Both the position numbers and the translations under genes were made by a program. Shown here piece by piece: positions 1 to 64,000 of a stretch of DNA of 64,000 bases. The first letter of the stretch is position 1. Every line of letters begins with the position of its first letter. Source of the stretch: Candidatus Pacearchaeota archaeon (GTDB taxonomy: Archaea > Nanobdellota > Nanobdellia > Pacearchaeales > GW2011-AR1). The notes below the pieces were generated by a model that did not search any database, was not told where the DNA came from, and saw only the letters and a list, made by a program, of their open reading frames with translations. Location: assembly GCA_018221285.1 (NCBI GenBank), contig JAAOYJ010000003.1, positions 87,030 to 151,029 of the forward strand. Direction: 5' to 3'.

Positions 1-91
1 CCCAACAGTCAGGCACAGTCATTTTTTCTTTTGCGTCTAAAACCTCAAATTCATCCCCATTAATTTGTATTTTTTGATTATTCACTGACAT
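1..91 (-). CDS. partial ORF (first 30 codons, continues past window start) overlapping the 3' end of the m5C methyltransferase gene; candidate restriction-enzyme partner
   Basis: ATG at 91..89 overlaps the last 14 nt of the methyltransferase CDS. Frame stays open to position 1 (MSVNNQKIQINGDEFEVLDAKEKMTVPDCW). Too short for motif assignment. Confidence 0.3.
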   Translation of the reverse strand, partial: MSVNNQKIQINGDEFEVLDAKEKMTVPDCW

Positions 92-1316
92 GATTCTCTA
101 TCCCTATCGAATTTAATAAATTTATCAGTACATCTACAACAATAGCATTTCCTGCCTGTTTATATGATTGAGTATCACTTACAACTATTTTAAACCGATC
201 GTCAAAACCCATTAATCTCAAACATTCTCTCGGAGTAAGTTTTCTTATCTTCCCTCCTTTTTTGATATAGTTATCAATTCCTGCCCGATGCATCTTCGCC
301 ATTGTTGCTAAAAGGGGTCTTGCAACCTTCAGATTAAATTTGGGTTTACTATAAAAATTTTTAGTTCCTGAAGAAGCAACATATTTTGCAACTTTCTCAG
401 ATAAGAAATATTTTTTATCTACCTTGCTTTTTGGGAATTCCATTATAAAATCTCCATGCCAATTAAATTGTTGGTTTCTTTTTTGACATAATGCTATTTC
501 TCCATTGATCTGTGTCCACTTTTTTTTAAGATTCTTCTCTTTCGTGACAAATGCGCTCCCTTTTACCGGAAGAAAATATTTTGGATTAGGGTTATCTTCT
601 AGTAAATCCTGCATAGTGAGTTTAAGTTTGACAGGCTCAGGAAATTTAAAATTTTTAATTGGTTTTCGGAACCCTACAACAAACATCCGCCCCCTATTTT
701 GAGGGATTCCATAATCTTTTGAATTTAAAATTCCTACATGGAAATCATATCCTGTTGACTCAAATTCTTCTTTAAGTTTTTGCCACGTTTCACTTTTTCC
801 ATGATTCATAATCCCTCTAACATTTTCGTAAATGAAAACTTTTGGTTGAATTTCTTTGATAAGTCTAGCAAATTCGTAAATTAAAAGTCCTCTTGGGTCC
901 TCAAGGCCTTTTCTTTTTCCAACCATCGAAAATGATTGGCATGGACTCCCTCCAACAAATAAATCCACCTTACCTTTATACTTTTTCCCGTCAACATCAT
1001 GAATATCCTCGATCCACCTATCTTCAGAAATATCATAGTTTTCAAAATAACTTTGTTTGCAGAATTTATCGTTATCACATGCAAAAACAATTTTTGTAGG
1101 AATATTCATTCTTTTCAAAGCATATTCAATAGCCCCTATTCCACTAAAAACGGTTGCGACCCTTACTCTTCTATTTTTCTTTCTTTTATTTGAAGGAGTA
1201 GTAGCTCTCTTATTAGAACAGATTTTTGAACAAGTTATTGCTCTTTTAGTTCTACCTTTAGATATCTCTTTTCCACATTCAATACACACTCTTTTTTCAT
1301 ATTCCTCTTTTTTCAT
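78..1316 (-). CDS. DNA (cytosine-5)-methyltransferase with N-terminal Cys-rich extension
   Basis: Canonical order of motif I FSGIGA, motif IV GGSPCQSFS, motif VI ENV, motif VIII QNRGR, motif X GNAIVV. N-terminal CIECG...CSKICS. Confidence 0.92.
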   Translation of the reverse strand: MKKEEYEKRVCIECGKEISKGRTKRAITCSKICSNKRATTPSNKRKKNRRVRVATVFSGIGAIEYALKRMNIPTKIVFACDNDKFCKQSYFENYDISEDRWIEDIHDVDGKKYKGKVDLFVGGSPCQSFSMVGKRKGLEDPRGLLIYEFARLIKEIQPKVFIYENVRGIMNHGKSETWQKLKEEFESTGYDFHVGILNSKDYGIPQNRGRMFVVGFRKPIKNFKFPEPVKLKLTMQDLLEDNPNPKYFLPVKGSAFVTKEKNLKKKWTQINGEIALCQKRNQQFNWHGDFIMEFPKSKVDKKYFLSEKVAKYVASSGTKNFYSKPKFNLKVARPLLATMAKMHRAGIDNYIKKGGKIRKLTPRECLRLMGFDDRFKIVVSDTQSYKQAGNAIVVDVLINLLNSIGIENHVSE

Positions 1317-1400
1317 ATTATCTATAACCTCTTTAAGATTTTAAGTTTATCTATCCATCCTAAAACCACTCCATCCAACATCTCTTTAATCCACCACCAA

Positions 1401-4400
1401 TCATATAAAATCCCCCAACCCCGTTTGCTTCTCCAACTCTCTCCCAAAAATACTCTCGATATATCTTTTTACTAACTCTAGGTTCTGTTGCATGTAAGGA
1501 GAAAGATTATACTTCTTTGCCAATTCAATAGCAGGCTCGAGGTATTTCTTAATTCCGCCCTCATGTATTGTAAAAATTATCTTTCCATTACATCTAACAC
1601 ATGTCCCTTTCAAAGGTGGTCTCCTCATTATCTCATTACACGCAACACACCTAAAGCCTTGCATTGAAAACTGCCTCAAATTACCTCTCATATCTCTAAT
1701 GAAGTGTCTTTCAATAATCAACCTCGCAGTATCAGCAGTGTCAGCAGACCTCAGCCTCTCAACAAGTTCCATCTGGTGCTTAACCTTCTCAGCCATTGTC
1801 GGAAAAATCTTATACGACGAACAAACAACTCCATCATTAAAATTCGATGTAGCATGTGTAAACCCAACCCCAACAAACGGATCCTTCCCTTCTTTCAAAA
1901 TATCCTTACATATCTTAATCCCCTCCACCTTCGAAGAATGCTCTCTTTTCTCTGCTCTCTCATAAAGATTCAAAGGGTAATGGCCTTCTGGAACATATTC
2001 AAAATCAAGAATCTGGTCATCAACCTCTCCTGCATCAATCTTTGCATTCAAAACCAACGGAGCATCCTGTGTTCCCCCTCGATGACTCGGCAAAAACTTC
2101 CTTGAGAAATTCAACAATACATCTCCCAAAAGCATTATCGCAGCCTCGTCACCATCACATTGTGCACTAACAATCGAATTCCCAACAACCAGGTGATTTT
2201 CGGTATCAACATTTAAACAATAACTTTCCTTCTTTCCAATATCTTTAATAAAAACAATTGGATCATAGACAAAATTCTTATCATAATCAATTCTCATTCC
2301 TCTAAAACTTTTCTTAACAAGGTAATCAAAAATCTTTTTCTTTCTTAAGGATAAAAAACTTATCCCTTTAAAATTGTCGACAAAATCAGGACCAATAACT
2401 AATTTAGTTATTCTAAACTTTGAGATATCTCTTTTTTTCTTGATATAAAATTCTCTTAATTTCGGACCAGGTTGTTTTTCATATTCATATCTTTTAGCAA
2501 AAATTCCAAATCTCGCCAAACAAAATTCCAAATCATACAATAAACCCTCACTAACACTATCACAAGTTACCCTCCTATCTGATTTACTTACAGAACCATC
2601 TCCTTCAAAATAACCTCTTAAAACTGCAGATAATTTATTCAAAGGCAAATCTAAAAACATGCCAGGAATTCTTTTATCCTTTGCTTTACTCCCACATTCC
2701 AAAATTTTTGTGAAAAACAAATATAAAACCTTTGAAGAAAAAGTAACCCTATCTTTTTTATTTTCACTTGGTTTTAATCCAAAATGTTTTTTTATTATCT
2801 TAGCTATAAACTTCCTTAACAACTGATCTTCTGAAGAAATATAAACTTGATTCAAACCTTTTTTTCCGCCAACACTTCTTGCATATCCTTCGGCGATATA
2901 TAATCCAATAACTTCTAAAAGCTCTTTTTCTAATTTAACAATTATTGGAACTTCCACAGTATCTCTCTTAGCCACAAGTTTACCTTTTCTAAAAACCTCT
3001 TTCCTTAATCTTTCGTTCAAATCCAAGACAAAACAAAGCGGATAACTATCTCTTAATTTATAATTCATAAATTGTTTTTTGGTAATCTTCAACTTATCAA
3101 GAATCATTTTATTTTCCCTATCACTTAATTTTAAAAGAATCTTACCAATCCCCCTTATCATTAATTTTTCATGCCTCAACAATTCAGCTAAATTAATATT
3201 CTTTAAGTCTCTCGATTTAATCTTAATTCTCCACGGTAAAGGTAATTTATCTCCTATCTTGAGTGAAGATGTACGTTTAATTTTTCCATCAACTAAAAAC
3301 TTATGATTTTCTGTAACAATTATCTTTTTACCTAAAGCCGTCTTAATCTCAAACATAGAATTTTTTGAATGTTTAGTAAAATTATTTATTTTAATATTTT
3401 TTAACTCCTTATCAAACCCTATAGTTTCAAAACCTTTAACGTTCTTTTCTTTTGTTCCATAATCGTCTACTAATTTATTTGGTTTTAATCCTTCAACCAA
3501 TTCGCCAATTTTTTCAATTTTCCATAAGCCATTTCTTTTTATTGGAAGATAAGTGTTATAATCAAAACAATCTCTCCGAATCGCCGCATGCATATACGGA
3601 CTTGCATAAAGCCCCAACGCATTTGAAAAACCAATAAATCTACAAATCACCCCCGCACAATTATGGGGTGCCATACAAACACCTAACCTCCCAATCAAAT
3701 CCTCTTTCTTCTTAAGATTATAAAACGGCTTCAGTCCATAAAACCTCACAAGCAAATCATCAACAAAATTCGCAATCTTCATAAAAACATCATCTGCCTT
3801 CTCATCAGGAGTCTCTGGCGAATTCGGCAACAAAATATCATGGGGCATCAACTCCAAAATCTGCTCATCATTAACCAAATCCTTTCCATACATATCCTTA
3901 TCATAACCCAACTCCTTCAACTTCTCAATACTAACTGAAATCTCCTTCGGCTTAAAACTAACCAACGGCAACTCAGTCGCATCAAACCGAACAGTCCCGT
4001 CCTTGTTAACCTGCAACTCATGCTTCGCCCTCAAAATTCCTTTTCCAAGATTCTCAATCATCCTATCCTCTGACGAAGTTCCCCGAACACCTTTAATCAA
4101 CAAAGGAATCTCCTCTTTCTTCAACCCCAATCTCTTTACAGCGTCATCAAAATAATGCCCAACCTCAACCTGCCGACTCTGATACGGCGTCCCCTCTCTC
4201 TCCTCATCTTCCTTAACCTTATCAAAAGACTTCTCCTTTGTCTTATAAAAATAATACATTCTCTCACACTTCTGATTACAAACCTCACACTTCGGATAAA
4301 TCGTCTCCTTCTCACATTTCTTACAATGATAAAGTGGGAAAGGGCTCCTCACAAAACCAACATCACACGCAGCCTGCACACTCCTCAATCTCCCTCCTTC

Positions 4401-6287
4401 CTTTCCAACAGGAAACAAAACATTCGGGCTCCCAGTCAACTTCCGAACTTTTGCCTTCTCAGGCCTTCCCATCCGAGTCCCAATAAAATCACCTGCTTTA
4501 TCCTTAATTTCAAACTTTGATAATTCATTAACAATCTTCAACACATCATCCCCTTCAAATTTCTTGCCCCTTAATTTCACAATTTGGGGTACACCAGGCG
4601 GTGTCGATTCAATCTCATCAACATTCTTAATTCCCAAATTAACCATCAAAGCCCTACTATCTTCCCCACCCATCACAACATTCTCAATTGTAACTTCATG
4701 TTCAATTCCCAACAATTCAAGCGCCCTCTTCCCAACTTCAAACTCTTCCTGTTCTGTCTTGTTATATGGAAAAACCAATTTCCCTTCAGAGATTCTTGAA
4801 TGTTTTAACCATTCAACCAAGCCCAAAAACTGCTCTTTAGAAATCTCTGTCCAATAAAAAATAAAACTAGGGTGTAATGGAATGTTATACTTTTTTGATA
4901 GCCCAATTGCTTCATCCAAACTAACTTTATAAGAATCCCCTACTTCTCCGCCTGCCTTTTTTAATTCAAGTTCCCACCATTCCTCAACATAACCAGGTTT
5001 AAGCAAACTAGAATTCCTATTCAACACATCACTAAACGCAAACAAGATATCACCTAAATAAATTATCTCTTCAACGTTCTTGTAAATCTTCCTCGCCTCC
5101 TCTTTTGTGTGAATTTTTTTTACACTACCCGAAACTAGTTTCACAATCGGACCATCAATAGAGTCACACACCGTCGTTATAGTACCTTTAACAGGTTTTT
5201 CTGTTTTCAGTTGAGTTCCAATTGCAATAAAATCATCTGTTATCGCCATTGTCGCCGGATGAACACTTGCCGCACTAAATCCTGCAACCCTACTTCTCCC
5301 ATATCTGAATCTAAACCCTCCTGAACGCGAAGGATGTCCAAACACAGGCCTTCCTGCAACCAAATCCTGAATATAAGTTGGAGAATCATCAACAGCACCC
5401 TTCTCCCTTTTCTCATGAAGCTCAAGATATTCTGGAATCCAATCAAACCCTGTCGCTTTAATGCCATCCTTCTTCGCTTTAGTCAATAATCTAAAACCTT
5501 TTGCTGCTTTCTGAGCCAAACCTTCTGAAAAACACAAACACATCCCCCCCCGAATATAATCTGTATCAACTCTCTCAAGATTCTTATAATTCGAAACCTC
5601 CAATTTCTCTGTCTTCTCTCCAGCAATCTGAATCGGAATATGCTTCGCTAAAAAAGCCATCTCCTCTTCTGTTGGAAGATACTGCAAATTAGTAATCCTG
5701 CCATGATAATCCATATTCTCTGTAACATATCTCTTAACCTCATCTTCATTAGGATCATACTTGGCATAACCAAACAATTCTCTCAAATAATCAATCAACA
5801 TTAATGCCAAACAAGTAGCAGTTGTACCCGCGCTCCGAATAGGCCCGCTAAAATAAGCAATAAAATAATCCTTCCCTTCTCTTGTCTTACCTAATTTCAA
5901 TTCAGTATAACCTTCAATCGGAGACGCAACAACCCCGAGAGTCGTATAAGCAAAACCAATCCTTATCCCCGCATCAATCGCCTGAACCAAACTCTCAAAT
6001 TTACAAAACTTCTGCTTCGCGACTTCCTCAGCAATCACAAACACAATCGTCGGATCCATCTTCCCATATTTCCTCTCCAACTCAAGAATCCTCTTATCAA
6101 CACCACAACCAACCAACTGCGGATAAATCGTCCCTATCAGCGCCACAACCTTCTCAGCCATGGTTTTCGCTAACGGAATCTCAACCCTGTCAACAGGATC
6201 AAGCCCCTTAGCCCTTGCCTCTTCCATGGCCTTGTAGACCTTTCTAACGTCCTTTTCCAAGTTTGTGAAGTATTGTTCAGTGTTCAT
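1401..6287 (-). CDS. polC: DNA polymerase II (PolD) large subunit DP2, interrupted by an intein
   Basis: 1628 aa. Removing the intein leaves 1158 aa and restores the RRD|CDGDE catalytic motif. Internal and C-terminal Cys4 zinc modules (CKKCEKE..CEVCNQKC, CVACN..CVRCNG). ATGA overlap with the upstream gene. Confidence 0.95.
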   Translation of the reverse strand: MNTEQYFTNLEKDVRKVYKAMEEARAKGLDPVDRVEIPLAKTMAEKVVALIGTIYPQLVGCGVDKRILELERKYGKMDPTIVFVIAEEVAKQKFCKFESLVQAIDAGIRIGFAYTTLGVVASPIEGYTELKLGKTREGKDYFIAYFSGPIRSAGTTATCLALMLIDYLRELFGYAKYDPNEDEVKRYVTENMDYHGRITNLQYLPTEEEMAFLAKHIPIQIAGEKTEKLEVSNYKNLERVDTDYIRGGMCLCFSEGLAQKAAKGFRLLTKAKKDGIKATGFDWIPEYLELHEKREKGAVDDSPTYIQDLVAGRPVFGHPSRSGGFRFRYGRSRVAGFSAASVHPATMAITDDFIAIGTQLKTEKPVKGTITTVCDSIDGPIVKLVSGSVKKIHTKEEARKIYKNVEEIIYLGDILFAFSDVLNRNSSLLKPGYVEEWWELELKKAGGEVGDSYKVSLDEAIGLSKKYNIPLHPSFIFYWTEISKEQFLGLVEWLKHSRISEGKLVFPYNKTEQEEFEVGKRALELLGIEHEVTIENVVMGGEDSRALMVNLGIKNVDEIESTPPGVPQIVKLRGKKFEGDDVLKIVNELSKFEIKDKAGDFIGTRMGRPEKAKVRKLTGSPNVLFPVGKEGGRLRSVQAACDVGFVRSPFPLYHCKKCEKETIYPKCEVCNQKCERMYYFYKTKEKSFDKVKEDEEREGTPYQSRQVEVGHYFDDAVKRLGLKKEEIPLLIKGVRGTSSEDRMIENLGKGILRAKHELQVNKDGTVRFDATELPLVSFKPKEISVSIEKLKELGYDKDMYGKDLVNDEQILELMPHDILLPNSPETPDEKADDVFMKIANFVDDLLVRFYGLKPFYNLKKKEDLIGRLGVCMAPHNCAGVICRFIGFSNALGLYASPYMHAAIRRDCFDYNTYLPIKRNGLWKIEKIGELVEGLKPNKLVDDYGTKEKNVKGFETIGFDKELKNIKINNFTKHSKNSMFEIKTALGKKIIVTENHKFLVDGKIKRTSSLKIGDKLPLPWRIKIKSRDLKNINLAELLRHEKLMIRGIGKILLKLSDRENKMILDKLKITKKQFMNYKLRDSYPLCFVLDLNERLRKEVFRKGKLVAKRDTVEVPIIVKLEKELLEVIGLYIAEGYARSVGGKKGLNQVYISSEDQLLRKFIAKIIKKHFGLKPSENKKDRVTFSSKVLYLFFTKILECGSKAKDKRIPGMFLDLPLNKLSAVLRGYFEGDGSVSKSDRRVTCDSVSEGLLYDLEFCLARFGIFAKRYEYEKQPGPKLREFYIKKKRDISKFRITKLVIGPDFVDNFKGISFLSLRKKKIFDYLVKKSFRGMRIDYDKNFVYDPIVFIKDIGKKESYCLNVDTENHLVVGNSIVSAQCDGDEAAIMLLGDVLLNFSRKFLPSHRGGTQDAPLVLNAKIDAGEVDDQILDFEYVPEGHYPLNLYERAEKREHSSKVEGIKICKDILKEGKDPFVGVGFTHATSNFNDGVVCSSYKIFPTMAEKVKHQMELVERLRSADTADTARLIIERHFIRDMRGNLRQFSMQGFRCVACNEIMRRPPLKGTCVRCNGKIIFTIHEGGIKKYLEPAIELAKKYNLSPYMQQNLELVKRYIESIFGRELEKQTGLGDFI
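2160..3569 (-). mobile_element. 470-aa intein with LAGLIDADG homing-endonuclease domain inside polC
   Basis: Starts with Cys1 (CFDYNTYL) and has block B TENH. LAGLIDADG motifs LLEVIGLYIAEGYA and LSAVLRGYFEGDGSV. Ends VVGNSIVSAQ, followed by the +1 Cys of CDGDE. Boundaries checked on nucleotides: TGT at 3569..3567, CAA at 2162..2160, TGT at 2159..2157. Confidence 0.88.
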
Positions 6288-7114
6288 CTCAATTCCTCCA
6301 TCGTCCTCTTCATCTCCAACGCCCCAATATCCTGTGTATTTTTAGATTCAGATATCAGAGTCGGCGCCATCTTAAACTCTTTAATCAAATTAGCAAAAGA
6401 TTCAAATCTCGGAAAAACATTCTCCTCTGTAACAGCCCTATGAACTCTCTCCCCTTTTTCTGTGAATTCAATCGGATAAAAATGGCAATGCAAATCCTTC
6501 AGCGACTTCTTTCCCAACCTCTTTTCAATCTCAACTAAAACCTTTCTAAAATCATCCTCTTCCATCAAACTTCCCTGCCCTCTTGCATGAAGATGCGCAA
6601 AATCAATACAAGGCTCGCATTCAGTATTTTCACAAATCTCCAAAACCTCATTCAAATCCCCTGATTGTGAAATCTTCCCTGTTGTCTCCGGACAAATCAC
6701 AACCGACTTCGGCTTCTCCTTTTCAACTTCCTTTAAACCTTCAATAATCTTTTTTATGTCTCTTCCAAAACCTGGATGAAATACAACCTTCTTAGCCCCC
6801 ATCAAATCTGCCAAACGAGTAGTCTTAATCAACTCCTTTATTGAATTCTCAATCACCTTTTCTTTCTTACTATTCAAAACAACATAATAAGGACCATGAA
6901 TAGATAACGAAACTCCAAACTTCCTCGCTCTCTTCCCAAATTCAATTGCGTCATCCTCCTTCATCCGAGCACCATAAGTCATCTGCCTTTCCTGAGCATT
7001 CAACCCCAGCTTCGCACTCCATTCTATAACTCCCAACCTATCCTTTCCGAACTCTGACTTAAAAAAATTCAAAGGATTTCCCGACGCTCCAAATTTTATT
7101 TTATTGAAGTTCAT
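6284..7114 (-). CDS. AP endonuclease family 2 (Endo IV / xylose-isomerase-like TIM barrel) protein
   Basis: Endo IV-like metal-ligand pattern IHGPYY, VFHPGF, CPETTG, CIDFAHLHARG, HCHF. ATGA overlaps with both flanking PolD genes. Confidence 0.55.
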   Translation of the reverse strand: MNFNKIKFGASGNPLNFFKSEFGKDRLGVIEWSAKLGLNAQERQMTYGARMKEDDAIEFGKRARKFGVSLSIHGPYYVVLNSKKEKVIENSIKELIKTTRLADLMGAKKVVFHPGFGRDIKKIIEGLKEVEKEKPKSVVICPETTGKISQSGDLNEVLEICENTECEPCIDFAHLHARGQGSLMEEDDFRKVLVEIEKRLGKKSLKDLHCHFYPIEFTEKGERVHRAVTEENVFPRFESFANLIKEFKMAPTLISESKNTQDIGALEMKRTMEELR

Positions 7115-8685
7115 TCCCCTTCCCTCTCAAAATCCAAAACCTTAACAGCCCTCGTTTTCAAATTGAACATTGGAACCTTGCAATGATCTGGAGTATTCCC
7201 AAACTTCTCTTGATAAGGAGTCATAGATTCCCAACAAGATGTTGAAATCATCAAAATATTATTATAATAAGAAACAGAACTCTTGTGTGTGTGGCCTGAA
7301 ACGAAAATGTCTGGGATTGTTCTTATGAGGTGCGCGTCTTTCTCTAAAGGATAATATTGTGCAGATGCGTGCGTCGGAGCCAAGTGCCTATTCTGTAACA
7401 GATATTTCATAATTAAATCGGGATGGTCGGCTACTTTCTTTTTTATCAAATGAGGAATTGCTTTAGCATAATGAAAAAACGAAAATCCATGATAAGATAA
7501 AATATCAAAACCATTAAAATCTTGCTTAGCCCCAATATTCACAGACGCAGGATTATTCGTCAGGATTACATTCTTCATATTGTAAAGTGGCCATGCATAC
7601 TTTTCATCAAGAAATGGCTGCGGCTCCATAAGCCGAACACAATCATGATTCCCTGGAGAAATAATTATCTTCACATCTCTTCTAATCTTTCCAAACAAAT
7701 TCGCAATACTCGAAAACTGCTCCTCAACATCTTTAATCTTCAAGTCCCTTTCTTGGCCAGGATAATTTCCAATACCCGTAACCAAATCCCCTGCAACAAA
7801 CAAATATTTTATTTTATCAACCTCTGGCGTATTCGGAACCTTTCCATTAAGATAATCTATAAATCTCAAAAAACCATCTTCCAAAAACCTCTTACTTCCA
7901 TAATGCAAATCTCCAATAAACAAAACATTCTCATCATATGGAGACTTCTTTCTCTCATAAAGTGTAGACTCTGGAAAAACGACATCATTCACAAAAAGAA
8001 TCTCCCGATTCCCTGAACCTTTAAACCCAATCACAGAATCAAGCGCAATCTCCTCCGCCTTCTTGTAAATCTCCTCCTTATCCTTATTAACCAACACTCT
8101 TATCTTCCCTGTCAAATCCTCTATCTCAAACAAAATATTCTTATTCTTAGTTACTTTCTTATCAGAAACAATTCCAATCAAAGAAATCCCTTGCCTACTC
8201 CCAGAAATCTTATTTATTGAAACCAAATTATCAAGCTGCCCGTGCCCTTGTAAAAGATTTCTCATCTCTGAAAACCGATTCCTAAAATAGGTCACAAAAT
8301 TCTTCACTTCAACTTTCTTATTCTGCTCAAAAACTGTTGGAACATACTTAACATTTGACAATTCCTCTTTTTTCTCAAAATTCTCTATCTTCGTTGAAAC
8401 CTCTTTCGAAATCTCTATACTCAAACCCAATTTAATCTTTAACTTCTCCTGACTCTCCTTCGGCAAATCCAAAAGAATTCTATTCACCTGCTCATTATTT
8501 TGGCTAAAAATCCCTTTTGTGATAACACTCTGCTGCGTATGTTGCTTAATCTTCCCTATCATCAACTTTACAGATTCAACATCCTCAACACCACTAAACA
8601 AATCCAAAACCTCATTATCCACTAAAAGTCCCTTTTGCAAAAAAAACTTCAACAACTCCTTATTACCAATTTTATTCTTTTCCAT
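7111..8685 (-). CDS. polB: DNA polymerase II (PolD) small subunit DP1
   Basis: Calcineurin-like phosphoesterase motifs GDLHYGS, GNHD, GHTH in the C-terminal half, with an OB-like middle region. Directly abuts the orc1 stop codon. Confidence 0.9.
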   Translation of the reverse strand: MEKNKIGNKELLKFFLQKGLLVDNEVLDLFSGVEDVESVKLMIGKIKQHTQQSVITKGIFSQNNEQVNRILLDLPKESQEKLKIKLGLSIEISKEVSTKIENFEKKEELSNVKYVPTVFEQNKKVEVKNFVTYFRNRFSEMRNLLQGHGQLDNLVSINKISGSRQGISLIGIVSDKKVTKNKNILFEIEDLTGKIRVLVNKDKEEIYKKAEEIALDSVIGFKGSGNREILFVNDVVFPESTLYERKKSPYDENVLFIGDLHYGSKRFLEDGFLRFIDYLNGKVPNTPEVDKIKYLFVAGDLVTGIGNYPGQERDLKIKDVEEQFSSIANLFGKIRRDVKIIISPGNHDCVRLMEPQPFLDEKYAWPLYNMKNVILTNNPASVNIGAKQDFNGFDILSYHGFSFFHYAKAIPHLIKKKVADHPDLIMKYLLQNRHLAPTHASAQYYPLEKDAHLIRTIPDIFVSGHTHKSSVSYYNNILMISTSCWESMTPYQEKFGNTPDHCKVPMFNLKTRAVKVLDFEREGE

Positions 8686-9981
8686 TTAATTATAATTTAA
8701 AAAATCCTCGATAATTTTCTTAGCCTCTTTCACAAGATTGTCTGTTATCGCCAAATTTATCTCCCTCATCCTCCCATGCCTTCCTTTCGAAATAACTCTA
8801 ACATTAATAATTCCCAACATATCAAACTCCTGAACAATATCCCCCACCCTTCTCTGAGTCAAAATATCTGTTTTATTCTCTTTACACAAATTCTGATAAT
8901 AATTATAAACATCTCCTGTAAAAATCGGCTCATTCTTTCTCTCTTCAATCAACTTAATAATCGAATACAAAACCAACTGAAATTGCTTCGGCTCAGATTT
9001 AATAACATCTAAAATCTTATCCCTCTCAATTTTACTATTTGCCTCATCAATATGTTTCAACAAAATCCTCTTTGAACCACTCCTTTCTGCCAACTCTCCT
9101 GAAATCCTCAACAAATCCAACGCCCTTCTCGCATCTCCATGCTCCCGAGCAGCAAACGCAGCACACTTAGCAACCACACCTTCTTGCACAATACCGTCTA
9201 CAAACGCCTCCTTAGACCTCTTATTCAAAATTTCCTGCAATTGCAACGCGTTATACGGTGGAAACACAATCTCCTCTTCTGAAAGCGAACTCCGAACCCT
9301 TGGATCAAGCTCGTCTAGAAAAGTCAAATTATTACTAATCCCAACCACACAAATCTGGGTCTTCGAAAGCTCAGAATTAAGCCTCGTCAAATTATATAAA
9401 AAATTATCTGAAATCTTCTTAACTGTCTGGTCAATCTCATCAAGAACCAAAACAATCAACTGTTTTTCAGAATCAATCAATTCAATAAACCTACTATAAA
9501 CCGTCTGCGTCGGCAAACCAGTCGAAGGCACCTCTCCACCCAACTTCTTAATCAACTCTGCTAAAATTCTATATTCTGTATCTGAAACCTTCTTCAATTT
9601 ACAATTCAAATACTCAATCCTTAACTCAAAATCAGATTCTTCTTTAACTCTCTTCAAAAGCGCCTCCCTAACATACTGTATCGAAAGCGTCTTCCCTGTC
9701 CCTGTCTTACCATAAAGAAACAAATTACTCGTTCTCTCACCTTTCAAAACCGGCGCAAGTATCGACGCCATCTGCTTTATCTGCTCATCCCGATGAATAA
9801 TATCTTCTGGCTGATGATTCGACTGCAAAACAGCCTTATCTTTAAAAATACGATTCTTATTGAACGACTCAAATATATTATCAAGATCTTTTATCATTTT
9901 ATTATTTAAAACTACTAGATACCCTCGATACCCAGACACGTTTGTTTCGTATGGAGATTTTTTGAATTTTGAAAACTCCAA
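8686..9981 (-). CDS. cdc6: Orc1/Cdc6 replication initiator
   Basis: Walker A GKTGTGKT, Walker B VLDEID, sensor and C-terminal winged-helix region. The ORF-track start at 9981 is TTG; an ATG alternative lies at 9896 (MIKDLDNIF). Confidence 0.93.
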   Translation of the reverse strand: MEFSKFKKSPYETNVSGYRGYLVVLNNKMIKDLDNIFESFNKNRIFKDKAVLQSNHQPEDIIHRDEQIKQMASILAPVLKGERTSNLFLYGKTGTGKTLSIQYVREALLKRVKEESDFELRIEYLNCKLKKVSDTEYRILAELIKKLGGEVPSTGLPTQTVYSRFIELIDSEKQLIVLVLDEIDQTVKKISDNFLYNLTRLNSELSKTQICVVGISNNLTFLDELDPRVRSSLSEEEIVFPPYNALQLQEILNKRSKEAFVDGIVQEGVVAKCAAFAAREHGDARRALDLLRISGELAERSGSKRILLKHIDEANSKIERDKILDVIKSEPKQFQLVLYSIIKLIEERKNEPIFTGDVYNYYQNLCKENKTDILTQRRVGDIVQEFDMLGIINVRVISKGRHGRMREINLAITDNLVKEAKKIIEDFLNYN

Positions 9982-10450
9982 CGGTAAAAAATTAGTTTAT
10001 TATATAAAAGATTATGACTACTAAAAAAGAGATACACCTAAATTTCCTATGGAGAATGATTTTTTTATTGAGAATGGTTTTTTATTGGGAAGTGTTCAGA
10101 TTAGATTAAATTATTATTTATCTAAAATAAATTTATTATATCAAAATCCTATCTTATTATCTAATAATTTAAAATACATTATGATATTATTATTATAATA
10201 ATAATTACTAACTTATATACTATATAATATAAATTTTTATATAATAAATAATAAAATAAAAAAACAAAATTTTCTTTTATAAATATTTCCATAAGAAATC
10301 ATAGGGTGAGAGTATCTAAAGAAAAGATCCTTCTCTAAAAAATTATTATTAAAATAAACAAAATATACAAATTATTCAACCAATCTATATCCTCTAAAAT
10401 CTATTTAATTTTACAGAAAAGTTTATAAATTATTCACAGCTCATCCTAGC
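9982..10450. other. predicted replication origin (oriC): A/T-only unwinding region flanked by repeat elements
   Basis: Largest non-coding gap in the window, immediately upstream of orc1/cdc6. 10100-10280 is almost exclusively A/T. Tandem repeat at 10052-10086, and TTCCTATGGAGAA at 10044-10056 loosely resembles the mini-ORB TTCCAnnGGAAA. Confidence 0.6.
10052..10086 (+). repeat. tandem direct repeat GAGAATGATTTTTTTATT / GAGAATGGTTTTTTATT in the predicted origin
   Basis: Read directly: 18-nt unit at 10052-10069 and 17-nt unit at 10070-10086. They differ by one substitution and one T. Confidence 0.85.
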
Positions 10451-10711
10451 ATGCAGACAAATAAAAATCTCTTTAGTGGAATCTTAGGCAAGATGATTGT
10501 AACTAAAGAAGGTAAGAGATTGGGCTTTATCAAAGATGTAACTTTTGAGACAAGATCTGGGGAATTAATTAACCTCGTCGTAAAAGACCCAACATTATAC
10601 ACAAAAAACTTAAATTTAGAAAGGACAACCTCGAACGAACTACTTATCCCTCACAGCGCAATTATTGCGATCGGAGATTTCATTATTGTCTCGGAAGAGG
10701 ATTTAATCTAA
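10451..10711 (+). CDS. PRC-barrel domain protein
   Basis: 86 aa. Pattern GK.IVTKEGKRLGFIKDV.F....GEL..LVV ... IPHSAIIAIGDFIIV is typical of archaeal stand-alone PRC barrels. Confidence 0.65.
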   Translation: MQTNKNLFSGILGKMIVTKEGKRLGFIKDVTFETRSGELINLVVKDPTLYTKNLNLERTTSNELLIPHSAIIAIGDFIIVSEEDLI

Positions 10712-10726
10712 ATTACAATTTTTAAA

Positions 10727-11137
10727 ATGAAATTTATAGGATTTAATTTTAATAAAATAAATGTGGAAAAGACCTCTACAAATTTTGAAGATCTAAAAAT
10801 AAAGACAAATATTGATGTTTCTGAGATAAAAAAAGTAAAATCTGATTTTCTTAAACAAAAAGATGAGTTAATCAACATTGATTTTACATATAATATTGAT
10901 TATAATCCGAAAATAGCAAAAATCAAACTCTCAGGGAATGTTATACTTGCAGATAAACTTAAAACAATTAAGGAAATATTAAAAAAATGGGAAGATAAAA
11001 AGATGGAAGAAGATTTCAAAATAAATCTATTCAATATTATCTTAAGAAAATCAAACCTAAAAGCAATGCAATTAGAGGATGAATTGAATCTCCCACTTCA
11101 TATTAATTTACCCTTTCTAAAAAAAGGCGATAATTAA
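10727..11137 (+). CDS. hypothetical protein
   Basis: 136-aa ORF with ATG start, 16 nt after the PRC-barrel gene. No motif recognised. Confidence 0.45.
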   Translation: MKFIGFNFNKINVEKTSTNFEDLKIKTNIDVSEIKKVKSDFLKQKDELINIDFTYNIDYNPKIAKIKLSGNVILADKLKTIKEILKKWEDKKMEEDFKINLFNIILRKSNLKAMQLEDELNLPLHINLPFLKKGDN

Positions 11138-11213
11138 CAACCATTACTAAATTTCTAACTTCCCAAATCAATTAATCTATATATTAAAAGATATCAAACT
11201 TTTTATACTTCTG

Positions 11214-11918
<705 letters not shown>

Positions 11919-12110
11919 ATAGTTAATCGGTATAAAGGTTAACTATCTTAATTACACTCTCTTTTTGAGTTTCAAAGAAAAATTTTACACTAAATCAACA
12001 CTTCTTTTCGTTTTTACCCACTTTTTAAGTTATCAAATATAATTTTTTAAATTTAAACTCAAATTTAACTCTCACTTTTCAAATTTTGTAACCAAAATTT
12101 TGGTAAAAGA

Positions 12111-12722
12111 TCACCTTTTTTTACGTTTTTTTGTCTGATTTACCCTCACTTTTGCTTTTTTTAGTATAATTTCTTTAATATCTTCAGGGATATACACCCT
12201 CTTTTTACCATTTTGCTCAATCACTTCTTTTATCAAATTTTCATTTTTTTGTTTCATAGAATTTATTTGTCCTCTGATAGTCGATTTTTCTTTACCTAAT
12301 ATCGCAGCAATATCATGGTAACTTAATTTCATATCCGTATTCAATAAGATCCATAATATTGCTCTTTCAGTTATTGAAAATTGATCAAAATTTGGTGTTT
12401 GGACAGCCGTTTGGACAGCCGTTTGGACAGCATAAACAGCTGTTTGTTCTTTGGACAGCCGTTTGGTTTTGCCAGAAACCTTGGTTGGTTTTAATTCTCC
12501 CATAATTGAAACAACATTTTTAACCCCTTCAATCTCTTCTTTTATCGTCGATAAAATCTCTTTAACATCATTTAACTCCTTTTTTTGTATATTTTTTTCA
12601 GAGTCAAGGTGTTTAATCCAACCACTCACAGAAATGAAATCTTTTTTTACAGCTTCGAAACCCTTTTTTGTTTCTTCTTTTACTTGCTCAACCTCTTTTT
12701 TTCTAAAAAACCATCCAAACAT
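12111..12722 (-). CDS. coiled-coil / AVQT-repeat linker / C-terminal winged-HTH DNA-binding protein
   Basis: Same architecture as 11214-11918. Linker AVYAVQTAVQTAVQTP and C-terminal ITERAILWILLNTDMKLSYHDIAAILGKEKSTIRGQINSMK. Confidence 0.6.
   Translation of the reverse strand: MFGWFFRKKEVEQVKEETKKGFEAVKKDFISVSGWIKHLDSEKNIQKKELNDVKEILSTIKEEIEGVKNVVSIMGELKPTKVSGKTKRLSKEQTAVYAVQTAVQTAVQTPNFDQFSITERAILWILLNTDMKLSYHDIAAILGKEKSTIRGQINSMKQKNENLIKEVIEQNGKKRVYIPEDIKEIILKKAKVRVNQTKKRKKR
12397..12432. repeat. 12-nt tandem repeat GTTTGGACAGCC x3 (third unit ends in A) inside a CDS
   Basis: Read directly. A further copy lies at 12451-12466, and related copies in the upstream intergenic region at about 12869-12885 (inverted) and 12972-12985. 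Confidence 0.9.
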
Positions 12723-13014
12723 GTTATAACTCTAACACAATAACTTTAAAAACTTTTTGTTCTCGTCGACAAAATTTATTTCTCCCCGACGGTAAAATTA
12801 TTTTCAAATTATCAATAATCACCATTTTTCATAGAAAAATAAGGCTGTTTAAATAAAAAAACATACACAAACAGCCTGTCCAAACACCTTTAAACACCCA
12901 AACCAAATTTAAACAGCTGCCCAAAAAATAAAAATAAAAAGTCTTTTATCGTCGGTAAATAAACACAAACAAGCTGTTTGGACAACCAAACTACTCTTTC
13001 GACAGACAAAGAAC

Positions 13015-13073
13015 TTAACTAAGCTCCCCTAAGTGCACAACCCTCACCAAAAGCAAAAATCAATGAAAAAATT
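13015..13073 (+). repeat. copy 1 of the TTAACTAAGCT-NN-CCTAAGTGCAC promoter-proximal element
   Basis: Aligns by eye with 13399-13456 over about 58 nt. Core CCTAAGTGCAC at 13028-13038. Contains the start of a 13-codon mini-ORF (13063-13104). Confidence 0.8.
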
Positions 13074-13118
13074 CCACGCCCAAAATATTAATAAACTATT
13101 CTAACATTAAATTTTAAA

Positions 13119-13394
13119 ATGAAAAAGAGGTTATATCATTTCTTCATTGGTGGAAGAAAGTTCAAACAAGAATTCAAGAAACAAGTAAGATTGCTTGTCA
13201 CAATAACCCTTGGGTTCACAATCGCATTTACTTGGAGACAGACAACTTTTGATCTTTCCCAATCAGTAGTCCAATTCATTACCCATGTTCAAAGTTCAGA
13301 ACTTTCAAGCATCCTAACATCAACTTTCATAACAATCCTCAGCATAATTCTAATTTACATCACCTCACACTTCTTAAAAGATAATTGGAATTAA
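13119..13394 (+). CDS. small membrane protein (two predicted TM segments), hypothetical
   Basis: 91 aa with ATG start. Hydrophobic stretches VRLLVTITLGFTIAFTW and ILTSTFITILSIILIYITSHF. Confidence 0.45.
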   Translation: MKKRLYHFFIGGRKFKQEFKKQVRLLVTITLGFTIAFTWRQTTFDLSQSVVQFITHVQSSELSSILTSTFITILSIILIYITSHFLKDNWN

Positions 13395-13398
13395 CACT

Positions 13399-13456
13399 TT
13401 AACTAAGCTAACCTAAGTGCACGCCCGCGCCCAAAAAATAAAATTAATGAAAACTT
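13399..13456 (+). repeat. copy 2 of the TTAACTAAGCT-NN-CCTAAGTGCAC element
   Basis: Core at 13412-13422, 384 nt after copy 1. Contains the start of a 13-codon mini-ORF (13447-13488). Confidence 0.8.
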
Positions 13457-13687
13457 ATGTGCAGAGCATCACAACAATCTTTAAATAACTTTAAATTATC
13501 CAAAAATATGGGAGAATATAATATAAGAAATTGTGGTAATTGTGATTTACATTATTCAAATAAATCTCCTCCTTGTAGTATTTCCCAATTTCAAGGAGAG
13601 TTTAATCCAGATTCCCAATGCGTGTTTGGTTTACAAGAAATTATTTTTTTATCAATGGCTCAAGAAATTGATTTTATAAGCGATTAA
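13457..13687 (+). CDS. small Cys-rich hypothetical protein
   Basis: 76-aa ORF with an alternative ATG at 13508. NCGNC...PPCS...QC pattern. Weak coding evidence. Confidence 0.25.
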   Translation: MCRASQQSLNNFKLSKNMGEYNIRNCGNCDLHYSNKSPPCSISQFQGEFNPDSQCVFGLQEIIFLSMAQEIDFISD

Positions 13688-13803
13688 GTTTAATCAAGAT
13701 TGCCCACACAAATTTCTTCAAAAATCCTTCTTATACACCATTTTCCCTCTATAATCCATGAACTTAGGGCACCCTAAAGGAACGTGAACAATAACATTTA
13801 TAA

Positions 13804-13814
13804 CCTAAGTGCAC
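13804..13814 (+). repeat. copy 3 of the CCTAAGTGCAC core
   Basis: Exact 11-mer, 392 nt after copy 2. Part of the dyad AAGTG-CA-CACTT. A second dyad TTAGGG-CA-CCCTAA lies at 13764-13777. Confidence 0.8.
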
Positions 13815-13838
13815 ACTTTATACATAATAAAGAGGAAA

Positions 13839-14474
13839 ATGGCAAAGATAAAAGCAATAATCTTCGATGTCTGTGGTGTTTTGGCTTTAGATAAACGCAA
13901 GGATGCTGCAAAATATAATCGTAGAGTGTTAGGAGTCCATGAGTATGTCGCAAAAAAATTAAAAATATCTTTAGACCAATATTTTGATTCAATTGATACA
14001 GATTATACAAAATCCATGGCAGGAGAGATCTCTGAAGAGAAAGTGGTTAAAGAAATTGCAGCTAATTTTAAAATAACTCCAAAAAAATTAAAGAAATTAT
14101 ATCTCGGCGCATACGAAAGCCATTTTAAACAAAATGAGCAATTGTTTAAAGAATTGTCTAAATTAGAAAAGCAAGGATATATTTTAGCAGTTTTATCAGA
14201 CCAGTGGCATCTTTCCGAGGATCCTTTAATGCCTAAGAAACTTTACAAAAGGTTTGGTGTTTTGATTGTGTCTTGTGATGTTGGTTTAAGAAAACCAGAC
14301 CCAAAAATTTACAAACTTGTATTAAAAAAACTCAAACTAAAACCATCTCAAACTGTTTTTGTAGATAACCAAGAATGGAACCTCAAACCTGCTAGAAAGT
14401 TAGGTATGAAAGCAATTCAATTCAAAAACAATAAGCAACTATTTCAAGATCTAAAAGAATTAGGAATTGAATAA
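13839..14474 (+). CDS. HAD-superfamily hydrolase
   Basis: Motif I IIFDVCGVL (Cys where the second Asp usually sits), motif II LSDQ, motif III KPDPKIY, motif IV FVDN. The ORF-track start 13809 is GTG; ATG at 13839 is preceded by AAGAGG. Confidence 0.72.
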   Translation: MAKIKAIIFDVCGVLALDKRKDAAKYNRRVLGVHEYVAKKLKISLDQYFDSIDTDYTKSMAGEISEEKVVKEIAANFKITPKKLKKLYLGAYESHFKQNEQLFKELSKLEKQGYILAVLSDQWHLSEDPLMPKKLYKRFGVLIVSCDVGLRKPDPKIYKLVLKKLKLKPSQTVFVDNQEWNLKPARKLGMKAIQFKNNKQLFQDLKELGIE

Positions 14475-14475
14475 A

Positions 14476-15246
14476 ATGTCAAATAAACCGCTTGCAGCAA
14501 TTTACATAAGAGTTTCAACAGAAGAGCAGGCAAGACAAGGAATCTCTTTGTCAGCACAAGAGGAAGCCCTAAAAAACTATGCTTCTGCGTTGGGTTATGA
14601 TATATTTAAGATTTACAAAGATGAAGGAAAGTCTGGGAAGGATATTAAAGGAAGGCCAGAAATGCGGCAACTCCTTGAAGATGCCCAATCCCAGAAATTT
14701 CAAGCAATTTTCATTTACAAGCTTGATAGATTTTCCCGTTCATTAAAAGATTTAATAGAAACAATCGAAAAACTCAAAGAATTGGGAATAGATTTTGTTT
14801 CCCTTCAAGATAAAATCGAAACCACGTCGGCTAGTGGAAAGTTAATGTTCCACATCATCTCAGCATTTGCAGAATTTGAAAGAAACGTCACAGGAGAAAG
14901 AACTAAATTCGCAATGGATAAACAAGCAAGAGACGGAAATCACATCACAAGAGCCCCTTGGGGATATAAAATAGAAAATAAAAAACTCGTAGCCACAGAA
15001 CATTCTTATCAGGTCCAAGAGCTTTTTCAAGAATTTCTAAATAAAAATATCAGTCTCACTAAATTGGCAAAGAAGTACGGCTTTTCTGTTAATGGTCTAA
15101 AGAAAATTCTAACAAACCAAACTTATCTAGGAAAAGTTAAATTTGATAAACAAACCCATCAAGGATCGCATCAAACATTAATCTCATCGACGTTGTTTAA
15201 CCATGTCCAAAACAAGTTAGAAAAATTAGGTATAAAGAAATCTTAG
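14476..15246 (+). CDS. serine recombinase (resolvase/invertase family)
   Basis: N-terminal catalytic motif AAIYIRVSTEEQ, then DRFSRS, GERTK, and a C-terminal DNA-binding region. The ORF-track start 14467 is TTG; ATG at 14476 lies just after the HAD stop codon. Confidence 0.85.
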   Translation: MSNKPLAAIYIRVSTEEQARQGISLSAQEEALKNYASALGYDIFKIYKDEGKSGKDIKGRPEMRQLLEDAQSQKFQAIFIYKLDRFSRSLKDLIETIEKLKELGIDFVSLQDKIETTSASGKLMFHIISAFAEFERNVTGERTKFAMDKQARDGNHITRAPWGYKIENKKLVATEHSYQVQELFQEFLNKNISLTKLAKKYGFSVNGLKKILTNQTYLGKVKFDKQTHQGSHQTLISSTLFNHVQNKLEKLGIKKS

Positions 15247-15268
15247 TTATTTCTTAAACTTCCCAAAA

Positions 15269-15670
15269 CTATCTCTTCGAACTCTGCCTTTTCTTCCTAG
15301 CCTTACTATCTCCGGGTTTGTAAGCTTCCTTTCTTCTGACGTCTGCAATCAACAAATTTCTATCATAACTCAAGAAAGCCTCAGTTAATTCTTTTGAGTT
15401 TGCAAATTCACTAATAGCTCTTGCCAACGCAAGTCTTGCAGCTTCAATCTGGCTTTTATCCCCCCCACCTTTAACATTAATCGAAACATCAAAATTTGTT
15501 TTTCCAAGAACTTTCTCTGTAATTCTTATTGGCTCTTCTATTTTAAGTCTATCAAACATTCCTAAACTCTTATAATCTTTTTTATTCACACTAATCTTCC
15601 CAGAACCCTCTGTAAGAATAGCTCTCGCAACCGCAGTTTTCCGTTTACCTGAAATAATTATTTTAATCAT
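15269..15670 (-). CDS. rps9: 30S ribosomal protein S9 (uS9)
   Basis: GKRKTAVARA start and C-terminal PGDSKARKKRQSSKR. Sits in the L18e-L13-S9 context. Confidence 0.93.
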   Translation of the reverse strand: MIKIIISGKRKTAVARAILTEGSGKISVNKKDYKSLGMFDRLKIEEPIRITEKVLGKTNFDVSINVKGGGDKSQIEAARLALARAISEFANSKELTEAFLSYDRNLLIADVRRKEAYKPGDSKARKKRQSSKR

Positions 15671-15671
15671 T

Positions 15672-16064
15672 TTATTTTGTTATGTCTTTTACTCGAATAA
15701 ATTTACTCGTTTTTTCTTTTCCAGCAATAATCTTTTTACTTTCTTCGAACTCTTTCGGCACTCCTCCATAACACTTTATCTTTTTGAATGCTTCTCTCCC
15801 TCTTCCTGTTCTATGATCTGGCAGCATACCTCTAATAGTTCTTTTCACAATCATCTGACTTGGTCTACGATGTTTTGGCCCTTTCTGGCTACTTCCGATT
15901 CTACTCCTTCTCGCTTCAAACTTACCCTTAATATCTTTTTTATTCCCTGTTATAATCACTTGATCACAATTCAAAACAACTATCTCTTCTCCCTTAAGCG
16001 CTTCTTTAGCAACATAACTAGCCAATCTTCCTAAAACAGCATTTTTTCCATCTATGATTTTCAT
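15672..16064 (-). CDS. rpl13: 50S ribosomal protein L13 (uL13)
   Basis: IIDGKNAVLGRLAS.VAK, ..VVLNC..V.ITG. Conserved operon position. Confidence 0.92.
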   Translation of the reverse strand: MKIIDGKNAVLGRLASYVAKEALKGEEIVVLNCDQVIITGNKKDIKGKFEARRSRIGSSQKGPKHRRPSQMIVKRTIRGMLPDHRTGRGREAFKKIKCYGGVPKEFEESKKIIAGKEKTSKFIRVKDITK

Positions 16065-16435
16065 TATTTCAAAACCTTAACCCTTTTTCCATCAGGATTC
16101 TTTTTAATTTCATCCAGCATACTTGAAACCTTGCATTTTGATTTTAATAACTTATCCTTGGCCTTTTCAGAAAAACTTACCGCAACAACATTTATCTTCT
16201 TAGTAATCTCTCCTTGTGAAAGAACCTTTCCTGGAACAACAATAGTCTCACCCTCTTTAGACCCTTTATCAATATTCTCAAGATTCAAATCAATCTTTTT
16301 CCTTCGAGGTCCAGACAAAATCTCTGCAACATTAAACCATGCTTTATGTTTCTTCGCAGCAAAAATAGTTTTAACTAATTCTGGATTAGTTTTTCTTTCA
16401 GTTTGCTTTGATATTTTAACTTTTGATTTGGCCAT
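16064..16435 (-). CDS. rpl18e: 50S ribosomal protein L18e (eL18)
   Basis: 123 aa. TNPELVKTI...SGPRRKK...VVPGKVL..G pattern. Precedes L13 as in other archaea. Confidence 0.85.
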   Translation of the reverse strand: MAKSKVKISKQTERKTNPELVKTIFAAKKHKAWFNVAEILSGPRRKKIDLNLENIDKGSKEGETIVVPGKVLSQGEITKKINVVAVSFSEKAKDKLLKSKCKVSSMLDEIKKNPDGKRVKVLK

Positions 16436-16525
16436 TGTAATTTAACAAGAAGTATTAACTTCCCGCTAACGCACGATTACTCGCAGGTAAAAAATGAAGA
16501 TAATTTAGGTATTTAAAGTTTGTCA

Positions 16526-16609
16526 TGCGGAGTACAGGATTCGAACCTGCGTAAGCACTAAGCTAACGGATTTTGAGTCCGTCCCGTTTGACCGCTCCGG
16601 CAACTCCGC
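16526..16609 (-). tRNA. tRNA-Leu (anticodon CAA), class II with long variable arm, no encoded CCA
   Basis: Manual fold: acceptor GCGGAGT/ACTCCGC, anticodon stem ACGGA/TCCGT, loop CTCAAAA, variable arm TAGCTTAGTGCTTAC, T arm GCAGG-TTCGAAT-CCTGT, discriminator A. Confidence 0.9.
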
Positions 16610-16659
16610 TTAATGTTACAATTAATTATCTGTATAAAAATGTTTAGAATTATTAGAGT

Positions 16660-17067
16660 TTAAGAATTAACATATTTTTTCATCGCTGGAAGAACTTTAT
16701 GAAAGAGATAATTAATTCCCTGAGACATATCCATCTCAGTTATTCTTTCTTCGTCAGAAGGAGAAACATCCCCAAATTTAGAAAGAACCTCAAGCGTTGG
16801 AGCATAACCAATAATTTCAAAAGAACTTTTTTGTCCTGACAAGGGATACGAAAAAACCTTTGTCAGATCTTTCCTTGAAAAATCTGGCGAGAACCCTGAC
16901 ATAACCTCTTCCTCAATTAAATTTTCCGGAAGAATTTTCTCTTTTGTTCCAAGCATACGATGAACATCCTTTAATGTTACTTTTTTTTCCATACTTATTG
17001 GTTCCCGATTAAATGTCCCATTAACATGGTCCGAACTTTCTCCTGAAGACATATAAGTTGTTTTCAT
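16660..17067 (-). CDS. hypothetical protein (orphan) inside the ribosomal/RNAP operon
   Basis: 135-aa ORF with ATG start. No motif recognised. Confidence 0.45.
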   Translation of the reverse strand: MKTTYMSSGESSDHVNGTFNREPISMEKKVTLKDVHRMLGTKEKILPENLIEEEVMSGFSPDFSRKDLTKVFSYPLSGQKSSFEIIGYAPTLEVLSKFGDVSPSDEERITEMDMSQGINYLFHKVLPAMKKYVNS

Positions 17068-17109
17068 ACTTGAAAATTGTGGGTGGTCAAGATAGAGACT
17101 ATCTTTATG

Positions 17110-17661
17110 TCATTCAAATTCATAGAAATCATTCCAAACTCCATCAAACTTTCCATCCAACCATCTCATTGAAAAGTGAATTTTTTCAGATAAATATGCA
17201 AACGCTTCCCGTCTTTTTTGCATCTCTTTAAAATTTTCCGGAAGAAATTGCCTAGACCCAAATACATTTAAGTGGAGCCGTTTTAACAAGTTTGGATTTT
17301 TATAAATTGTTTCATCTTTTCCAATTTCCTTTATGTCTTTAGTAGAGGCCATCCCCAACGAAACTCTTGCAACTAAATTTTTTGATACGAAAGATGAAGC
17401 AGCGGTAGTAGGGTTTAATTCTATTATTTGTGGGGCCCCCTCTCTAAAATCAAAACCATAATCATTTCCATGCCTGTGATGCGTTTGCGCAGCAACATGG
17501 ATATGCGATTTATCTAAATCAAGATTTTTCCTTACAGCTCTTAATGCGTCCTTAACTTCTAAAGGTAATTCGGCATCATAAATTACAGCTTCTCTTGGAG
17601 GAGAAAATCCAATCCTTGCACTAAACTCCCCCTCATCTCTTGTTGAAACTCCTATAATCAT
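17110..17661 (-). CDS. hypothetical protein; weak resemblance to the C-terminal half of ATP-grasp enzymes
   Basis: 183-aa ORF with ATG start. GNDYGFDFREGAPQIIELNPTTAAS resembles the G.D....(hydrophobic)E.N.xP strand-loop of ATP-grasp folds. No P-loop or N-terminal half. Confidence 0.45.
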   Translation of the reverse strand: MIIGVSTRDEGEFSARIGFSPPREAVIYDAELPLEVKDALRAVRKNLDLDKSHIHVAAQTHHRHGNDYGFDFREGAPQIIELNPTTAASSFVSKNLVARVSLGMASTKDIKEIGKDETIYKNPNLLKRLHLNVFGSRQFLPENFKEMQKRREAFAYLSEKIHFSMRWLDGKFDGVWNDFYEFE

Positions 17662-17722
17662 TTATACTAAATGTATGACTTCTTTAAAAGAATTCTTATA
17701 TTTTAAAATATATATCCTACTA

Positions 17723-18439
17723 CTACATCCCTTTACTAACATCCGCCAAATCCTTTCTCAAAGCATCAACAGACTTGCTGATCATGTCTTCTGTACTCAG
17801 TTGCCCAAAAGACTCAACAGTGATTGTAAGCTCTTTTGTAGGGGTTATCTTAATAGAATCCTTTCCTTGTTTCTCACAAACCTCCATACAAGCCTCACAC
17901 ATATCACATTTAGAAGTATCAACTGTCACAATCTTCCCATCCTTTGATTTCAAAATATTCTTGGGGCAAACCTCTACAACTTCTTTGGGACAATCTCCAC
18001 CAATTTTTATATCAAAAACATTTCTATAGAACATCAATCCAGGGGAGAATTTAGAATGTTCGTCTCCTTTACCTGTCCTTGCTTTTGCAACAAGTTCTAT
18101 CTCCTGCCCTTTTTCCAAAAAAGTTATTGGCGCATCTCCATAAACAACATTCACCTTTCCATCAAACTCTTTAGCATAAACAAGGCCTTCTTTTTTAACA
18201 ATTAATTTGATGTCCGCAGTTGTTTTCTCCCCCGCAGCTTTACTTGTTTTAATCGGAAGCAAACCAATTCTGTGCGCAACTGTCTCATCATATAATGCAG
18301 AGTCATTCTTAGCTATCTCAACTTCGTCAACAGCCATAACAAGAACCTGGCTCAAATACCTTCGAATAGCATTCGCCAAACCTTCCTCAACTTCTGCTTG
18401 GAATATAACTTTCTCATCAGTTTTTTTGATTGTTTTCAT
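17723..18439 (-). CDS. rpoD: DNA-directed RNA polymerase subunit D (Rpo3) with Fe-S cluster domain
   Basis: LANAIRR, RIGLLP, a Cys cluster CPKEVVEVCP ... CDMCEACMEVC. Position after S11. Confidence 0.9.
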   Translation of the reverse strand: MKTIKKTDEKVIFQAEVEEGLANAIRRYLSQVLVMAVDEVEIAKNDSALYDETVAHRIGLLPIKTSKAAGEKTTADIKLIVKKEGLVYAKEFDGKVNVVYGDAPITFLEKGQEIELVAKARTGKGDEHSKFSPGLMFYRNVFDIKIGGDCPKEVVEVCPKNILKSKDGKIVTVDTSKCDMCEACMEVCEKQGKDSIKITPTKELTITVESFGQLSTEDMISKSVDALRKDLADVSKGM

Positions 18440-18475
18440 TTTAATTCCTAATGTTTTTCATTTTTAAATTTATGC

Positions 18476-18985
18476 CTATGGTCTTCTACCTCTTCTTCCA
18501 CCTTTCTTCTTTGGCCCTCCACGAGGCATTCTTGTAGTATCAAGTATATTCAAGATTTTATACCCTGCTCTTGATAGACTCTTGATTATTGCATTTGCTC
18601 CAGGCCCAGGCGCAGGATTACGAGTTTTAGCCCTAATTCTAAAATACAATGATCTAACTCCCAAGTCTTTTATGTTCTCATCAATTCTCTTTGCAATAAA
18701 CATTGCGATCGTAGGATTAGCCTTTAACCTTCCGTGCTTTGTTGTCATTCCCCCAGTCACTTTTGTAATAGTCCTACCAGACATATCAGTAACATGAACA
18801 ATTGTATTATTAAACGATGTATAAATATTCACAACAGCCTCAGATTCTTTCTTTTTCTTCTTAACTTTCGGAGTTTCCACCTTAACTTCGATACCTTTCT
18901 CTTCAAGAGTTTCTTTTTCTAATTTCACTTCAGTTTTAGGTTCTTTATCCACATCAGTTTTAGGTTCGTCTTTATTCTCTGTCAT
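18476..18985 (-). CDS. rps11: 30S ribosomal protein S11 (uS11) with about 45-aa K/E-rich N-terminal extension
   Basis: Core VNIYTSFNNTIVHVTD ... GPGANAIIKSLSRAGYKI. TGA/ATG overlap with S4. Confidence 0.92.
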   Translation of the reverse strand: MTENKDEPKTDVDKEPKTEVKLEKETLEEKGIEVKVETPKVKKKKKESEAVVNIYTSFNNTIVHVTDMSGRTITKVTGGMTTKHGRLKANPTIAMFIAKRIDENIKDLGVRSLYFRIRAKTRNPAPGPGANAIIKSLSRAGYKILNILDTTRMPRGGPKKKGGRRGRRP

Positions 18986-19530
18986 CTTCTTTCATTTCCT
19001 TCCTTTCTCTCTTCGTTAGGTTTATCTTCTTTTAATTCTTCCACTTCTTTAGGTTCTGCAACCTTTTTTACTACCTTCTTTTTTGCACCTTTTTTCAAAC
19101 TAATTTTATCTTCCAATTCTACAGGAACAATATATGAAGGAATATTTACTACATTGCCATCAACCATAACTTTTTTGTGAGTAATCATTTGTCTTGCCCC
19201 CTTCGGTGTTGTAGCTAACTTTTTATCAACAAGAACTGTTTGAAGTCTTCTCTTCAAATAATCTTTTTTATCTAGTGCCAAAACATCTGCAATAGAATCC
19301 ACTTTCATTCCAATTTTTTTCAATCTATCAAAAAGTGCATTCTGTTCTTCAGGTGACGCAGAAATCAACTTCTTAGCCTTTGTTCTCATAGACTTCACCT
19401 TTGCATCAGCCTTCCAAATCTCTTTCTTATTCTTCAAACCAAACTCTTTCTTTATTTCAGCTTCTTCATCAATTCGAACCTTATCAAAAGGCCTCTTCGG
19501 TCTTGAATATGTTTTATGTTTTCTCTTCAT
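18982..19530 (-). CDS. rps4: 30S ribosomal protein S4 (uS4) with K/E-rich C-terminal tail
   Basis: KTYSRPKRPFD start motif and an S4 RNA-binding domain. ATG at 19530 is preceded by GGAGG and follows the S13 stop; the longer ORF-track start (19581) would overlap S13. Confidence 0.9.
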   Translation of the reverse strand: MKRKHKTYSRPKRPFDKVRIDEEAEIKKEFGLKNKKEIWKADAKVKSMRTKAKKLISASPEEQNALFDRLKKIGMKVDSIADVLALDKKDYLKRRLQTVLVDKKLATTPKGARQMITHKKVMVDGNVVNIPSYIVPVELEDKISLKKGAKKKVVKKVAEPKEVEELKEDKPNEERKEGNERR

Positions 19531-19531
19531 T

Positions 19532-20029
19532 TTACTTATTTCCTCCAACAGCTTTCTTACCCTTCTTTTTAATTCCGGCACCCTTTGGTTTATTTCTCCT
19601 AAAATTACTCTTTGTTCTTTGGCCCCTCATCGGAAGCCCACTCATATGTCTAAATCCTCTATAACTTTTAATTTTTTTCAACCTTTTAATATCAAACTCC
19701 TTTCTTAATTCCAAATCACTCTCAACCAAATGTTTATCCTCACCACTTTCAAAGTCCTGCTGCCTGTTAAGAATATAACTTGGCACTTTCGGATTCTTGA
19801 TAAAGTCGGTTATTTTCTTAACCTCATCCTTGGTTAGAGAACCAATTTTTTTGTTCTTATCAATTTTTAATATCTTACAGGCGGCGTTAGATAATCCCCA
19901 TGAAACCCCTTTAATCTTTGTCAGGCCCGCATAAATCTTCATACCCCCCTCTATATCTTTCGACGCTATTCTCACAATTCTTTCTTCAGCCTTTTGCTCT
20001 GGTTTTTTGATTTCTTGTTTAGCTTCCAT
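19532..20029 (-). CDS. rps13: 30S ribosomal protein S13 (uS13)
   Basis: IVRIASKDIEG..KI..GLTKIKGV, SYRGFRH..GLP.RGQRTK. Confidence 0.92.
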   Translation of the reverse strand: MEAKQEIKKPEQKAEERIVRIASKDIEGGMKIYAGLTKIKGVSWGLSNAACKILKIDKNKKIGSLTKDEVKKITDFIKNPKVPSYILNRQQDFESGEDKHLVESDLELRKEFDIKRLKKIKSYRGFRHMSGLPMRGQRTKSNFRRNKPKGAGIKKKGKKAVGGNK

Positions 20030-20030
20030 T

Positions 20031-20564
20031 TTAGATCACAAATAAATTATTTCGCTCCATATTAGTTAATTCTTGGATTATCCTTTTTTCTACAGCTTTT
20101 TCCGCGTCAGGCAAATTTTGAACCCTCTTTTTCATATCTTCAAAAGATTCAAATTCTTTCTCAGCTCTCTGCTTCAAAATTTCTTGCATGTGCTTCTTCC
20201 CTAAACCTGGAAGTAATTCTATTTGATGAATCCTTTTGTTTATTGCCATAGCGTTATTAAAAAAGTTCACGAATCTCTTTTCATCTGCCTTAACAACTTC
20301 ATTAACAAATGCTTTTAATTGTTCCTTAGCTGGTTCAGTCAATTTCTCTCTCTTCAATCTTCCAAGAATATAATATATCTTATCTCTGCTTCCTTCACCA
20401 ATATATACTTTCTCACCAATCTCAAGCGTCTCTCCTCTACGAGGAACCAATTCCAAAAGAGTAAGATTAGATTGTCCAATAGCTTGGACTATCGGCATCA
20501 TTTTCTTCTCCAACGGATATCCGTTTGGTAAATATTCTAAGACTATTGCATGTTCTTCTTTCAT
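20031..20564 (-). CDS. DUF655-family putative RNA/nucleotide-binding protein (OB + HhH)
   Basis: AIVLEYLPNGYP start and a C-terminal HQIELLPGLGKKHMQEIL helix-hairpin-helix. Conserved L21e-RpoF-DUF655 neighbourhood. Confidence 0.75.
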   Translation of the reverse strand: MKEEHAIVLEYLPNGYPLEKKMMPIVQAIGQSNLTLLELVPRRGETLEIGEKVYIGEGSRDKIYYILGRLKREKLTEPAKEQLKAFVNEVVKADEKRFVNFFNNAMAINKRIHQIELLPGLGKKHMQEILKQRAEKEFESFEDMKKRVQNLPDAEKAVEKRIIQELTNMERNNLFVI

Positions 20565-20626
20565 TTAAATTAACTTCCTGTATTTTTGAATGAGTGGAAA
20601 TATCTGATTTGCTCTGGCCATTTTTC

Positions 20627-20932
20627 TTATTTGTATTGTTTAACTGTTTCAAGTATTTTTTTTGTTTCATCTTCGTCTAAACTAGTATCAATTAAAATTT
20701 TATTAAGTTCTTCTTGATCTTGTGGAAGAAGGTCAATTATTTTGACAATATGATTATCATCAATCTTTATCAAATCCAAATCTTTCAACTTTTGTCTTAA
20801 TTCCTTAGCGCTTTTCGCTTCCAATTTTGTAAATTTCTTTATGAATGCCATAAGCTCTGCTTCACCTTCCTCGCTCTTCTTAAGGTATTCCATTGACTCT
20901 GCCATGCTCAACGGCTCTCTATTTTTTATCAT
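20627..20932 (-). CDS. rpoF: DNA-directed RNA polymerase subunit F (Rpo4)
   Basis: 101 aa. Pattern L..AE...YL ... KLEAKSAKELRQKL ... KIIDLLPQDQEEL, and position between L21e and DUF655. Confidence 0.72.
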   Translation of the reverse strand: MIKNREPLSMAESMEYLKKSEEGEAELMAFIKKFTKLEAKSAKELRQKLKDLDLIKIDDNHIVKIIDLLPQDQEELNKILIDTSLDEDETKKILETVKQYK

Positions 20933-21201
20933 TTTGTCTGCTCCTTCACTTGTTTTATTTTTTTTAAATGTATTGGCTCTATCAAAAATTCCTTTTCCTT
21001 GGTTTGGTCTTTAATCTTAACTAAAAAGGATTTTCCCCTCTTTTCTTCAACTACTCCTGTCCTTCCTTGAAGCCTCGAAGGAAAACTAGAAGCCACTGCA
21101 GGCTCATTTACAACAGCCACAGCATCACCTTTCTTCAATTTCTGAAAGTATCTACTAAACTGTAATTTCCCTCTAGTTCTAACTGGTTTTCTTTTTGCCA
21201 T
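20929..21201 (-). CDS. rpl21e: 50S ribosomal protein L21e (eL21)
   Basis: RTRGKL.. start, SH3-like core GDAVAV...P.. ...GRTGVV. Confidence 0.88.
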   Translation of the reverse strand: MAKRKPVRTRGKLQFSRYFQKLKKGDAVAVVNEPAVASSFPSRLQGRTGVVEEKRGKSFLVKIKDQTKEKEFLIEPIHLKKIKQVKEQTK

Positions 21202-21255
21202 ATCTAACCGAGAAATAGTTTATTTAAAAAGATTGTCTTTTCAAAATTTAATCTC

Positions 21256-21465
21256 TTAACACCTTTTAAGCCCCAACGGGTCCTCAACAATCTCACAAGT
21301 ATTAGTCATATGGCATAAATCTCCATTGTCCCGTGCCTCTTCCATATTTCGGATTATTGTATCAAACATCTTTCTTCCGAAGACACCCACCCCACATCTC
21401 TCACAAAAATCAATTACACAACTACTCGCGACTTCAGTCCCACAATAAATACATTTCTTTGCCAT
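21256..21465 (-). CDS. small zinc-binding protein, hypothetical
   Basis: 69 aa. CIYCG ... CERCG Cys4 pattern. Confidence 0.45.
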   Translation of the reverse strand: MAKKCIYCGTEVASSCVIDFCERCGVGVFGRKMFDTIIRNMEEARDNGDLCHMTNTCEIVEDPLGLKRC

Positions 21466-21573
21466 TTTTACCTCTTTTTCTCAACAATATGTTTTAAGAT
21501 GAAGTTTGTTTTTAAATATTTGTGTGGTTTTCAGGATAGTAAGTTTTAAAAACTAATACAAAGAAGTACTATT

Positions 21574-21771
21574 ATGATAATTCCGATTAGATGTTTTTCA
21601 TGTGGAAAGCCGATTGCACACTTGTGGGAAGAATATAAGAAACGGGTTGCAGACGGAGAGTCCTCAAAAAAAGTTTTAGATGAGCAAAATTTAGAAAGAC
21701 CTTGTTGCAGAGCAATGTTCCTTGGCCAGGCAGACACAATCGAGTTGGTTGGGAAGTTCAAGAAATCATAA
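21574..21771 (+). CDS. rpoN: DNA-directed RNA polymerase subunit N (Rpo10)
   Basis: MIIPIRCFSCGKPIAHLWEEY ... CCR. Canonical Rpo10 zinc motif. Confidence 0.93.
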   Translation: MIIPIRCFSCGKPIAHLWEEYKKRVADGESSKKVLDEQNLERPCCRAMFLGQADTIELVGKFKKS

Positions 21772-22020
21772 TTTCCATCTACCAATATAATCACATTCTC
21801 GACAAGCCACAATTTTCACACCTTTCTTAACTCTTATTTTTGAATTACCATACGGAACCAAACATTTCTTACAAAACATTTTTCTTTTTTCTTTCAAAGG
21901 AATATTGTACTTCATTGCAAGCCGTTTAATTTTCTTTATTTCTTTAGGAGTTTTATCTTTGATGTTATTGAAGAATTCTTCAATTTGCTTCCTAGCTTCT
22001 GATTTGGATAGTTTTTTCAT
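21766..22020 (-). CDS. rnp4: RNase P protein component 4 (Rpp21/Rpr2 family)
   Basis: 84 aa. C-terminal zinc ribbon CKKCLVPY...RVKKG..IVACRECDYIGRW. Confidence 0.8.
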   Translation of the reverse strand: MKKLSKSEARKQIEEFFNNIKDKTPKEIKKIKRLAMKYNIPLKEKRKMFCKKCLVPYGNSKIRVKKGVKIVACRECDYIGRWKL

Positions 22021-22535
22021 TTTATTTCTTTAAGAAGATTTTCTAATTGTTTTTTATATTTTATAACAAAAACTTTTTTTGCATATTCGTTAATATATTT
22101 CTTATGGGCTTGTAAAGTCATAAAATATTTTTTATCATGGAAATATTGTTTAACTTTCTTTAAGATATTCTTAGTTGTTTTCAGATTATGGTCTTTATAC
22201 CTAGTCTTAGAAAACTTTCTTTTAAAATACCTAATTAAAATTCTTTGATAAAGAATCTTTTTTGGAATTTCTAAAAAGATAACTAAATCTGCTTTTTTGT
22301 AAAGGTCTAAAGCGTAATCTAACCAAACCCCTTCTGTAATCCATGTCTTTTTATTAGAGATATCTTTTACAATCTTCAATCTCTCTTTGACTGACCGAAT
22401 TTTATCATATTTTCTTTTGTATTTAATTTCATCTAAGTCATAAGATTTTATATTTAATTTCTTAGATAATCTTCTAGCCAAAGTAGATTTTCCAGAACCA
22501 TAAATTCCAACAATATGAATTTTTTTAATTTTCAT
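22017..22535 (-). CDS. P-loop NTPase, adenylate-kinase/topology-modulation-like
   Basis: Walker A GIYGSGKSTLARRL. About 170 aa. The ORF-track start is GTG; ATG at 22535. Confidence 0.6.
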   Translation of the reverse strand: MKIKKIHIVGIYGSGKSTLARRLSKKLNIKSYDLDEIKYKRKYDKIRSVKERLKIVKDISNKKTWITEGVWLDYALDLYKKADLVIFLEIPKKILYQRILIRYFKRKFSKTRYKDHNLKTTKNILKKVKQYFHDKKYFMTLQAHKKYINEYAKKVFVIKYKKQLENLLKEIK

Positions 22536-22589
22536 CACTTAATGAAGAATAATTCTTTTATAAATTTCTATAAAGATTCATAAGGATTT

Positions 22590-22922
22590 TTAAGGAGCCC
22601 CTGTAGAAAGAATATCTGGAATATTGTGGCTTACATATTCTCTCCCTCTTAATGGGCCTGATAAAAGCTCTAGGCTAAGTGTGGGGAAATCATATAGTCC
22701 AGGTCCCAAATAACCACGGCTTTCTTTAAATGTTACTTCCTGATTAAGTAACGCGAGCTCATATGGGATTAATTCTAAATCATTGCCCAATTTTATTCTG
22801 GACCAATTAACTTCATGTTCCTTACCACTATCACATTTAATTGTAAAAGTAAGGTTAAGAAGATTTTCAATTTTAGTTACAGTTCCTTTGAGATTCTGTA
22901 AAATTTTATCTTTATTAGGCAT
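22590..22922 (-). CDS. hypothetical protein
   Basis: 110-aa ORF with ATG start. No motif recognised. Confidence 0.4.
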   Translation of the reverse strand: MPNKDKILQNLKGTVTKIENLLNLTFTIKCDSGKEHEVNWSRIKLGNDLELIPYELALLNQEVTFKESRGYLGPGLYDFPTLSLELLSGPLRGREYVSHNIPDILSTGAP

Positions 22923-23003
22923 ATTTATTTCATCAACAAATAATATATAAACCTTTTGGTTATGTTATCACTTTTAAATTATAAAAAACTAAGTGAAGGG
23001 AAA

Positions 23004-24077
23004 TTAAATCCTTCTGGCCCCACCATTTTCCATTTTCATTTTTTCTTGCTTTAAATCATGCTGAATCATTCTAGTAACTAATTCTTCAAATGTTACTTTT
23101 GGTTCCCAACCTAATTTTTCTTTTGCCTTACTCGAGTCCCCTAAAAGAAGGTCTACCTCTGTCGGTCTAAAATACCTTTTATCTATCTCTATAATTATTT
23201 TCCCAGTATTTTGATCTATTCCTTTTTCTTCTAACCCTTCCCCTTCCCATCTAATATCAAATCCAAGCTGTTTAGCAGAAACTTCAACAAATTTTCTTAC
23301 ACTATGTGTTTCTCCAGTAGCAATCACGTAATCGTCAGGTTTATCTTGCTGCAACATTAGCCACATTGATTTAACATAATCTTCTGCATGGCCCCAATCC
23401 CTTTTAGCTTCAAGATTACCTAATCGTAATTTTTGATCAATACCTAATTTTATCCTTACTAATCCACGAGTTATTTTTCTAGTTACAAATGTTTCCCCCC
23501 TTCTCTCAGATTCATGATTAAATAAAATCCCATTACAAGCAAAAATCCCATAAGCCTCTCTGTAATTTATAGTTACCCAATAAGCATAAAGTTTTGCAGC
23601 TGCGTAAGGGGAACGAGGATAAAAAGGAGTTTTCTCTGTTTGAGGAGTTTCTTGCACTTTCCCATAAAGTTCACTTGTAGAAGCCTGATAAAACTTTGTT
23701 TTCTTTTCCAACTTAAGAATCCTAATAGCCTCTAATAATCTCAAAGTTCCGAGAGCATCTGATTGCGCAGTATATTCTGGAGTTTCAAATGAAACTTGAA
23801 CATGGCTTTGGGCGCCAAGATTATAAATTTCATCAGGTTGAACCTCTTGAATTATTCTAATGAGATTTGTGGCATCTGTTAAATCCCCATAATGTAATAC
23901 AAAATTTCTATCATTTATGTAAGGGTCTTGATAAATACGATCTACCCTCTTTGTATTAAATGAGCTACTCCTCCTTTTTATCCCATGAACTTTATATCCT
24001 TTCTTAAGTAAGAATTCCGCGAGATAACTTCCATCCTGCCCAGTTATCCCTGTGATTAACGCTGTTTTGTTTTCCAT
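23004..24077 (-). CDS. gmd: GDP-mannose 4,6-dehydratase (copy 1)
   Basis: [58 protein letters not shown]. Confidence 0.95.
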
Positions 24078-24138
24078 GAGTTCTTTATAATTTTTTGATT
24101 AATAAATATTTGTAAGATAAAGAATATAAAACTAAAGA

Positions 24139-24250
24139 AAGACAGCTTGATGATTTTGCACCTTTTCGGGCACTACCGCCATCAACATAGGAAGCTTAAC
24201 TTCTGTGTTCGGAAAGGGAACAGGTGTTTCCAACCCATTATGACTGTCTT
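24139..24250 (-). rRNA. 5S ribosomal RNA
   Basis: Minus-strand read contains ACACCTGTTCCCTTTCCGAACACAGAAGTTAAGC (5S loop B/helix III-IV consensus). Terminal helix AAGACAG/CTGTCTT. Ends are approximate (+/-3 nt). Confidence 0.8.
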
Positions 24251-24272
24251 CATAATTCAATCACCATTTCAT

Positions 24273-24280
24273 TTTATAAA
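24273..24280 (-). promoter_or_regulatory. TATA box (TTTATAAA with AAAAGG on its upstream side) for the 5S rRNA gene
   Basis: Located 23-30 nt upstream of the inferred 5S 5' end on the minus strand. Confidence 0.4.
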
Positions 24281-24357
24281 CCTTTTGATTGAATTATGAA
24301 ATGAGAAATCTTGATTTTGATTTTCAAAATTAGAGGATATTTTATGTTTATAAAACC

Positions 24358-24365
24358 TTTTATAT
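24358..24365 (+). promoter_or_regulatory. TATA box (TTTTATAT) for tRNA-Arg
   Basis: Centred about 27 nt upstream of the tRNA 5' end. Confidence 0.35.
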
Positions 24366-24387
24366 TGGAAATTCCCAATAACACTAT

Positions 24388-24504
24388 GCCCTCGTAGCTC
24401 AGTTGGATAGAGCGCTTCCCTCCTACGGAAAACTTTGTTTTACGTTTAAGGAACTTGTTTCCGAAGAAAGGAAGAAGTCGCAGGTTCGAATCCTGTCGAG
24501 GGCG
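24388..24504 (+). tRNA. tRNA-Arg (anticodon CCT) with a ~43-nt intron after position 37 (about 24426-24468)
   Basis: Manual fold: acceptor GCCCTCG/CGAGGGC, D arm GCTC-AGTTGGATA-GAGC, anticodon stem CTTCC/GGAAG (the 3' strand only after intron removal), loop CTCCTA|A, T arm GCAGG-TTCGAAT-CCTGT, discriminator G. Intron ends CGGAAA / TTTCCG pair. Confidence 0.85.
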
Positions 24505-24594
24505 TATGTTCCAGGATGAGAACTGGAGGTTTCGTTCGACGACGCTTCGGCGGACGACGGAGAGCAAAGCGACCCACGAATCCTGTCGAGGGCG
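24505..24594 (+). other. GC-rich 72-nt segment plus an exact 18-nt second copy of the tRNA-Arg 3' end, followed by TTTTT
   Basis: 24577-24594 CGAATCCTGTCGAGGGCG is identical to 24487-24504. Hairpin TTCCAG-N8-CTGGAG at about 24510-24529. T5 at 24595-24599. Confidence 0.7.
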
Positions 24595-24656
24595 TTTTTC
24601 AAACTATAAATGCATAACAATAAATTTTAAAACCTCTAATATCTTCCCAAAATTAA

Positions 24657-24727
24657 GCGCGGGTAGTTCAGTGGCAGAATCTTTGGCTTCCAACCAAATG
24701 ACCTGGGTTCGAATCCCAGCTCGCGCA
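24657..24727 (+). tRNA. tRNA-Gly (anticodon TCC)
   Basis: Manual fold: acceptor GCGCGGG/CTCGCGC (one G-U), anticodon stem TTTGG/CCAAA, loop CTTCCAA, T arm CTGGG-TTCGAAT-CCCAG, discriminator A. Confidence 0.9.
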
Positions 24728-24731
24728 TTCT

Positions 24732-24773
24732 AAAGTATGCTCGTTATTGATACATGAAGCAAGAGCATACTTT
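24732..24773 (+). other. 11-bp perfect stem (AAAGTATGCTC / GAGCATACTTT) with 20-nt loop, non-coding
   Basis: Read directly. Followed by GCTGAGGAGTTGAACCCC. Confidence 0.6.
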
Positions 24774-24825
24774 GCTGAGGAGTTGAACCCCAAACAGTTT
24801 AAATGAAATATTCAAATAGGAAAGT

Positions 24826-24852
24826 GCGCGAGAAAACTTCGTTGTCTCGCGT
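24826..24852 (+). other. GC-rich hairpin (CGCGAGA / TCTCGCG, 11-nt loop), non-coding
   Basis: Read directly. Followed by GTGAGAGTTCTAACCCG, which resembles the tail after the first hairpin. Confidence 0.6.
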
Positions 24853-24919
24853 GAGAGTTCTAACCCGTCGCATCATTCTCAACAAACACTTTTAAAAGCA
24901 AATTTATTCTATTATCTTA

Positions 24920-25801
24920 ATGACTGAAGAATCAAAATCAAGAAACTGGCACGACAAACATTACAAGCATTTGCTCTTAATTCCTGCAGCACTTTTGCTT
25001 TTCTCCTTAATTTATATTGGAATCTTCTATTCTACAACAGGAGATTTTATCTACAAAGATATCTCTTTGACAGGTGGAACTTCTGTAACAATCTACGAGA
25101 AAATAGATGGCGCTAAATTAAGCCAAGATTTGGCAGAAAAATTAGATGATGTAAACACCAGAGACATTTCAGACCTAGTGACAAGGGAGAAGAAAGCACT
25201 TATTATTGAAACTAAGTCAGATGGTGGAGAGACCAGACAGATTCTTGAAGAATATCTTGGCTACGAACTTAACGAAGAAAACAGCAGTTTTGAATTCACT
25301 GGCTCTGCATTAAGTGAGAGCTTCTTTAAACAACTTTTAATCGCAATCCTATTCGCGTTTATTTTCATGGCAATAGTTGTATTTATTATCTTTCGAACAT
25401 TTGTACCCTCTACGGCAGTAATTATTTCTGCGTTTGCAGATATTGTAATGACTCTTGCATTAGTAAATCTCTTTGGAATTAAAATGTCAAGCGCAGGAAT
25501 TGTAGCCTTCCTCATGCTTATTGGTTATTCTGTGGATACAGATATTCTTCTTACAACCAGAATTCTAAAGAGACACGAAGGAACCCTTAATCAAAAAATC
25601 CTCGGCGCCTTCAAAACAGGAATCACAATGACTCTCACCTCTCTTATGGCGGTACTATTCGCCCTCGTCGTTGTAAAATCATTCTCAGTCGTCCTAACAC
25701 AAATTTTCACAGTTCTTGCAATCGGATTGGGTTTTGACATTCTTAACACCTGGGTAACTAATGTTTCAATACTTAAATGGTATGTTGAGGGTAAAAAATG
25801 A
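24920..25801 (+). CDS. secF: protein-export membrane protein SecF
   Basis: 293 aa. N-terminal TM, a periplasmic domain, then a C-terminal block of several TM segments with the SecD/F signature IGYSVDTDILL. Confidence 0.85.
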   Translation: MTEESKSRNWHDKHYKHLLLIPAALLLFSLIYIGIFYSTTGDFIYKDISLTGGTSVTIYEKIDGAKLSQDLAEKLDDVNTRDISDLVTREKKALIIETKSDGGETRQILEEYLGYELNEENSSFEFTGSALSESFFKQLLIAILFAFIFMAIVVFIIFRTFVPSTAVIISAFADIVMTLALVNLFGIKMSSAGIVAFLMLIGYSVDTDILLTTRILKRHEGTLNQKILGAFKTGITMTLTSLMAVLFALVVVKSFSVVLTQIFTVLAIGLGFDILNTWVTNVSILKWYVEGKK

Positions 25802-27321
25802 AAAAACTAACATGGAAAATATGGTTGCTGATAATTGTTCTAGCTTTGTCTTTATTATCTATTTTTGGGATGCCTCCAACATTCTTTCAAAAAGGGGTTT
25901 TAGTAGCAAGTGTGACCTCAAACTCAACAGCATTTGAACAAGGTCTAAAGCAAGGACAGATAATAATTGGAATCGATGGACAATCAATAACTAGTTTAGA
26001 GGATTTTTCAAACGTTTTAGAGGGAAAATATGATTCTAGGGAAAATATAAAAACAATCATTAATACCAAAGATTCAGAAATAATTTTATTTTCTAATCAA
26101 GCGCCAGAAATAATAGTGTCTGAAATTCCTAAGACAAACATCAAGACCGGTTTAGATCTTGCAGGAGGTGCAAGAGCATTGGTCCAGGCAGAAGGTAAGA
26201 AATTAACTTCATTAGAATTAACAGACTTAGTTGACATTACAAGTAACAGGCTTAACGAATTCGGGCTTACTGACTTGAGGGTTGTTCCAGTTTCAGACTT
26301 GGCAGGCAATAATTTTATGCTAATCGAAATTGCAGGCGCAACACCTGATGATTTAGAAAAATTAATTTCAGAACAAGGAAAGTTTGAAGCAAAGATTGGA
26401 AATGAAACAGTCTTTATAGGCGGCGAAAGAGATATCTCTTCTGTTGCAAGGTCTGGCCAAGAGTCAGGAATATATTCATGTGATGAAGGACAAGGTTCTC
26501 ATTTTTGCAATTTCAGATTTACAATTTATCTAAGCGAAGATGCTGCGAAAAGGCACGCAGAGATCACAGACGAACTTGGAGTTAATGCAACACCTCAAGG
26601 AAATTATCTCGATCAGAAGCTGGATTTATTACTTGATGATAAACTTGTTAGTAGTCTTTTGATTAGTGAAGGGCTTAAAGGAAGAGTCACCACACAAATT
26701 TCTATCTCAGGTTCAGAGAGCGGAGCAACAAGGGATGAAGCAATCACTAACGCGGAACAAGAGATGAAACAATTACAAACAATACTAATCACAGGAAGCC
26801 TACCATTCAAATTAGAGATCGTCAAGCTAGATACCATCTCCCCTTTACTTGGTAAGGAATTCATAAAATCAATTTTCTTAGCAGGTTTTGCAGCACTTAT
26901 CGCTGTATCCGTAGTTATTTTCTTTAGGTATAAAAAATTCAAATCTTCAATCGCATTATTATTCACAAGCATATCTGAAGTAATTATTATATTAGGGATA
27001 GCATCTCTTATTAGATGGAACCTTGATTTGCCAAGCATAGCAGGAATCCTTGCAACAATAGGTACTGGAATAGATCAGCAAATAATAATTTTGGACGAAG
27101 CAAGACAGTCAATGTCTTTAAGCATAAAACAGAGATTAAGGAGAGCCTTCTCAATAATCCTCGGAGCTTATTTCACCGCGGTCGTAGCTTTACTTCCTCT
27201 AATGTGGGCTGGAGCAGGCTTACTGAAAGGATTCGCAGTCACAACACTCATAGGAATCACAGCAGGAGTTTTAATCACAAGACCTGCCTTCACAGATATG
27301 GTAAGGATGATTGAAGAATAG
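25798..27321 (+). CDS. secD: protein-export membrane protein SecD (with PDZ-like N-terminal insert)
   Basis: GLDLAGG motif and a C-terminal TM bundle with GTGIDQQIIILDE. Overlaps the secF stop. N-terminal GLKQGQIIIGIDGQSITSLEDF. Confidence 0.85.
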   Translation: MKKLTWKIWLLIIVLALSLLSIFGMPPTFFQKGVLVASVTSNSTAFEQGLKQGQIIIGIDGQSITSLEDFSNVLEGKYDSRENIKTIINTKDSEIILFSNQAPEIIVSEIPKTNIKTGLDLAGGARALVQAEGKKLTSLELTDLVDITSNRLNEFGLTDLRVVPVSDLAGNNFMLIEIAGATPDDLEKLISEQGKFEAKIGNETVFIGGERDISSVARSGQESGIYSCDEGQGSHFCNFRFTIYLSEDAAKRHAEITDELGVNATPQGNYLDQKLDLLLDDKLVSSLLISEGLKGRVTTQISISGSESGATRDEAITNAEQEMKQLQTILITGSLPFKLEIVKLDTISPLLGKEFIKSIFLAGFAALIAVSVVIFFRYKKFKSSIALLFTSISEVIIILGIASLIRWNLDLPSIAGILATIGTGIDQQIIILDEARQSMSLSIKQRLRRAFSIILGAYFTAVVALLPLMWAGAGLLKGFAVTTLIGITAGVLITRPAFTDMVRMIEE

Positions 27322-27322
27322 A

Positions 27323-27787
27323 ATGCTACCAAAATCACATATAATTCTCGGAGCAATTTTTTCAACAATCTTAATTTATTTTTTCAATTTTTCCTTAATT
27401 GCAGGAATAATAATCTTTTTGTCGTCGGTGTTCATAGATGTTGACCATTATTTATATTATGTTTACAAAAAAAAAGATTGGAGTTTGTGGAAGGCCTATA
27501 AATGGTGGATGCAAGGTAATAAAAAACTTATAGAATTAGATAGAAAGCAAAGGAACGAATTCGCTCACGGCTTTGCTTTTTTACATGGTTTTGAAATGTT
27601 GGCCATTTTGGCAGTTCTCGGAAAAATGATATCCATTTATTTTTATTATATTTTAATAGGCATTTCCTTCCATTTATTCTTAGACCTAATTCATCAAAGA
27701 ACAATCCATGATCGGCTTGATAAGTATTCCATAATTTACGATTGGATTAAATATAAGAAAATGAGATTTTTGGAAGAGCTATTTTAA
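27323..27787 (+). CDS. membrane-bound metal-dependent hydrolase-like protein (YdjM/DUF457-like)
   Basis: MLPKSHIILG start, FIDVDHY, several TM segments. The ORF-track start 27311 is TTG inside secD; ATG at 27323. Confidence 0.4.
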   Translation: MLPKSHIILGAIFSTILIYFFNFSLIAGIIIFLSSVFIDVDHYLYYVYKKKDWSLWKAYKWWMQGNKKLIELDRKQRNEFAHGFAFLHGFEMLAILAVLGKMISIYFYYILIGISFHLFLDLIHQRTIHDRLDKYSIIYDWIKYKKMRFLEELF

Positions 27788-28515
27788 TTTTTCCTCATCT
27801 TTACCGTTCTCGGAAGATACATTAATCCCAAGAAACTCCCCAAAACTTTTTTCCTCGAATGTTTAAAATCTGTCACACCTCTATAAAGCCATTCCAACCC
27901 TAATTTCCGAACAATTTTTGGCGCCTCTTTTTTCTTCCCTGTTATAAAATCTAATGCCGCTCCCACGTTAAATATACAATTAACATTAATTTTATGATAT
28001 ATCTCCGAGGCCAATATTTCCTGTTTTGGATTTCCTATCCCTACCCAAAGATAATTAATTCCATTTTCGTTTATCAAATTTGTTATTTTTTGAATTTCTT
28101 TTTTGGAGAATTTATTCCCTTTTATATAGGGAGGATTATAGTAAAAAACTTTGCCCGAATCTAAGTTGAATCTTTGAGAGATTTTTTTAATATCTTCATC
28201 ATTAGCGCTATCAGAACCAAGAAAAAAATGTTTCTTCTTTTTCAATAACTTTTGATTTCCCATTAGAAATATTGTAAAGTCTGTCCCCCGAATTCTCTTA
28301 GCTCTAAAGATAAATGAAATAGTCGAACTATCAACCAATGTTAGGCTATTACCTCTTAGTTCCTCAAGAGCCTTTCTAAATCCCCCCACCTTCCTATATA
28401 AATAAACGCTATATAAATTTAGAAAGTTGAAAATGGTTTTCCTTCCAGGGTGGTTCAATATAAACTCTCTCAACTCTTCTTTATCTTTTGGTGTGAATGA
28501 TAATCCTTTTTCCAT
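27784..28515 (-). CDS. WecB/TagA/CpsF-family (GT26) glycosyltransferase
   Basis: LWVGIGNPKQE, NVGAALDF.TG....AP, GLEWLYR. ATG at 28515 (the ORF-track start is TTG). Confidence 0.8.
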   Translation of the reverse strand: MEKGLSFTPKDKEELREFILNHPGRKTIFNFLNLYSVYLYRKVGGFRKALEELRGNSLTLVDSSTISFIFRAKRIRGTDFTIFLMGNQKLLKKKKHFFLGSDSANDEDIKKISQRFNLDSGKVFYYNPPYIKGNKFSKKEIQKITNLINENGINYLWVGIGNPKQEILASEIYHKINVNCIFNVGAALDFITGKKKEAPKIVRKLGLEWLYRGVTDFKHSRKKVLGSFLGLMYLPRTVKMRKN

Positions 28516-28554
28516 AAACAATTTAATTAGTCACCGTTTATAAAAATAATGGGC

Positions 28555-29628
28555 TTAGTACTTATCAACTTTCCCGTTCAAGATTTTTATTTTTTCTTGT
28601 TCTAAATCAGATTGAACCATTCTTGTAACTAATTCATCAAATGTAACCTGGGGCCTCCACCCTAATTTTTCCCTTGCCTTGCTAGAATCTCCTAATAAAG
28701 TCTCTACTTCTGTGGGCCGAAAATAACGAGAATCTATTCCAATAATAACTTCACCCGTTTCCCTATCAACCCCTTTTTCTTCTAATCCTTCCCCTGTCCA
28801 CTCCAAGTTAAATCCTAGTTTCCTAGCAACTTCTTCAACAAACTGCCTAACACTATAATTTTTCCCTGTGGCAATCACATAATCATCTGGCTCCTCTTGC
28901 TGTAACATTAACCACATAGATCTAACATAATCTTCTGCATGCCCCCAATCTCTTTTTGCTTCAAGATTCCCTAAAAATAAAGTTTTATCAACCCCTAATT
29001 TTATTCTTGTAAGCCCCCTAGTTATTTTTCTAGTCACGAATGTTTCACCCCTTCTCTCAGACTCATGATTAAATAAAATTCCATTACAAGCAAAAATCCC
29101 ATAAGCTTCTCTATAGTTTTTAGTAATCCAATAAGCGTAAATTTTAGCTGCAGCGTAAGGAGAACGAGGGTTAAAGGGGGTTTTCTCTGTTTGAGGTGTT
29201 TCTAGCACCTCCCCATAAAGTTCACTAGTCGAAGCTTGATAAAATTTAGTTTTATTTTCTAACTTTAAAATTCTTATAGCCTCCAATATCCTTAATGTTC
29301 CGAGAGCATCTGATTGTGCAGTGTATTCAGGAGTTTCGAATGAGACTTGTACATGGCTTTGGGCCCCAAGATTATAAATCTCATCAGGCTGAACTTCTTG
29401 GATCATTCTAATGAGGTTTGTAGCATCAGTCAGATCTCCATAATGCAATATAAAATTTCTATGATTTATATAAGGCGCTTCGTAGATATGGTCAACACGC
29501 CCGGTATTAAAACTTGAAGACCTTCGTTTTATCCCATGCACTTCGTAACCTTTCTTTAACAAAAATTCCGCGAGATAACTTCCATCTTGTCCTGTAATCC
29601 CCGTTATCAGCGCTTTTTTACTTATCAT
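28555..29628 (-). CDS. gmd: GDP-mannose 4,6-dehydratase (copy 2)
   Basis: Same motifs as copy 1. Most residues are identical on by-eye alignment, and long nucleotide runs are shared. Confidence 0.95.
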
Positions 29629-29686
29629 AGATTATTCTATTAGTCTATACTTTAAAAAGATTTATGATATAAAAAGAAGATTTTAA

Positions 29687-31186
29687 TTATTTGTTCCGCC
29701 CAATACTTTTAATTAATTTTATGTCCTCTTTTCCAACCCCTTTAATTAGGAACATTACTATGAAATAAATTAAAGCCCCAAGGAAAATTTCAATAAGTCC
29801 TGTAAGAATATTAATATCTACTTTCGAATTATATATTATTAAAAAAGCTGCCATTATCAAAGATGCTAAGACTGGTTTAATAATAAAAAATAAATTTACT
29901 CGTATTTTAACAAGCCGTTTAGAATATAAAATAAGAGATATATTTAATACCAATCTGCTTATAACTGTAGCTATTCCTGCACCAGTAATCGCGTATATTT
30001 GGTTGATATTTAATAGGGATTTGATAAGAACATAATTAAGGATAATGTTTAAAATAAGTGAAGCAAAATTTATTTTGAAAAGAATTTTTGTCTTTTCTTT
30101 TAATTGTAAGATTGGCAGATAAATAGATTCGAGAGGGAGTATCAAAATGAACAATGAAAATACATAGAAAGGCCATAATGCATTTAGGTATTCATTCCCA
30201 TATAAAGTCAGTATAAAATATCTCCCCAAAATAACCGCTCCGAAAAAAGAAGGGATTATTATGATCGCTAAATATCTAAAAATTTTTTCAAGTCCAGATC
30301 CAAGAGTATTATCTGTTGCACGAGAGAAAATAGGAAGGAGTATGCTAGAAAAAGTAAAAAAACTTGCTATTGCAGCCACCAATCCAAAACCAACCCTATA
30401 AAAAGCCAGATACGCAGGTTCAACAAATCTCCCCAACATTAATGTGTCCACATAACCAAAAATTATAATTGATATTCCTGCAAGAGACATGTATTCCAAA
30501 TAATTAAAAAGTTTCCTCCTCTCTATAGGAATTCGCTTACCAAAAATAAGTTTCCTATCTTTCCCAGCAAAAGTGATTATTAAGGGGATAAGAATAAACC
30601 CCAAAAAGGTTAAACCAATAAATAAGCTAGAAAGAATAATGTCTTTTGGAAGGAGATAAAGAATTATAATAACCACAATTATCTTTAGGGGTTCATAAAT
30701 AGTTCCCACTAAAAAACTTTTACTCAGATTATTTGTACAAAGAAAGATAAGCCTAAAAAAATTACTTAAGGAAATTGCAAAAACATACAAAGAACCAAAA
30801 ATAAGGGGAAAGAATATTATTGGCTTATTAAAAATTGAATTAGCAATTAATTTGGCGGATAAGATTAGGATAAGAGAGATGGATAATGTAAGAATAACCT
30901 TTGTTTTCAGAAGATATCTAAAATAGGATCTGGCCTTTATCTCATCCCCCTCCTCTCTAAGATTTTCAGAAACATATTTTACTGTAGTTTCAGATATCCC
31001 TATGTCTGTAAAAAAAATTGCTAAAGCCAATATTGTAAAAACAAGATTATAGAGTCCAAAAAGCTCTGGCAGCAGTATTCTTGCAAGAAGAATCATAAAT
31101 ATTATGCCAAATAATTTTCCAGTAACATTCGTTAAAAAATTATAAAAGAGATTATTAATCGCCTTCTGTTTTAAGTTTTCTCCCAT
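29687..31186 (-). CDS. MOP/Wzx-family oligosaccharide flippase
   Basis: 499 aa, polytopic (roughly 12-14 TM), with the N-terminal pattern of polysaccharide biosynthesis proteins. Confidence 0.7.
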   Translation of the reverse strand: MGENLKQKAINNLFYNFLTNVTGKLFGIIFMILLARILLPELFGLYNLVFTILALAIFFTDIGISETTVKYVSENLREEGDEIKARSYFRYLLKTKVILTLSISLILILSAKLIANSIFNKPIIFFPLIFGSLYVFAISLSNFFRLIFLCTNNLSKSFLVGTIYEPLKIIVVIIILYLLPKDIILSSLFIGLTFLGFILIPLIITFAGKDRKLIFGKRIPIERRKLFNYLEYMSLAGISIIIFGYVDTLMLGRFVEPAYLAFYRVGFGLVAAIASFFTFSSILLPIFSRATDNTLGSGLEKIFRYLAIIIIPSFFGAVILGRYFILTLYGNEYLNALWPFYVFSLFILILPLESIYLPILQLKEKTKILFKINFASLILNIILNYVLIKSLLNINQIYAITGAGIATVISRLVLNISLILYSKRLVKIRVNLFFIIKPVLASLIMAAFLIIYNSKVDINILTGLIEIFLGALIYFIVMFLIKGVGKEDIKLIKSIGRNK

Positions 31187-31281
31187 TTTTCCTTTACATT
31201 TCTAAACTTTATATAACTTATTAAAGGAGGTTATGCCTTATGGAACAATATACTTATAAATAATTAAAGATATAGAATTGG

Positions 31282-32052
31282 ATGAATCAAAAATATATTA
31301 CCTTTTTAAAAAAATACCCAAGAATTTTCAGGATTGCTAAAGCCACCTATACATATGGATACTTAAAATTAAAAAGACTGGAAAAGATTCCTAAGAGGAT
31401 TGCTTTCAAAATCACAAGGAATGAGGACATTGTTGAGAAGTTATTACTTGATTATCCAATGATTCTTTCAGGAATGGTCTCAGAGAATCATATAAGAGTT
31501 ATTCTAACTAATCTAAAAAAGGTGTTAGATGAAAATGTTGAAGGAGACATAGTAGAATTAGGTTGTAATGTTGGAACAACCTCCTTATTTATTAGGAGAT
31601 TCCTTAATTATTATAAATCCGAAAAGAGATTCCACGTTTATGATTCTTTTGAAGGGTTACCAGAGAAGGAGGCTAAAGATCAAAGCAATACCGAATATCA
31701 ATTCAAAGAAGGGGAATGTAAAAAAGAGAAAGAAGAGATTATTAATAATTTTAAACGTGCAAAACTAAAATTGCCTGAAATCCATGTTGGATGGTTTGGA
31801 AAAATACCTGATGAAGAGTACCCTAGAAAAATAGCCTTCGCATTTTTTGACGGAGATTTTTATTCATCAATCCTCGATAGTTTTGATAAAGTTTACTCAA
31901 GGATGGCCCCTAATTCTAGAATAACAATCCATGATTACCAATCAAAATTTTTACCAGGGGTAGAGAAAGCCTGCGCAGAATTTTTGGAAGATAAGCCAGA
32001 AAAAGGAACAATAACAAATAACGATCACATAGGCATAATGATTAAAAAATAA
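31282..32052 (+). CDS. TylF/MycF-like class I SAM-dependent O-methyltransferase
   Basis: GDIVELGCNVGTTSLF (SAM motif I) and FDGDFYSS...HDY metal/SAM motif, typical of macrocin-O-methyltransferase-like enzymes. Confidence 0.7.
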   Translation: MNQKYITFLKKYPRIFRIAKATYTYGYLKLKRLEKIPKRIAFKITRNEDIVEKLLLDYPMILSGMVSENHIRVILTNLKKVLDENVEGDIVELGCNVGTTSLFIRRFLNYYKSEKRFHVYDSFEGLPEKEAKDQSNTEYQFKEGECKKEKEEIINNFKRAKLKLPEIHVGWFGKIPDEEYPRKIAFAFFDGDFYSSILDSFDKVYSRMAPNSRITIHDYQSKFLPGVEKACAEFLEDKPEKGTITNNDHIGIMIKK

Positions 32053-32073
32053 TTTAGAATGTTTCGAACATTT

Positions 32074-32973
32074 CTATAAAAAAAAGATTCGTTTTAAAAA
32101 AATCCTTGACAGGACCTTACGAAAGAATTTTTTCGAGTCCTTTAAATTAGCTTTTATTTCCTTTGGGTGTATCAAAGGGAATTTTAAATTATATGTCTTA
32201 ACACAATAAAATCTATTATCTATAAAGTTTCCAGAAGTATGTGTTGAATCCTCCATAAAACCTATATTTTTTAAGAGATTTACTTTTGGTTTTATACACA
32301 GCCCGTTCTTTTTAAAATGTAAATATCCAAATGAATAATCCCACGCACTAACTTTTCCCAATAAAGCATTTCGGAACCCTCTTTTCGCCCAAATTCTTTC
32401 AACAGGATTTTTAAATATCTCCTTAAACTTACCTGTCTTTACATCATTTTGAAAGTCCTCCAATGTTTTATCTTGGGCAAACCATCTGTCTCTCCAAGTT
32501 GACCATCCCCAACACCCATAATACTTTGAAAAATAATATGATTCTGGAACATTTAATTTTTCTATGTGATTATACCCATTTATACTAAATATTTTTGGAT
32601 TTTTCTCATACTTATTCAACATTTCTTCGGAAAATCTAAAAAAACTTTCATTTGGAACACAATCGTCTTCAAGGATTATCCCTTTTTTTACATTTTTAAA
32701 AAACCAATCTATCGCTGAAGAAACACCTTCTTTACACCCTAAATTTTTACTCAAAAATCTAGTTTTTACAACACATTTCCAATTTATATTATTTAAAATA
32801 TATTTTCTTACAGCATCTGTTTTAATTTTTTCTTCTTTAGTTCTTGGACCGTCTGCTGCAATAAAGATCTTACTCGGTTTTACTTTTGATATCTCTTTGA
32901 GAGTCTTTTTTACAGTATCTAATCGATTAAACACCACGAATAAAACAGGAGTCTCAAGTTTGAATTTATCCAT
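32074..32973 (-). CDS. GT-A fold nucleotide-diphospho-sugar transferase (GNT-I-like)
   Basis: PVLFVVFNR.DT..K.L..I, IAADGPR, ILEDDCVP (DxD-like). Confidence 0.55.
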   Translation of the reverse strand: MDKFKLETPVLFVVFNRLDTVKKTLKEISKVKPSKIFIAADGPRTKEEKIKTDAVRKYILNNINWKCVVKTRFLSKNLGCKEGVSSAIDWFFKNVKKGIILEDDCVPNESFFRFSEEMLNKYEKNPKIFSINGYNHIEKLNVPESYYFSKYYGCWGWSTWRDRWFAQDKTLEDFQNDVKTGKFKEIFKNPVERIWAKRGFRNALLGKVSAWDYSFGYLHFKKNGLCIKPKVNLLKNIGFMEDSTHTSGNFIDNRFYCVKTYNLKFPLIHPKEIKANLKDSKKFFRKVLSRIFLKRIFFL

Positions 32974-33005
32974 TTTCTTTAAAGTTATATACTATTTTTA
33001 AAGAT

Positions 33006-34121
33006 TTATTTATTAATAGATTCTTCATAAATCCTTTCTAATTTCTTCATTCTCTTTTCAATAGAAAACTTGCCATATTCAATTTCTTTTCTGCAGTTTA
33101 GCCCCATCTTTTTCCGGAGATTTTTATCTTTTATCAGAATCTCCGTACTTTTCTCAAGTTTATCAATAGTTTTTTTAAGAGTATTGAGATTAGTTAAACC
33201 TTGCATCCCTTTTCTATCTGGCTCATTGATAACAAATCCTGTTTTTCCATCTTGCACAATTTCCCTCCTTGATTGCCCATCTACAGTAATAACTGGGATT
33301 CCAAAAGCTTGGGCCTCTATCATCGGAAATCCGTACGTATCATTATAAGAAGGGTAAAGGAATATGTCTGCCCGAGGGAATATCTCATTCATTATTTTTT
33401 CATAGGGAACTAGTGAATTAATAAATTCAATCTTTTTATTAGGAGAATATTTATCTAAAACTTCTTTAGGAATTTTAGACAAGACAAGGCCATAAACATT
33501 AGGAAACTTTTTGGTTAATCTATCCATGATTTCTACCGCATGTAAGCCTCCTTTAAAGTAAAATCTTCTACTAAAGAAAAATAAAGTAATTTTTTCATAA
33601 TTTCTCTTAATTGCTTTTTGTGCCGGCATCGCGTAATGAAGAACCTCTATTTTTTCTTTTATTTTTGGAAATTTTTCTATAAGATCTTTTTTACCCCATT
33701 CTGTCCAAGATAAGATCTTTTTACAATAATCAGAGCCTAATATCTTTTCCACTTTCTTTTTACTTTCTAAACTAGGTTTAATATTCTGAGAGACCCACAT
33801 TTGTTCGGGATACTCTAAATCACATATCCAAGGCCTTTTATTATACGACAAACAATGGGCACAGTGAATTAAATCGTATTCACTTTTACACCTTGTTAAG
33901 TGGGAATTAATCATAAATGGGAAAAAAATCTCCAGATATTTTTTGATATTTTGTTTTATAAAATTATTTATTTCGAATTTTCTATTATTAGTAATATTCC
34001 CTATGTGTTTAAGATTATTCAAATATTCCACATTTTTCGGAGCGTGCTCTAAAAGAGATTTATAATAATTTGAATCCCCATATCTCCATGGAAATTGCAT
34101 ATAAATTTTTATTTTTTTCAT
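33006..34121 (-). CDS. GT4-family (GT-B) glycosyltransferase
   Basis: C-terminal YGFPMIEAQAFGIPVIT and GKTGFV motif. Confidence 0.8.
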   Translation of the reverse strand: MKKIKIYMQFPWRYGDSNYYKSLLEHAPKNVEYLNNLKHIGNITNNRKFEINNFIKQNIKKYLEIFFPFMINSHLTRCKSEYDLIHCAHCLSYNKRPWICDLEYPEQMWVSQNIKPSLESKKKVEKILGSDYCKKILSWTEWGKKDLIEKFPKIKEKIEVLHYAMPAQKAIKRNYEKITLFFFSRRFYFKGGLHAVEIMDRLTKKFPNVYGLVLSKIPKEVLDKYSPNKKIEFINSLVPYEKIMNEIFPRADIFLYPSYNDTYGFPMIEAQAFGIPVITVDGQSRREIVQDGKTGFVINEPDRKGMQGLTNLNTLKKTIDKLEKSTEILIKDKNLRKKMGLNCRKEIEYGKFSIEKRMKKLERIYEESINK

Positions 34122-35131
34122 TCTCCAAAAATTTCCTTGAACCTTTTTAATATTTTTTTCTCATCCATATCTTTGTTAATTTTATTACCTTTAAGCCAAG
34201 GCTCTTTTAAAATTTTGGCATACTCTTTTTCATCACCATCTATCTCAATTATTCTTTCTATCAATTCTTTCGTATTTTTGAAATCATTTAAATCCAAAAA
34301 ACTCTTTTTATTAAAATCTCTATTCACCAACGGATTTCCATAATAAATTGGGATGCTATTAACAACCATCGGTTGCACAAGTTTTTCGGTCGTATACCCT
34401 GGCGATGTAAAACTTTCGAATGCTATAGTAAACTTATAATTTTTGAGAAATCTAATTTTTTCTTTGGGCCAATTGAGAGAGCTTCTCGATTCAGAACTGT
34501 CTTTATGATCTCCAATTGGAGGCATATTGTTCATACATCTTCCAGGAGAATCAACTCTTTTATATTTATTAAGTATCTTAAAAAATTCATTCCGGGAGTT
34601 TAGGTCATTCGAATAGATGAAATTACAAAATTTTGTTTTTTCCCTCAAGATTTTTTTCATAGAAATATTTTTTTTAATGAGATTTTCTGAATAGCCAAGA
34701 TAAAAATAGTAAGGGAGTCTTAAGTGTCTTGGATGCTTGAATTCTTCATCATAACAGAATGAAAAAGCCCAATCACATTTATTCATATCCGGTTTAACAT
34801 TTTCCGAAGTATAAAAGATTTTGATGAAATCTCCTTTTGGAGGAATTATCTGTCTTGCTAACCTTTTTTTCCAATATTCAGAATTTTTAAGTTTTCCCCA
34901 TAATTTTGAATTTTTTAATGTTGAAAATACTCTTGGAGAGATATTTTTCAACGCGGATGATTTTTTAGATTGTCCATAAAAACTTTCCCCAAAAACAGAG
35001 AAAAAAACATAATCGGGCTTATCACTGATTTTAATATTATAATGATTTTTTAAAAGATCTATGAAAAAGTTTTTTTTTGGATCAAAATCTGGCCAGAAAT
35101 CCCTAAAATTTATCTTAATAGTTTTTTTCAT
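34118..35131 (-). CDS. GT10-family alpha-1,3/4-fucosyltransferase
   Basis: FCNFIYSN..SRNEFF and YKFTIAFESFTSPGYTTEKLVQPMVVNSIPIYYG match the GT10 motifs (compare Helicobacter FucT KFNLCFENS..GYVTEK...IPIYWG). Confidence 0.8.
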   Translation of the reverse strand: MKKTIKINFRDFWPDFDPKKNFFIDLLKNHYNIKISDKPDYVFFSVFGESFYGQSKKSSALKNISPRVFSTLKNSKLWGKLKNSEYWKKRLARQIIPPKGDFIKIFYTSENVKPDMNKCDWAFSFCYDEEFKHPRHLRLPYYFYLGYSENLIKKNISMKKILREKTKFCNFIYSNDLNSRNEFFKILNKYKRVDSPGRCMNNMPPIGDHKDSSESRSSLNWPKEKIRFLKNYKFTIAFESFTSPGYTTEKLVQPMVVNSIPIYYGNPLVNRDFNKKSFLDLNDFKNTKELIERIIEIDGDEKEYAKILKEPWLKGNKINKDMDEKKILKRFKEIFGE

Positions 35132-35168
35132 TTTATAATTATGTAAATCTTATTTTTAAACTTTATAA

Positions 35169-36071
35169 CTAAATCCCTTGGGAAAGGCCGTCCCTAACCC
35201 CTCTTAAAAAAGCTTTCAAATTCTCATAACGATTTTTATTTAATGAAATCTTTAGAATGTTTTTTGGAGTTTTATATAACATGAAATATAACAAAAACGG
35301 ATAATAATAAAAACCACCATATTTTTTCTCAAACCAGATAGTGTTCCGATTTTCCAAATACCTTCTCAAACCACTTATCTTTTTTGAGGTTGCTGCTCCT
35401 TTGTGCCATATCCTCGAAGAAGGAATAATAAATGTTTTGAATCCAGCCTTTTTTATTCTAAAAGCAAGTTCAATTTCTTCCCCATACGCAAAAAATTTAT
35501 CATTAAAACCTCCCATTTTCTCAAATAAATCCTTTTTTATTAGCCAACATACCCCCGAAGCATAATCAACTTGGAAATCGTTTTCTTTATGAATTCTCGT
35601 TCTTCTTCCACAACCCATCAATAGGTTAAATTTTCCAGGAGAATCAACAAAACTTAATCGCGCCTTATTATAATAATTATAAACAAGAGGGGCAACAACC
35701 CCTACATTATCGTTTTTCCCCATTTTTTCCATTAAAGGGTTTAAGAAATTTTTCTCAACAATTGTATCATTATTGAGCAAAAGAAGATAGTCTAACCCCT
35801 CTTTCCTTATTTTATTAAACAAGTAATTATTCCCCCCTGTAAATCCCTTATTTTCTTTTAAAGTTAATAAATTAAATTTAACTTTCTTTTTGAGTTCCCT
35901 TAATTTTTTTACTGAATCATCTCCCGAACCATTATCTAAAACCCATATCTCATAATTTTTGTAATTTATTTCTTTTATACTTTTTAAACATTCTATTGTG
36001 TCTTTTGATCCATTAAGATTAAGCAAGAGAATTCCTATCTTTGGATCTTTTATTAAAAATTTGTTTTCCAT
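35169..36071 (-). CDS. GT2-family glycosyltransferase
   Basis: GILLLNLNGSKDTIECL.SI, VLDNGSGDDS, NNDT. Confidence 0.85.
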   Translation of the reverse strand: MENKFLIKDPKIGILLLNLNGSKDTIECLKSIKEINYKNYEIWVLDNGSGDDSVKKLRELKKKVKFNLLTLKENKGFTGGNNYLFNKIRKEGLDYLLLLNNDTIVEKNFLNPLMEKMGKNDNVGVVAPLVYNYYNKARLSFVDSPGKFNLLMGCGRRTRIHKENDFQVDYASGVCWLIKKDLFEKMGGFNDKFFAYGEEIELAFRIKKAGFKTFIIPSSRIWHKGAATSKKISGLRRYLENRNTIWFEKKYGGFYYYPFLLYFMLYKTPKNILKISLNKNRYENLKAFLRGVRDGLSQGI

Positions 36072-36080
36072 AGGATTAAA

Positions 36081-37013
36081 TCATTTCTTTAGAGTGAGTT
36101 CTACATTATCCCCCTTGTTTATTAAATTAATGGGGAATGAGATTATATGGAAAATATATTTAATTGGTTTGCGATTTAGAATGTTTTTATTGAGATTCAT
36201 ATATCTTCTTCCCCCTCTATTAAGATAATAAATAAATGAAGGTACAAAAGCATTGACCCCTAGCGTCCTTGTTTTTCCTATTTTAAAATTATTTTTCTCT
36301 GCGTACCTTTTTAAATGTTCTAAATTGAAGCTAAAGAAATGTCTTGGGAGATCATAATGGACCCAAAATTTTCCAAAAAGATAGTTTGTAAAAGAGGACG
36401 TATTTGGAGTTTCTAAAATAAATGTCCCATCTTTTTTCAATATTCTATAGACTTCTTTTAAGGTTATCATAGGGTCTCTTACGTGCTCTAATACATGTCT
36501 CATTGTTATAACATCAAAATAATTTGAAGGATATTTTGCATCCAATAAATCTCCCTTATAAATTTTGAGTTTATTTTTTATAGCATATTTTCCATCAAAA
36601 TCTCCAATTTCTACTCCAAAACAATCCATCCCGAATTCAGACATTGATTTCAAAAAAGTCCCTGAGCCACAACCAATATCTAGGATTTTACCCTTTTGAA
36701 TTATTTTTGCGCCTCTTACAAATGATTTTAATGGGGAGAGTAATATTTTCATTAAAAGAGAACCTTTATCAGAATAAATTGTTTTATAAATTGTTTTTAT
36801 AATTTTTTTATCATCTTTTCTCCCGAAGGAATAATAAAATTCAGAAGGGTAGTGTTTGAGAAGTTCCTCATCTTTTAGTTGTGAGGATAAAAAAACTAAA
36901 CCGCAATTACGACATTTGTAGAGTGAGAATTCCCCAGAGATATTAAACATTCGATCTTTTGAATTAAATAGAAAATCATGGTCCTTCTTCCCACACAAAT
37001 TACATTTCTCCAT
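36081..37013 (-). CDS. class I SAM-dependent methyltransferase with N-terminal zinc ribbon
   Basis: CNLCG...CRNCG, then SAM motif ILDIGCGSGTF. ATG at 37013 (the ORF-track start is TTG). Confidence 0.8.
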   Translation of the reverse strand: MEKCNLCGKKDHDFLFNSKDRMFNISGEFSLYKCRNCGLVFLSSQLKDEELLKHYPSEFYYSFGRKDDKKIIKTIYKTIYSDKGSLLMKILLSPLKSFVRGAKIIQKGKILDIGCGSGTFLKSMSEFGMDCFGVEIGDFDGKYAIKNKLKIYKGDLLDAKYPSNYFDVITMRHVLEHVRDPMITLKEVYRILKKDGTFILETPNTSSFTNYLFGKFWVHYDLPRHFFSFNLEHLKRYAEKNNFKIGKTRTLGVNAFVPSFIYYLNRGGRRYMNLNKNILNRKPIKYIFHIISFPINLINKGDNVELTLKK

Positions 37014-37146
37014 TTTCAAGTAGCATCTTTAATATTTAATAAACTTTGCGTGATTACCTATTAAGATAACTTGTAGAAGATGAATTAATAATTAGGTTTT
37101 ATAAACTCTTGAAGGTTTATTTTAAAAATAAAATACTCTCATCAAA

Positions 37147-38253
37147 ATGAAAAAGATATTATTTATTTCCCCTCTGCCACCACCCAATTACGGAAGTGCG
37201 GTTTCAAGTAAAATGTGTTTAGAAATTTTAAGGAAAGATCCCCTTTTTGAAGTTCATAATATAAAAATTAATTTTGCAGAAGAATTTTCTGACATAGGCA
37301 AGATTACTTTTTCAAAATTATGGGGGGTGCAAAGAATAAAAAATGAAATAAAGGACTATTTCAAAAAAGAAACACCTGATTTAGTATATATTGTTCCAGC
37401 AACCTATGGATTGGGACTAATACGAGAATATTTAATTGTAAACCAAATAAAAAGATTTTGGAATAAAAAAATAGTTTTTCATGTAAGAAGTAGAATAACC
37501 GAATCAAATAAAAACAATAAAATGCAACGCACTTTTTATAAAAAAATATTTCCTAACCAAAAAATAATTGTATTAGACGAATCATTAAAGAAAGATTTTA
37601 GCTGGCTAACCTCCAAAGAAAATATTTTCGTTTTACCGAATGCAATAAAAAATGAAATCTCTAACGAGGACGCGAAAAAAATAATTAAAGAGAGAAAGAA
37701 AAGGGATAGGTTTAATTTGTTGTTTTTATCCAATATGGAAGAATCAAAAGGGTGGTTTAAGTTGCTTAAAGCATGTAAATTGTTACACGAAAAAAAGATA
37801 GATTTTAAATGTAATTTTGTAGGTTCTTGGCCAAGTAAAAAAGAGAAATTAAAATTTGAGAAATATGTTTCGTCAAATAATTTAATAAATCACGTAAGAT
37901 ATTTGGGAAAAAAGGAAGCAAAAGAAAAAATAAAGATTTTTGAGCAATCAGATATTTTAGTATACCCCACTGAATTGGATACTTTCGGAAAAGTAATAAT
38001 TGAGGCCATGATGGTTGGTCTGCCGGTTATAGCGAATGGAATTGCGGCAATACCTACAACCGTGCAAGACAAAAAAACAGGATTTATTCTAAATGAAAAT
38101 TCTCCTGAAGAAATCGCAGAAAAAATAATTAAATTAAAAGACAAAAATTTAAGGAATAAAATGGGTCTTGAGGGCAGAAAAAGATTTTTAGAATATTATG
38201 AACAAGAAAGCTATGCGAAAAAATTCACCAAATTAATAAAAAATCTAATGTGA
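37147..38253 (+). CDS. GT4-family (GT-B) glycosyltransferase
   Basis: C-terminal DTFGKVIIEAMMVGLPVIA and KKTGFIL motif. Confidence 0.8.
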   Translation: MKKILFISPLPPPNYGSAVSSKMCLEILRKDPLFEVHNIKINFAEEFSDIGKITFSKLWGVQRIKNEIKDYFKKETPDLVYIVPATYGLGLIREYLIVNQIKRFWNKKIVFHVRSRITESNKNNKMQRTFYKKIFPNQKIIVLDESLKKDFSWLTSKENIFVLPNAIKNEISNEDAKKIIKERKKRDRFNLLFLSNMEESKGWFKLLKACKLLHEKKIDFKCNFVGSWPSKKEKLKFEKYVSSNNLINHVRYLGKKEAKEKIKIFEQSDILVYPTELDTFGKVIIEAMMVGLPVIANGIAAIPTTVQDKKTGFILNENSPEEIAEKIIKLKDKNLRNKMGLEGRKRFLEYYEQESYAKKFTKLIKNLM

Positions 38254-38315
38254 TACAAGAATTATAGAATTTTTACAACCCAAATTTTTTTAAAGGAACT
38301 ATTATGTAAGAGATT

Positions 38316-39599
38316 ATGATATTGTATTTTGATAATTTAATTACAAACATCCCCTTAAATCCGGGAGTGTACACGAAACTAGATTCGGTTAGAGATTCTT
38401 GTAAGGCATACTCCAATAAAGATAGATATGACGTAACACTCTATACTTTGGCAAGTTATGCTGAAATTGATTGGGATGAAGTTGTTATTGTTTACGAATT
38501 TGGAGAAGATATGATTGAGAAAAAGGAAGAGTTTGAAAGATTTGTTAAGGATTTTTGGCCAAATGCACACATCTTTTACGGAAGAAGTGATAATCAGAAA
38601 AAATTTCAAAAAAGAATGAATTTCATAAATAAGCTGAATGGAGAATGGGTTTTTTATGCAGGAAATAATGATCATCCTTTTGTAGCTCCGAACAAAAAAA
38701 TTTTAAATTCTTGTTTGGATAAAGCAAAACAATTGTCTAAAAAACACAAATTCATATCAGTTGTTTATTGTCATTTCTGGGAAGCTTATCATACCTCAAA
38801 AAAAGGGTCTGCCTATAGAGAGTATATGGCGCTTAAACCAAAAATCCTCGAAGAAACTCCTGAATACTTTGTGGATTTTTTTTATGAAATTTATGGAGAC
38901 ACAATTCAAATATTCAACAAAAAAATGATAAATTATATGGTCTTCTCTGAAGATTTAGGGGAAGGCAAATTTAGAAAAATTGAAGAAATGACATGGCATG
39001 ATAAAATGAAAAGAAAGAGGGTGGATCAGATTGCAGTAGTTCCTAAAGAGGTTATTTGTGATCATTTTGATGGTTATGGCCACACCGTAAATTCGGCTTT
39101 TCCAGTTCCAGTCGAGTATTTCCCTCCACTCTTTATTCCAAAAGGATTTTTCGAGAATAACATAAAAATTCGCTATGGTTATAAGGATTACAAAGAAGGG
39201 TGGGTTAACATCAACCCCCTAATAGAAAAATATAGTTTTGAAGACGAAAAGGGAACAGATATGAAAATTTCAATTGATGAAATCCCTTTATTCTGGAAGA
39301 AAAGAATTTCAAAAATAGACATAAACCCAAATTTAAATAAGGAAGTTGTTGAAGAGAGGGTAAGGGCGATAAAAAAATTAATGAGAAATTCTCCAGAGCC
39401 GATAAAAAATCAAAGCTTTTTATTCCGTATTAAATTTAAAATTGTTGCTGGAAATTATGTACCTTATTTTATTAAAGCGAGCTTAAGAAAAAATAATCTC
39501 ATTAAAAAATTTCGGAGAAATTTTTATATGGAGGTACATAAGAAATTTAAAAGTACGCTCTATCTACGTAAGGATTTAGTTATTAATAAGTCGTTTTAA
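38316..39599 (+). CDS. hypothetical protein (orphan, 427 aa) within the glycan cluster
   Basis: Long ATG-initiated ORF, co-directional with the flanking glycan genes. No motif recognised. Confidence 0.5.
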   Translation: MILYFDNLITNIPLNPGVYTKLDSVRDSCKAYSNKDRYDVTLYTLASYAEIDWDEVVIVYEFGEDMIEKKEEFERFVKDFWPNAHIFYGRSDNQKKFQKRMNFINKLNGEWVFYAGNNDHPFVAPNKKILNSCLDKAKQLSKKHKFISVVYCHFWEAYHTSKKGSAYREYMALKPKILEETPEYFVDFFYEIYGDTIQIFNKKMINYMVFSEDLGEGKFRKIEEMTWHDKMKRKRVDQIAVVPKEVICDHFDGYGHTVNSAFPVPVEYFPPLFIPKGFFENNIKIRYGYKDYKEGWVNINPLIEKYSFEDEKGTDMKISIDEIPLFWKKRISKIDINPNLNKEVVEERVRAIKKLMRNSPEPIKNQSFLFRIKFKIVAGNYVPYFIKASLRKNNLIKKFRRNFYMEVHKKFKSTLYLRKDLVINKSF

Positions 39600-39751
39600 T
39601 CTTTTATGAAGAATAAAACCATAAAATCTCTACTTATAAAAAACACATTCTACATTAGGATTGGTGGAATTGGGCCAGAGTTACGAAGCAACAAGAATAA
39701 TTCTCCCACTACAACCTAAATCTTTTTAAATAAGAATCCTAACTAAAACTT

Positions 39752-40492
39752 ATGAAGGCCGCAAAAAACCCTTACTTTTTAGAAGATAAAACCATGTTAA
39801 TCACTGGCTCATCCAGGGGAATCGGGGCTGCAACCGCAAGATTGGCAAAACAGTATGGTGCTGAAGTTATTCTTCATGGCAGAACAGAATCAGAGCCACT
39901 TAAATTATTGGCTAAAGAATTAGATTCAAAATATATTTTTTGTGATGCTGCTGATGAAAAAGCTGTTAAAAAAGCTGTAGGAAACTTAGAAGTGGAGGTG
40001 TTAGTAAATAATGCGGGAATAAATCCTTCCAAAACCTTTATGGATTTAACAGGAGAGGATTGGAAAAGAATATATGATGTTAATGTTTTTGGACCAGTAT
40101 ATTTTTCACAAGCAGTTATCCCTAGAATGTTAGAAAGAGGGCAAGGAAAAATAATAAATATTTCTTCTGCCAAAAGTCACAACCATGTTAGAGGTAAGCC
40201 AGCATACGCTTCTGCTAAGGCTGCTTTAAACAGACTTACTACAAGCATGGCTGAAGAATTTGCACCCCATATTTTAGTTAATGCTGTTGCGCCAGGGTTT
40301 GCTGACACAGAGATGGTTGAGAAAACACTTTCACCAGTAATTAGGGCCCAAATAGATAATATCCCTCTTAAAAGAATGGCCAGTGCAGATGAAATGGCTG
40401 AAACAGTGTTATTTTTAGCAAGCGATAAAGCTAATTACATTACAGGCCATGTTCTTTCTGTTGACGGAGGATTTAGTATTGTTAGCGGTTAA
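39752..40492 (+). CDS. classical short-chain dehydrogenase/reductase (FabG-like)
   Basis: TGSSRGIGAATA, NNAGI, S...YASAKAAL catalytic triad spacing. Confidence 0.88.
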   Translation: MKAAKNPYFLEDKTMLITGSSRGIGAATARLAKQYGAEVILHGRTESEPLKLLAKELDSKYIFCDAADEKAVKKAVGNLEVEVLVNNAGINPSKTFMDLTGEDWKRIYDVNVFGPVYFSQAVIPRMLERGQGKIINISSAKSHNHVRGKPAYASAKAALNRLTTSMAEEFAPHILVNAVAPGFADTEMVEKTLSPVIRAQIDNIPLKRMASADEMAETVLFLASDKANYITGHVLSVDGGFSIVSG

Positions 40493-40536
40493 ATAAAAAT
40501 AGATAACTATTTTAAGAATAATTTTAGATACATATT

Positions 40537-41205
40537 ATGATAAAACTTGTAATATTCGATTTAGATGATTGTTTACTTGATACCTGGGCCTCTTTTTCAA
40601 TAACAATTAGGGCGGCAATTAATGCAATGGTTGATGCAGGATTGAAAATTCATTCTTTTGACGAAGCTGTGAATAGATTGGAAGAAATTAATAATAAATC
40701 CAAAAATTGTCCAGAGGCAATAACAAGATATCTAAATGAAATCGGTGCCGATGCTATAAAATATATGGAAGTTGGTAAAAGGGCAATTTATGATTTTAAT
40801 TTTGATAATCGGATAAAGCCCAATTCTGGAGTTGTTGAAATGTTGGAAAAATTATATCCTTTGAATATTGATTTAGCGATTGTGACAAGAGGAGGGAAAG
40901 AAAGACAAATGAAAAGGATGGAAATAGCAGGAATAGATAAAACTAAATTCAAAATAATCTCTGCAGTCGCAAATTATGATAAAACAGAATCTTATCAAAG
41001 GATTATGGAAGAATTGGGCCATTCAGCCGAGAATACATTAGTTGTGGGGGATAGATATGAAACAGATTTAATTCCTGGAAAAAAATTAGGAACAAAAGTT
41101 GCTTGGGTTCCCAAAGGAAGGGGAAATATAAATCCTCCAAAAAAAGAAGATGTGGATTATGTAATCGAAGATTTTAGAGAAATTTTAGAGATAGTTGAAG
41201 ATTAA
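40537..41205 (+). CDS. HAD-superfamily phosphatase (capped subfamily I-like)
   Basis: Motif I VIFDLDDCLLDT, motif II VTRG, motif IV VGDRYETD. Confidence 0.75.
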   Translation: MIKLVIFDLDDCLLDTWASFSITIRAAINAMVDAGLKIHSFDEAVNRLEEINNKSKNCPEAITRYLNEIGADAIKYMEVGKRAIYDFNFDNRIKPNSGVVEMLEKLYPLNIDLAIVTRGGKERQMKRMEIAGIDKTKFKIISAVANYDKTESYQRIMEELGHSAENTLVVGDRYETDLIPGKKLGTKVAWVPKGRGNINPPKKEDVDYVIEDFREILEIVED

Positions 41206-41214
41206 TAAATTTTA

Positions 41215-41916
41215 TCAATCTCCTTGAGAACCTTCTCCATCAAAATAATTCTTTTGAGCATGTTCATACGAATTCGGGGTTCCAGTATCAAACCATGTAA
41301 ATGTTTTTGATTTTAATCCAATTTCTTTTAATTTTTGAATTCCATTTGAAACCTGTATCTCTCCATCAATAACTTCTTTGTTCTCTTCTAAAGCATTCCA
41401 AAAAGATTCATAATCATAAACCCCAATCAACCCAATATAAGCATGTTTATTGGCTGTTTGGACCTTGTCATCTATCCTTATAACATCCCCCCCCTCAATT
41501 TTAGCAGAGCAAAACCTTGAAGTATCTTCGACTTCGGCAACACCTAACCAATTTGAATCTGGCTCAGGAATTTTCTCTCTGACTAATGTATCTCCTGCAA
41601 TGTGTATAAAAGGACATTCTAAATGTGGTTTACAACAATAAAGAGAGTATCCTGGACCAGAACCTTCTCCTTGAAAAGGCTCCACTTCGACAAAAGTTAA
41701 TTTTCTATTAGGGTATGAAGTTTCCAAGTATTTTATTAAAGATTCTTTTTTATATCCTACCGCAATTACAATCTCAACATCCTCAGGAAAGTATTCTATA
41801 ATGTGACAGATTGTTGGCTTTCCTTGGATTGGAATTAAAACTTTATTGAGATGTTCGCTAAACCCTCCCATTCTACTTCCAACACCTGCAGCAAGAATCG
41901 CAACCTTATATCTCAT
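41215..41916 (-). CDS. sugar-phosphate nucleotidyltransferase (stand-alone)
   Basis: VAILAAGVGSRMGG signature. Paralogous over its whole length to the N-terminal half of 42336-43946. ATG at 41916 avoids overlap with the upstream ORF. Confidence 0.75.
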   Translation of the reverse strand: MRYKVAILAAGVGSRMGGFSEHLNKVLIPIQGKPTICHIIEYFPEDVEIVIAVGYKKESLIKYLETSYPNRKLTFVEVEPFQGEGSGPGYSLYCCKPHLECPFIHIAGDTLVREKIPEPDSNWLGVAEVEDTSRFCSAKIEGGDVIRIDDKVQTANKHAYIGLIGVYDYESFWNALEENKEVIDGEIQVSNGIQKLKEIGLKSKTFTWFDTGTPNSYEHAQKNYFDGEGSQGD

Positions 41917-41924
41917 ATAATTGA

Positions 41925-42242
41925 TTAACCCCCTTCTTTTAAAAACCTTCTCTTCCAATCAAGAATTGTTTTTCTTGAAACTTTTATATTATAATTTTGA
42001 CTGATGTTATAAGTAATCTGGCTTAAACTGTAGCCTTTTTCAAATAACCTAAGAGCGGTTTTGATAACTAATGGAGGATGTCTAAATTTTTTAAAGCCAT
42101 CATCAAGAGTAAAACGCCTACAACATTTTTTACATAAATAGATTTGTTTCAAGGTGGTTTTGTTTTTTCTCAATTGAATTGGCTTAAAATCCTTGCTTGA
42201 GCAATGTATACATTTGATTTTAATTTCATTATCAATGAGCAT
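41925..42242 (-). CDS. zinc-ribbon + HTH protein (IS1 InsA-like fold), probable DNA-binding regulator
   Basis: CIHCSS...CKKCCRRF zinc ribbon, followed by the HTH-like ALRLFEKGYSLSQITYNISQNYNIKVSRKTILDW. Confidence 0.5.
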   Translation of the reverse strand: MLIDNEIKIKCIHCSSKDFKPIQLRKNKTTLKQIYLCKKCCRRFTLDDGFKKFRHPPLVIKTALRLFEKGYSLSQITYNISQNYNIKVSRKTILDWKRRFLKEGG

Positions 42243-42335
42243 TAAGATACCACAAACTAAACTTATATAAAATTATCGATAATTAAACAGCAGATTTATA
42301 TAGAATACATGATTTTACTTAAATTAAGGTGAAAA

Positions 42336-43946
42336 ATGGAATTTAAGGCGTGTATTCTTGCTGCAGGAAAAAATGATAGATTAAAATTTGCTGAAGATTT
42401 CCCTGTTGCTATCCTCCCTATTGGAACTGCTTCTTCTATAACCAAAATAATTGAAAAATTCCCATTAAATATAGAGATTGTTATGGCGGTGGGTTATAAG
42501 AGCAGACTTATAAAAGATTTTATTAAAATTGCACATGCAAACAGAAAGATTACTTTTGTTGATATTGGGGATTATTCTACAGCAGGTTCAGGCCCTGGAA
42601 AGTCCCTTCTTTTATGTAAGGATCATTTAAAATGTCCTTTTATCTTTACGTCTGCAGATACAATTGTTTCTGGTCCTGTCCCAGAACCATCAAAAAATTG
42701 GTTAGGAGTATCACATGTTTCTGACACTACAAATTATTGTATGGCTGATGTTGAAAACAATTATGTAGTAAAGTTCCATGATAAAGTTCCAATGACAACT
42801 TTAATTCAAACATGTAAAAACTATAATACTATTCTTAATAACGCTTTTATTGGAATGGCAGGAATTTATGATTATAAGATTTTTTTGGATACTTTAGAAA
42901 GTAATCCTGATTTAATCGAAAAGGAATTACAGGTATCAAATGGATTGTCAGGATTAATCGAGAGAAAAATAGAAGTACTTCCTTTTTTTAATTGGTTTGA
43001 TATAGGAACTGAAGCAGGGTATGGCTTAGCAAACCGTTTTTTCAATAAGAACCATATAATTGATAAACCAGACGAATTTATTTATTTTGAAAATGGAAAA
43101 GTAATTAAGTATTTTAGGAATCCAAAAATTATTCGTGAAAGAATTCTAAGGTCTCAAAAGCTTGAAGGGATTGTTCCACCTATAGTTGATATTACTGAAA
43201 ATTTTTATTCTTATAATTTCATCAAAGGCAAGATTTTGCCCAAAATAAATGATGTTGCTGTTTTTAAGGAACTCCTAAACTCTTGCAAAGAAGTAATCTG
43301 GAGGGAAAAAAGTTTAGGCCAAGAAAAAGAAAAATTTAAAGAGCTGTGTAAAAAATTTTACAAAGACAAAACTCTTAAAAGGGTGGGGATGTTTTTTTCA
43401 AAGAGTGGGATAAAAGACAAGGAAGAAATTATCAATGGAGAAAAAACAATGAAAGTTGGAGAAATGCTTTCTTTAATTGATTGGGACAAACTCTCAGAAG
43501 GTATTCCAGTAAACTTTCATGGAGATTTTCAACCAGAAAATATTCTTATCTGTGATAAAGGATTTCAATTAATAGATTGGAGACATAACTTTGCAGGGAA
43601 TATCGACTATGGAGATGTTTACTATGACTTTGCAAAATTACACCATGCTTTAATTGTTACCCATGAGGTGATTAGAAACAATCAATTTGAAATAAAGATT
43701 AATAATGATGTCATAAATTACGATTTTTTTATTAAAAGCAACTTAGCAGAATATAAAGAGATTTTTGAAAGGTTCATAGTCGAAAAAGGTTATGATCTTG
43801 ATAAACTAAAAATCTTAAGTGCCCTGACTTTTTTAAATATTGCAGCACTCCATCACACTCCTTATGATAATTTTCTTTATTATCTTGGAAAACATAAGCT
43901 GTTTAATGAACTCGAGAACAATAATACTTATAAATTAAAAAGATGA
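42336..43946 (+). CDS. fusion protein: nucleotidyltransferase-like N-domain + APH/choline-kinase-like phosphotransferase C-domain
   Basis: N-half aligns with 41215-41916, but the signature is AAGKNDRL instead of GxGSR. C-half has the kinase catalytic loop VNFHGDFQPENILI and LIDWRH. Confidence 0.75.
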   Translation: MEFKACILAAGKNDRLKFAEDFPVAILPIGTASSITKIIEKFPLNIEIVMAVGYKSRLIKDFIKIAHANRKITFVDIGDYSTAGSGPGKSLLLCKDHLKCPFIFTSADTIVSGPVPEPSKNWLGVSHVSDTTNYCMADVENNYVVKFHDKVPMTTLIQTCKNYNTILNNAFIGMAGIYDYKIFLDTLESNPDLIEKELQVSNGLSGLIERKIEVLPFFNWFDIGTEAGYGLANRFFNKNHIIDKPDEFIYFENGKVIKYFRNPKIIRERILRSQKLEGIVPPIVDITENFYSYNFIKGKILPKINDVAVFKELLNSCKEVIWREKSLGQEKEKFKELCKKFYKDKTLKRVGMFFSKSGIKDKEEIINGEKTMKVGEMLSLIDWDKLSEGIPVNFHGDFQPENILICDKGFQLIDWRHNFAGNIDYGDVYYDFAKLHHALIVTHEVIRNNQFEIKINNDVINYDFFIKSNLAEYKEIFERFIVEKGYDLDKLKILSALTFLNIAALHHTPYDNFLYYLGKHKLFNELENNNTYKLKR

Positions 43947-43961
43947 AGAAACTATATTAAA

Positions 43962-44756
43962 ATGACAACAAATCTGATAGACAAAACAGATAGATACATT
44001 TTTGAAAAAATAAAAAGAACGGAAAATTTTAGAGGAAAGAATGAAATGGCTTCTAAATTGTCAACAACTTTTGTTCATGAAGGGAATATTAATTTATATC
44101 TACAAGTAGCTGGTTCGGAGATTCATAAGAGAATTAAGACAGGAGATGGTTTTATAATCGCTCCAGGTACAACTTATCGTATTGATAGTTCTGGAGGGCT
44201 TGTGGCATACACTGTTTCATCCGAAGTTCAACCTGGTTCGCCCATAATTGAAATTATGGAAACTGGAAATAATCGGAAGGAAATTGAATTAGGGGGTTAC
44301 AGAATCATAGAAGATCCAAAGAGAGTTGATAAACCATGGGGACATGAGTTGTGGATTTCTTGGTTTAGAGATCATCATGTTATGAAACAAATAGGGATGA
44401 AGCCTGAAAAACAATCTAGTCTCCAATTCCATAGAGAAAAACTTGAAACAAATTATTTACATGAAGGATCGGCCGAAGTAATTGATGGCTACAAGTTAGA
44501 CTCTCAAGCCTCAGAAGAAGAGGTTCAAAAATCATCAAAAGGGGTTGATTTTAATAAATATAAACAAAGTATGGGCCCAGGAGATTTTTGGACATCTCAT
44601 CCTGGAGTAGTCCATAGAGTTATTTCAGGACCTAAGGGATATTTGGCATATGAAGTTTCTACCTCAGAACTTGACGATGTTATAAGATTACAAGACGATT
44701 CTGGAAGAGGATCTGGAAGAATAAATTCTGAACATTTAAAGGAGGAAGAAAAATGA
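43962..44756 (+). CDS. cupin-domain protein, type II phosphomannose-isomerase-like
   Basis: DKPWGHELWI motif followed by beta-rich QFHREK...HRV cupin His ligands. Confidence 0.6.
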   Translation: MTTNLIDKTDRYIFEKIKRTENFRGKNEMASKLSTTFVHEGNINLYLQVAGSEIHKRIKTGDGFIIAPGTTYRIDSSGGLVAYTVSSEVQPGSPIIEIMETGNNRKEIELGGYRIIEDPKRVDKPWGHELWISWFRDHHVMKQIGMKPEKQSSLQFHREKLETNYLHEGSAEVIDGYKLDSQASEEEVQKSSKGVDFNKYKQSMGPGDFWTSHPGVVHRVISGPKGYLAYEVSTSELDDVIRLQDDSGRGSGRINSEHLKEEEK

Positions 44757-45418
44757 AGCGCGGTGAAACAAGAGATCTAGTTGAACTTTATCTTAATGAG
44801 CAGATAGAAGTGAATAAACAAATCTCTAGAGATAAAATTGTTAAGATTGCTGATTTGACATGGGAAACTTATTTAGGAAATGGAAGCGTCTTTGTTTTCG
44901 CAAATGGGGGTGGAGGAGCTTATGCAGGAAATCTTGCTTGCGATTTTGCGAACCATCCTTTTGTATCAGATGATAAATCTAGGCCAATGGACCTGGGTGT
45001 TAGAAGATTAAAAGCCTTTGATTTAACTACTTCTGCAGAAAATATGACCGGAATAATGAATGATCTTGGGCCAGATTATATTTTTTCTCAACAATTATTA
45101 AACGCAGGAGTTCGTCAAGGAGATTTAGTTTATGGGTTTTCTGGAAGTGGAAATTCTCCAAATGTATTGGAAGCATTTAAAGTAGCAAGGGAGAATGGGG
45201 CCAAAACGATTTCAATGACCAGGGGTGATGGGGGAAAAGTTAAGGCTTTATCAGATATTTGTCTAGTTGTTCCAGGAACTTCAAAATTCCCTGGGCAGAT
45301 AGGAGGCAATGACAATAATATGCATTTTGAAGACGCATGTTCATATGTGACCCACATAGTCACGGGAATCCTGAGAAAAAGAGTGAATGATACATACGCA
45401 CTAGAAAATGATAAATAA
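44753..45418 (+). CDS. gmhA: SIS-domain sedoheptulose-7-phosphate isomerase (GmhA-like)
   Basis: VFANGGGGAYAGNLACDF and GFSGSGNSPNVLEAFKVARENGAKTISMT match the GmhA motifs. ATGA overlap with the upstream gene. Confidence 0.72.
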   Translation: MKRGETRDLVELYLNEQIEVNKQISRDKIVKIADLTWETYLGNGSVFVFANGGGGAYAGNLACDFANHPFVSDDKSRPMDLGVRRLKAFDLTTSAENMTGIMNDLGPDYIFSQQLLNAGVRQGDLVYGFSGSGNSPNVLEAFKVARENGAKTISMTRGDGGKVKALSDICLVVPGTSKFPGQIGGNDNNMHFEDACSYVTHIVTGILRKRVNDTYALENDK

Positions 45419-45441
45419 ATACCTTGTTGAAAAATTATAAA

Positions 45442-46260
45442 ATGAAAACATATCTCGAAAAACAAGCCAATGAAATAAGAAGAAGAACAATTACCTCAAT
45501 ATATGATGCTCAATCAGGACATCCAGGACCTTCTTTTTCTTGGGCAGATATTGCATCAACACTTTTTTTTGAAGTAATGAATCTTGATGGTCCAGAAAGA
45601 GATAGGTTTATTTTATCAAAAGGTCACGGAGTTCCCACACTCTATGCCGCACTTTCTTTAAGAGGAGACTTGCCTGAAGAATATCTTAGAACATTAAGAG
45701 AGATTGATAGTCCTTTACAAGGGCACCCAGTAAAAGGAACCTTAGATTTAGTAGACGCAACCACCGGATCCTTAGGACAGGGTTTATCTGTAGGTCTTGG
45801 ATATGACTTAACGAATAAACTAAAAGGAAATGGCGCTAATGTTTATGTTGTTTTAGGAGATGGAGAATGTCAAGAAGGACAAGTTTGGGAGGCTGCAATG
45901 TCTGCATCAAAATTTGCAAGAGAAGGAAGATCATCAGGACTTATTGCCACAATTGATGCTAATGGATATCAATGTGAAAAGATCAGCGAAGTAATGCCTT
46001 CTTTAGAACCCCTTGGAGATAAATGGAGGAGTTTCGGGTGGGATGTGCAGGAAGTGGATGGGCACAATATTAACGCTCTTTTAGGAGCATATGAAAATGC
46101 CAAAAAGCAAAAATCAAAACCCTCAATGATTATTGCAAGAACAATAAAAGGTAAAGGATTTTCTTTAATGGAGCAAGAACCTCTGAATTGGCATTTTAGG
46201 GTTTTAACAGAAGGGGAACATGCCCAAGCAATGAAGGAGCTAGGAGGTTCAAATGTCTAA
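45442..46260 (+). CDS. transketolase, N-terminal (TPP-binding) subunit
   Basis: GHPGPSFSWADI, ILSKGHG, GSLGQGLS, GDGECQEG. ATG at 45442 (the ORF-track start 45424 is TTG). Confidence 0.88.
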   Translation: MKTYLEKQANEIRRRTITSIYDAQSGHPGPSFSWADIASTLFFEVMNLDGPERDRFILSKGHGVPTLYAALSLRGDLPEEYLRTLREIDSPLQGHPVKGTLDLVDATTGSLGQGLSVGLGYDLTNKLKGNGANVYVVLGDGECQEGQVWEAAMSASKFAREGRSSGLIATIDANGYQCEKISEVMPSLEPLGDKWRSFGWDVQEVDGHNINALLGAYENAKKQKSKPSMIIARTIKGKGFSLMEQEPLNWHFRVLTEGEHAQAMKELGGSNV

Positions 46261-47191
46261 AATTGCTCAAAGAACTGCTTTTGGAGAATCACTTATCGAA
46301 GCGGGGGAAAAGTATAATGATCTCCTTGTTGTAGACGCAGACCTGGGGGGCGCCACAAAAGTTTCCACGTTCGCACAAAAGTTTCCTGAAAGATCTTTTA
46401 ATGTGGGGATTGCAGAGCAAAATGGAATAAGTGTTGCTACGGGAATGGCCTTTAACGGGTATAGGCCTTTTATGGCGAGTTTTGGGGTTTTTTCTGCATC
46501 AAGATCAGACCAAATAAGAATCGCGGCTTATAGTGAAGCGCCAATAGTTATCGTTGGAACACACATAGGGCTCACAGGAAAAGATGGGGCCACCCATCAA
46601 GCACTAGAAGATATAGGCCTTTTATCTTCTCTTCCAAACATGAATATTTTCCAACCAACCGATTGTGTTGAAACAAGAGAAATTGTAAAGTATCTTGCTG
46701 GTGGAGAAGGAAGAGATATGTTAGCATATCTTAGATTATCAAGACATCCTCAAAGAGACGTTTTCGATGAAGATCATAAATTTATGTTTAACAAGGCCGC
46801 AACATTAAATTCTACTAAGAATCCACAAGGAGTTGTATTTACAACAGGAGATATTGCTTTGAAAGTATTGGATGCTACAACAGCCCTTTCTAAAAAAAAT
46901 TATCCTCTTGATGTATTAAGTTTCTCAACATTAAAGCCGATTGATAAAGAGGCGATTATTAATTACGCTGAAAAAGGAATGCCAATAATAACTGTTGAGG
47001 AGCATAATCCCACGGGAGGATTAGGGTCAAGAGTCTGTGAGGTTGTTGCTGAAAGAGGGCTTCCATCAAAAGTCTTGCGTTTGGGAGTAGATGGTTTTGG
47101 GGGAAGCGGAGATCCTGCAGATTTATATAGAAAGTTTGGTCTTGACGCACAAGGAATTGCAGACTCTGTCGAGAATTTTATTTATGATTAA
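46253..47191 (+). CDS. transketolase, C-terminal (pyrimidine-binding) subunit
   Basis: FNVGIAEQN, GATHQALEDI, a C-terminal domain. Overlaps the N-subunit stop. Confidence 0.88.
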   Translation: MSKIAQRTAFGESLIEAGEKYNDLLVVDADLGGATKVSTFAQKFPERSFNVGIAEQNGISVATGMAFNGYRPFMASFGVFSASRSDQIRIAAYSEAPIVIVGTHIGLTGKDGATHQALEDIGLLSSLPNMNIFQPTDCVETREIVKYLAGGEGRDMLAYLRLSRHPQRDVFDEDHKFMFNKAATLNSTKNPQGVVFTTGDIALKVLDATTALSKKNYPLDVLSFSTLKPIDKEAIINYAEKGMPIITVEEHNPTGGLGSRVCEVVAERGLPSKVLRLGVDGFGGSGDPADLYRKFGLDAQGIADSVENFIYD

Positions 47192-47192
47192 T

Positions 47193-49025
47193 TTACCTTA
47201 AAATTCCCCAATATTCAAACCATTTGTAAAGCAAAAATAATCTAATCTTACAATTTTGATATACTATTGAGTTATTCTTAAATACCTCTTCATTATAAAA
47301 TTCCAACCATTTTTTATCAATAATCTTATTTCTATACAAGACATCTAAACCTTTTTTTATCTCTTTCACATACTTTTTTTTATTAATCCATTCATCAATC
47401 GGAGGGCTAAATCCAGCCTTTTTTCTTTTTAATATTGTTTTTGGAAGCGTATCTTTTAATATTTCTTTCATTAATTTTTTTGTTTCAAACTTAGATGCCT
47501 TTAATTCAGCAGGAATTTTAAAAGAATATTCCATCAATCTATAATCTAAAAATGGCGATCTTACTTCTAATGAATTTGCCATTGAAGCCCGATCTGTTTT
47601 TAATAAATAGTTCTCAGACATAGTATTAAATTTTAAATCAAAAAGTCTAATGGCTTCACTTAAATTTCCTCCTGAATCTTTTAAGCAATCAATGAATCTA
47701 GGTTCAACGAATTTTTTATATTCTTTTGATTTATAGATATCCCCTCTTATTTCAGAATAAATCTTCTCTAAAGGAATTAAACTTAATCTGAGTCCTTCTT
47801 TCACATCCCTTAACTTATGTAAATTTACATTTTTCATTAATCTATAAAATATTAAACGAATTATTTTAGGAAACTTTCTCATAAAGGTGAGTTGAGAAGT
47901 TTTTTGATATTTTGGATACCCCCCAAATATCTCATCTCCTCCATCCCCACTTAATGAAACTTTTATTTTTTTAGAAGCATTTTTACAAAGTAAAAATGTT
48001 GGAAACATAGAATAATCTGCAAAAGGTTCATCATAGTAATAAAAAATATTCTTTAATTCTTCTTCAAATACTTTTTCATCAAAATAATCATGATTGTTTT
48101 TTAGTTTAAACAAATCATTGATAATCTTAATATATTTTGTTTCGTCATTCCCGTCCTTGAACCCAATGGAGTATGTTATAAGATCTTTTTTCACAAATTT
48201 ATTCATCTCAGCCACTATTGCTGAACTGTCTAATCCGCCACTTAGGAAAGCCCCAACAGGAACATCTGAAATTAATCTCAATCTTATTGCATCCTCTATT
48301 AATCTCTTCCCCTCTTCAATTAACTCTTTTTTATTATAAATTGGGTTATATTTTGGCCATTCGTAATAATAAAACTTATCTATTTTTCTGCCCTTTAAAT
48401 CAAAAATTAAATTTTGCCTCTGTTCTAATTTGTATACTTTTTGGTATATAGAGTATGGTGAAGGAATAAACCCTAGGGAAAGGTACAGATTAACTGCCTC
48501 TTTATTCAGATTTAATTTTAATCCATGTTTTAATATCCCTTTAATCTCCGAACTGAAAATAAATTTATTGTTGTCCCAAAAATAATAAAGGGGTTTTTTC
48601 CCGATTCTGTCTCTGCTTAAAAATAATATCTTTTTACTTAAATCAAAAATACAGAAGGCCCACATTCCATTGAATTTTTTTACACAGTCAAAACCCCATT
48701 CTAGATAACTTGCAAGAATAACCTCTGTATCTGATTTTGAATTGAATTTATATCCTAGAGAAACCAAGTCTTTTTTAATTTCCTGAAAATTATAAATCTC
48801 TCCATTAAAAACAATCGTCGCTTTTTTCCCTTTATGGGAATACTCCATTGGTTGGTGTCCTTTCTCTGATAAATCTAGAATCGCCAGTCGCCTGTGCCCC
48901 AGTGAAATCTTGTTTTTTGAATCATAAAATTCTCCCTCATCGTCAGGCCCCCTGTGTTTGAGAGAATCATTCATCCCACTTAGCACCTTCTTGTCAATGA
49001 AATTGAATCCGTTTATTCCACACAT
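47193..49025 (-). CDS. asnB: asparagine synthase (glutamine-hydrolysing)-family amidotransferase
   Basis: N-terminal MCGI nucleophile, SGGLDSS PP-loop. 610 aa. Confidence 0.9.
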   Translation of the reverse strand: MCGINGFNFIDKKVLSGMNDSLKHRGPDDEGEFYDSKNKISLGHRRLAILDLSEKGHQPMEYSHKGKKATIVFNGEIYNFQEIKKDLVSLGYKFNSKSDTEVILASYLEWGFDCVKKFNGMWAFCIFDLSKKILFLSRDRIGKKPLYYFWDNNKFIFSSEIKGILKHGLKLNLNKEAVNLYLSLGFIPSPYSIYQKVYKLEQRQNLIFDLKGRKIDKFYYYEWPKYNPIYNKKELIEEGKRLIEDAIRLRLISDVPVGAFLSGGLDSSAIVAEMNKFVKKDLITYSIGFKDGNDETKYIKIINDLFKLKNNHDYFDEKVFEEELKNIFYYYDEPFADYSMFPTFLLCKNASKKIKVSLSGDGGDEIFGGYPKYQKTSQLTFMRKFPKIIRLIFYRLMKNVNLHKLRDVKEGLRLSLIPLEKIYSEIRGDIYKSKEYKKFVEPRFIDCLKDSGGNLSEAIRLFDLKFNTMSENYLLKTDRASMANSLEVRSPFLDYRLMEYSFKIPAELKASKFETKKLMKEILKDTLPKTILKRKKAGFSPPIDEWINKKKYVKEIKKGLDVLYRNKIIDKKWLEFYNEEVFKNNSIVYQNCKIRLFLLYKWFEYWGILR

Positions 49026-50062
49026 TTTTCCATATAGTTTACCATTTTTTTAATTGTTGTTTGCCATCCTACTTCCAACCTATTTTTCAAACAGCCCTCT
49101 TTTGTGTAAAAATCATATTTTTTAAGTATCTTCGCGGTTTCACTGTTTTTTTTATTATGGATAACTGGCACTCCACAAGCAATACTTTCATAAATTTTTA
49201 AAGGTATAGCACATGTTCTTTCAGGAGAGTCGTAGTCAAAGGCAATCGTTTTTTCACATAAATTTATCAATCCTGGAATTTCATTATGGTTTACATGCCC
49301 AAGAACAATGAATTTTTCTGGATAATTATCCTTTAATTCATCATAAATATATCTATGGTCCCCCTCCCCTGCTATCAAAAATTTATATTTTCCCATGTTC
49401 TTTATCATAAATTCTCTGACTTCAAACGGCGCTTCGTCGAGTCTTATGTTTCCCACATACCCTATAATTTTTTCCTTTTCATCCAACCCTAGTTTTTCTC
49501 TAAGTTTCTTTAATATCTTATCATTCTTTTTCATAGGGTAAAATTTATTCAAATCCGCACCATTAGGAAAAACCTTAATATCAAACTCTGGAAATTTCTT
49601 TGCAAGCCCTTTGGAGAGCGCAGTTTTTTTTTGTGATAACCTCAAAGAAAGAACCCCAATCCAATAATATATTTTATTTACCCAATAAGGTCTCTCACCA
49701 ACCTCGCTCCCTAAAAAAGGCGAATCTCTTATATCAAAATGTTTAATAGGGATATTTTTATTGAAAATAAGTGGAATTCCATTAAAATAGTTAGAGCTTG
49801 TGGCAAAAAGATAATCTAAATCCCTGAATAATTTTCGTTTTAAAACAGTCTTAATTGAAAAAAAGTAGGATTTCCCTCTTATTTTTATTATTTCCAAATC
49901 AGGACTATCTATATTTTTTTTTGCATTCGTATCATTTGTTATCACTCTTACCTTATGCCCTCTTCTACAAAGTTCTTCAGCCAAAAAACTTACTCTTTTT
50001 GAGGCTGCATAATCTCCTGGATAAAATGCATTTGTAACAATTCCTATTTTCATTGAAGTCAT
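49013..50062 (-). CDS. GT4-family (GT-B) glycosyltransferase
   Basis: MKIGIVTNAFYP start and IYESIACGVPVI C-terminal motif. Confidence 0.7.
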   Translation of the reverse strand: MTSMKIGIVTNAFYPGDYAASKRVSFLAEELCRRGHKVRVITNDTNAKKNIDSPDLEIIKIRGKSYFFSIKTVLKRKLFRDLDYLFATSSNYFNGIPLIFNKNIPIKHFDIRDSPFLGSEVGERPYWVNKIYYWIGVLSLRLSQKKTALSKGLAKKFPEFDIKVFPNGADLNKFYPMKKNDKILKKLREKLGLDEKEKIIGYVGNIRLDEAPFEVREFMIKNMGKYKFLIAGEGDHRYIYDELKDNYPEKFIVLGHVNHNEIPGLINLCEKTIAFDYDSPERTCAIPLKIYESIACGVPVIHNKKNSETAKILKKYDFYTKEGCLKNRLEVGWQTTIKKMVNYMEKCVE

Positions 50063-50063
50063 T

Positions 50064-50792
50064 TTAATTTAAATTATTATTTTTTAGAAGGACATCGTCT
50101 CCGAAAATTTCTATAATCTTAAAGTTAGGTAATAATTGGCATATTTCATCAAGTGTTGGCTGCCCTTCATAAAGTTCATCATTTGAAAATTCTGTATAAA
50201 AGTATTTTGTTTTATTATTAAGTGTTTTAATCCCTCCTTTTATAAGTTCTCTTTCTGCTCCTTGAACATCTGCCCAGATAAAATCTATCCTTCCGATTTT
50301 GTTCTCTTTAGCCCATGTATCCAACCTTTTCGTTTTTACAATCATTTTTTTATCAAAAGTTATGTCTGGATTTAGTTTGAGATGATTTTTTGGTTTTTTA
50401 ATGGAAGAAGACAAATTCCATCCTTTTTTAGGCCCTTTCCCATCACTAACATAAAAAGTGGTCTGTCCGTTTTTACTTGAAATAGCAATTTCAAACAACT
50501 CACATCTTTTATCTTTGACTCTTTTCTTAAATCTTTTAATTGCCCTTTCATCAGGCTCAAAACAAAATATTTTTATCCTTCTAAATTCGTCTAAAAATTC
50601 TTTTGTATCAACTCCGGTATTTGCTCCTATCTCAAGTATTACTGGATTATTCTTTTTAAGAAGATTTTTAATTTTCCTTTTTGTCAAAGCTTTTTTATCC
50701 TCGGGTTTAACAATTTTTTTAATCATTTTTCTTATCCCCCATGGAAGATAGAGATCAACCATTTCCTTAATATTTTCCTTATAAATTTTCAT
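50064..50792 (-). CDS. FkbM-family methyltransferase
   Basis: ILEIGANTGVDT, FEP, IDFIWADVQGAE. ATG at 50792 (the ORF-track start is TTG). Confidence 0.8.
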   Translation of the reverse strand: MKIYKENIKEMVDLYLPWGIRKMIKKIVKPEDKKALTKRKIKNLLKKNNPVILEIGANTGVDTKEFLDEFRRIKIFCFEPDERAIKRFKKRVKDKRCELFEIAISSKNGQTTFYVSDGKGPKKGWNLSSSIKKPKNHLKLNPDITFDKKMIVKTKRLDTWAKENKIGRIDFIWADVQGAERELIKGGIKTLNNKTKYFYTEFSNDELYEGQPTLDEICQLLPNFKIIEIFGDDVLLKNNNLN

Positions 50793-50924
50793 CAACTTAA
50801 TTGATAAAACAGCATTATAAATCTTACCTTATGTTTTTGGTCTTACAGATAAGTGATTTAGTTTACCACACAAAATCACCAAGTCTTCCATTAACTTTAT
50901 TAATATTTAATTTTTTAAGAGTTT

Positions 50925-52406
50925 ATGAATAAATTTAATTTTTTAAATGATTCTTCCATAAGCGTTCTTTTTGAAAAAAATAATAAGAAAATTTTTGTTA
51001 TTTTATTCTGTATTTTCTTTGCTTTGTTAATGTTCCAGATACTCACCGTCAAAAATCAGGGGCAAGATAGTTCATGGTATATAGCATTGGGGAAAAATCT
51101 TGCAGAACATGGGAGCTATTCTTTAGAAGGAAGATATTCCCATTCCCAATATCCTCCAGGTTTTCCTCTTTTGATCGCAGCATTTTACCCTTTTTTTAAG
51201 AATGCATTCATCTCCGGATTGTTCGTGGTGGCCTTATCATCCATTTTAATTTTGTATTTAACTTATATAATCGGAAATTCTGCCGATAGAAAAATTGGGA
51301 TAATTGCCAGCTTTCTTTTGATTTTTAATACAGTCTTTTTAGCCCATTCCAATTTTGTTCTATCCCAAGTACCTTTCACATTTTTCTTCATTGCAGGGTT
51401 ATATTTCTTCAATAAAGGGTTTGAAAATGAAAAATATTTTCTTTTATCAATGCCTCTTATAGCCATGTCCTGCTTGATAAGGTTTGAAGGCTATCTTCTT
51501 ATTTTTCCAATGATTTATCTCTGCTTTAAAAATTGGAGCAAAACTAAGAAAGTAATTTTCAGAGATAAATTCTTAATAGGTTCTTTTTTGGGCTCATTAT
51601 TTCTTCTTTGGTGGTTTATCAGAAATTATCTTGTCTTCGGAAGCTTTTTTCCTAATCCCTTTAGGGGTGGAGACTTTATTTCTTATGATTCTTGGATTAA
51701 AACAATATTTTTAGCAGACCCGATATTATTTATCCTATTTATCCTCGGAGGTTTATTCCTTCTAAAGAAAAGGGACGAGCCTCTTTTAATGGCATTTTTT
51801 ATTTGGTTTCTGGGTTATTCTGTGCTTCATTCCTTTTGGACCAAATCTATAGCTTATGTCCCAATTATAGTCCCTATAATGGTATTAATTTCATCATATG
51901 GAATAATTAACTTCTTTGTAAAATTTAAATCCAGAAATAAATTGAAAATATTATCATTGATTCTCGTCCTTTATTTGATATTCCATTCTTTAATTTTCTT
52001 TGGAGTTCCATTATGGAAAGGTTCTCTTGAAATTAATCTCTGGGATCAAGATTTTATTCAAATGGAAGAACTTTCCAAATTTGCAAATACAAATCTTCCC
52101 TATGAAGGAAATTATTTAGTTCCTGATATCGCAGTTTATTCTTATTTGGATAAAAGTCATATCCTTTATTATAATGAAGGATTAAATAAAATTTTAAGCT
52201 CAGGAAATTTTGAAAACACATTCATAGTCGCAGATACCTATCATACTTGGATGACCCGCCCATTCCTTGCAGGAGAAAATGGTTCCATCTCTATGCCATT
52301 AGATGGAGGGAAAACTCTCGTTTTGAAAACAAATTTGATAAAAAAAGTAGATAAAAAAGAATATTATTCTATAATCCTGAATATTTCTGAGATTCAAATT
52401 AAATAA
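50925..52406 (+). CDS. GT-C fold membrane glycosyltransferase (ArnT/PMT-like)
   Basis: 493 aa, many TM segments, early loop QYPPGFPLL, C-terminal soluble domain. Confidence 0.6.
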   Translation: MNKFNFLNDSSISVLFEKNNKKIFVILFCIFFALLMFQILTVKNQGQDSSWYIALGKNLAEHGSYSLEGRYSHSQYPPGFPLLIAAFYPFFKNAFISGLFVVALSSILILYLTYIIGNSADRKIGIIASFLLIFNTVFLAHSNFVLSQVPFTFFFIAGLYFFNKGFENEKYFLLSMPLIAMSCLIRFEGYLLIFPMIYLCFKNWSKTKKVIFRDKFLIGSFLGSLFLLWWFIRNYLVFGSFFPNPFRGGDFISYDSWIKTIFLADPILFILFILGGLFLLKKRDEPLLMAFFIWFLGYSVLHSFWTKSIAYVPIIVPIMVLISSYGIINFFVKFKSRNKLKILSLILVLYLIFHSLIFFGVPLWKGSLEINLWDQDFIQMEELSKFANTNLPYEGNYLVPDIAVYSYLDKSHILYYNEGLNKILSSGNFENTFIVADTYHTWMTRPFLAGENGSISMPLDGGKTLVLKTNLIKKVDKKEYYSIILNISEIQIK

Positions 52407-52485
52407 TTCTAAAATCCACCACCCCTCATTAATAAAATAATTTCTTATTAGATAATTTTTTAAATAGATTTATTCTCTTGAATAG

Positions 52486-53406
52486 ATGTCTCCTGCATTA
52501 GAAGTTACAACAAGAATTGGGTGCAAAAATATGTGTTCTTACTGCCCACAAAAGACCATTATAAAAAAATATTCAGATTCTGGAGGGGATTTTTTGATGA
52601 AATTTGAAACCTTCAAAAAATGTCTATCTAAAGTTCCAAAGAATGTTCAGATTGATTTTTCTGGGATGGCAGAACCGTGGCTTAATCCGGATTGCTCTGA
52701 AATGGTCCTTCACACCCATAAATCAGGGTACAATCTATCCATTTTTACTACTCTTGTTGGGATGGAAAAATCCGATTTAAAAAAAATAAAGGACATCCCT
52801 TTCCAACAATTTATTGTCCATCTTCCTGATGCAGAAGAAAAAACAAAAATTAAAGTTGACAAAAAATATCTTTCTGTTTTGGAATATCTTTGCGAAAATA
52901 AAGTAAAAAATTGCGAGTTTCATTTTTTTAGTACAATTGAGCCTCAGATAATAAGTGTCTTGAAAAACTATCGGCTTAAAATAAAAGACATAAGCTCTAA
53001 TTTGGTTACAAGAGCAGGAAATCTAGGTTCTGGAAAACTGAAAAAGAAAAAGTCCATTTTTTGTAGTTCAGCTCCGAGAAATTTAAATCACAATGTTCTT
53101 CTTCCTAATGGGGATGTTATCCTTTGTTGCATGGATTATGGGCTTATACATAAGTTTGGGAATCTTCTAAAACAAGATTATGGATCATTGTTCAAAAGTA
53201 AGGAGCATTTAAGGATAAAGGAAGCTATGAAAAAAGGTGGAATTGGAACAATCTGTATGAATTGCGAAAAAGCTATTGAAAAAGGATCTATACCTCATTT
53301 AATCCATCTTTGCCACAATAATAAAATTCTTTCCAAATTTTCCAAAGTCGAATTTATAAAAAAGACCGCAAAGAAAATCCTTAAAAAAAATAATTCCAAG
53401 ATATAG
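52486..53406 (+). CDS. radical SAM protein with C-terminal Cys-rich (SPASM/twitch-like) region
   Basis: CKNMCSYC (CX3CX2C) near the N-terminus. CCMDYG ... CMNC near the C-terminus. Confidence 0.75.
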   Translation: MSPALEVTTRIGCKNMCSYCPQKTIIKKYSDSGGDFLMKFETFKKCLSKVPKNVQIDFSGMAEPWLNPDCSEMVLHTHKSGYNLSIFTTLVGMEKSDLKKIKDIPFQQFIVHLPDAEEKTKIKVDKKYLSVLEYLCENKVKNCEFHFFSTIEPQIISVLKNYRLKIKDISSNLVTRAGNLGSGKLKKKKSIFCSSAPRNLNHNVLLPNGDVILCCMDYGLIHKFGNLLKQDYGSLFKSKEHLRIKEAMKKGGIGTICMNCEKAIEKGSIPHLIHLCHNNKILSKFSKVEFIKKTAKKILKKNNSKI

Positions 53407-54816
53407 TCAAAAGAACTTTATTTTTCTCATAGCAAAAAAACACATTTTCAACAAAATCCAACCATGCCTAAATCTGCTTATATTAGTCTCCCCATATGTT
53501 CTTTCCTTATACCTGATTGGAACTTCAACAATCTTAAGATTCATCTTTGAAGCACCGAATATCAAATCAAAATCTCCAAAAGGATCAAACTCTCCAAAAT
53601 ATGCACGATTTCTCTTTAATTTTTCATAATCTTTTTTGTAGATTACTTTTGTCCCACATAAAGTATCCTTAAATCTTTGATCTAATAACCAAGTGAACAT
53701 TAAACCAAAAAATTTATTTCCAATTTTGTTTAAAGTTCTCATAGCTTCTTTGTCCATAGGGTAAACTAATCTACACCCATTGATGAATTCTCCCTGGTCT
53801 GTTTTCATAGCATTGTAAAATTTGGCCAAATCCTTGGGAGGAACAGTCAAATCAGCGTCGAGAATCATAAGAATATCCCCTTTTGCAGCATCATACCCTT
53901 TTCTAACTGCGTCACCCTTTCCCTTCCCTCCTTGTTTCATATACCTTATTTTCCATTTATTACCATATTTTTTAGCAACCCTTTTTATTTCTTGATAGGT
54001 GTTGTCAGTTGAGCCTCCTTCAACAAAAATTACTTCCATATCACTTACAATCCTTGGCATTTCCTTTATCGCCCTTTCTATATTTCCTTCCTCATTTCTT
54101 GCAGGAATTATCACAGAACAAGTATACTCTTTTTTCTGCCTTAACTCTCGCGGCCGAGCAACAACATAATTAATTAGACATAGTTTTCTAATCAATGGAA
54201 GTTGTGATATGAACTTATTAAAAAAAGTAGAAATGAGAGGAATATATTCTGGGATTAAGATCCTCTGCCCTTTTTTAACTACCTGAAAATCTGCAAGCTC
54301 AAGCAAGTTTTCTACGTCATCTGCTCCAAGCCAATTCTGAAGAGGCATTTTCATCTTCAAACCTACTTTCTCCGCAAGTTTTAAAATAGGTTCCCACAAA
54401 GCATTATGAAATGTAATTATCACTCTTGTTTCAGGCTTACAATTTTTCCTTAGATTCTCAAAACTCTTTTGAACATCTTCAAGAAGATTGACCGTATCAA
54501 TCATAAAAATAAAATCAACTTTTTTGTTCATTTTGAAATCCTCCGCGCTTCCTTTAATGAATTTTATTCCCCCCGGATTCTTAGAAGCAATTTCTACCAT
54601 CTCCCTACTAATATCTATCCCATACCGTTCCTTATTTGGAAATCTTTTTAATGTATCTCCTGTTCCACACCCTATTTCAAGTATCGAACCTTCTTTTCCC
54701 AAAAGAAACCACAACAACCTCTCAATCTCATTATGGTAATATTTATCTCTTCTAAGCCATCTCCCCCTGTCCTTGGCATACTTGTCAAAGAATTTTTCTA
54801 TTTTCTCTCTTCCCAT
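53407..54816 (-). CDS. bifunctional class I SAM methyltransferase / GT2 (Dpm1/ArnC-like polyprenyl-phosphate glycosyltransferase)
   Basis: N-half ILEIGCGTGDT. C-half SVIIPARNEEGNI, ILDADL, C-terminal helix. Confidence 0.8.
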   Translation of the reverse strand: MGREKIEKFFDKYAKDRGRWLRRDKYYHNEIERLLWFLLGKEGSILEIGCGTGDTLKRFPNKERYGIDISREMVEIASKNPGGIKFIKGSAEDFKMNKKVDFIFMIDTVNLLEDVQKSFENLRKNCKPETRVIITFHNALWEPILKLAEKVGLKMKMPLQNWLGADDVENLLELADFQVVKKGQRILIPEYIPLISTFFNKFISQLPLIRKLCLINYVVARPRELRQKKEYTCSVIIPARNEEGNIERAIKEMPRIVSDMEVIFVEGGSTDNTYQEIKRVAKKYGNKWKIRYMKQGGKGKGDAVRKGYDAAKGDILMILDADLTVPPKDLAKFYNAMKTDQGEFINGCRLVYPMDKEAMRTLNKIGNKFFGLMFTWLLDQRFKDTLCGTKVIYKKDYEKLKRNRAYFGEFDPFGDFDLIFGASKMNLKIVEVPIRYKERTYGETNISRFRHGWILLKMCFFAMRKIKFF

Positions 54817-55160
54817 TATTTTACTATAAGGAAAATTCCTAATATAATCAAGAAAATTCCCCCAATTTTTAATCCTGAAAAAGATTCCCCCAAGTAAAAG
54901 TGGGCAAAGATGCTAACCCAAATATATGTTGTCGCGAAAATAGGATATATGATTGAAATCTCTCCATGCTTCAAACTCCAAACAAACAAAACCGCAGATA
55001 AACCATACAAAAAGACTCCTACTATGAGCGGAATGTTTGTAAACCATAATATTGGGTTAAACGAGAAATTTTTTGAGGCAATCTTAAAAAAAATCTGTCC
55101 AGTAGCCCCTAATAATGCACAAAACAATACAATTAAGATTATTGTTAAATCAACTTTCAT
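54816..55160 (-). CDS. small EamA/SMR-like 4-TM transporter (ArnE/F-like candidate flippase subunit)
   Basis: 114 aa with four hydrophobic segments. Overlaps both neighbouring genes. Confidence 0.55.
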   Translation of the reverse strand: MKVDLTIILIVLFCALLGATGQIFFKIASKNFSFNPILWFTNIPLIVGVFLYGLSAVLFVWSLKHGEISIIYPIFATTYIWVSIFAHFYLGESFSGLKIGGIFLIILGIFLIVK

Positions 55161-58033
55161 TTTGTAACCTCCAGTTCATCAAATTCTCCCCACCCTCCAG
55201 AGTATCTTGTGAATTCTTCATTTATTAAAATATCGTCTCTGTAATTTATTTCAAATATCTTAATTGGTCCATGAACTCCTTGATAAACTAAAAATTTTTC
55301 TACACCTGAGATAGCTCCCTGCCTTTTTAGGTCGCTTAAAATCGGATGGTCTTCTGAATGGCCTAATTTCACAGAGGGATATCTTTTATCTGGATCATTC
55401 AACAAGAATAATTGAACTACTAAACTGTCTATTGTTCTCGGCCCAAAATATAATGCTGCTCCCATTTGGTCCATCTGCATCCCCGCTCCTGAAGAATAAG
55501 CCCTTGGAATAATTTTTATCCCTGCATTAAGTCCTTTGCCAAAATCAACTTTTTCTCCTCCAACATAAGCATATCTCAAAGGAATCCTAACTTGTTTTCC
55601 TTCATAAACAAACGCTCCTTGAGGTTGTTTTAATAAAGAACCACCTGCCTTATTATTTTTTTCAATATCTAAAACCACTCCTACCATATAAGATTTATAG
55701 CTTGGAGAACCAAACTCATTAAAGATTGCTCCAGGAAGAAAGATCGTAGACCCATTTTCTTCATAAATAATATCATCCCCCACCCCAGAAGTTCCGCCAT
55801 ATATCCGAGTTTCTCCTTTAGAAGTTTCTTGTGTTTGTTTAGGATCTGAAACTAGAGTCGTTATCATTGACATTCTATCCCATTCAGGATTGCTCCCTAT
55901 AGAACTATAGGCAGGGTATTTCCCAATATCTGTCTGATCAATTAATAAATAAGAAACATTATTAGATTTCATAAAACTCATAGCACTTTCTGGAATTGGG
56001 TTTGTTAAGATATATCTCCCAATTAAATGATCCCTAAATGTCCCTTCAAAATGCCCTCCGTCCGCAATCGTTGGCCTTTCTCCAAGATATTCAACCCAAT
56101 ATCCATAATCCCACCAGTGCGAAAATATAGCGTTTTCAGAGGTATTTTCTCTGGCCCATTCCATTGCATTTTGCCATTGCGCATTAGCAGAAGGCCCTGT
56201 GTATTTTCCTTGTTGTATAGAAGATTTTGCAGCACCCATGGAACCACTGGCTAAAGAAATCAATAAGATTCCAAGAACAATATAGGCCCCCCATTTCGCC
56301 AATTCTTCCTGACTTTCTTTAGCAAAGTCAAATAAATTTACCAAAGCATACCCTGACATAAAATATACAAACGGCGCAATAACAAAGAATAGTCTTATAG
56401 CCCCTCTACCAGAGATAAGCATAAAGATCATCCAGGATAGGATTAATATTAAATCACTTCTTAACTTTAATTTATCATTAAAATATAACCATAACAGATA
56501 CGCTCCAAAAATTATAAAACTCCCAAAATAAATCAATTTGCTCAGAAAATTATCTCCATTAAGAAGAGATGAAGAAGAAATTCTGCTAAATATAACCCCT
56601 GAAACAAATAAAATCCACAATACAGAAAAGAAAATTTTGTGTTTCTTTTTTCTAATTCCTTTTGAGATATTAACTCCAAGGAAAATCATTCCAAAATAAA
56701 ATGCCCAGAAAAAAGCCTTTCCAACTTGCCCAATCCATTCGTTTAAATAAGGCTGTTTGTTTTCAGCAACAGTAAGGCCTAATCTATCATTTCCAAAAGG
56801 GTCTAGGAATCTGGAGATTATCTCAAAAAATATCGAAAAGTTTCCTTTTACTATCGGCAAAAATAAAATAACTAACCCTCCTACGACCCCCATACTCAAT
56901 AAAATCCGATATTTTTTTAATTTACTCTTTTTCAAAAGTAAAGCACCGTTTTTTATCAATGCATAATCAACAAGGATGAATCCAAGAACAAATAAACTAA
57001 TGAGCCCGCTTGGGGTTAAAAAATGAGATTGTATTATGGATGAAAAAGAGAGTTTAAATAACATAGAAGAAAATATCGAAGATAAAATCCAAAAAACGTA
57101 GAACAATCCTAAACCATCTAACTTACTTGTTTGGGATTCTATGTCTTGTGTTTTAAGCAACCACATCACAAAAAAACTAAACGGAATAATCATAAAAATA
57201 TATTTTGAGATTCCCCCCCAACTCACAATGGTTAATACTGTCAGAAATCCTACTATTAATGCCATCCCAACTGTCTTGGGTAGATAATTTTTCGATTCAG
57301 ATTTTTTAACAAGATTTTTTAAACAATAAGAATATACAAGAAGTGTAAGAAGAAAAGAGAGCATTCCAATAGCCTCGTGGTCCGAAAACCCCGCCATTGT
57401 CCTATAGAGATAAGAAGGAGCAATTGCAAGAAAAAAGCTACTTAATAATGCAATTCTTTTAGAATCTGTCAGCGAATATATCAGAAAGAAAAATACGATA
57501 ATACCTAATATAAAAAATATAACTGGAGAAAGAACATCAATATGTTGTAAACTATAATCTCCAAATATATTCGCGATTTTCCACATCATCACAATTGTTT
57601 GGGGTAATATTTCTGTTGCAAATCCAGCGCCCCCCTTTAAAATCCTCATACTATCAACTGCTGGCAACACACCTCCATTATCGACTATTGTTTCAGCGAC
57701 TCTGAGGAAATAAAATGGGTCTAATGCAAGAGGGATATATTCTCCTGTTGTTTGGTCTTTAAGCAAATGTAAATTTTGAACCCTTATCCACGAACCAAAA
57801 ATAATAATTGCTAATAAAAGAATCCCAACTAAAATCCATTGGCCCTTTTTACTCTTAAAGAAATTAAAGATGTTTTGGCCCTCTCCTTTATAGTATATTC
57901 TTTCTATTTCAATAGGTGCTCCTTCTCCTTTAATCTGAACAGAACCGCTCTCTCCGGTTACCTCAACACCTTCCTTATCCACACTTATGACTTTATCTCT
58001 ATCATCAATTTTTATTGTATCTTCTCTATCCAT
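55157..58033 (-). CDS. aglB: oligosaccharyltransferase AglB (STT3 family)
   Basis: WWDYGYW motif (SHWWDYGYWVEY), an N-terminal domain with many (about 13) TM segments, and a large C-terminal soluble domain. Confidence 0.93.
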   Translation of the reverse strand: MDREDTIKIDDRDKVISVDKEGVEVTGESGSVQIKGEGAPIEIERIYYKGEGQNIFNFFKSKKGQWILVGILLLAIIIFGSWIRVQNLHLLKDQTTGEYIPLALDPFYFLRVAETIVDNGGVLPAVDSMRILKGGAGFATEILPQTIVMMWKIANIFGDYSLQHIDVLSPVIFFILGIIVFFFLIYSLTDSKRIALLSSFFLAIAPSYLYRTMAGFSDHEAIGMLSFLLTLLVYSYCLKNLVKKSESKNYLPKTVGMALIVGFLTVLTIVSWGGISKYIFMIIPFSFFVMWLLKTQDIESQTSKLDGLGLFYVFWILSSIFSSMLFKLSFSSIIQSHFLTPSGLISLFVLGFILVDYALIKNGALLLKKSKLKKYRILLSMGVVGGLVILFLPIVKGNFSIFFEIISRFLDPFGNDRLGLTVAENKQPYLNEWIGQVGKAFFWAFYFGMIFLGVNISKGIRKKKHKIFFSVLWILFVSGVIFSRISSSSLLNGDNFLSKLIYFGSFIIFGAYLLWLYFNDKLKLRSDLILILSWMIFMLISGRGAIRLFFVIAPFVYFMSGYALVNLFDFAKESQEELAKWGAYIVLGILLISLASGSMGAAKSSIQQGKYTGPSANAQWQNAMEWARENTSENAIFSHWWDYGYWVEYLGERPTIADGGHFEGTFRDHLIGRYILTNPIPESAMSFMKSNNVSYLLIDQTDIGKYPAYSSIGSNPEWDRMSMITTLVSDPKQTQETSKGETRIYGGTSGVGDDIIYEENGSTIFLPGAIFNEFGSPSYKSYMVGVVLDIEKNNKAGGSLLKQPQGAFVYEGKQVRIPLRYAYVGGEKVDFGKGLNAGIKIIPRAYSSGAGMQMDQMGAALYFGPRTIDSLVVQLFLLNDPDKRYPSVKLGHSEDHPILSDLKRQGAISGVEKFLVYQGVHGPIKIFEINYRDDILINEEFTRYSGGWGEFDELEVTK

Positions 58034-58070
58034 TTTAATCCAAAAGCAGAATCATTTTAAAATCTTTAGT

Positions 58071-59057
58071 TTACAAAAGAATCAAAAGTCCTAATAGAAT
58101 CACAACAATCTGAAACCAATTAATCAAATAAACAACCTCTTTTTCATGAACTTTCTTATCTTTCTTATATTTCTTTAATAAATCAATTGCAAGATGTTCC
58201 AGCCCATAAATCTTGTCGTAAGGTTTTTCTAAACTTCCATCATTGTTCACTTTAGCAAAACTTTCTTTATTTAAGCCGCCCCTTAATTTCAATCCAGTCT
58301 CAATTATATAAGGAATAAAAAAGAAGACAGCAATTTTTTCTATATTCCCTATTATTGCAATCATAGCAATCATCGAACCTACAGGGTAAGTTAAGGTGTC
58401 TCCTGGAAAAATCTTTGCAGGATATTTATTGAAGATGTAAAAAGCAAAAAGTGAAGCAACCATATAAAGTGCAATCAAGCTCAACCAAGTATTTCCTGTC
58501 ACATAGGTCACAAACGCAAGTGCAGACAAGATTATTATTCCTTGGCTTGCTTCTAGCCCATTGTACCCTGCTAAGAAGTTGTATGTTGTTGTCGCGCCAA
58601 CAATTCCTAATGGAATAAAGAACAAAGGATATAGTAGCCCGAATTCTATCCCCATCATTGTAGATTCTCCTGCATTAATTACCATCAAAGGTATGGCAGA
58701 GAATAAAATAAGAATAATTCGGTGCCTTTTCCTTAGCCCTCCTTTTCTCCATCCAAGAAAGTCATCTATGAGTCCCACCAATAAACTGATAAATAAAACA
58801 CTCAACATAGCGAAAATAGAAGTTGTTATAACATCTGTTTTGAAATAGAATGTCTTTAATGCAACGTATAATAAGATTCCTACCACAGTTCCTAATAAGA
58901 CAATTATTCCTCCAGAACCTGCAACATCAATCCCACCTGATTTATTCATATCTTTCCATACAAGCCCAATCTGTTCAGCTTTCTTTATCCAAAACGGAAT
59001 CACAAAAAACGTGCAAAAGAAACTAACAACTATTGTGATTAGTAATATTGGTTCCAT
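58071..59057 (-). CDS. polyprenyl-phosphate GlcNAc-1-phosphate transferase (MraY/WecA/AglH family)
   Basis: About 10 TM segments. GLIDDF motif, NF.AG.NGLE, PGD. Confidence 0.85.
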   Translation of the reverse strand: MEPILLITIVVSFFCTFFVIPFWIKKAEQIGLVWKDMNKSGGIDVAGSGGIIVLLGTVVGILLYVALKTFYFKTDVITTSIFAMLSVLFISLLVGLIDDFLGWRKGGLRKRHRIILILFSAIPLMVINAGESTMMGIEFGLLYPLFFIPLGIVGATTTYNFLAGYNGLEASQGIIILSALAFVTYVTGNTWLSLIALYMVASLFAFYIFNKYPAKIFPGDTLTYPVGSMIAMIAIIGNIEKIAVFFFIPYIIETGLKLRGGLNKESFAKVNNDGSLEKPYDKIYGLEHLAIDLLKKYKKDKKVHEKEVVYLINWFQIVVILLGLLILL

Positions 59058-59096
59058 AAAATAAACTATCTCCCTATGCTTTTAAAACTTTTTCAA

Positions 59097-59234
59097 TTAG
59101 ACTTCTTCTAACAAATCTTCAGCACTCGGCTCTTTGATAACTCTAGGCTTTCTACAATAAGGACATTTTTTACCTGTCTGATTAGATTCAGATTTAAACT
59201 TAAAATTGCACTCTTGACATGTGTATCTAGCCAT
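59097..59234 (-). CDS. 45-aa zinc-ribbon protein (below the ORF-track length cut-off)
   Basis: My own translation: MARYTCQECNFKFKSESNQTGKKCPYCRKPRVIKEPSAEDLLEEV. CxxC-N16-CxxC. Starts 7 nt after the upstream gene. Confidence 0.5.
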   Translation of the reverse strand: MARYTCQECNFKFKSESNQTGKKCPYCRKPRVIKEPSAEDLLEEV

Positions 59235-59241
59235 TTTATTA

Positions 59242-60099
59242 TTAATTGAATAACAGTGGAGTAAAATATACTTCAACTATTGCAGCAACTAAGAGGATAA
59301 TTATTGCAATAAAAAGTAATATGACAGTGTTTTCTACAACCCTCAGGAATTTTTTGTTTCTTATGCCGTTTCTCAGTGCTCCAACCCCGAATATCCCTCC
59401 TGCCAACGCAGTTATGAAATAAGCAACAATTTCAGGGAATCCATGGATCATATATCTTGTAACTCCCATTGGGATCCCACTTAGTTTATATCTGCTGAAG
59501 ATCCCTATTGCAGCGGCAATCACACTTGCGTTCCAAACTAAGACAAATAGAGCTCCCGCCCCAAATATCAGCGAGAATATCAACGTGAATATCATAACAT
59601 AAACATTGTTCTCAATTATTGATAATAGCCTCCCTTCTTTAGACGCTGCTCCTGTTACAGAGGGTGCCAATGAATTTCTCACACAATCTTCAACTCCTCC
59701 AGGGCTGTTTATTTGGCAATAGGTTTCAATCTGGAAATTAAGTAGATTAGGATTATCTAAATAAATATACCAGAAAGAGAATGCAATAATAAATCCTAGG
59801 AATAGCCACATAAACGAGTATACAGCGTCCTTGTGAACTCTCCAGACACTAAGCAGGCCTTCTACTTGCTCGTCCTCAGCTTCTTCTTGTTTAATCATGA
59901 AATACATATAGGGTAGAGAGAACATAATGCAGAACGCAACAACAGTCATTCCTGAGGCATTTGATAGAACAGGATCACTTCCAAAAAACCAGTGTACAAG
60001 TATAAGAGAAAGGGATGCATAAATCAGGCCAACAAAGAACATTTTCCATGGCCCTTTTTCAGCACTTCTCGGATTGATTATCGCCTCTAGCATACTCAT
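59242..60099 (-). CDS. SpoIIM/DUF95-family membrane protein
   Basis: 285 aa, polytopic. C-terminal HGFPEI motif typical of the family. Confidence 0.6.
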   Translation of the reverse strand: MSMLEAIINPRSAEKGPWKMFFVGLIYASLSLILVHWFFGSDPVLSNASGMTVVAFCIMFSLPYMYFMIKQEEAEDEQVEGLLSVWRVHKDAVYSFMWLFLGFIIAFSFWYIYLDNPNLLNFQIETYCQINSPGGVEDCVRNSLAPSVTGAASKEGRLLSIIENNVYVMIFTLIFSLIFGAGALFVLVWNASVIAAAIGIFSRYKLSGIPMGVTRYMIHGFPEIVAYFITALAGGIFGVGALRNGIRNKKFLRVVENTVILLFIAIIILLVAAIVEVYFTPLLFN

Positions 60100-60148
60100 A
60101 CTAAAAAAAGAGATTTTTTAAACTTTCGTTAATTCATTCACCTATAAG

Positions 60149-60925
60149 ATGAGTAACAAAAAGAGATTCAACAAAATCGTCAAGGACATCAAGGACTTGA
60201 AGATTCAAGGAGCTAGCAATGTTGCTAAGGCTAGTCTGAGAGCATACAAATTAATCCCTTCCAAATCTTCTAAACAAAGACTTCTCAAAGCAAGACCAAC
60301 AGAGCCAATGATGGAAAATGTTTTGGACTTGGCAGAGAAAACCAAAGACTACAAAAAGATTCTAGCGCACTTTGATGAAGCCCAGGAAAAGATAAACAAA
60401 AAAGTTTTGAAGTTAATTGGAAACAAAAAAGTAATCTTTACACATTGCCATAGCACAAACGTAATCAAATCCCTAATCTACGCAAAAAAGAAAGGAAAGA
60501 AGTTCGAAGTATATAACACTGAGACAAGGCCTCTGTTCCAAGGAAGAAAAACAGCCAGAGACCTAAAAAAAGCAGGAATCAAAGTTACAATGTTTGTAGA
60601 CAGCGCACTCGGCGTAGCACTATCCAAAGAGCAAGGCACAAAAAAAGCAGACATGGTTTTACTAGGAGCAGACGCATTAACAAAGAGCGGAGTCATCAAC
60701 AAGATAGGAAGCGAGACAATAGCAAACATAGCAAAGGACAACAAGATTCCTGTTTACATCGTCGCTGATTCTTGGAAGTTCACAAAGAGCAAAGTCCTAA
60801 TGGAAGGCAGGAAGATGAATGAGGTTTGGGCCAAAGCCCCCAAAGGAATCAAAGTAAAGAACCCTGCTTTTGAATTCGTGCCAAAGAAATATATTACTGG
60901 AATCATAACGGATAAAACCAAGTAG
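60149..60925 (+). CDS. eIF-2B alpha/beta/delta-family protein (ribose-1,5-bisphosphate isomerase-like)
   Basis: THCHS, ETRP..QG, LGADA family motifs. Confidence 0.75.
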   Translation: MSNKKRFNKIVKDIKDLKIQGASNVAKASLRAYKLIPSKSSKQRLLKARPTEPMMENVLDLAEKTKDYKKILAHFDEAQEKINKKVLKLIGNKKVIFTHCHSTNVIKSLIYAKKKGKKFEVYNTETRPLFQGRKTARDLKKAGIKVTMFVDSALGVALSKEQGTKKADMVLLGADALTKSGVINKIGSETIANIAKDNKIPVYIVADSWKFTKSKVLMEGRKMNEVWAKAPKGIKVKNPAFEFVPKKYITGIITDKTK

Positions 60926-60960
60926 AAATACTTATATAGTAACTATAACTACTATATAAC

Positions 60961-61197
60961 ATGGAAAAAACAACAATTCAAGTTAGTTCAGATACTCTTG
61001 AAAGATTAAAGATGTTCAAGCAGCATGAAAGGGATTCTTATGATGTTACTTTGAATATTCTCTTGGATGAGACTGAAGAGGATGTTCTTAGCGAAGAGGA
61101 AATCGAGGATATTAAGATTGCTTTGGAAGAAGTTAAAAGAGGAGAAGTTTATCCTATAGAAGATGTTGCAAGAGAGTTGGGAGTAAAGCTGGAATAA
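60961..61197 (+). CDS. putative antitoxin (N-terminal ribbon-helix-helix-like)
   Basis: 78 aa, acidic. Ends 1 nt before the RelE-like gene. Confidence 0.55.
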   Translation: MEKTTIQVSSDTLERLKMFKQHERDSYDVTLNILLDETEEDVLSEEEIEDIKIALEEVKRGEVYPIEDVARELGVKLE

Positions 61198-61198
61198 A

Positions 61199-61459
61199 AT
61201 GTATTCTGTTAAGTTTTCTAAAAATGCTAAAAATTTCCTAAAAAAAGTTCCAAGACAAGATCATGAAATAATATTAAAGAAAATTTATTCATTAAGAGAT
61301 AACCCTTTTAGATTCCTGAAAAGATTAAGAGGGCGCAAACTATGGAGATTAAGAGTTCTAAAATATAGGGCAATCATCGACGTTGTAGTATCAGGCAGAA
61401 AAATTATTGTATTAAGAATTGGCTATCGAAAGGATGTTTACAAAGAGAAGACGAAGTAG
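61199..61459 (+). CDS. RelE/ParE-family type II toxin
   Basis: 86 aa. F.K....LKK.P..... I.KKI..L..NP ... LWRLRV..YR.I. ... I.VL.IG.RKDVY. Confidence 0.8.
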   Translation: MYSVKFSKNAKNFLKKVPRQDHEIILKKIYSLRDNPFRFLKRLRGRKLWRLRVLKYRAIIDVVVSGRKIIVLRIGYRKDVYKEKTK

Positions 61460-61508
61460 AAACAGAGAACTCCAAATAGAAAGATTTATATACAAGTTAC
61501 CATTATTT

Positions 61509-61850
61509 ATGTGTATGAATATTAGTAAGAAAGACTTGTTGAGAGTTAATCATGGCTTTGGAGGAAACCTTAGAAGTGACTCTAGTTTGGACTTTGCATT
61601 TGATAAATTAGAAGATAAGAAGATAGGTTTGTACAAGAAACTTGCTTATCTATTAAGAGCAATCCTTGTGGATCATCCATTTTCAGACGGAAATAAGAGA
61701 ACAGCAATGTTCTTGGCTTTTGCTTTTGCAAAAGAGAACAAGAAAGAAGTAAACAGAGATTTGCTAATACATCATATAACTTCAATAGCAAAGGATAATA
61801 TTCAGGAAATAAAGAACATTGATTGGAGGTTAAAGAGCGCAATCAAATAA
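61509..61850 (+). CDS. Doc (death-on-curing)/Fic-family toxin
   Basis: Fic motif HPFSDGNKRTA. ATG at 61509 or 61515 is preferred over the ORF-track start 61419, which overlaps relE. Confidence 0.8.
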   Translation: MCMNISKKDLLRVNHGFGGNLRSDSSLDFAFDKLEDKKIGLYKKLAYLLRAILVDHPFSDGNKRTAMFLAFAFAKENKKEVNRDLLIHHITSIAKDNIQEIKNIDWRLKSAIK

Positions 61851-61851
61851 A

Positions 61852-62058
61852 ATGAAAGTTTCAGAAATAAACCAAATATTGAAAGAGAACAAAGAAGCTT
61901 TTGAAATCCTTGAAAACTATGACAAGACTCATGAGCTTCCTTTTCAGAGAAAGAGAATCGACATAACCCTATCAGTGGCAACCATAAACAAACTAAAGGA
62001 AATGAAAAAGAAAACAGGAAAGCCAATATCCAGGATTATAGAGGAGCGGTTTTTGTGA
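61852..62058 (+). CDS. ribbon-helix-helix (CopG-like) protein, candidate antitoxin downstream of Doc
   Basis: C-terminal KRIDITLSVATINKLKEMKKKTGKPISRIIEERF. Starts 1 nt after the Doc stop. Confidence 0.6.
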   Translation: MKVSEINQILKENKEAFEILENYDKTHELPFQRKRIDITLSVATINKLKEMKKKTGKPISRIIEERFL

Positions 62059-63204
62059 TTAAGGAGAATAAACCTTGCCTTCACTAATAACTATAATATC
62101 TGGGATAGCATTTCTTATATCTGCTCCACCAACATAATTGCCAGGTATCTTCCCTACCACATAATAATCTGTTGCCTCAATAAAACAATAACCTGTTTTG
62201 AAATTACTTTCGTCATAAGGACATTCTACACCCACAGCCATATGCATTTCGTCATCATAATCAAATAATGCTACCCCATACCCTAATTTTGTTAGTAATT
62301 TAGCTAAAAGCAGAGACTTCTCTCCACAAACCCCTCTATTGGTATAAAGTGTTTCATAAGGATATTTTACATGTCCTGAAGACGATTCGTAAGTAGCCCA
62401 ATCATAAGGAATCCCTTGTACAAACCTCACAAGAGTTCTTACAGCAATATCTCCGTCATCATTCGTTGCTTCAATAGTTTGGTTAACAATATCATCTATT
62501 ACATAATCATCATAAGAGTTTGTTAAAAACATAGTCCAATACTCTGTTTTCCATCCAGCAGGAGGTTCTGAATAACTCGAATAAGAGGAATAAGTATATT
62601 CGCGGGGAGCATCGTACATAAAATAATCATAAACACTCCCATGCAAAGTCAATTCAATTTTATTTAAACGGGTGGATTTAACAACAAAGGATTTATTTAT
62701 TGCATTTTCATGAGGGAGAGAATAAGGTGTGGTAAAATCCTCATACATCATCTTAAAGCCAGTGATGGAACTATTCAAGTAACTACTAATTTTTCCAGGA
62801 TTGTTCCCGTAGTATTGAAGTGCAAGATATATAATAAATAAGACAACTAAAATTTTAATTATATCTTTTATTAGCTTTCTATTCTTCCACCAGAATTTTC
62901 TTAACTTCGAATTAAAAGAAGGTTGATGTTTAGTTGGTTGTCGTCGGTGTTTTCTTTTCTTAGGCCTATGTTTTGCAGGCCTATCGTATTTATATGATTT
63001 AAACGTTCCATGATCTTTCTTTGAGGGGAATGAACCCTTAACCGCTCTCTGCCATCTTTCTTGATTTCCTTTTTTATATTCCTTAAGTCCAGGGCAAGAA
63101 TGATCTTCTGGAAGCCTATGGTTACTACAATATTTTTCATTACAATATCGACACTTAAACGGAAAATTCTTTATTTTTCTCCCGCAATAAGAACATCGAG
63201 TCAT
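62059..63204 (-). CDS. AN1-type zinc finger / single TM / transglutaminase-like cysteine protease domain protein
   Basis: N-terminal C-x2-C-x10-C-x2-C-x4-C-x2-H-x5-H-x-C (exact AN1 spacing). TM IIKILVVLFIIYLALQYY. C-terminal RGVCGEKSLLLAKLL ... HMAVGV ... transglutaminase core. Confidence 0.75.
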   Translation of the reverse strand: MTRCSYCGRKIKNFPFKCRYCNEKYCSNHRLPEDHSCPGLKEYKKGNQERWQRAVKGSFPSKKDHGTFKSYKYDRPAKHRPKKRKHRRQPTKHQPSFNSKLRKFWWKNRKLIKDIIKILVVLFIIYLALQYYGNNPGKISSYLNSSITGFKMMYEDFTTPYSLPHENAINKSFVVKSTRLNKIELTLHGSVYDYFMYDAPREYTYSSYSSYSEPPAGWKTEYWTMFLTNSYDDYVIDDIVNQTIEATNDDGDIAVRTLVRFVQGIPYDWATYESSSGHVKYPYETLYTNRGVCGEKSLLLAKLLTKLGYGVALFDYDDEMHMAVGVECPYDESNFKTGYCFIEATDYYVVGKIPGNYVGGADIRNAIPDIIVISEGKVYSP

Positions 63205-63245
63205 AAAATTATATAGAATCAGACTGCCTTAAACTTTTCCCTTCT

Positions 63246-63339
63246 CTACTTCCCCCACATATACCCAATCAAAAATCCAACACCAAGCCCAATCATTGTA
63301 AATGCTGCGACTTGTCCGATAAGCATCCCAATACCAATT
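63246..63339 (-). pseudogene. truncated duplicate of the 3' part of the small membrane-protein gene at 63769-63951
   Basis: 94 nt match 63769-63862 with 3 mismatches (manual alignment). Encodes ...IGIGMLIGQVAAFTMIGLGVGFLIGYMWGK* but lacks the N-terminal part. Confidence 0.7.
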
Positions 63340-63372
63340 TTTAGAACAACTAAAAATACTTTTTAAAATTAA

Positions 63373-63705
63373 TCACGGACGATCGTGTTTTACTCTTGTT
63401 CTGTGCATAACATATTTATTGACCTTATATGTAAATTTTGCCCCAATTATAATCTCTTGATCTCCTTTAAAATCTAATGCCTCACATTCTTCAGCCCCAT
63501 GAGGAAAGTTTATTGCCCCTTCATAAGTTTTTCCCATCGGGCTTAAATGTATTTTACCTCCTAAACGCATTACACCAATTTTTTCATCTTTTTTTAAGTT
63601 AGGAAAAGGATCATAATCATGGGGCAATGCACTTAAATCTACTCTTAAGCTGTCTACTTCTCCAAAAGTGTTAAGAGAATTTACTAACATATGTTCTACT
63701 TTCAT
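63373..63705 (-). CDS. hypothetical protein
   Basis: 110-aa ORF with ATG start. No motif recognised. Confidence 0.45.
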   Translation of the reverse strand: MKVEHMLVNSLNTFGEVDSLRVDLSALPHDYDPFPNLKKDEKIGVMRLGGKIHLSPMGKTYEGAINFPHGAEECEALDFKGDQEIIIGAKFTYKVNKYVMHRTRVKHDRP

Positions 63706-63768
63706 GGTTTAATTAAATAAGAATCTCTTTTAAGGATTTATATATCTTAAAATATATATTCCTCCTCG

Positions 63769-63951
63769 CTACTTCCCCCACATATACCCGATCAAAAATC
63801 CAACACCAAGCCCAATCATTGTAAATGCTGCGACTTGTCCGATAAGCAGTCCAATACCAATTCCAATCAAAAGCCCAGCAGGTATCGCCATTCCTGATCT
63901 ATCATCTTTAGCACCTTTTGCCTCTTTCTTCTTTTGTTTTTTCTTTGCCAT
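63769..63951 (-). CDS. small Lys-rich N-terminus / glycine-zipper membrane protein
   Basis: 60 aa. MAKKKQKKKEAKGAK, then GLLIGIGIGLLIG...GLGVGFLIG. GGAGG 8 nt upstream of the ATG. Confidence 0.55.
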   Translation of the reverse strand: MAKKKQKKKEAKGAKDDRSGMAIPAGLLIGIGIGLLIGQVAAFTMIGLGVGFLIGYMWGK

Positions 63952-64000
63952 ATTATTTACCTCCTTGCCCCTTTATTCTACAATTTGGGGTACACCTAGC

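What the first reader, a model, noticed from the sequence alone, without database searches (positions are those of the whole stretch)
24388..24599. tRNA-Arg(CCU) with a canonical intron, then a GC-rich 72-nt insert and an exact second copy of its own 3' end before the terminator
What the sequence shows: 24388-24504 folds into a complete tRNA-Arg once a ~43-nt intron after position 37 is removed. No T-tract follows the discriminator. Instead there is a 72-nt segment much more GC-rich than its surroundings, which in an AT-rich genome usually marks structured RNA. It includes the hairpin TTCCAG-N8-CTGGAG. After it, CGAATCCTGTCGAGGGCG (24577-24594) repeats 24487-24504 exactly (3' part of the T-loop, T-stem 3' strand, acceptor 3' strand, discriminator). 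Only after this second copy does TTTTT appear. The distal copy has no T-stem or acceptor partner of its own, so it can only pair with the same 5' strands. Three readings fit: (a) the mature tRNA uses the distal copy, making about 24487-24576 a 90-nt non-canonical T-loop intron of the kind known in some archaea; (b) the duplication is an att-type scar left by an element that integrated into the tRNA 3' end; (c) the insert is a tRNA-linked small RNA released by tRNA processing enzymes. I could not build a convincing bulge-helix-bulge motif by hand.
Basis: partly seen in the sequence, partly recalled or inferred. Interest (0 to 1): 0.7.

Follow-up and report, generated by a model that had tools for sequence, protein, structure and literature searches.

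The report
Tiny mobile insert behind tRNA gene
The GC-rich 72 bases and the second copy of the tRNA's tail are a miniature mobile insertion that, in a group of tiny DPANN archaea (Pacearchaeota), lands at the ends of different tRNA genes and duplicates the piece it lands in; the tRNA-Arg gene itself is complete and does not need it.

Summary
There is a complete tRNA-Arg(CCU) with a 43-nt anticodon-loop intron, a 72-nt segment at 57% GC in a 33% GC genome, an exact 19-nt second copy of the tRNA 3' end, and then TTTTT.

The interpretation changes. The window comes from a Pacearchaeota (DPANN) genome. The orthologous tRNA-Arg of a close relative has the same intron but runs straight into TTTT, with no insert.

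The same element (invariant GTTTCGTTCG…GCGGACGACGG…CCA) follows tRNA-Gly in that relative and tRNA-Gln in a distant genome. Each time it is followed by a copy of that tRNA's own 3' end starting at T-loop C56. Its hairpin core also sits as a 48-nt in-frame insertion in an endonuclease Q gene.

Related mini-elements sit between tRNA genes and duplicated 3' or 5' pieces, and filled and empty sites occur among relatives.

I found no bulge-helix-bulge motif, no Rfam family, no excess folding stability and no covariation.

Best reading: a miniature, non-autonomous, tRNA-loop-targeting mobile insertion with target duplication, carried here as a 3' trailer. The T-loop-intron and small-RNA readings are unsupported. 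The enzyme and mechanism are unknown.

The parts
24348..24365 (+). Archaeal promoter-like A/T box (TTATAAAACCTTTTATAT) upstream of tRNA-Arg. A similar box (24625-24642) precedes tRNA-Gly.
   Evidence: Direct-repeat family D2. The same TTTATAAAAC(T/C)TTTTATAT box precedes the tRNA cluster in L025, L027 and L030. Promoter function is inferred.
24388..24504 (+). tRNA-Arg(CCU), complete. Exon 1 is 24388-24425, the intron 24426-24468 (43 nt, position 37/38) and exon 2 24469-24504.
   Evidence: Rfam RF00005 at 57.4 bits. BHB control a5/b3/c5. It is 81.7% identical to the L027 ortholog, including a homologous intron. Intron-less orthologs read CCT.
24487..24505 (+). Proximal copy of the 19-nt direct repeat: T-loop C56 through discriminator G73, plus one T.
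   Evidence: family D1, 100% identity; 0 expected by chance.
24506..24576 (+). The inserted 'type A' mini-element.
   Evidence: It is homologous to the elements behind tRNA-Gly in L027/L028/L029 (69% identity) and behind tRNA-Gln in L156 and its sister contigs (66%). It is absent behind the orthologous tRNA-Arg of L027.
24509..24528 (+). Hairpin 1, containing the conserved box GGATGAGAAC (24514-24523), which resembles an antisense T-loop (GGATTCGAAC).
   Evidence: Fold. The box is found in L025/L026/L027/L028/L029 elements. All 3' units start with an antisense T-arm-like segment.
24530..24559 (+). Core hairpin 'hp2' (TTTCGTTCG-ACGACGCTTCGG-CGGACGACG), the most conserved part of the element.
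   Evidence: A 30-nt exact match to L008/L015/L016/L022, where it lies inside an endonuclease Q gene. The arms are invariant in alignment A3. 29 of these 30 nt match the tRNA-Gln copy of a genome whose MinD is only 63% identical to this genome's.
24560..24576 (+). Tail GAGAGCAAAGCGACCCA. It ends in CCA directly before the distal tRNA piece, as in all three type A copies.
24577..24595 (+). Distal copy of the 19-nt repeat (duplicated tRNA-Arg 3' end), lying next to the native downstream flank.
   Evidence: The flank after it (…CATAACAATAAATTTTAAAACC) matches the flank that directly follows the tRNA-Arg of L027.
24595..24599 (+). TTTTT, the likely archaeal terminator of the tRNA-Arg transcript.
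   Evidence: Sequence. Terminator function is inferred from the known oligo-T termination of archaeal RNA polymerase.
24791..24872 (+). A second, different mini-element ('type D', 24791-24854) followed by an orphan tRNA 3' piece GAGTTCTAACCCGTCGCA (24855-24872), downstream of tRNA-Gly. It shows the same phenomenon at the neighbouring gene.
   Evidence: It aligns with the element between tRNA-Leu(CAA) and a tRNA-Leu 3' piece in L028.

Best explanation
The tRNA-Arg(CCU) gene is intact and matures from its own (proximal) 3' end.

The roughly 90-nt unit behind it consists of the 71-72-nt GC-rich element plus a 19-nt copy of the tRNA's T-loop-to-discriminator segment. I read it as one insertion event by a miniature, non-coding mobile element of a family found in a Pacearchaeota clade.

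Members of this family sit between an intact tRNA gene and a duplicated terminal piece of that gene:
- at 3' ends, the piece runs from T-loop C56/G57 to the end of the gene;
- at 5' ends, it runs from position 1 to the D-loop.

The duplicated piece is derived from the target. The conserved part, and probably the part recognised, is the GC-rich hairpin core (hp2).

Most likely mechanism (inferred, not shown): a factor supplied in trans cuts the T-arm palindrome and the gene end in a staggered way. Fill-in synthesis then duplicates about 19 bp, so the essential gene is rebuilt.

In this genome the native oligo-T now lies behind the distal copy. The element is therefore probably transcribed as a 3' trailer and removed by RNase Z (inferred). 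It has no demonstrated RNA function.
For: Shown directly:
- The same element appears at three different tRNAs (Arg, Gly, Gln), each followed by the host tRNA's own 18-19(21)-nt 3' end starting at C56.
- The orthologous tRNA-Arg in L027 (81.7% identical, same intron) runs directly into TTTT, with no element.
- Filled and empty sites exist for tRNA-Gly: L025/L026 are filled, L034/L155 are empty.
- The tRNA-Gln copy is present in 8 independent assemblies, so it is not an assembly artefact.
- 29 of the 30 nt of the hp2 core match between genomes whose MinD proteins are 63% identical.
- hp2 also occurs as a 48-nt in-frame insertion in an endonuclease Q gene. It is flanked by a 7-nt direct repeat and is absent from homologs that are 86% and 84% identical.
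- Another body (type B) occurs in both orientations, in a T-arm context and in a D-arm context.
- Elements coincide with rearrangements and orphan tRNA pieces.
- The native flank follows the distal copy.

Negative evidence against RNA-level roles.
Against: - No transposase or integrase has been tied to the element, and no autonomous relative was found.
- There are no clear terminal inverted repeats.
- Duplication lengths are not uniform: 19/19/19/21 nt for T-loop-joined units, 15 and 52 nt for type B, 7 nt in endonuclease Q. That fits a single fixed-stagger transposase poorly.
- Only one copy lies in the 64-kb window.
- Only three independent type A copies were seen.
- A staggered cut spanning exactly the T-loop to the gene end cannot be told apart from two site-specific boundaries.
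- Nothing was found in viral contigs.
- Transcription and processing are inferred, not observed.
Confidence: 0.62

Rival explanations
1. Site-specific (att-type) recombination. A small circle or a larger integrative element carrying a tRNA-like attP recombined in the T-loop, as SSV- or pNOB8-type integrases do, leaving attL inside the tRNA and attR as the distal copy. The 72 nt would then be the element itself or what remains of it.
For: - Direct repeats running from a tRNA loop to the gene end are the classic signature of integrase att sites (PMC3293823).
- The junctions always fall in the T-loop or D-loop.
- Every 3' unit begins with a T-arm-like inverted segment that could be a second core-type site.
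- tRNA-Leu genes are rearranged in L028/L029.
- A conserved 259-aa serine recombinase lies in the window and, syntenically, in L027.
Against: - The distal piece is always the host's own sequence, although the element is the same at Arg, Gly and Gln. Crossover in the shared CGAATCC would give a chimeric, dead tRNA at a new host.
- There is no integrase inside the insert.
- All inserts are 58-90 nt and colinear, not random deletion remnants.
- No free element was found in viral contigs.
Confidence: 0.15
2. A replication or repair by-product. Fork stalling or a break at a highly transcribed tRNA gene, fold-back at the T-arm palindrome and template switching copied a pre-existing element as filler. 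Synthesis then re-annealed at the T-loop and duplicated 56-73. No dedicated enzyme is needed.
For: - The architecture is sense tRNA, short spacer, antisense T-arm-like segment, filler, then sense 56-73.
- Duplication lengths vary: 7, 15, 19, 21 and 52 nt.
- The endonuclease Q insertion is flanked by a short microhomology.
Against: - The same filler is reused at independent sites and in distantly related genomes, with a near-identical core. That calls for a propagating element or a common donor.
- The junction falls at C56/G57 in five different units.
Confidence: 0.12
3. RNA-level function. Either the distal copy is the 3' exon actually used, with about 24487-24576 removed as a non-canonical T-loop intron, or the trailer is released as a functional small RNA.
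For: - In this genome there is no T-tract before the distal copy, so the element should be co-transcribed.
- The box can pair with the start of the distal copy in all three type A units: CAGGAU/AUCCUG, UGGGAU/AUCCCA and GGUUCG/CGAAUC.
- The tail ends in CCA in all three.
- Some DPANN splicing endonucleases accept relaxed substrates (PMC3239211, listed).
Against: - No BHB at any in-register junction or around the element bodies.
- The proximal copy makes splicing unnecessary.
- The element is absent from the ortholog.
- A T5 run precedes the element in L027, and no T5 follows the distal copy in L156.
- No Rfam family, z-scores of -0.4 to -0.9 and no compensatory pairs.
Confidence: 0.07

Closest known systems
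Casposon insertion at tRNA 3' ends (Aciduliprofundum boonei casposase; PMC5137440)
   Same: Insertion is targeted to the 3' end of a tRNA gene. The segment encoding the TΨC arm is part of the recognised target. A direct target duplication is made by staggered nicks and fill-in, and the tRNA gene stays intact.
   Different: Casposons are kilobases long, carry cas1 and polB, and have terminal inverted repeats. Their duplication is 15 bp and overlaps the tRNA by only 5 bp. Here the unit is about 70 nt and non-coding, has no clear TIRs, and the 19-nt duplication lies inside the tRNA (56-73 plus 1). No Cas1 was seen.
Integrase-mediated integration into archaeal tRNA genes (SSV-type and pNOB8-type; tRNA fragments as att repeats; PMC3293823, PMC9897764)
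   Same: Direct repeats of the 3' or 5' part of a tRNA gene flank inserted DNA. The reconstituted gene stays functional. tRNA fragments scatter and mediate rearrangements.
   Different: Known elements are kilobases long and encode the integrase, and their repeats are typically about 40-60 bp copied from the element's attP. Here the insert is 58-90 nt with no gene, and the repeat follows the host tRNA when the element changes host.
MITEs and small palindromic repeats that also insert in frame into genes (for example Rickettsia palindromic elements and yeast mitochondrial GC clusters; from my own knowledge, not tested here)
   Same: Very small, GC-rich hairpin elements in an AT-rich genome. They are non-coding, present or absent among relatives, and able to sit in frame inside a protein gene (the endonuclease Q case).
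   Different: Those families are not tied to tRNA loops and do not duplicate 15-19 nt of a tRNA end. Copy number here appears low.
Non-canonical BHB introns and 'transposing' tRNA introns of Thermoproteales and ARMAN (PMC4090602, PMC3239211; listed)
   Same: Short inserted sequences at D-loop or T-loop positions of archaeal tRNAs that are related to each other across different tRNAs.
   Different: Those interrupt the only copy of the gene and are bounded by a BHB motif. Here the interrupted copy is a partial duplicate beside an intact gene, and no BHB can be drawn.

Membership tests
Archaeal BHB intron at a non-canonical (T-loop) position | A bulge-helix-bulge (hBHBh' or relaxed) motif spanning both splice sites | tested here: not met
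   The best in-register (offset 90) candidates score a2/b4/c2 and rest on the palindrome TCGA. The genuine anticodon intron scores a5/b3/c5. No BHB is found around the element bodies either.
Archaeal BHB intron at a non-canonical (T-loop) position | Removal is required to produce a functional tRNA | tested here: not met
   The proximal copy completes a 57.4-bit tRNA without it.
Archaeal BHB intron at a non-canonical (T-loop) position | Spliced junction and excised (circular) intron observed in RNA | not testable with these tools
   No RNA data are available.
Canonical archaeal tRNA intron (the 24426-24468 segment) | Position 37/38 with a BHB motif; homologous intron in the ortholog | tested here: met
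   BHB with one C.A mismatch in the central helix (control). L027 has a homologous intron at the same position.
Integrated element with integrase (SSV- or pNOB8-type att duplication) | Direct repeat made of the tRNA 3' or 5' part flanking the insert | tested here: met
   19-nt exact repeat of positions 56-73 plus 1.
Integrated element with integrase (SSV- or pNOB8-type att duplication) | Integrase gene (whole or partitioned) and element genes between the repeats | tested here: not met
   Only 71-72 nt lie between the repeats, with no credible ORF.
Integrated element with integrase (SSV- or pNOB8-type att duplication) | The repeat sequence is carried by the element (attP) and stays constant when the element moves | tested here: not met
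   The repeat is Arg-, Gly- or Gln-specific behind the same element.
Casposon | cas1 and polB inside; terminal inverted repeats | tested here: not met
   No coding capacity. The ends ATGTTCC… and …GCGACCCA are not inverted repeats.
Casposon | Target duplication of about 14-15 bp at a tRNA 3' end, with the TΨC segment in the target | tested here: inconclusive
   The duplication is 19 nt and lies inside the tRNA. Type B units have 15 nt. The comparison is with PMC5137440.
MITE (miniature inverted-repeat transposable element) | Small, non-coding, several related copies, presence/absence polymorphism | tested here: met
   58-90 nt. Copies lie at Arg, Gly, Gln and in endonuclease Q. Filled and empty sites exist.
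MITE (miniature inverted-repeat transposable element) | Terminal inverted repeats matching an autonomous IS, and a fixed-length target duplication | tested here: inconclusive
   Only a 6-9-bp inverted match between the box and the start of the distal copy, plus internal hairpins. Duplications are 7, 15, 19, 21 and 52 nt. No parent IS was found.
Box C/D sRNA or other known structured RNA | Box C RUGAUGA plus box D CUGA, or a match to a curated family | tested here: not met
   GGAUGAG differs from box C and there is no CUGA partner. No Rfam match at E<=10. Fold z = -0.64.

The most novel reading that the evidence does not exclude
These units may be a previously undescribed class of miniature mobile elements specific to tRNA arm loops (T-loop and D-loop). 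A dedicated host- or element-encoded enzyme would mobilise them, rebuilding the essential gene by duplicating its end. One untested candidate is the conserved, syntenic 259-aa serine recombinase; another is a Cas1-like integrase. The elements would also drive tRNA-gene swapping and chromosome rearrangement in Pacearchaeota.

A less likely variant is that the distal copy serves as an alternative 3' exon through BHB-independent processing.
Probability: 0.3. Interest if true: 0.7.

Novelty: new variant of a known kind. Interest (0 to 1): 0.5.

Why it matters
tRNA genes are well-known landing sites for large integrating elements, but an insertion family under 100 nt that lives only at tRNA ends and copies the end it enters has, as far as I could find, not been described.

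- It would explain odd tRNA fragments and 'extra 3' ends' in DPANN genome annotations.
- It offers a visible route by which tRNA genes acquire loop insertions and fragments. This is the raw material proposed for non-canonical introns and split tRNAs.
- It points to a recombination activity that reshuffles tRNA clusters in organisms with very small genomes.
- For annotation, it shows the tRNA-Arg here is ordinary and that the distal piece should not be called a gene or an exon.

Tried and rejected
- T-loop intron: a systematic BHB scan of all 5' sites 24470-24511 against 3' sites 24560-24599, and of the element bodies in four loci, found nothing comparable to the real intron.
- Known RNA family: Rfam at gathering thresholds and at E<=10 on 24300-24800 gave only the two tRNAs.
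- Structured RNA: single-sequence folds and RNAalifold showed no excess stability and no covariation.
- Box C/D reading of GGAUGAG: rejected, because there is no box D.
- Hammerhead-like GAUGAG: rejected, because C3/U4 and GAAA are missing and Rfam finds nothing.
- Element as an antisense or degenerate tRNA: Rfam on both strands was negative.
- Virus or plasmid origin: two exact-pattern scans of viral contigs were empty. A looser gapped pattern gave only chance coding hits.
- Metagenome scan with the 22-mer core: 16 of 20 hits were high-GC chance matches, mostly actinobacterial sequence encoding 'DDASADD'.
- Host-specific complementarity of the box to the host T-arm: suggestive by eye for Arg and Gly, but no better than for non-host tRNAs when scored.
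- Mature-tRNA-templated repair as the source of the duplication: rejected, because the L030 repeat runs 40 nt past the tRNA end.
- ARAGORN's 'tRNA-Trp' call: rejected as a mis-registered intron.

Full report
**1. The observation**

The region reads as the first-stage reader described it.

- Rfam's tRNA model matches 24388-24504 at 57.4 bits, with a 45-nt insertion in the anticodon loop.
- I wrote out the bulge-helix-bulge (BHB) motif as follows: outer helix CTTCC/GGAAG; central helix CTCC/GAAG with one C.A mismatch; 3-nt bulges UAC and AAA; inner helix GGAAA/UUUCC.
- That BHB puts the splice sites after 24425 and after 24468. The result is a 43-nt intron at position 37/38 and anticodon CCU.
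- My BHB scorer gives this site a5/b3/c5.
- Default ARAGORN misses the gene. In intron mode it calls 'tRNA-Trp(cca)' by placing the intron two bases too early. Syntenic intron-less orthologs read CCT, so Arg(CCU) is right.
- The direct repeat is exact and 19 nt long: CGAATCCTGTCGAGGGCGT at 24487-24505 and 24577-24595. No match with up to 3 mismatches appeared in 100 shuffles of the window.
- The 72 nt between the copies are 57% GC, against 33% for the window and about 20% for the flanks.
- TTTTT follows only the distal copy.

**2. Where the window comes from**

An exact search with the 5' exon found four Pacearchaeota/Woesearchaeota genome bins. Three of them share the order tRNA-Arg(CCU), tRNA-Gly(UCC), secF with the window.

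The window also holds a 5S rRNA gene (24137-24251, minus strand), secF and secD.

SecF homologs show that the window lies on a 282-kb contig and that its nearest relatives are 79-87% identical. A MinD-like protein on a contig of the same length is named Candidatus Pacearchaeota archaeon by NCBI.

I fetched the orthologous loci of those relatives: L025-L034 and L155.

**3. The decisive comparison**

*The ortholog lacks the insert.* In L027/L028/L029 (three NCBI bins, SecF 85% identical) the orthologous tRNA-Arg has a homologous intron at the same place and is 81.7% identical overall. It is followed directly by TTTT, with no insert and no second copy.

*The same element follows other tRNAs.*
- In those same genomes the next gene, tRNA-Gly(UCC), is followed by an 83-nt element homologous to the window's insert (69% identity overall, 25 of the last 26 nt). 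After it comes an exact copy of tRNA-Gly's own 3' end, CGAATCCCAGCTCGCGCATTT, again starting at T-loop C56.
- A third copy came from the metagenome scan with the insert's core and from contigs carrying the neighbouring minD gene.
- In a more distant Pacearchaeota genome, recovered in eight independent assemblies, tRNA-Gln(UUG) is followed by a 74-nt element and then CGAATCCTGGACGGGCTAT, its own 19-nt 3' end.

*What the three copies share.* Alignment A3 shows invariant blocks: GTTTCGTTCG, a variable loop, GCGGACGACGG, a variable tail ending in CCA, and then CGAATCC of the host tRNA. 29 of the 30 nt of the core hairpin match between the window and the tRNA-Gln copy. The MinD proteins of the two genomes are only 63% identical.

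The element is therefore the same at each site, the duplicated piece follows the host tRNA, and the tRNA-Arg does not depend on the element.

**4. The family is wider**

- *Type B.* tRNA-Gly in L025/L026 carries a different body after a shared head (…GGGATGAGAACCC…GGGTTCG), followed by a 15-nt copy of its end. L034 and L155 show the empty site, …GGCTCGCGCA|TTTCTTTTT. L030 has a type B body framed by a 52-nt repeat that runs 40 nt beyond the tRNA.
- *Other 3' units.* L032 has a 58-nt insert and a 19-nt duplication behind tRNA-Leu.
- *5' units.* tRNA-Leu genes in L025/L026/L034/L027/L028/L029 have the mirror image: a copy of positions 1-14 or 1-15, an 83-87-nt insert, then the intact gene. L030 is empty.
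- *Both orientations.* The bodies of the L025 and L028 5' units are the reverse complement of type B across their full length, and even the flanks resemble each other: GTTYGA…CCGGC, a T-arm against a reversed D-arm.
- *Rearrangement.* In L028/L029 a 'type D' element links tRNA-Leu(CAA) to the orphaned 3' end of another tRNA-Leu, which marks a rearrangement.
- *In the window itself.* The same type D element sits at 24791-24854, followed by an orphan tRNA 3' piece at 24855-24872.
- *Inside a protein gene.* The core hairpin also lies inside an endonuclease Q gene as a 48-nt in-frame insertion. It adds 16 residues that are absent from homologs 86% and 84% identical, and it is flanked by a 7-nt direct repeat.

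**5. RNA-level readings**

*A T-loop intron* would need a BHB.
- Scanning every 5' site from 24470 to 24511 against every 3' site from 24560 to 24599, the best in-register candidates reach only a2/b4/c2. They exist because TCGA is a palindrome inside the repeat.
- Treating the element bodies as introns within the partial copies also gave nothing consistent in four loci.

*A structured small RNA* is not supported either.
- No Rfam hit at E<=10.
- Fold z-scores of -0.64 for the insert and -0.9, -0.4 and -0.7 for the three type A trailers.
- No compensatory pair in the consensus fold.

*Co-transcription is not a family trait.* In L027 a T5 run sits between tRNA-Gly and its element. In the tRNA-Gln genome no T5 follows the distal copy.

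Two small regularities remain unexplained:
- Each type A head can pair with the first 6-9 nt of the distal copy.
- All three type A tails end in CCA.

Scored against host and non-host tRNAs, the head's complementarity is not host-specific.

**6. Mechanism**

*Shown.* The unit is an insertion, it moves between tRNA genes and between genomes, and the duplicated piece derives from the target.

*Inferred.* I favour staggered cleavage of the T-arm palindrome and the gene end by a factor supplied in trans, followed by fill-in. This resembles the way the A. boonei casposase duplicates 15 bp at the end of tRNA-Pro and requires the TΨC segment (PMC5137440).

*Rivals.*
- Integrase-type att recombination (PMC3293823). 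It fits the loop junctions but not the host-specific repeats or the tiny, gene-less inserts.
- Fold-back or template-switch repair. It fits the variable duplication lengths and the inverted T-arm-like head, but not the reuse of one conserved core across genomes.

No enzyme could be linked to the element. A 259-aa serine recombinase at 14467-15246 is 90% identical and syntenic in L027. It is only a candidate.

**7. Verdict**

The finding is real and the tRNA is ordinary. The insert plus duplication is a miniature, mobile, tRNA-end-associated insertion: a new variant of tRNA-targeted mobile DNA rather than an exotic intron. The interest is moderate. It lies in the family as a whole, in what it implies for tRNA gene disruption and rearrangement in DPANN archaea, and in the unknown enzyme behind it.

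Noticed in passing
window 24791-24872: A second mini-element ('type D', with GC hairpin GTGCGCGAGAA…TTCTCGCG) followed by an orphan tRNA 3' piece GAGTTCTAACCCGTCGCA that matches no tRNA in the window. The same element links tRNA-Leu(CAA) to a tRNA-Leu 3' fragment in L028/L029.
   Followed up: partly
L022 30-1322 (minus strand); also L008, L015, L016: An endonuclease Q gene carries a 48-nt GC-rich in-frame insertion (MQGTKSPTSSAEASSN) containing the element's core hairpin. It is flanked by AAGAAAT direct repeats and is absent from homologs 86% and 84% identical.
   Followed up: yes
window 14467-15246 (+): A 259-aa serine recombinase (Resolvase plus Recombinase domains) next to the S9/L13 ribosomal protein genes and about 1.3 kb from tRNA-Leu(CAA). 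It is 90% identical and in the same position in L027 (653-1420). It is conserved rather than obviously part of a mobile element.
   Followed up: partly
L025 9756-9851 versus L026 9779-9852: Two very close relatives with near-identical flanks carry clearly different tRNA-Gly(UCC) bodies. One has a 25-nt intron and a different D-arm and anticodon stem. This suggests replacement of the gene body by recombination.
   Followed up: no
L028/L029 4577-4975 versus L027 3386-3469 and 9403-9705: A rearrangement places tRNA-Leu(CAA), with a 5' duplicated unit, upstream of the orphaned 3' end of the other tRNA-Leu and of tRNA-Arg. The breakpoint lies at T-loop position 56/57.
   Followed up: partly
L030 9790-9952: A 52-nt exact direct repeat (the last 12 nt of tRNA-Gly plus 40 nt of trailer, including the GGATGAGAAC box) frames a type B body. 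It does not fit a short fixed target duplication.
   Followed up: no
window 1401-6287 (-): The DNA polymerase D large subunit (DP2) contains an intein with a LAGLIDADG homing-endonuclease domain.
   Followed up: no
window 24387-24505: ARAGORN in intron mode labels the gene tRNA-Trp(cca) by placing the intron inside the anticodon. Default ARAGORN does not report the gene at all. This is an annotation trap for this clade.
   Followed up: yes
window 24137-24251 (-): A stand-alone 5S rRNA gene lies immediately upstream of, and divergent from, the tRNA cluster. The same arrangement occurs in L025, L027, L030 and L032.
   Followed up: no
window 23004-24077 and 28555-29628 (both -): Two paralogous GDP-mannose 4,6-dehydratase genes flank the tRNA/secFD block at the edge of a large glycosyltransferase and polysaccharide-synthesis region (29.6-40 kb).
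   Followed up: no
L008 start; L158 and L163 ends: Contigs from several assemblies break inside the tRNA-Gln element or the duplicated piece, as expected if these short sequences are repeated in that genome.
   Followed up: no

What the first reader, a model, noticed from the sequence alone, without database searches (positions are those of the whole stretch)
39752..47191. Candidate non-canonical NDP-heptose biosynthesis cassette: split transketolase + GmhA + cupin + APH-type kinase fused to a nucleotidyltransferase + HAD phosphatase
What the sequence shows: a co-directional, overlapping gene string at 42336-47191 encodes five products. They are (i) a nucleotidyltransferase-like domain fused to an APH/choline-kinase-type phosphotransferase (HGDFQPENILI, IDW); (ii) a PMI-like cupin; (iii) a SIS protein with GmhA motifs; (iv, v) the N- and C-terminal halves of transketolase. 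Just upstream lie an SDR, a HAD phosphatase and a second stand-alone nucleotidyltransferase. Established: NDP-glycero-manno-heptose synthesis runs sedoheptulose-7-P -> (GmhA) heptose-7-P -> kinase -> heptose-1,7-bisP -> (HAD phosphatase GmhB) heptose-1-P -> nucleotidyltransferase. The known kinases are pfkB-type (HldE/HldA) or GHMP-type (HddA). Inference: transketolase supplies S7P locally, and an unrelated APH-fold kinase, fused to its nucleotidyltransferase, replaces HldE/HddA, a non-orthologous displacement. The whole set sits inside an N-glycan/surface-glycan cluster of an archaeon. Caveats: the HAD is a capped type rather than GmhB-type. The kinase/NT fusion could instead be a LicA/LicC-like phosphocholine or other sugar-1-P activation module.
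Basis: inference. Interest (0 to 1): 0.7.

Follow-up and report, generated by a model that had tools for sequence, protein, structure and literature searches.

The report
Archaeal heptose-type sugar activation cassette
An archaeal surface-glycan cluster carries a conserved, uncharacterised gene set that most likely builds a seven-carbon sugar from central metabolites and links it to a nucleotide, using a kinase type not known for that job; the same kinase module is widespread in small-celled archaea and bacteria.

Summary
At 42336-47191 five co-directional genes encode an NT-like/APH-fold kinase fusion, a PMI-like bicupin, a GmhA-like SIS protein and a split transketolase. An SDR, a HAD-IA phosphatase and a stand-alone NT lie upstream. 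The setting is an archaeal N-glycosylation cluster.

- The fusion's NT domain has lost its catalytic signature. The stand-alone NT paralog keeps it, so it is the likely working enzyme.
- The fusion family is not heptose-specific. Its constant partners are a PMI-like cupin, a HAD phosphatase and a reductase.
- The carbon-skeleton supplier is either SIS plus transketolase (18 of 83 loci, this window included) or a GatZ-like enzyme (57 of 83). The two almost never co-occur.
- Transketolase, bicupin and SIS also form a module in actinomycetes, without the fusion.
- One close relative also carries HddA/HddC/GmhB-like genes, so the product is probably not plain glycero-manno-heptose.

The fold search confirms the kinase fold but not its substrate. 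I found no paper describing the cassette.

Best reading (confidence about 0.45): an NDP-heptose-type pathway with the known isomerase, kinase, phosphatase and NT logic, run by non-homologous enzymes. The cupin and reductase steps remain unexplained.

The parts
38316..39599 (+). Orphan 427-aa protein (U427). It is a candidate partner, possibly the transferase that uses the product.
   Evidence: No Pfam, NCBIfam or PDB sequence match. Homologs lie within 8 kb of the fusion gene in 18 of 83 loci, of both cassette types. Its function is inferred only.
39752..40492 (+). Classical FabG-like SDR, the cassette's reductase.
   Evidence: adh_short_C2 at 8e-58. Orthologs (E 1e-80 to 1e-115) sit inside cassettes of relatives. 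A reductase (SDR or shikimate-DH-like) is present in 18 of 18 type-A loci.
40537..41205 (+). HAD-IA (capped) phosphatase, the cassette's phosphatase.
   Evidence: HAD_2 at 1e-20; the best NCBIfam model is TIGR02253, and no GmhB model matches. An ortholog lies next to TK-C in L004. NT+HAD-IA fusion proteins occur in L037 and L044. A HAD (KdsC-like or HAD-IA) is present in 17 of 18 type-A loci.
41215..41958 (-). Stand-alone sugar-phosphate nucleotidyltransferase, the probable active NT. The real start is likely the ATG at 41916.
   Evidence: It is a paralog of the fusion's N-domain (42% identity) with the canonical LAAGVGSRMG and NKVLIP motifs. A stand-alone NT co-occurs with a degenerate fusion NT domain, Fisher p = 2e-11.
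41925..42242 (-). Small Zn-ribbon/HTH-like protein, a putative regulator.
   Evidence: Weak matches to IS1/IS6-type N-terminal Zn-finger/HTH models. It sits directly upstream of, and divergent from, the fusion gene in every locus of the window's clade (6 loci).
42263..42303 (.). Conserved divergent promoter/operator: two TATA-like boxes flanking TTATCGATAATTAAACA (42273-42289).
   Evidence: The intergenic block is nearly invariant across six loci whose proteins are only 62-71% identical. The motif occurs once in the window (0.01 expected) and only at this position in relatives.
42336..43946 (+). Fusion protein: a degenerate NT-like domain (aa 1 to about 235) plus an active-looking APH/ELK-fold kinase (aa about 240-536).
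   Evidence: AF2 model pLDDT 91.8. The N-domain matches RmlA, GalU, MurU and IPCT. The kinase-only model (pLDDT 94) matches APH(2''), choline kinase, maltokinase and FN3K at E 1e-5 to 1e-3. K258, H395-G-D397, N402 and D414 are invariant. The NT P-loop and Lys are lost.
43962..44756 (+). Bicupin. The C-terminal half is a type II PMI-like isomerase cupin.
   Evidence: The window protein hits PF07883 and PF01050 only below threshold. The short homolog L038:12604-12987 passes PF01050 and matches the C-terminus of GMP_PMI. It lies next to the fusion gene in 78 of 83 loci.
44753..45418 (+). GmhA-like SIS isomerase of a distinct subfamily.
   Evidence: The top 13 PDB hits are all GmhA. TIGR00441 scores 77 bits against a cut-off of 209. 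Alignments A4 and A6 show the SGSGNS loop, ND-G, H201 (= His180) and D64 (= Glu65), plus two subfamily inserts. It is fused to the kinase protein in P0058/L001.
45424..46260 (+). Transketolase N-terminal (ThDP-binding) half.
   Evidence: Transketolase_N at 3e-41; NF004559 at 262 bits. A GDG...N ThDP motif is visible in the translation.
46253..47191 (+). Transketolase pyrimidine-binding and C-terminal half.
   Evidence: Transket_pyr at 9e-35, Transketolase_C at 7e-20, NF004559 at 238 bits.

Best explanation
This is a dedicated 'build-and-activate' cassette. It makes a nucleotide-activated higher-carbon sugar, most likely a heptose derived from sedoheptulose-7-P, for the archaeon's surface or N-glycan.

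Proposed steps:
1. The split transketolase makes S7P locally. The enzyme identity is shown; this role is inferred.
2. The GmhA-like SIS enzyme isomerises S7P to an aldoheptose-7-P. The family and catalytic residues are shown; the substrate is inferred.
3. The APH-fold kinase domain of the 536-aa protein phosphorylates the sugar, probably at O-1 (inferred).
4. The HAD-IA phosphatase removes the terminal phosphate (inferred).
5. The stand-alone NT at 41215-41958 forms the NDP-sugar. The fusion's own NT-like domain does not, because it has lost its catalytic signature. The motif loss is shown; the division of labour is inferred.

The PMI-like bicupin and the SDR are obligatory members. They presumably change the stereochemistry or redox state, so the product is probably an epimer or a reduced derivative rather than plain D-glycero-D-manno-heptose.

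The Zn-ribbon protein and the conserved operator between two TATA boxes probably regulate the operon.

The logic copies GmhA/HldE/GmhB and LmbR/N/P/K/O. The kinase, phosphatase and extra isomerase come from unrelated families.
For: - Domain identities.
- Conservation: all seven functions are kept in 18 type-A loci from at least six phyla (cupin 18, reductase 18, HAD 17 of 18).
- Gene fusions link the members: SIS+NT+APH, KdsC-HAD+bicupin, KdsC+shikimate-DH-like and NT+HAD-IA.
- GmhA family placement: E. coli GmhA scores 52 bits against the window SIS and 60 bits against a GmhA from a canonical DPANN GmhB-GmhA-HddA-HddC operon. Both proteins share Asp65 and Glu172.
- The kinase catalytic residues are invariant. 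The motif after the catalytic Asp differs by cassette type: QPEN, QFDN or HFEN.
- A degenerate NT domain goes with a stand-alone NT (17 of 20 against 3 of 58).
- A GT9 family gene (PF01075) follows the cassette in L001.
- A precedent exists for chain extension, SIS isomerase, kinase, phosphatase and NT in lincomycin octose synthesis (PMC4351081). HygP turns S7P into a different heptose-7-P epimer (PMC10948575).
Against: - No substrate has been tested. The fold search does not separate sugar kinases from choline or antibiotic kinases.
- A plain heptose route needs neither the PMI-like cupin nor the reductase, yet both are always present.
- Most relatives of the fusion work with a GatZ-like enzyme and have no SIS or transketolase (57 of 65), so the kinase family is not intrinsically a heptose kinase.
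- The window's SDR, NT, HAD and U427 have close homologs in non-SIS/TK (GatZ-type) loci.
- HddA/HddC/GmhB-like genes co-occur with the cassette in L008, and HddA/HddC-like genes in L012. The APH route is therefore not a simple replacement.
- The SIS subfamily carries two conserved inserts near the active-site segments. It scores below the gmhA cut-off, although the DPANN control does too.
- GT9 was found in only 1 of 18 type-A loci.
Confidence: 0.45

Rival explanations
1. NDP-alditol pathway. The transketolase product is isomerised to an aldose phosphate and reduced to a heptitol phosphate. The phosphate is moved to the other end by the kinase and the HAD. The NT then makes an NDP-heptitol for a teichoic-acid-like or alditol-phosphate decoration.
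For: - A reductase is obligatory, and it comes from interchangeable families: SDR, shikimate-DH-like, AKR and NAD_binding_2.
- The best PDB sequence hit of the NT domain is an inositol-1-P cytidylyltransferase.
- In actinomycetes the TK-bicupin-SIS module sits beside OtsA/TreT-like glycosyltransferases and HADs, the layout used for glycosyl-polyol solutes.
- An NT plus reductase makes CDP-glucitol in C. jejuni (PMC10918830, listed).
Against: - Known CDP-alditol routes need neither a kinase nor a phosphatase.
- The 'phosphate switching' step is ad hoc.
- The NT fold matches sugar-1-P NTs (RmlA, GalU) at least as well as polyol-P NTs.
Confidence: 0.17
2. Salvage-type order. The HAD first frees the sugar made by transketolase and the isomerases. 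The APH kinase then acts as an anomeric kinase on the free sugar, and the NT follows directly, as in AmgK/MurU, NahK or FKP. The product is still an NDP-heptose-type sugar.
For: - Kinase-NT fusions usually catalyse consecutive steps.
- Anomeric sugar kinases such as mycobacterial maltokinase have this fold. That NahK and AmgK do too is my recollection.
- The KdsC+shikimate-DH-like fusion suggests that dephosphorylation and reduction are neighbouring steps.
Against: - HldE is a kinase-NT fusion whose two steps are not consecutive.
- NT+HAD fusions fit the bisphosphate order equally well.
- No data discriminate between the two orders.
Confidence: 0.2
3. A different chain length. The PMI-like cupin supplies a hexose-6-P acceptor, transketolase extends it to an octulose-8-P, SIS makes the octose-8-P, and the product is an NDP-octose, analogous to lincomycin's GDP-octose.
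For: - It gives both isomerases a role.
- LmbN is an isomerase acting on octulose-8-P within a chain-extension, isomerase, kinase, phosphatase and NT pathway (PMC4351081).
- TK-bicupin-SIS behaves as a unit in actinomycete clusters.
Against: - There is no direct evidence.
- From my own knowledge, transketolase acceptors of the manno (2S) configuration are poor.
- The reductase is still unexplained.
Confidence: 0.08
4. LicA/LicC-like module that activates phosphocholine or another small alcohol. SIS and transketolase are unrelated neighbours.
For: - Choline and ethanolamine kinases are among the fold hits.
- Some databases label homologs 'choline kinase'.
Against: - PF01633 does not match.
- The Mg-binding segment reads IDWRH; the IDFEY form typical of choline kinases is from my own knowledge.
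- No LicB or LicD family appeared among the window neighbours scanned.
- The kinase is fused to SIS or GatZ-like sugar enzymes and always sits beside a PMI-like cupin.
Confidence: 0.03
5. The transketolase is the organism's housekeeping enzyme and only happens to lie beside a sugar-activation operon.
For: - Split transketolases of this kind are ordinary in archaea (my own knowledge).
- The two halves together reach the transketolase equivalog score.
Against: TKN-TKC adjacency to this SIS and bicupin subfamily is conserved from DPANN to Proteobacteria and to actinomycetes.
Confidence: 0.04

Closest known systems
NDP-glycero-manno-heptose pathways (GmhA, HldE or HddA, GmhB, HldE-C or HddC)
   Same: The logic is the same: ketose-7-P isomerase, then kinase, then HAD phosphatase, then nucleotidyltransferase. 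The SIS protein's nearest characterised family is GmhA. The kinase is fused to an NT-type domain, as in HldE.
   Different: - The kinase has an APH/ELK fold, not pfkB or GHMP.
- The HAD is IA-type (KdsC-like in relatives), not GmhB.
- The cassette adds a dedicated transketolase, a PMI-like bicupin and a reductase.
- The fused NT domain is inactive here.
- The cassette co-exists with HddA/HddC/GmhB-like genes in one relative.
Lincomycin GDP-octose pathway (LmbR transaldolase, LmbN SIS isomerase, LmbP kinase, LmbK phosphatase, LmbO NT; PMC4351081)
   Same: A dedicated chain-building enzyme is encoded together with an SIS isomerase, a kinase, a phosphatase and an NT. The same architecture yields a rare higher-carbon NDP-sugar.
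   Different: The chain-building enzyme is a transketolase rather than a transaldolase. From my own recollection, LmbP is a GHMP-type kinase, whereas this kinase has the APH fold. LmbR/N/P/K/O include no cupin and no early reductase. That pathway serves a secondary metabolite, not a surface glycan.
Kinase-plus-NT activation pairs (LicA/LicC and their fusion, AmgK/MurU, NahK, FKP)
   Same: A small-molecule kinase is coupled, often by fusion, to an RmlA/GalU-fold NT. MurU is among the structural hits.
   Different: None of these pairs comes with transketolase, SIS, a PMI-cupin, a HAD and a reductase. Sequence similarity is limited to the superfamily level. The NT half is degenerate here.
Bifunctional type II PMI/GDP-mannose pyrophosphorylase (AlgA, WbpW, ManC)
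   Same: A PMI-like cupin is genetically coupled to an NT. The cupin keeps the Q-x-H...E...H pattern and the C-terminal DD-x-x-R-x-x-D-x-x-GR pattern.
   Different: The cupin is a separate protein and is a bicupin in this window. A kinase plus phosphatase would stand where the phosphomannomutase step is. The substrate is unknown.
Actinomycete TKN-TKC-bicupin-SIS module (Streptomyces L084, Micromonospora L086, Catenulispora L088)
   Same: It has orthologous transketolase halves, bicupin (34-40% identity) and SIS (45-49% identity) in the same tight arrangement, with a HAD and a reductase nearby.
   Different: It has no NT-APH fusion. Its neighbours are OtsA/TreT-like glycosyltransferases, an MFS transporter, PhyH and NRPS-type genes. 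It is itself uncharacterised.

Membership tests
Canonical NDP-heptose pathway | GmhA ortholog (sedoheptulose-7-P isomerase) | tested here: inconclusive
   GmhA is the closest family. The score of 77 bits is below the TIGR00441 cut-off of 209. A GmhA from a canonical DPANN operon also fails, at 103 bits. The catalytic His180 equivalent, the phosphate loop, and Asp and Glu at positions 65 and 172 are shared with that control. Two subfamily-specific inserts are present.
Canonical NDP-heptose pathway | pfkB (HldE/HldA) or GHMP (HddA) heptose-7-P kinase | tested here: not met
   No such domain appears among the window ORFs of 150 aa or more that I scanned. The only kinase in the cassette has the APH fold.
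Canonical NDP-heptose pathway | GmhB-type HAD-IIIA 7-phosphatase | tested here: not met
   The window HAD's best match is TIGR02253 (HAD-IA), and no GmhB model matches. A true GmhB in L008 scores 153-171 bits on the GmhB models.
Canonical NDP-heptose pathway | HddC or HldE-C type heptose-1-P nucleotidyltransferase | tested here: not met
   The stand-alone NT scores 31.7 bits on HddC NF049965 (cut-off 300). It belongs to the same superfamily only.
Canonical NDP-heptose pathway | The product is an NDP-heptose | not testable with these tools
   This needs enzyme assays or glycan analysis.
APH / eukaryotic-like kinase superfamily | Bilobal fold, beta3 Lys, HxDxxxxN catalytic loop, Mg-binding Asp | tested here: met
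   K258, H395-G-D397-x4-N402 and D414 are invariant in 30 homologs. Foldseek matches APH(2''), choline kinase, maltokinase and FN3K at probability 1.0.
LicA/LicC phosphocholine activation | Choline-kinase family signature (PF01633) | tested here: not met
   PF01633 does not match.
LicA/LicC phosphocholine activation | LicB/LicD partner genes | tested here: not met
   No LicB or LicD family was found among the neighbours scanned.
Sugar-1-P nucleotidyltransferase (RmlA/GalU fold) | G-x-G-(S/T)-R P-loop and catalytic Lys | tested here: not met
   This row concerns the fusion's N-domain, which reads AAGKNDRL and FPVAILP, although the fold is kept. The stand-alone NT at 41215-41958 meets the feature, with LAAGVGSRMG and NKVLIP.
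Transketolase (split form) | N, pyrimidine-binding and C domains with a ThDP motif; equivalog-level score | tested here: met
   PF00456, PF02779 and PF02780 all match. NF004559 scores 262 + 238 bits against a cut-off of 488 for the full-length enzyme.
Type II phosphomannose isomerase cupin | PF01050 domain | tested here: inconclusive
   The window protein scores 17 bits, below the cut-off of 23.6. The short ortholog scores 31.4 bits and matches the GMP_PMI C-terminus. The metal-ligand pattern is visible in the sequence. Activity is untested.
Lincomycin-type octose pathway | Transaldolase chain extension with a separate C8 kinase (LmbP) | tested here: not met
   The chain-building enzyme here is a transketolase and the kinase has the APH fold. 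Only the pathway logic and the SIS isomerase type are shared.

The most novel reading that the evidence does not exclude
The NT-APH fusion, PMI-like cupin, HAD phosphatase and reductase form a previously unrecognised modular route to nucleotide sugars. An anomeric kinase plus phosphatase pair replaces the phosphomutase or HldE-type step. The route is fed by interchangeable skeleton modules: transketolase plus a GmhA-like SIS for C7, or a GatZ-like aldolase/epimerase for C6. It would produce rare heptose or hexose epimers that decorate the surfaces of DPANN archaea, CPR bacteria, SAR11, SAR86 and others. In several lineages the fused NT has become a pseudoenzyme domain backed up by a stand-alone paralog.
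Probability: 0.3. Interest if true: 0.8.

Novelty: new variant of a known kind. Interest (0 to 1): 0.6.

Why it matters
- If confirmed, this adds a third, unrelated kinase family (APH fold) to NDP-heptose-type biosynthesis, alongside pfkB and GHMP.
- It would define a modular sugar-activation cassette found in at least 263 species-level genomes, many of them uncultured DPANN archaea, CPR bacteria and marine lineages.
- It gives concrete candidate enzymes for rare C7 sugars, which are useful for glycan chemistry.
- NDP-heptoses are innate-immune agonists (PMC11461863). Homology searches built on HldE-type enzymes would miss producers that use this route.
- The inactivated NT domain with a stand-alone back-up is a clear, testable case of pseudoenzyme evolution.
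- The actinomycete TK-bicupin-SIS module points to an unknown sugar in natural-product clusters.

Tried and rejected
- **Kinase substrate from structure.** Sequence search of PDB with the fusion gave nothing useful. Fold search with the full model was dominated by the NT domain. The kinase-only model gave only distant hits to mixed APH, choline kinase, maltokinase and FN3K structures, so no substrate can be assigned.
- **Literature.** Searches combining heptose, archaea and nucleotidyltransferase; transketolase, GmhA and cupin; GatZ and shikimate dehydrogenase; and anomeric kinase found no description of this cassette.
- **Annotated collections.** Plasmids gave only distant NT hits. Phages gave one unannotated marine 'virus' contig carrying the GatZ-type cassette.
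- **The gmhA cut-off as a membership test.** I rejected it as decisive, because a GmhA from a canonical DPANN heptose operon also scores below it.
- **GT9 heptosyltransferase as a marker of heptose use.** It was found in only 1 of 18 type-A loci.
- **'HddA/HddC next to the cassette with no other GmhA' as proof that SIS is GmhA.** This holds only for L008. L012 has a second GmhA-like ORF 9 kb away.
- **Methionine-salvage or inositol-catabolism readings** (APH-type kinase, cupin, aldolase and HAD). I rejected these because the cupin is PMI-type, an NT is always present, and every context is a glycan cluster.
- **U427.** No domain or structure match was found.

Full report
**1. Observation**

The ORF map matches the finding.
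- Fusion, 42336-43946 (+, 536 aa).
- Cupin, 43962-44756.
- SIS, 44753-45418, with a 4-nt overlap.
- TK-N, 45424-46260.
- TK-pyr/C, 46253-47191, with an 8-nt overlap.
- Upstream: SDR 39752-40492 (+), HAD 40537-41205 (+), and the stand-alone NT 41215-41958, which is on the minus strand.

Pfam and NCBIfam confirm adh_short, HAD_2 (best model TIGR02253, a HAD-IA family), NTP_transf_3 for the stand-alone NT, APH (weak, catalytic core only), SIS_2 and the transketolase domains. The two transketolase halves score 262 and 238 bits on the NF004559 model.

The setting is an archaeal N-glycosylation and surface-glycan cluster.
- It holds AglB/STT3, a GT4 family enzyme, a flippase, a GT10 fucosyltransferase, GDP-mannose dehydratases and many glycosyltransferases and methyltransferases.
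- The window also encodes PolD, Cdc6/Orc1 and archaeal ribosomal proteins.
- The closest relatives are Pacearchaeota and Woesearchaeota MAGs.

**2. The fusion protein**

Its family is large: 881 hits among the 8000 candidates scored, and 263 species-level genomes. Carriers include DPANN archaea, CPR bacteria, Omnitrophota, SAR11, SAR86 and other Proteobacteria.

AF2 models are confident, with pLDDT 91.8 for the whole protein and 94.2 for the kinase domain alone.
- The N-domain matches sugar-1-P nucleotidyltransferases such as RmlA, GalU, MurU, PntC and IPCT.
- The C-domain matches the APH/ELK fold only distantly: APH(2''), choline and ethanolamine kinases, maltokinase, FN3K and macrolide phosphotransferases, at E 7e-6 to 1e-3.

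The fold is therefore confirmed, but the substrate class is not resolved. The kinase catalytic residues K258, H395-G-D397, N402 and D414 are invariant.

**3. The fused NT domain is degenerate here**

In the window and its close relatives the NT signature is lost.
- The P-loop reads AAGKNDRL, AAGKNEKV or AAGENKHV in place of AAG-x-G-S/T-R.
- The Lys of the N-K-A-L-L-P segment is replaced; the window has FPVAILP.
- The stand-alone NT, 42% identical, keeps LAAGVGSRMG and NKVLIP.

Across 78 scorable loci, a degenerate fusion NT goes with a stand-alone NT paralog in 17 of 20 cases. An intact fusion NT goes with one in only 3 of 58 (Fisher p = 2e-11; the loci are not phylogenetically independent). 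Of the three exceptions, L011 at least lies close to a contig end.

So the picture of a kinase fused to its working nucleotidyltransferase is not right for this window. The minus-strand NT is the probable enzyme, and the fused domain is probably structural or regulatory.

**4. Gene-neighbourhood analysis**

I analysed 83 loci.

The constant partners of the fusion are:
- a type II PMI-like cupin (78 of 83);
- a HAD phosphatase, KdsC-like or HAD-IA (72 of 83);
- a reductase, shikimate-DH-like or SDR (62 of 83).

The remaining member comes in two near-exclusive forms (Fisher p = 8e-11).
- SIS plus split transketolase: 18 loci, 'type A', which includes the window.
- A GatZ/KbaZ-like class II aldolase-family protein: 57 of the other 65 loci.

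In type A, cupin, reductase and HAD are present in 18, 18 and 17 of 18 loci.

Gene fusions tie every member together:
- fusion+SIS (P0058/L001);
- fusion+GatZ-like (P0101);
- KdsC-HAD+bicupin;
- KdsC+shikimate-DH-like (L087);
- NT+HAD-IA (L037 and L044).

It belongs to the pathway even though it is not GmhB-type.

The motif after the catalytic Asp tracks cassette type: QPEN in type A, QFDN or HFEN in the others. That is consistent with type-specific substrates.

The window's SDR, NT, HAD and U427 have close homologs in non-SIS/TK (GatZ-type) DPANN loci. This suggests that the products of the two types are chemically similar.

**5. The SIS protein**

GmhA is its nearest characterised family. 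The top 13 PDB hits are all GmhA, followed by HxlB-type and DiaA proteins.

It scores below the gmhA equivalog cut-off (77 against 209 bits). A GmhA inside a canonical GmhB-GmhA-HddA-HddC operon of a Micrarchaeon (L034) also fails, at 103 bits. E. coli GmhA scores the two proteins similarly, at 52 and 60 bits.

Alignment to E. coli GmhA (sequence verified against 2i22) shows the following:
- the phosphate loop, the ND-G segment and the His180 equivalent are conserved;
- Glu65 is Asp and Gln172 is Glu, as in the L034 control.

The subfamily is set apart by two conserved inserts, HPFVSDDKS-P and FPGQ-G-NDNNFH.

It is a small, tight family of 166 hits. It includes actinomycete members 45-49% identical to the archaeal protein.

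**6. A separable TK-bicupin-SIS module**

In Streptomyces, Micromonospora and Catenulispora the four genes TKN, TKC, bicupin and SIS occur together without the NT-APH fusion. Their neighbours are OtsA/TreT-like glycosyltransferases, a HAD, a reductase (AKR or NAD_binding_2) and, in Micromonospora, a distant stand-alone APH.

So transketolase, bicupin, SIS and a reductase appear to form a sugar-phosphate-making unit. The kinase, HAD and NT would form the activation unit.

**7. Relation to canonical heptose genes**

In L008, a Woesearchaeote whose fusion is 62% identical to the window's, four genes lie about 8 kb from the cassette: an HddC-CBS-HddA-like fusion, a GmhB that passes TIGR00213, a 4,6-dehydratase-like SDR and two small cupins. 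No other GmhA-like gene is in range.

This evidence cuts both ways. The cassette SIS may supply heptose-7-P, which supports the heptose reading. However, the APH route is then a second branch rather than a replacement.

L012 also has adjacent HddA/HddC-like genes. It has another GmhA-like ORF 9 kb away.

**8. Interpretation**

Known precedents share the logic of chain builder, SIS isomerase, kinase, phosphatase and NT.
- GmhA/HldE/GmhB for heptose.
- LmbR/LmbN/LmbP/LmbK/LmbO for lincomycin's GDP-octose (PMC4351081).
- HygP shows that an isomerase acting on S7P can yield a different heptose-7-P epimer (PMC10948575).

The most economical reading is an NDP-heptose-type pathway run by non-homologous enzymes, with the bicupin and reductase altering the sugar. 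I give this 0.45.

The rivals that remain open are:
- an NDP-alditol product;
- a salvage-type step order;
- an octose product.

A LicA/LicC reading and a coincidental housekeeping transketolase are unlikely. I found no paper describing the cassette.

**9. Regulation**

The 93-bp gap between the Zn-ribbon gene and the fusion gene holds a block at 42263-42303. The block is nearly invariant across six loci whose proteins are only 62-71% identical. It consists of two TATA-like boxes flanking TTATCGATAATTAAACA. The motif is unique in the window and occurs only at this position in relatives. It is probably a divergent promoter with an operator for the Zn-ribbon protein. This is an inference.

**10. 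Verdict**

- Novelty: a new variant of a known kind of pathway.
- Interest: 0.6.

Noticed in passing
window 42263-42303: A nearly invariant intergenic block, made of two TATA-like boxes around TTATCGATAATTAAACA, lies between the Zn-ribbon gene and the fusion gene. It is conserved in six loci whose proteins have diverged to 62-71% identity. It is probably a divergent promoter plus operator.
   Followed up: partly
window 41925-42242 (-): A 105-aa Zn-ribbon/HTH-like protein resembles the N-termini of IS1/IS6 transposases. It always lies divergent from the fusion gene in the window's clade and is a candidate regulator.
   Followed up: partly
window 38316-39599 (+): A 427-aa protein has no Pfam, NCBIfam or PDB match. 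Homologs lie near the fusion gene in 18 of 83 loci of both cassette types. It may be a new transferase family.
   Followed up: partly
L084:8176-11433, L086:8167-11424, L088:8186-11472: Actinomycetes (Streptomyces, Micromonospora, Catenulispora) carry the same TKN-TKC-bicupin-SIS module. Its neighbours are OtsA/TreT-like glycosyltransferases, a HAD, reductases and, in Micromonospora, NRPS-type genes. The sugar this module makes is unknown.
   Followed up: partly
L008:1-4008: A Woesearchaeote relative has an HddC-CBS-HddA-like fusion, a GmhB, a 4,6-dehydratase-like SDR and two small cupins about 8 kb from the cassette. This looks like a canonical GDP-(deoxy)heptose branch with no GmhA of its own nearby.
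   Followed up: partly
L089 (MH319741.1) 8655-11483: A contig deposited as 'Marine virus AG-345-E15', from a single-cell amplification, carries cupin, fusion and GatZ-like genes. It is either a virus-borne glycan cassette or a misassigned cellular contig.
   Followed up: partly
window 1401-6287 (-): The PolD large subunit DP2 is interrupted by an intein with a LAGLIDADG homing-endonuclease domain.
   Followed up: no
window 23004-24077 (-) and 28555-29628 (-): Two full-length GDP-mannose 4,6-dehydratase paralogs lie 4.5 kb apart, near a GT10 fucosyltransferase-like gene at 34118-35131.
   Followed up: no
window 10000-15246: A low-GC stretch (0.257 at 10-12 kb) holds an HTH protein, a second HAD (13809-14474) and a serine recombinase (14467-15246). 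It may be an integrated element.
   Followed up: no
L006:10001-10190: The fusion ortholog in this Woesearchaeote appears to have an in-frame stop shortly after the N-terminus, so the ORF restarts at 10187. This could be a pseudogene, a sequencing error or recoding.
   Followed up: no
L007:12425-13747 and L006:12591-13730: The SIS gene is a tandem SIS-SIS duplication (440 and 379 aa) in two close relatives.
   Followed up: no
window 47193-49025 (-) and 52486-53406 (+): An asparagine-synthase-like amidotransferase lies directly after the cassette, and a radical-SAM/SPASM protein sits within the glycan cluster. They may modify the glycan.
   Followed up: no
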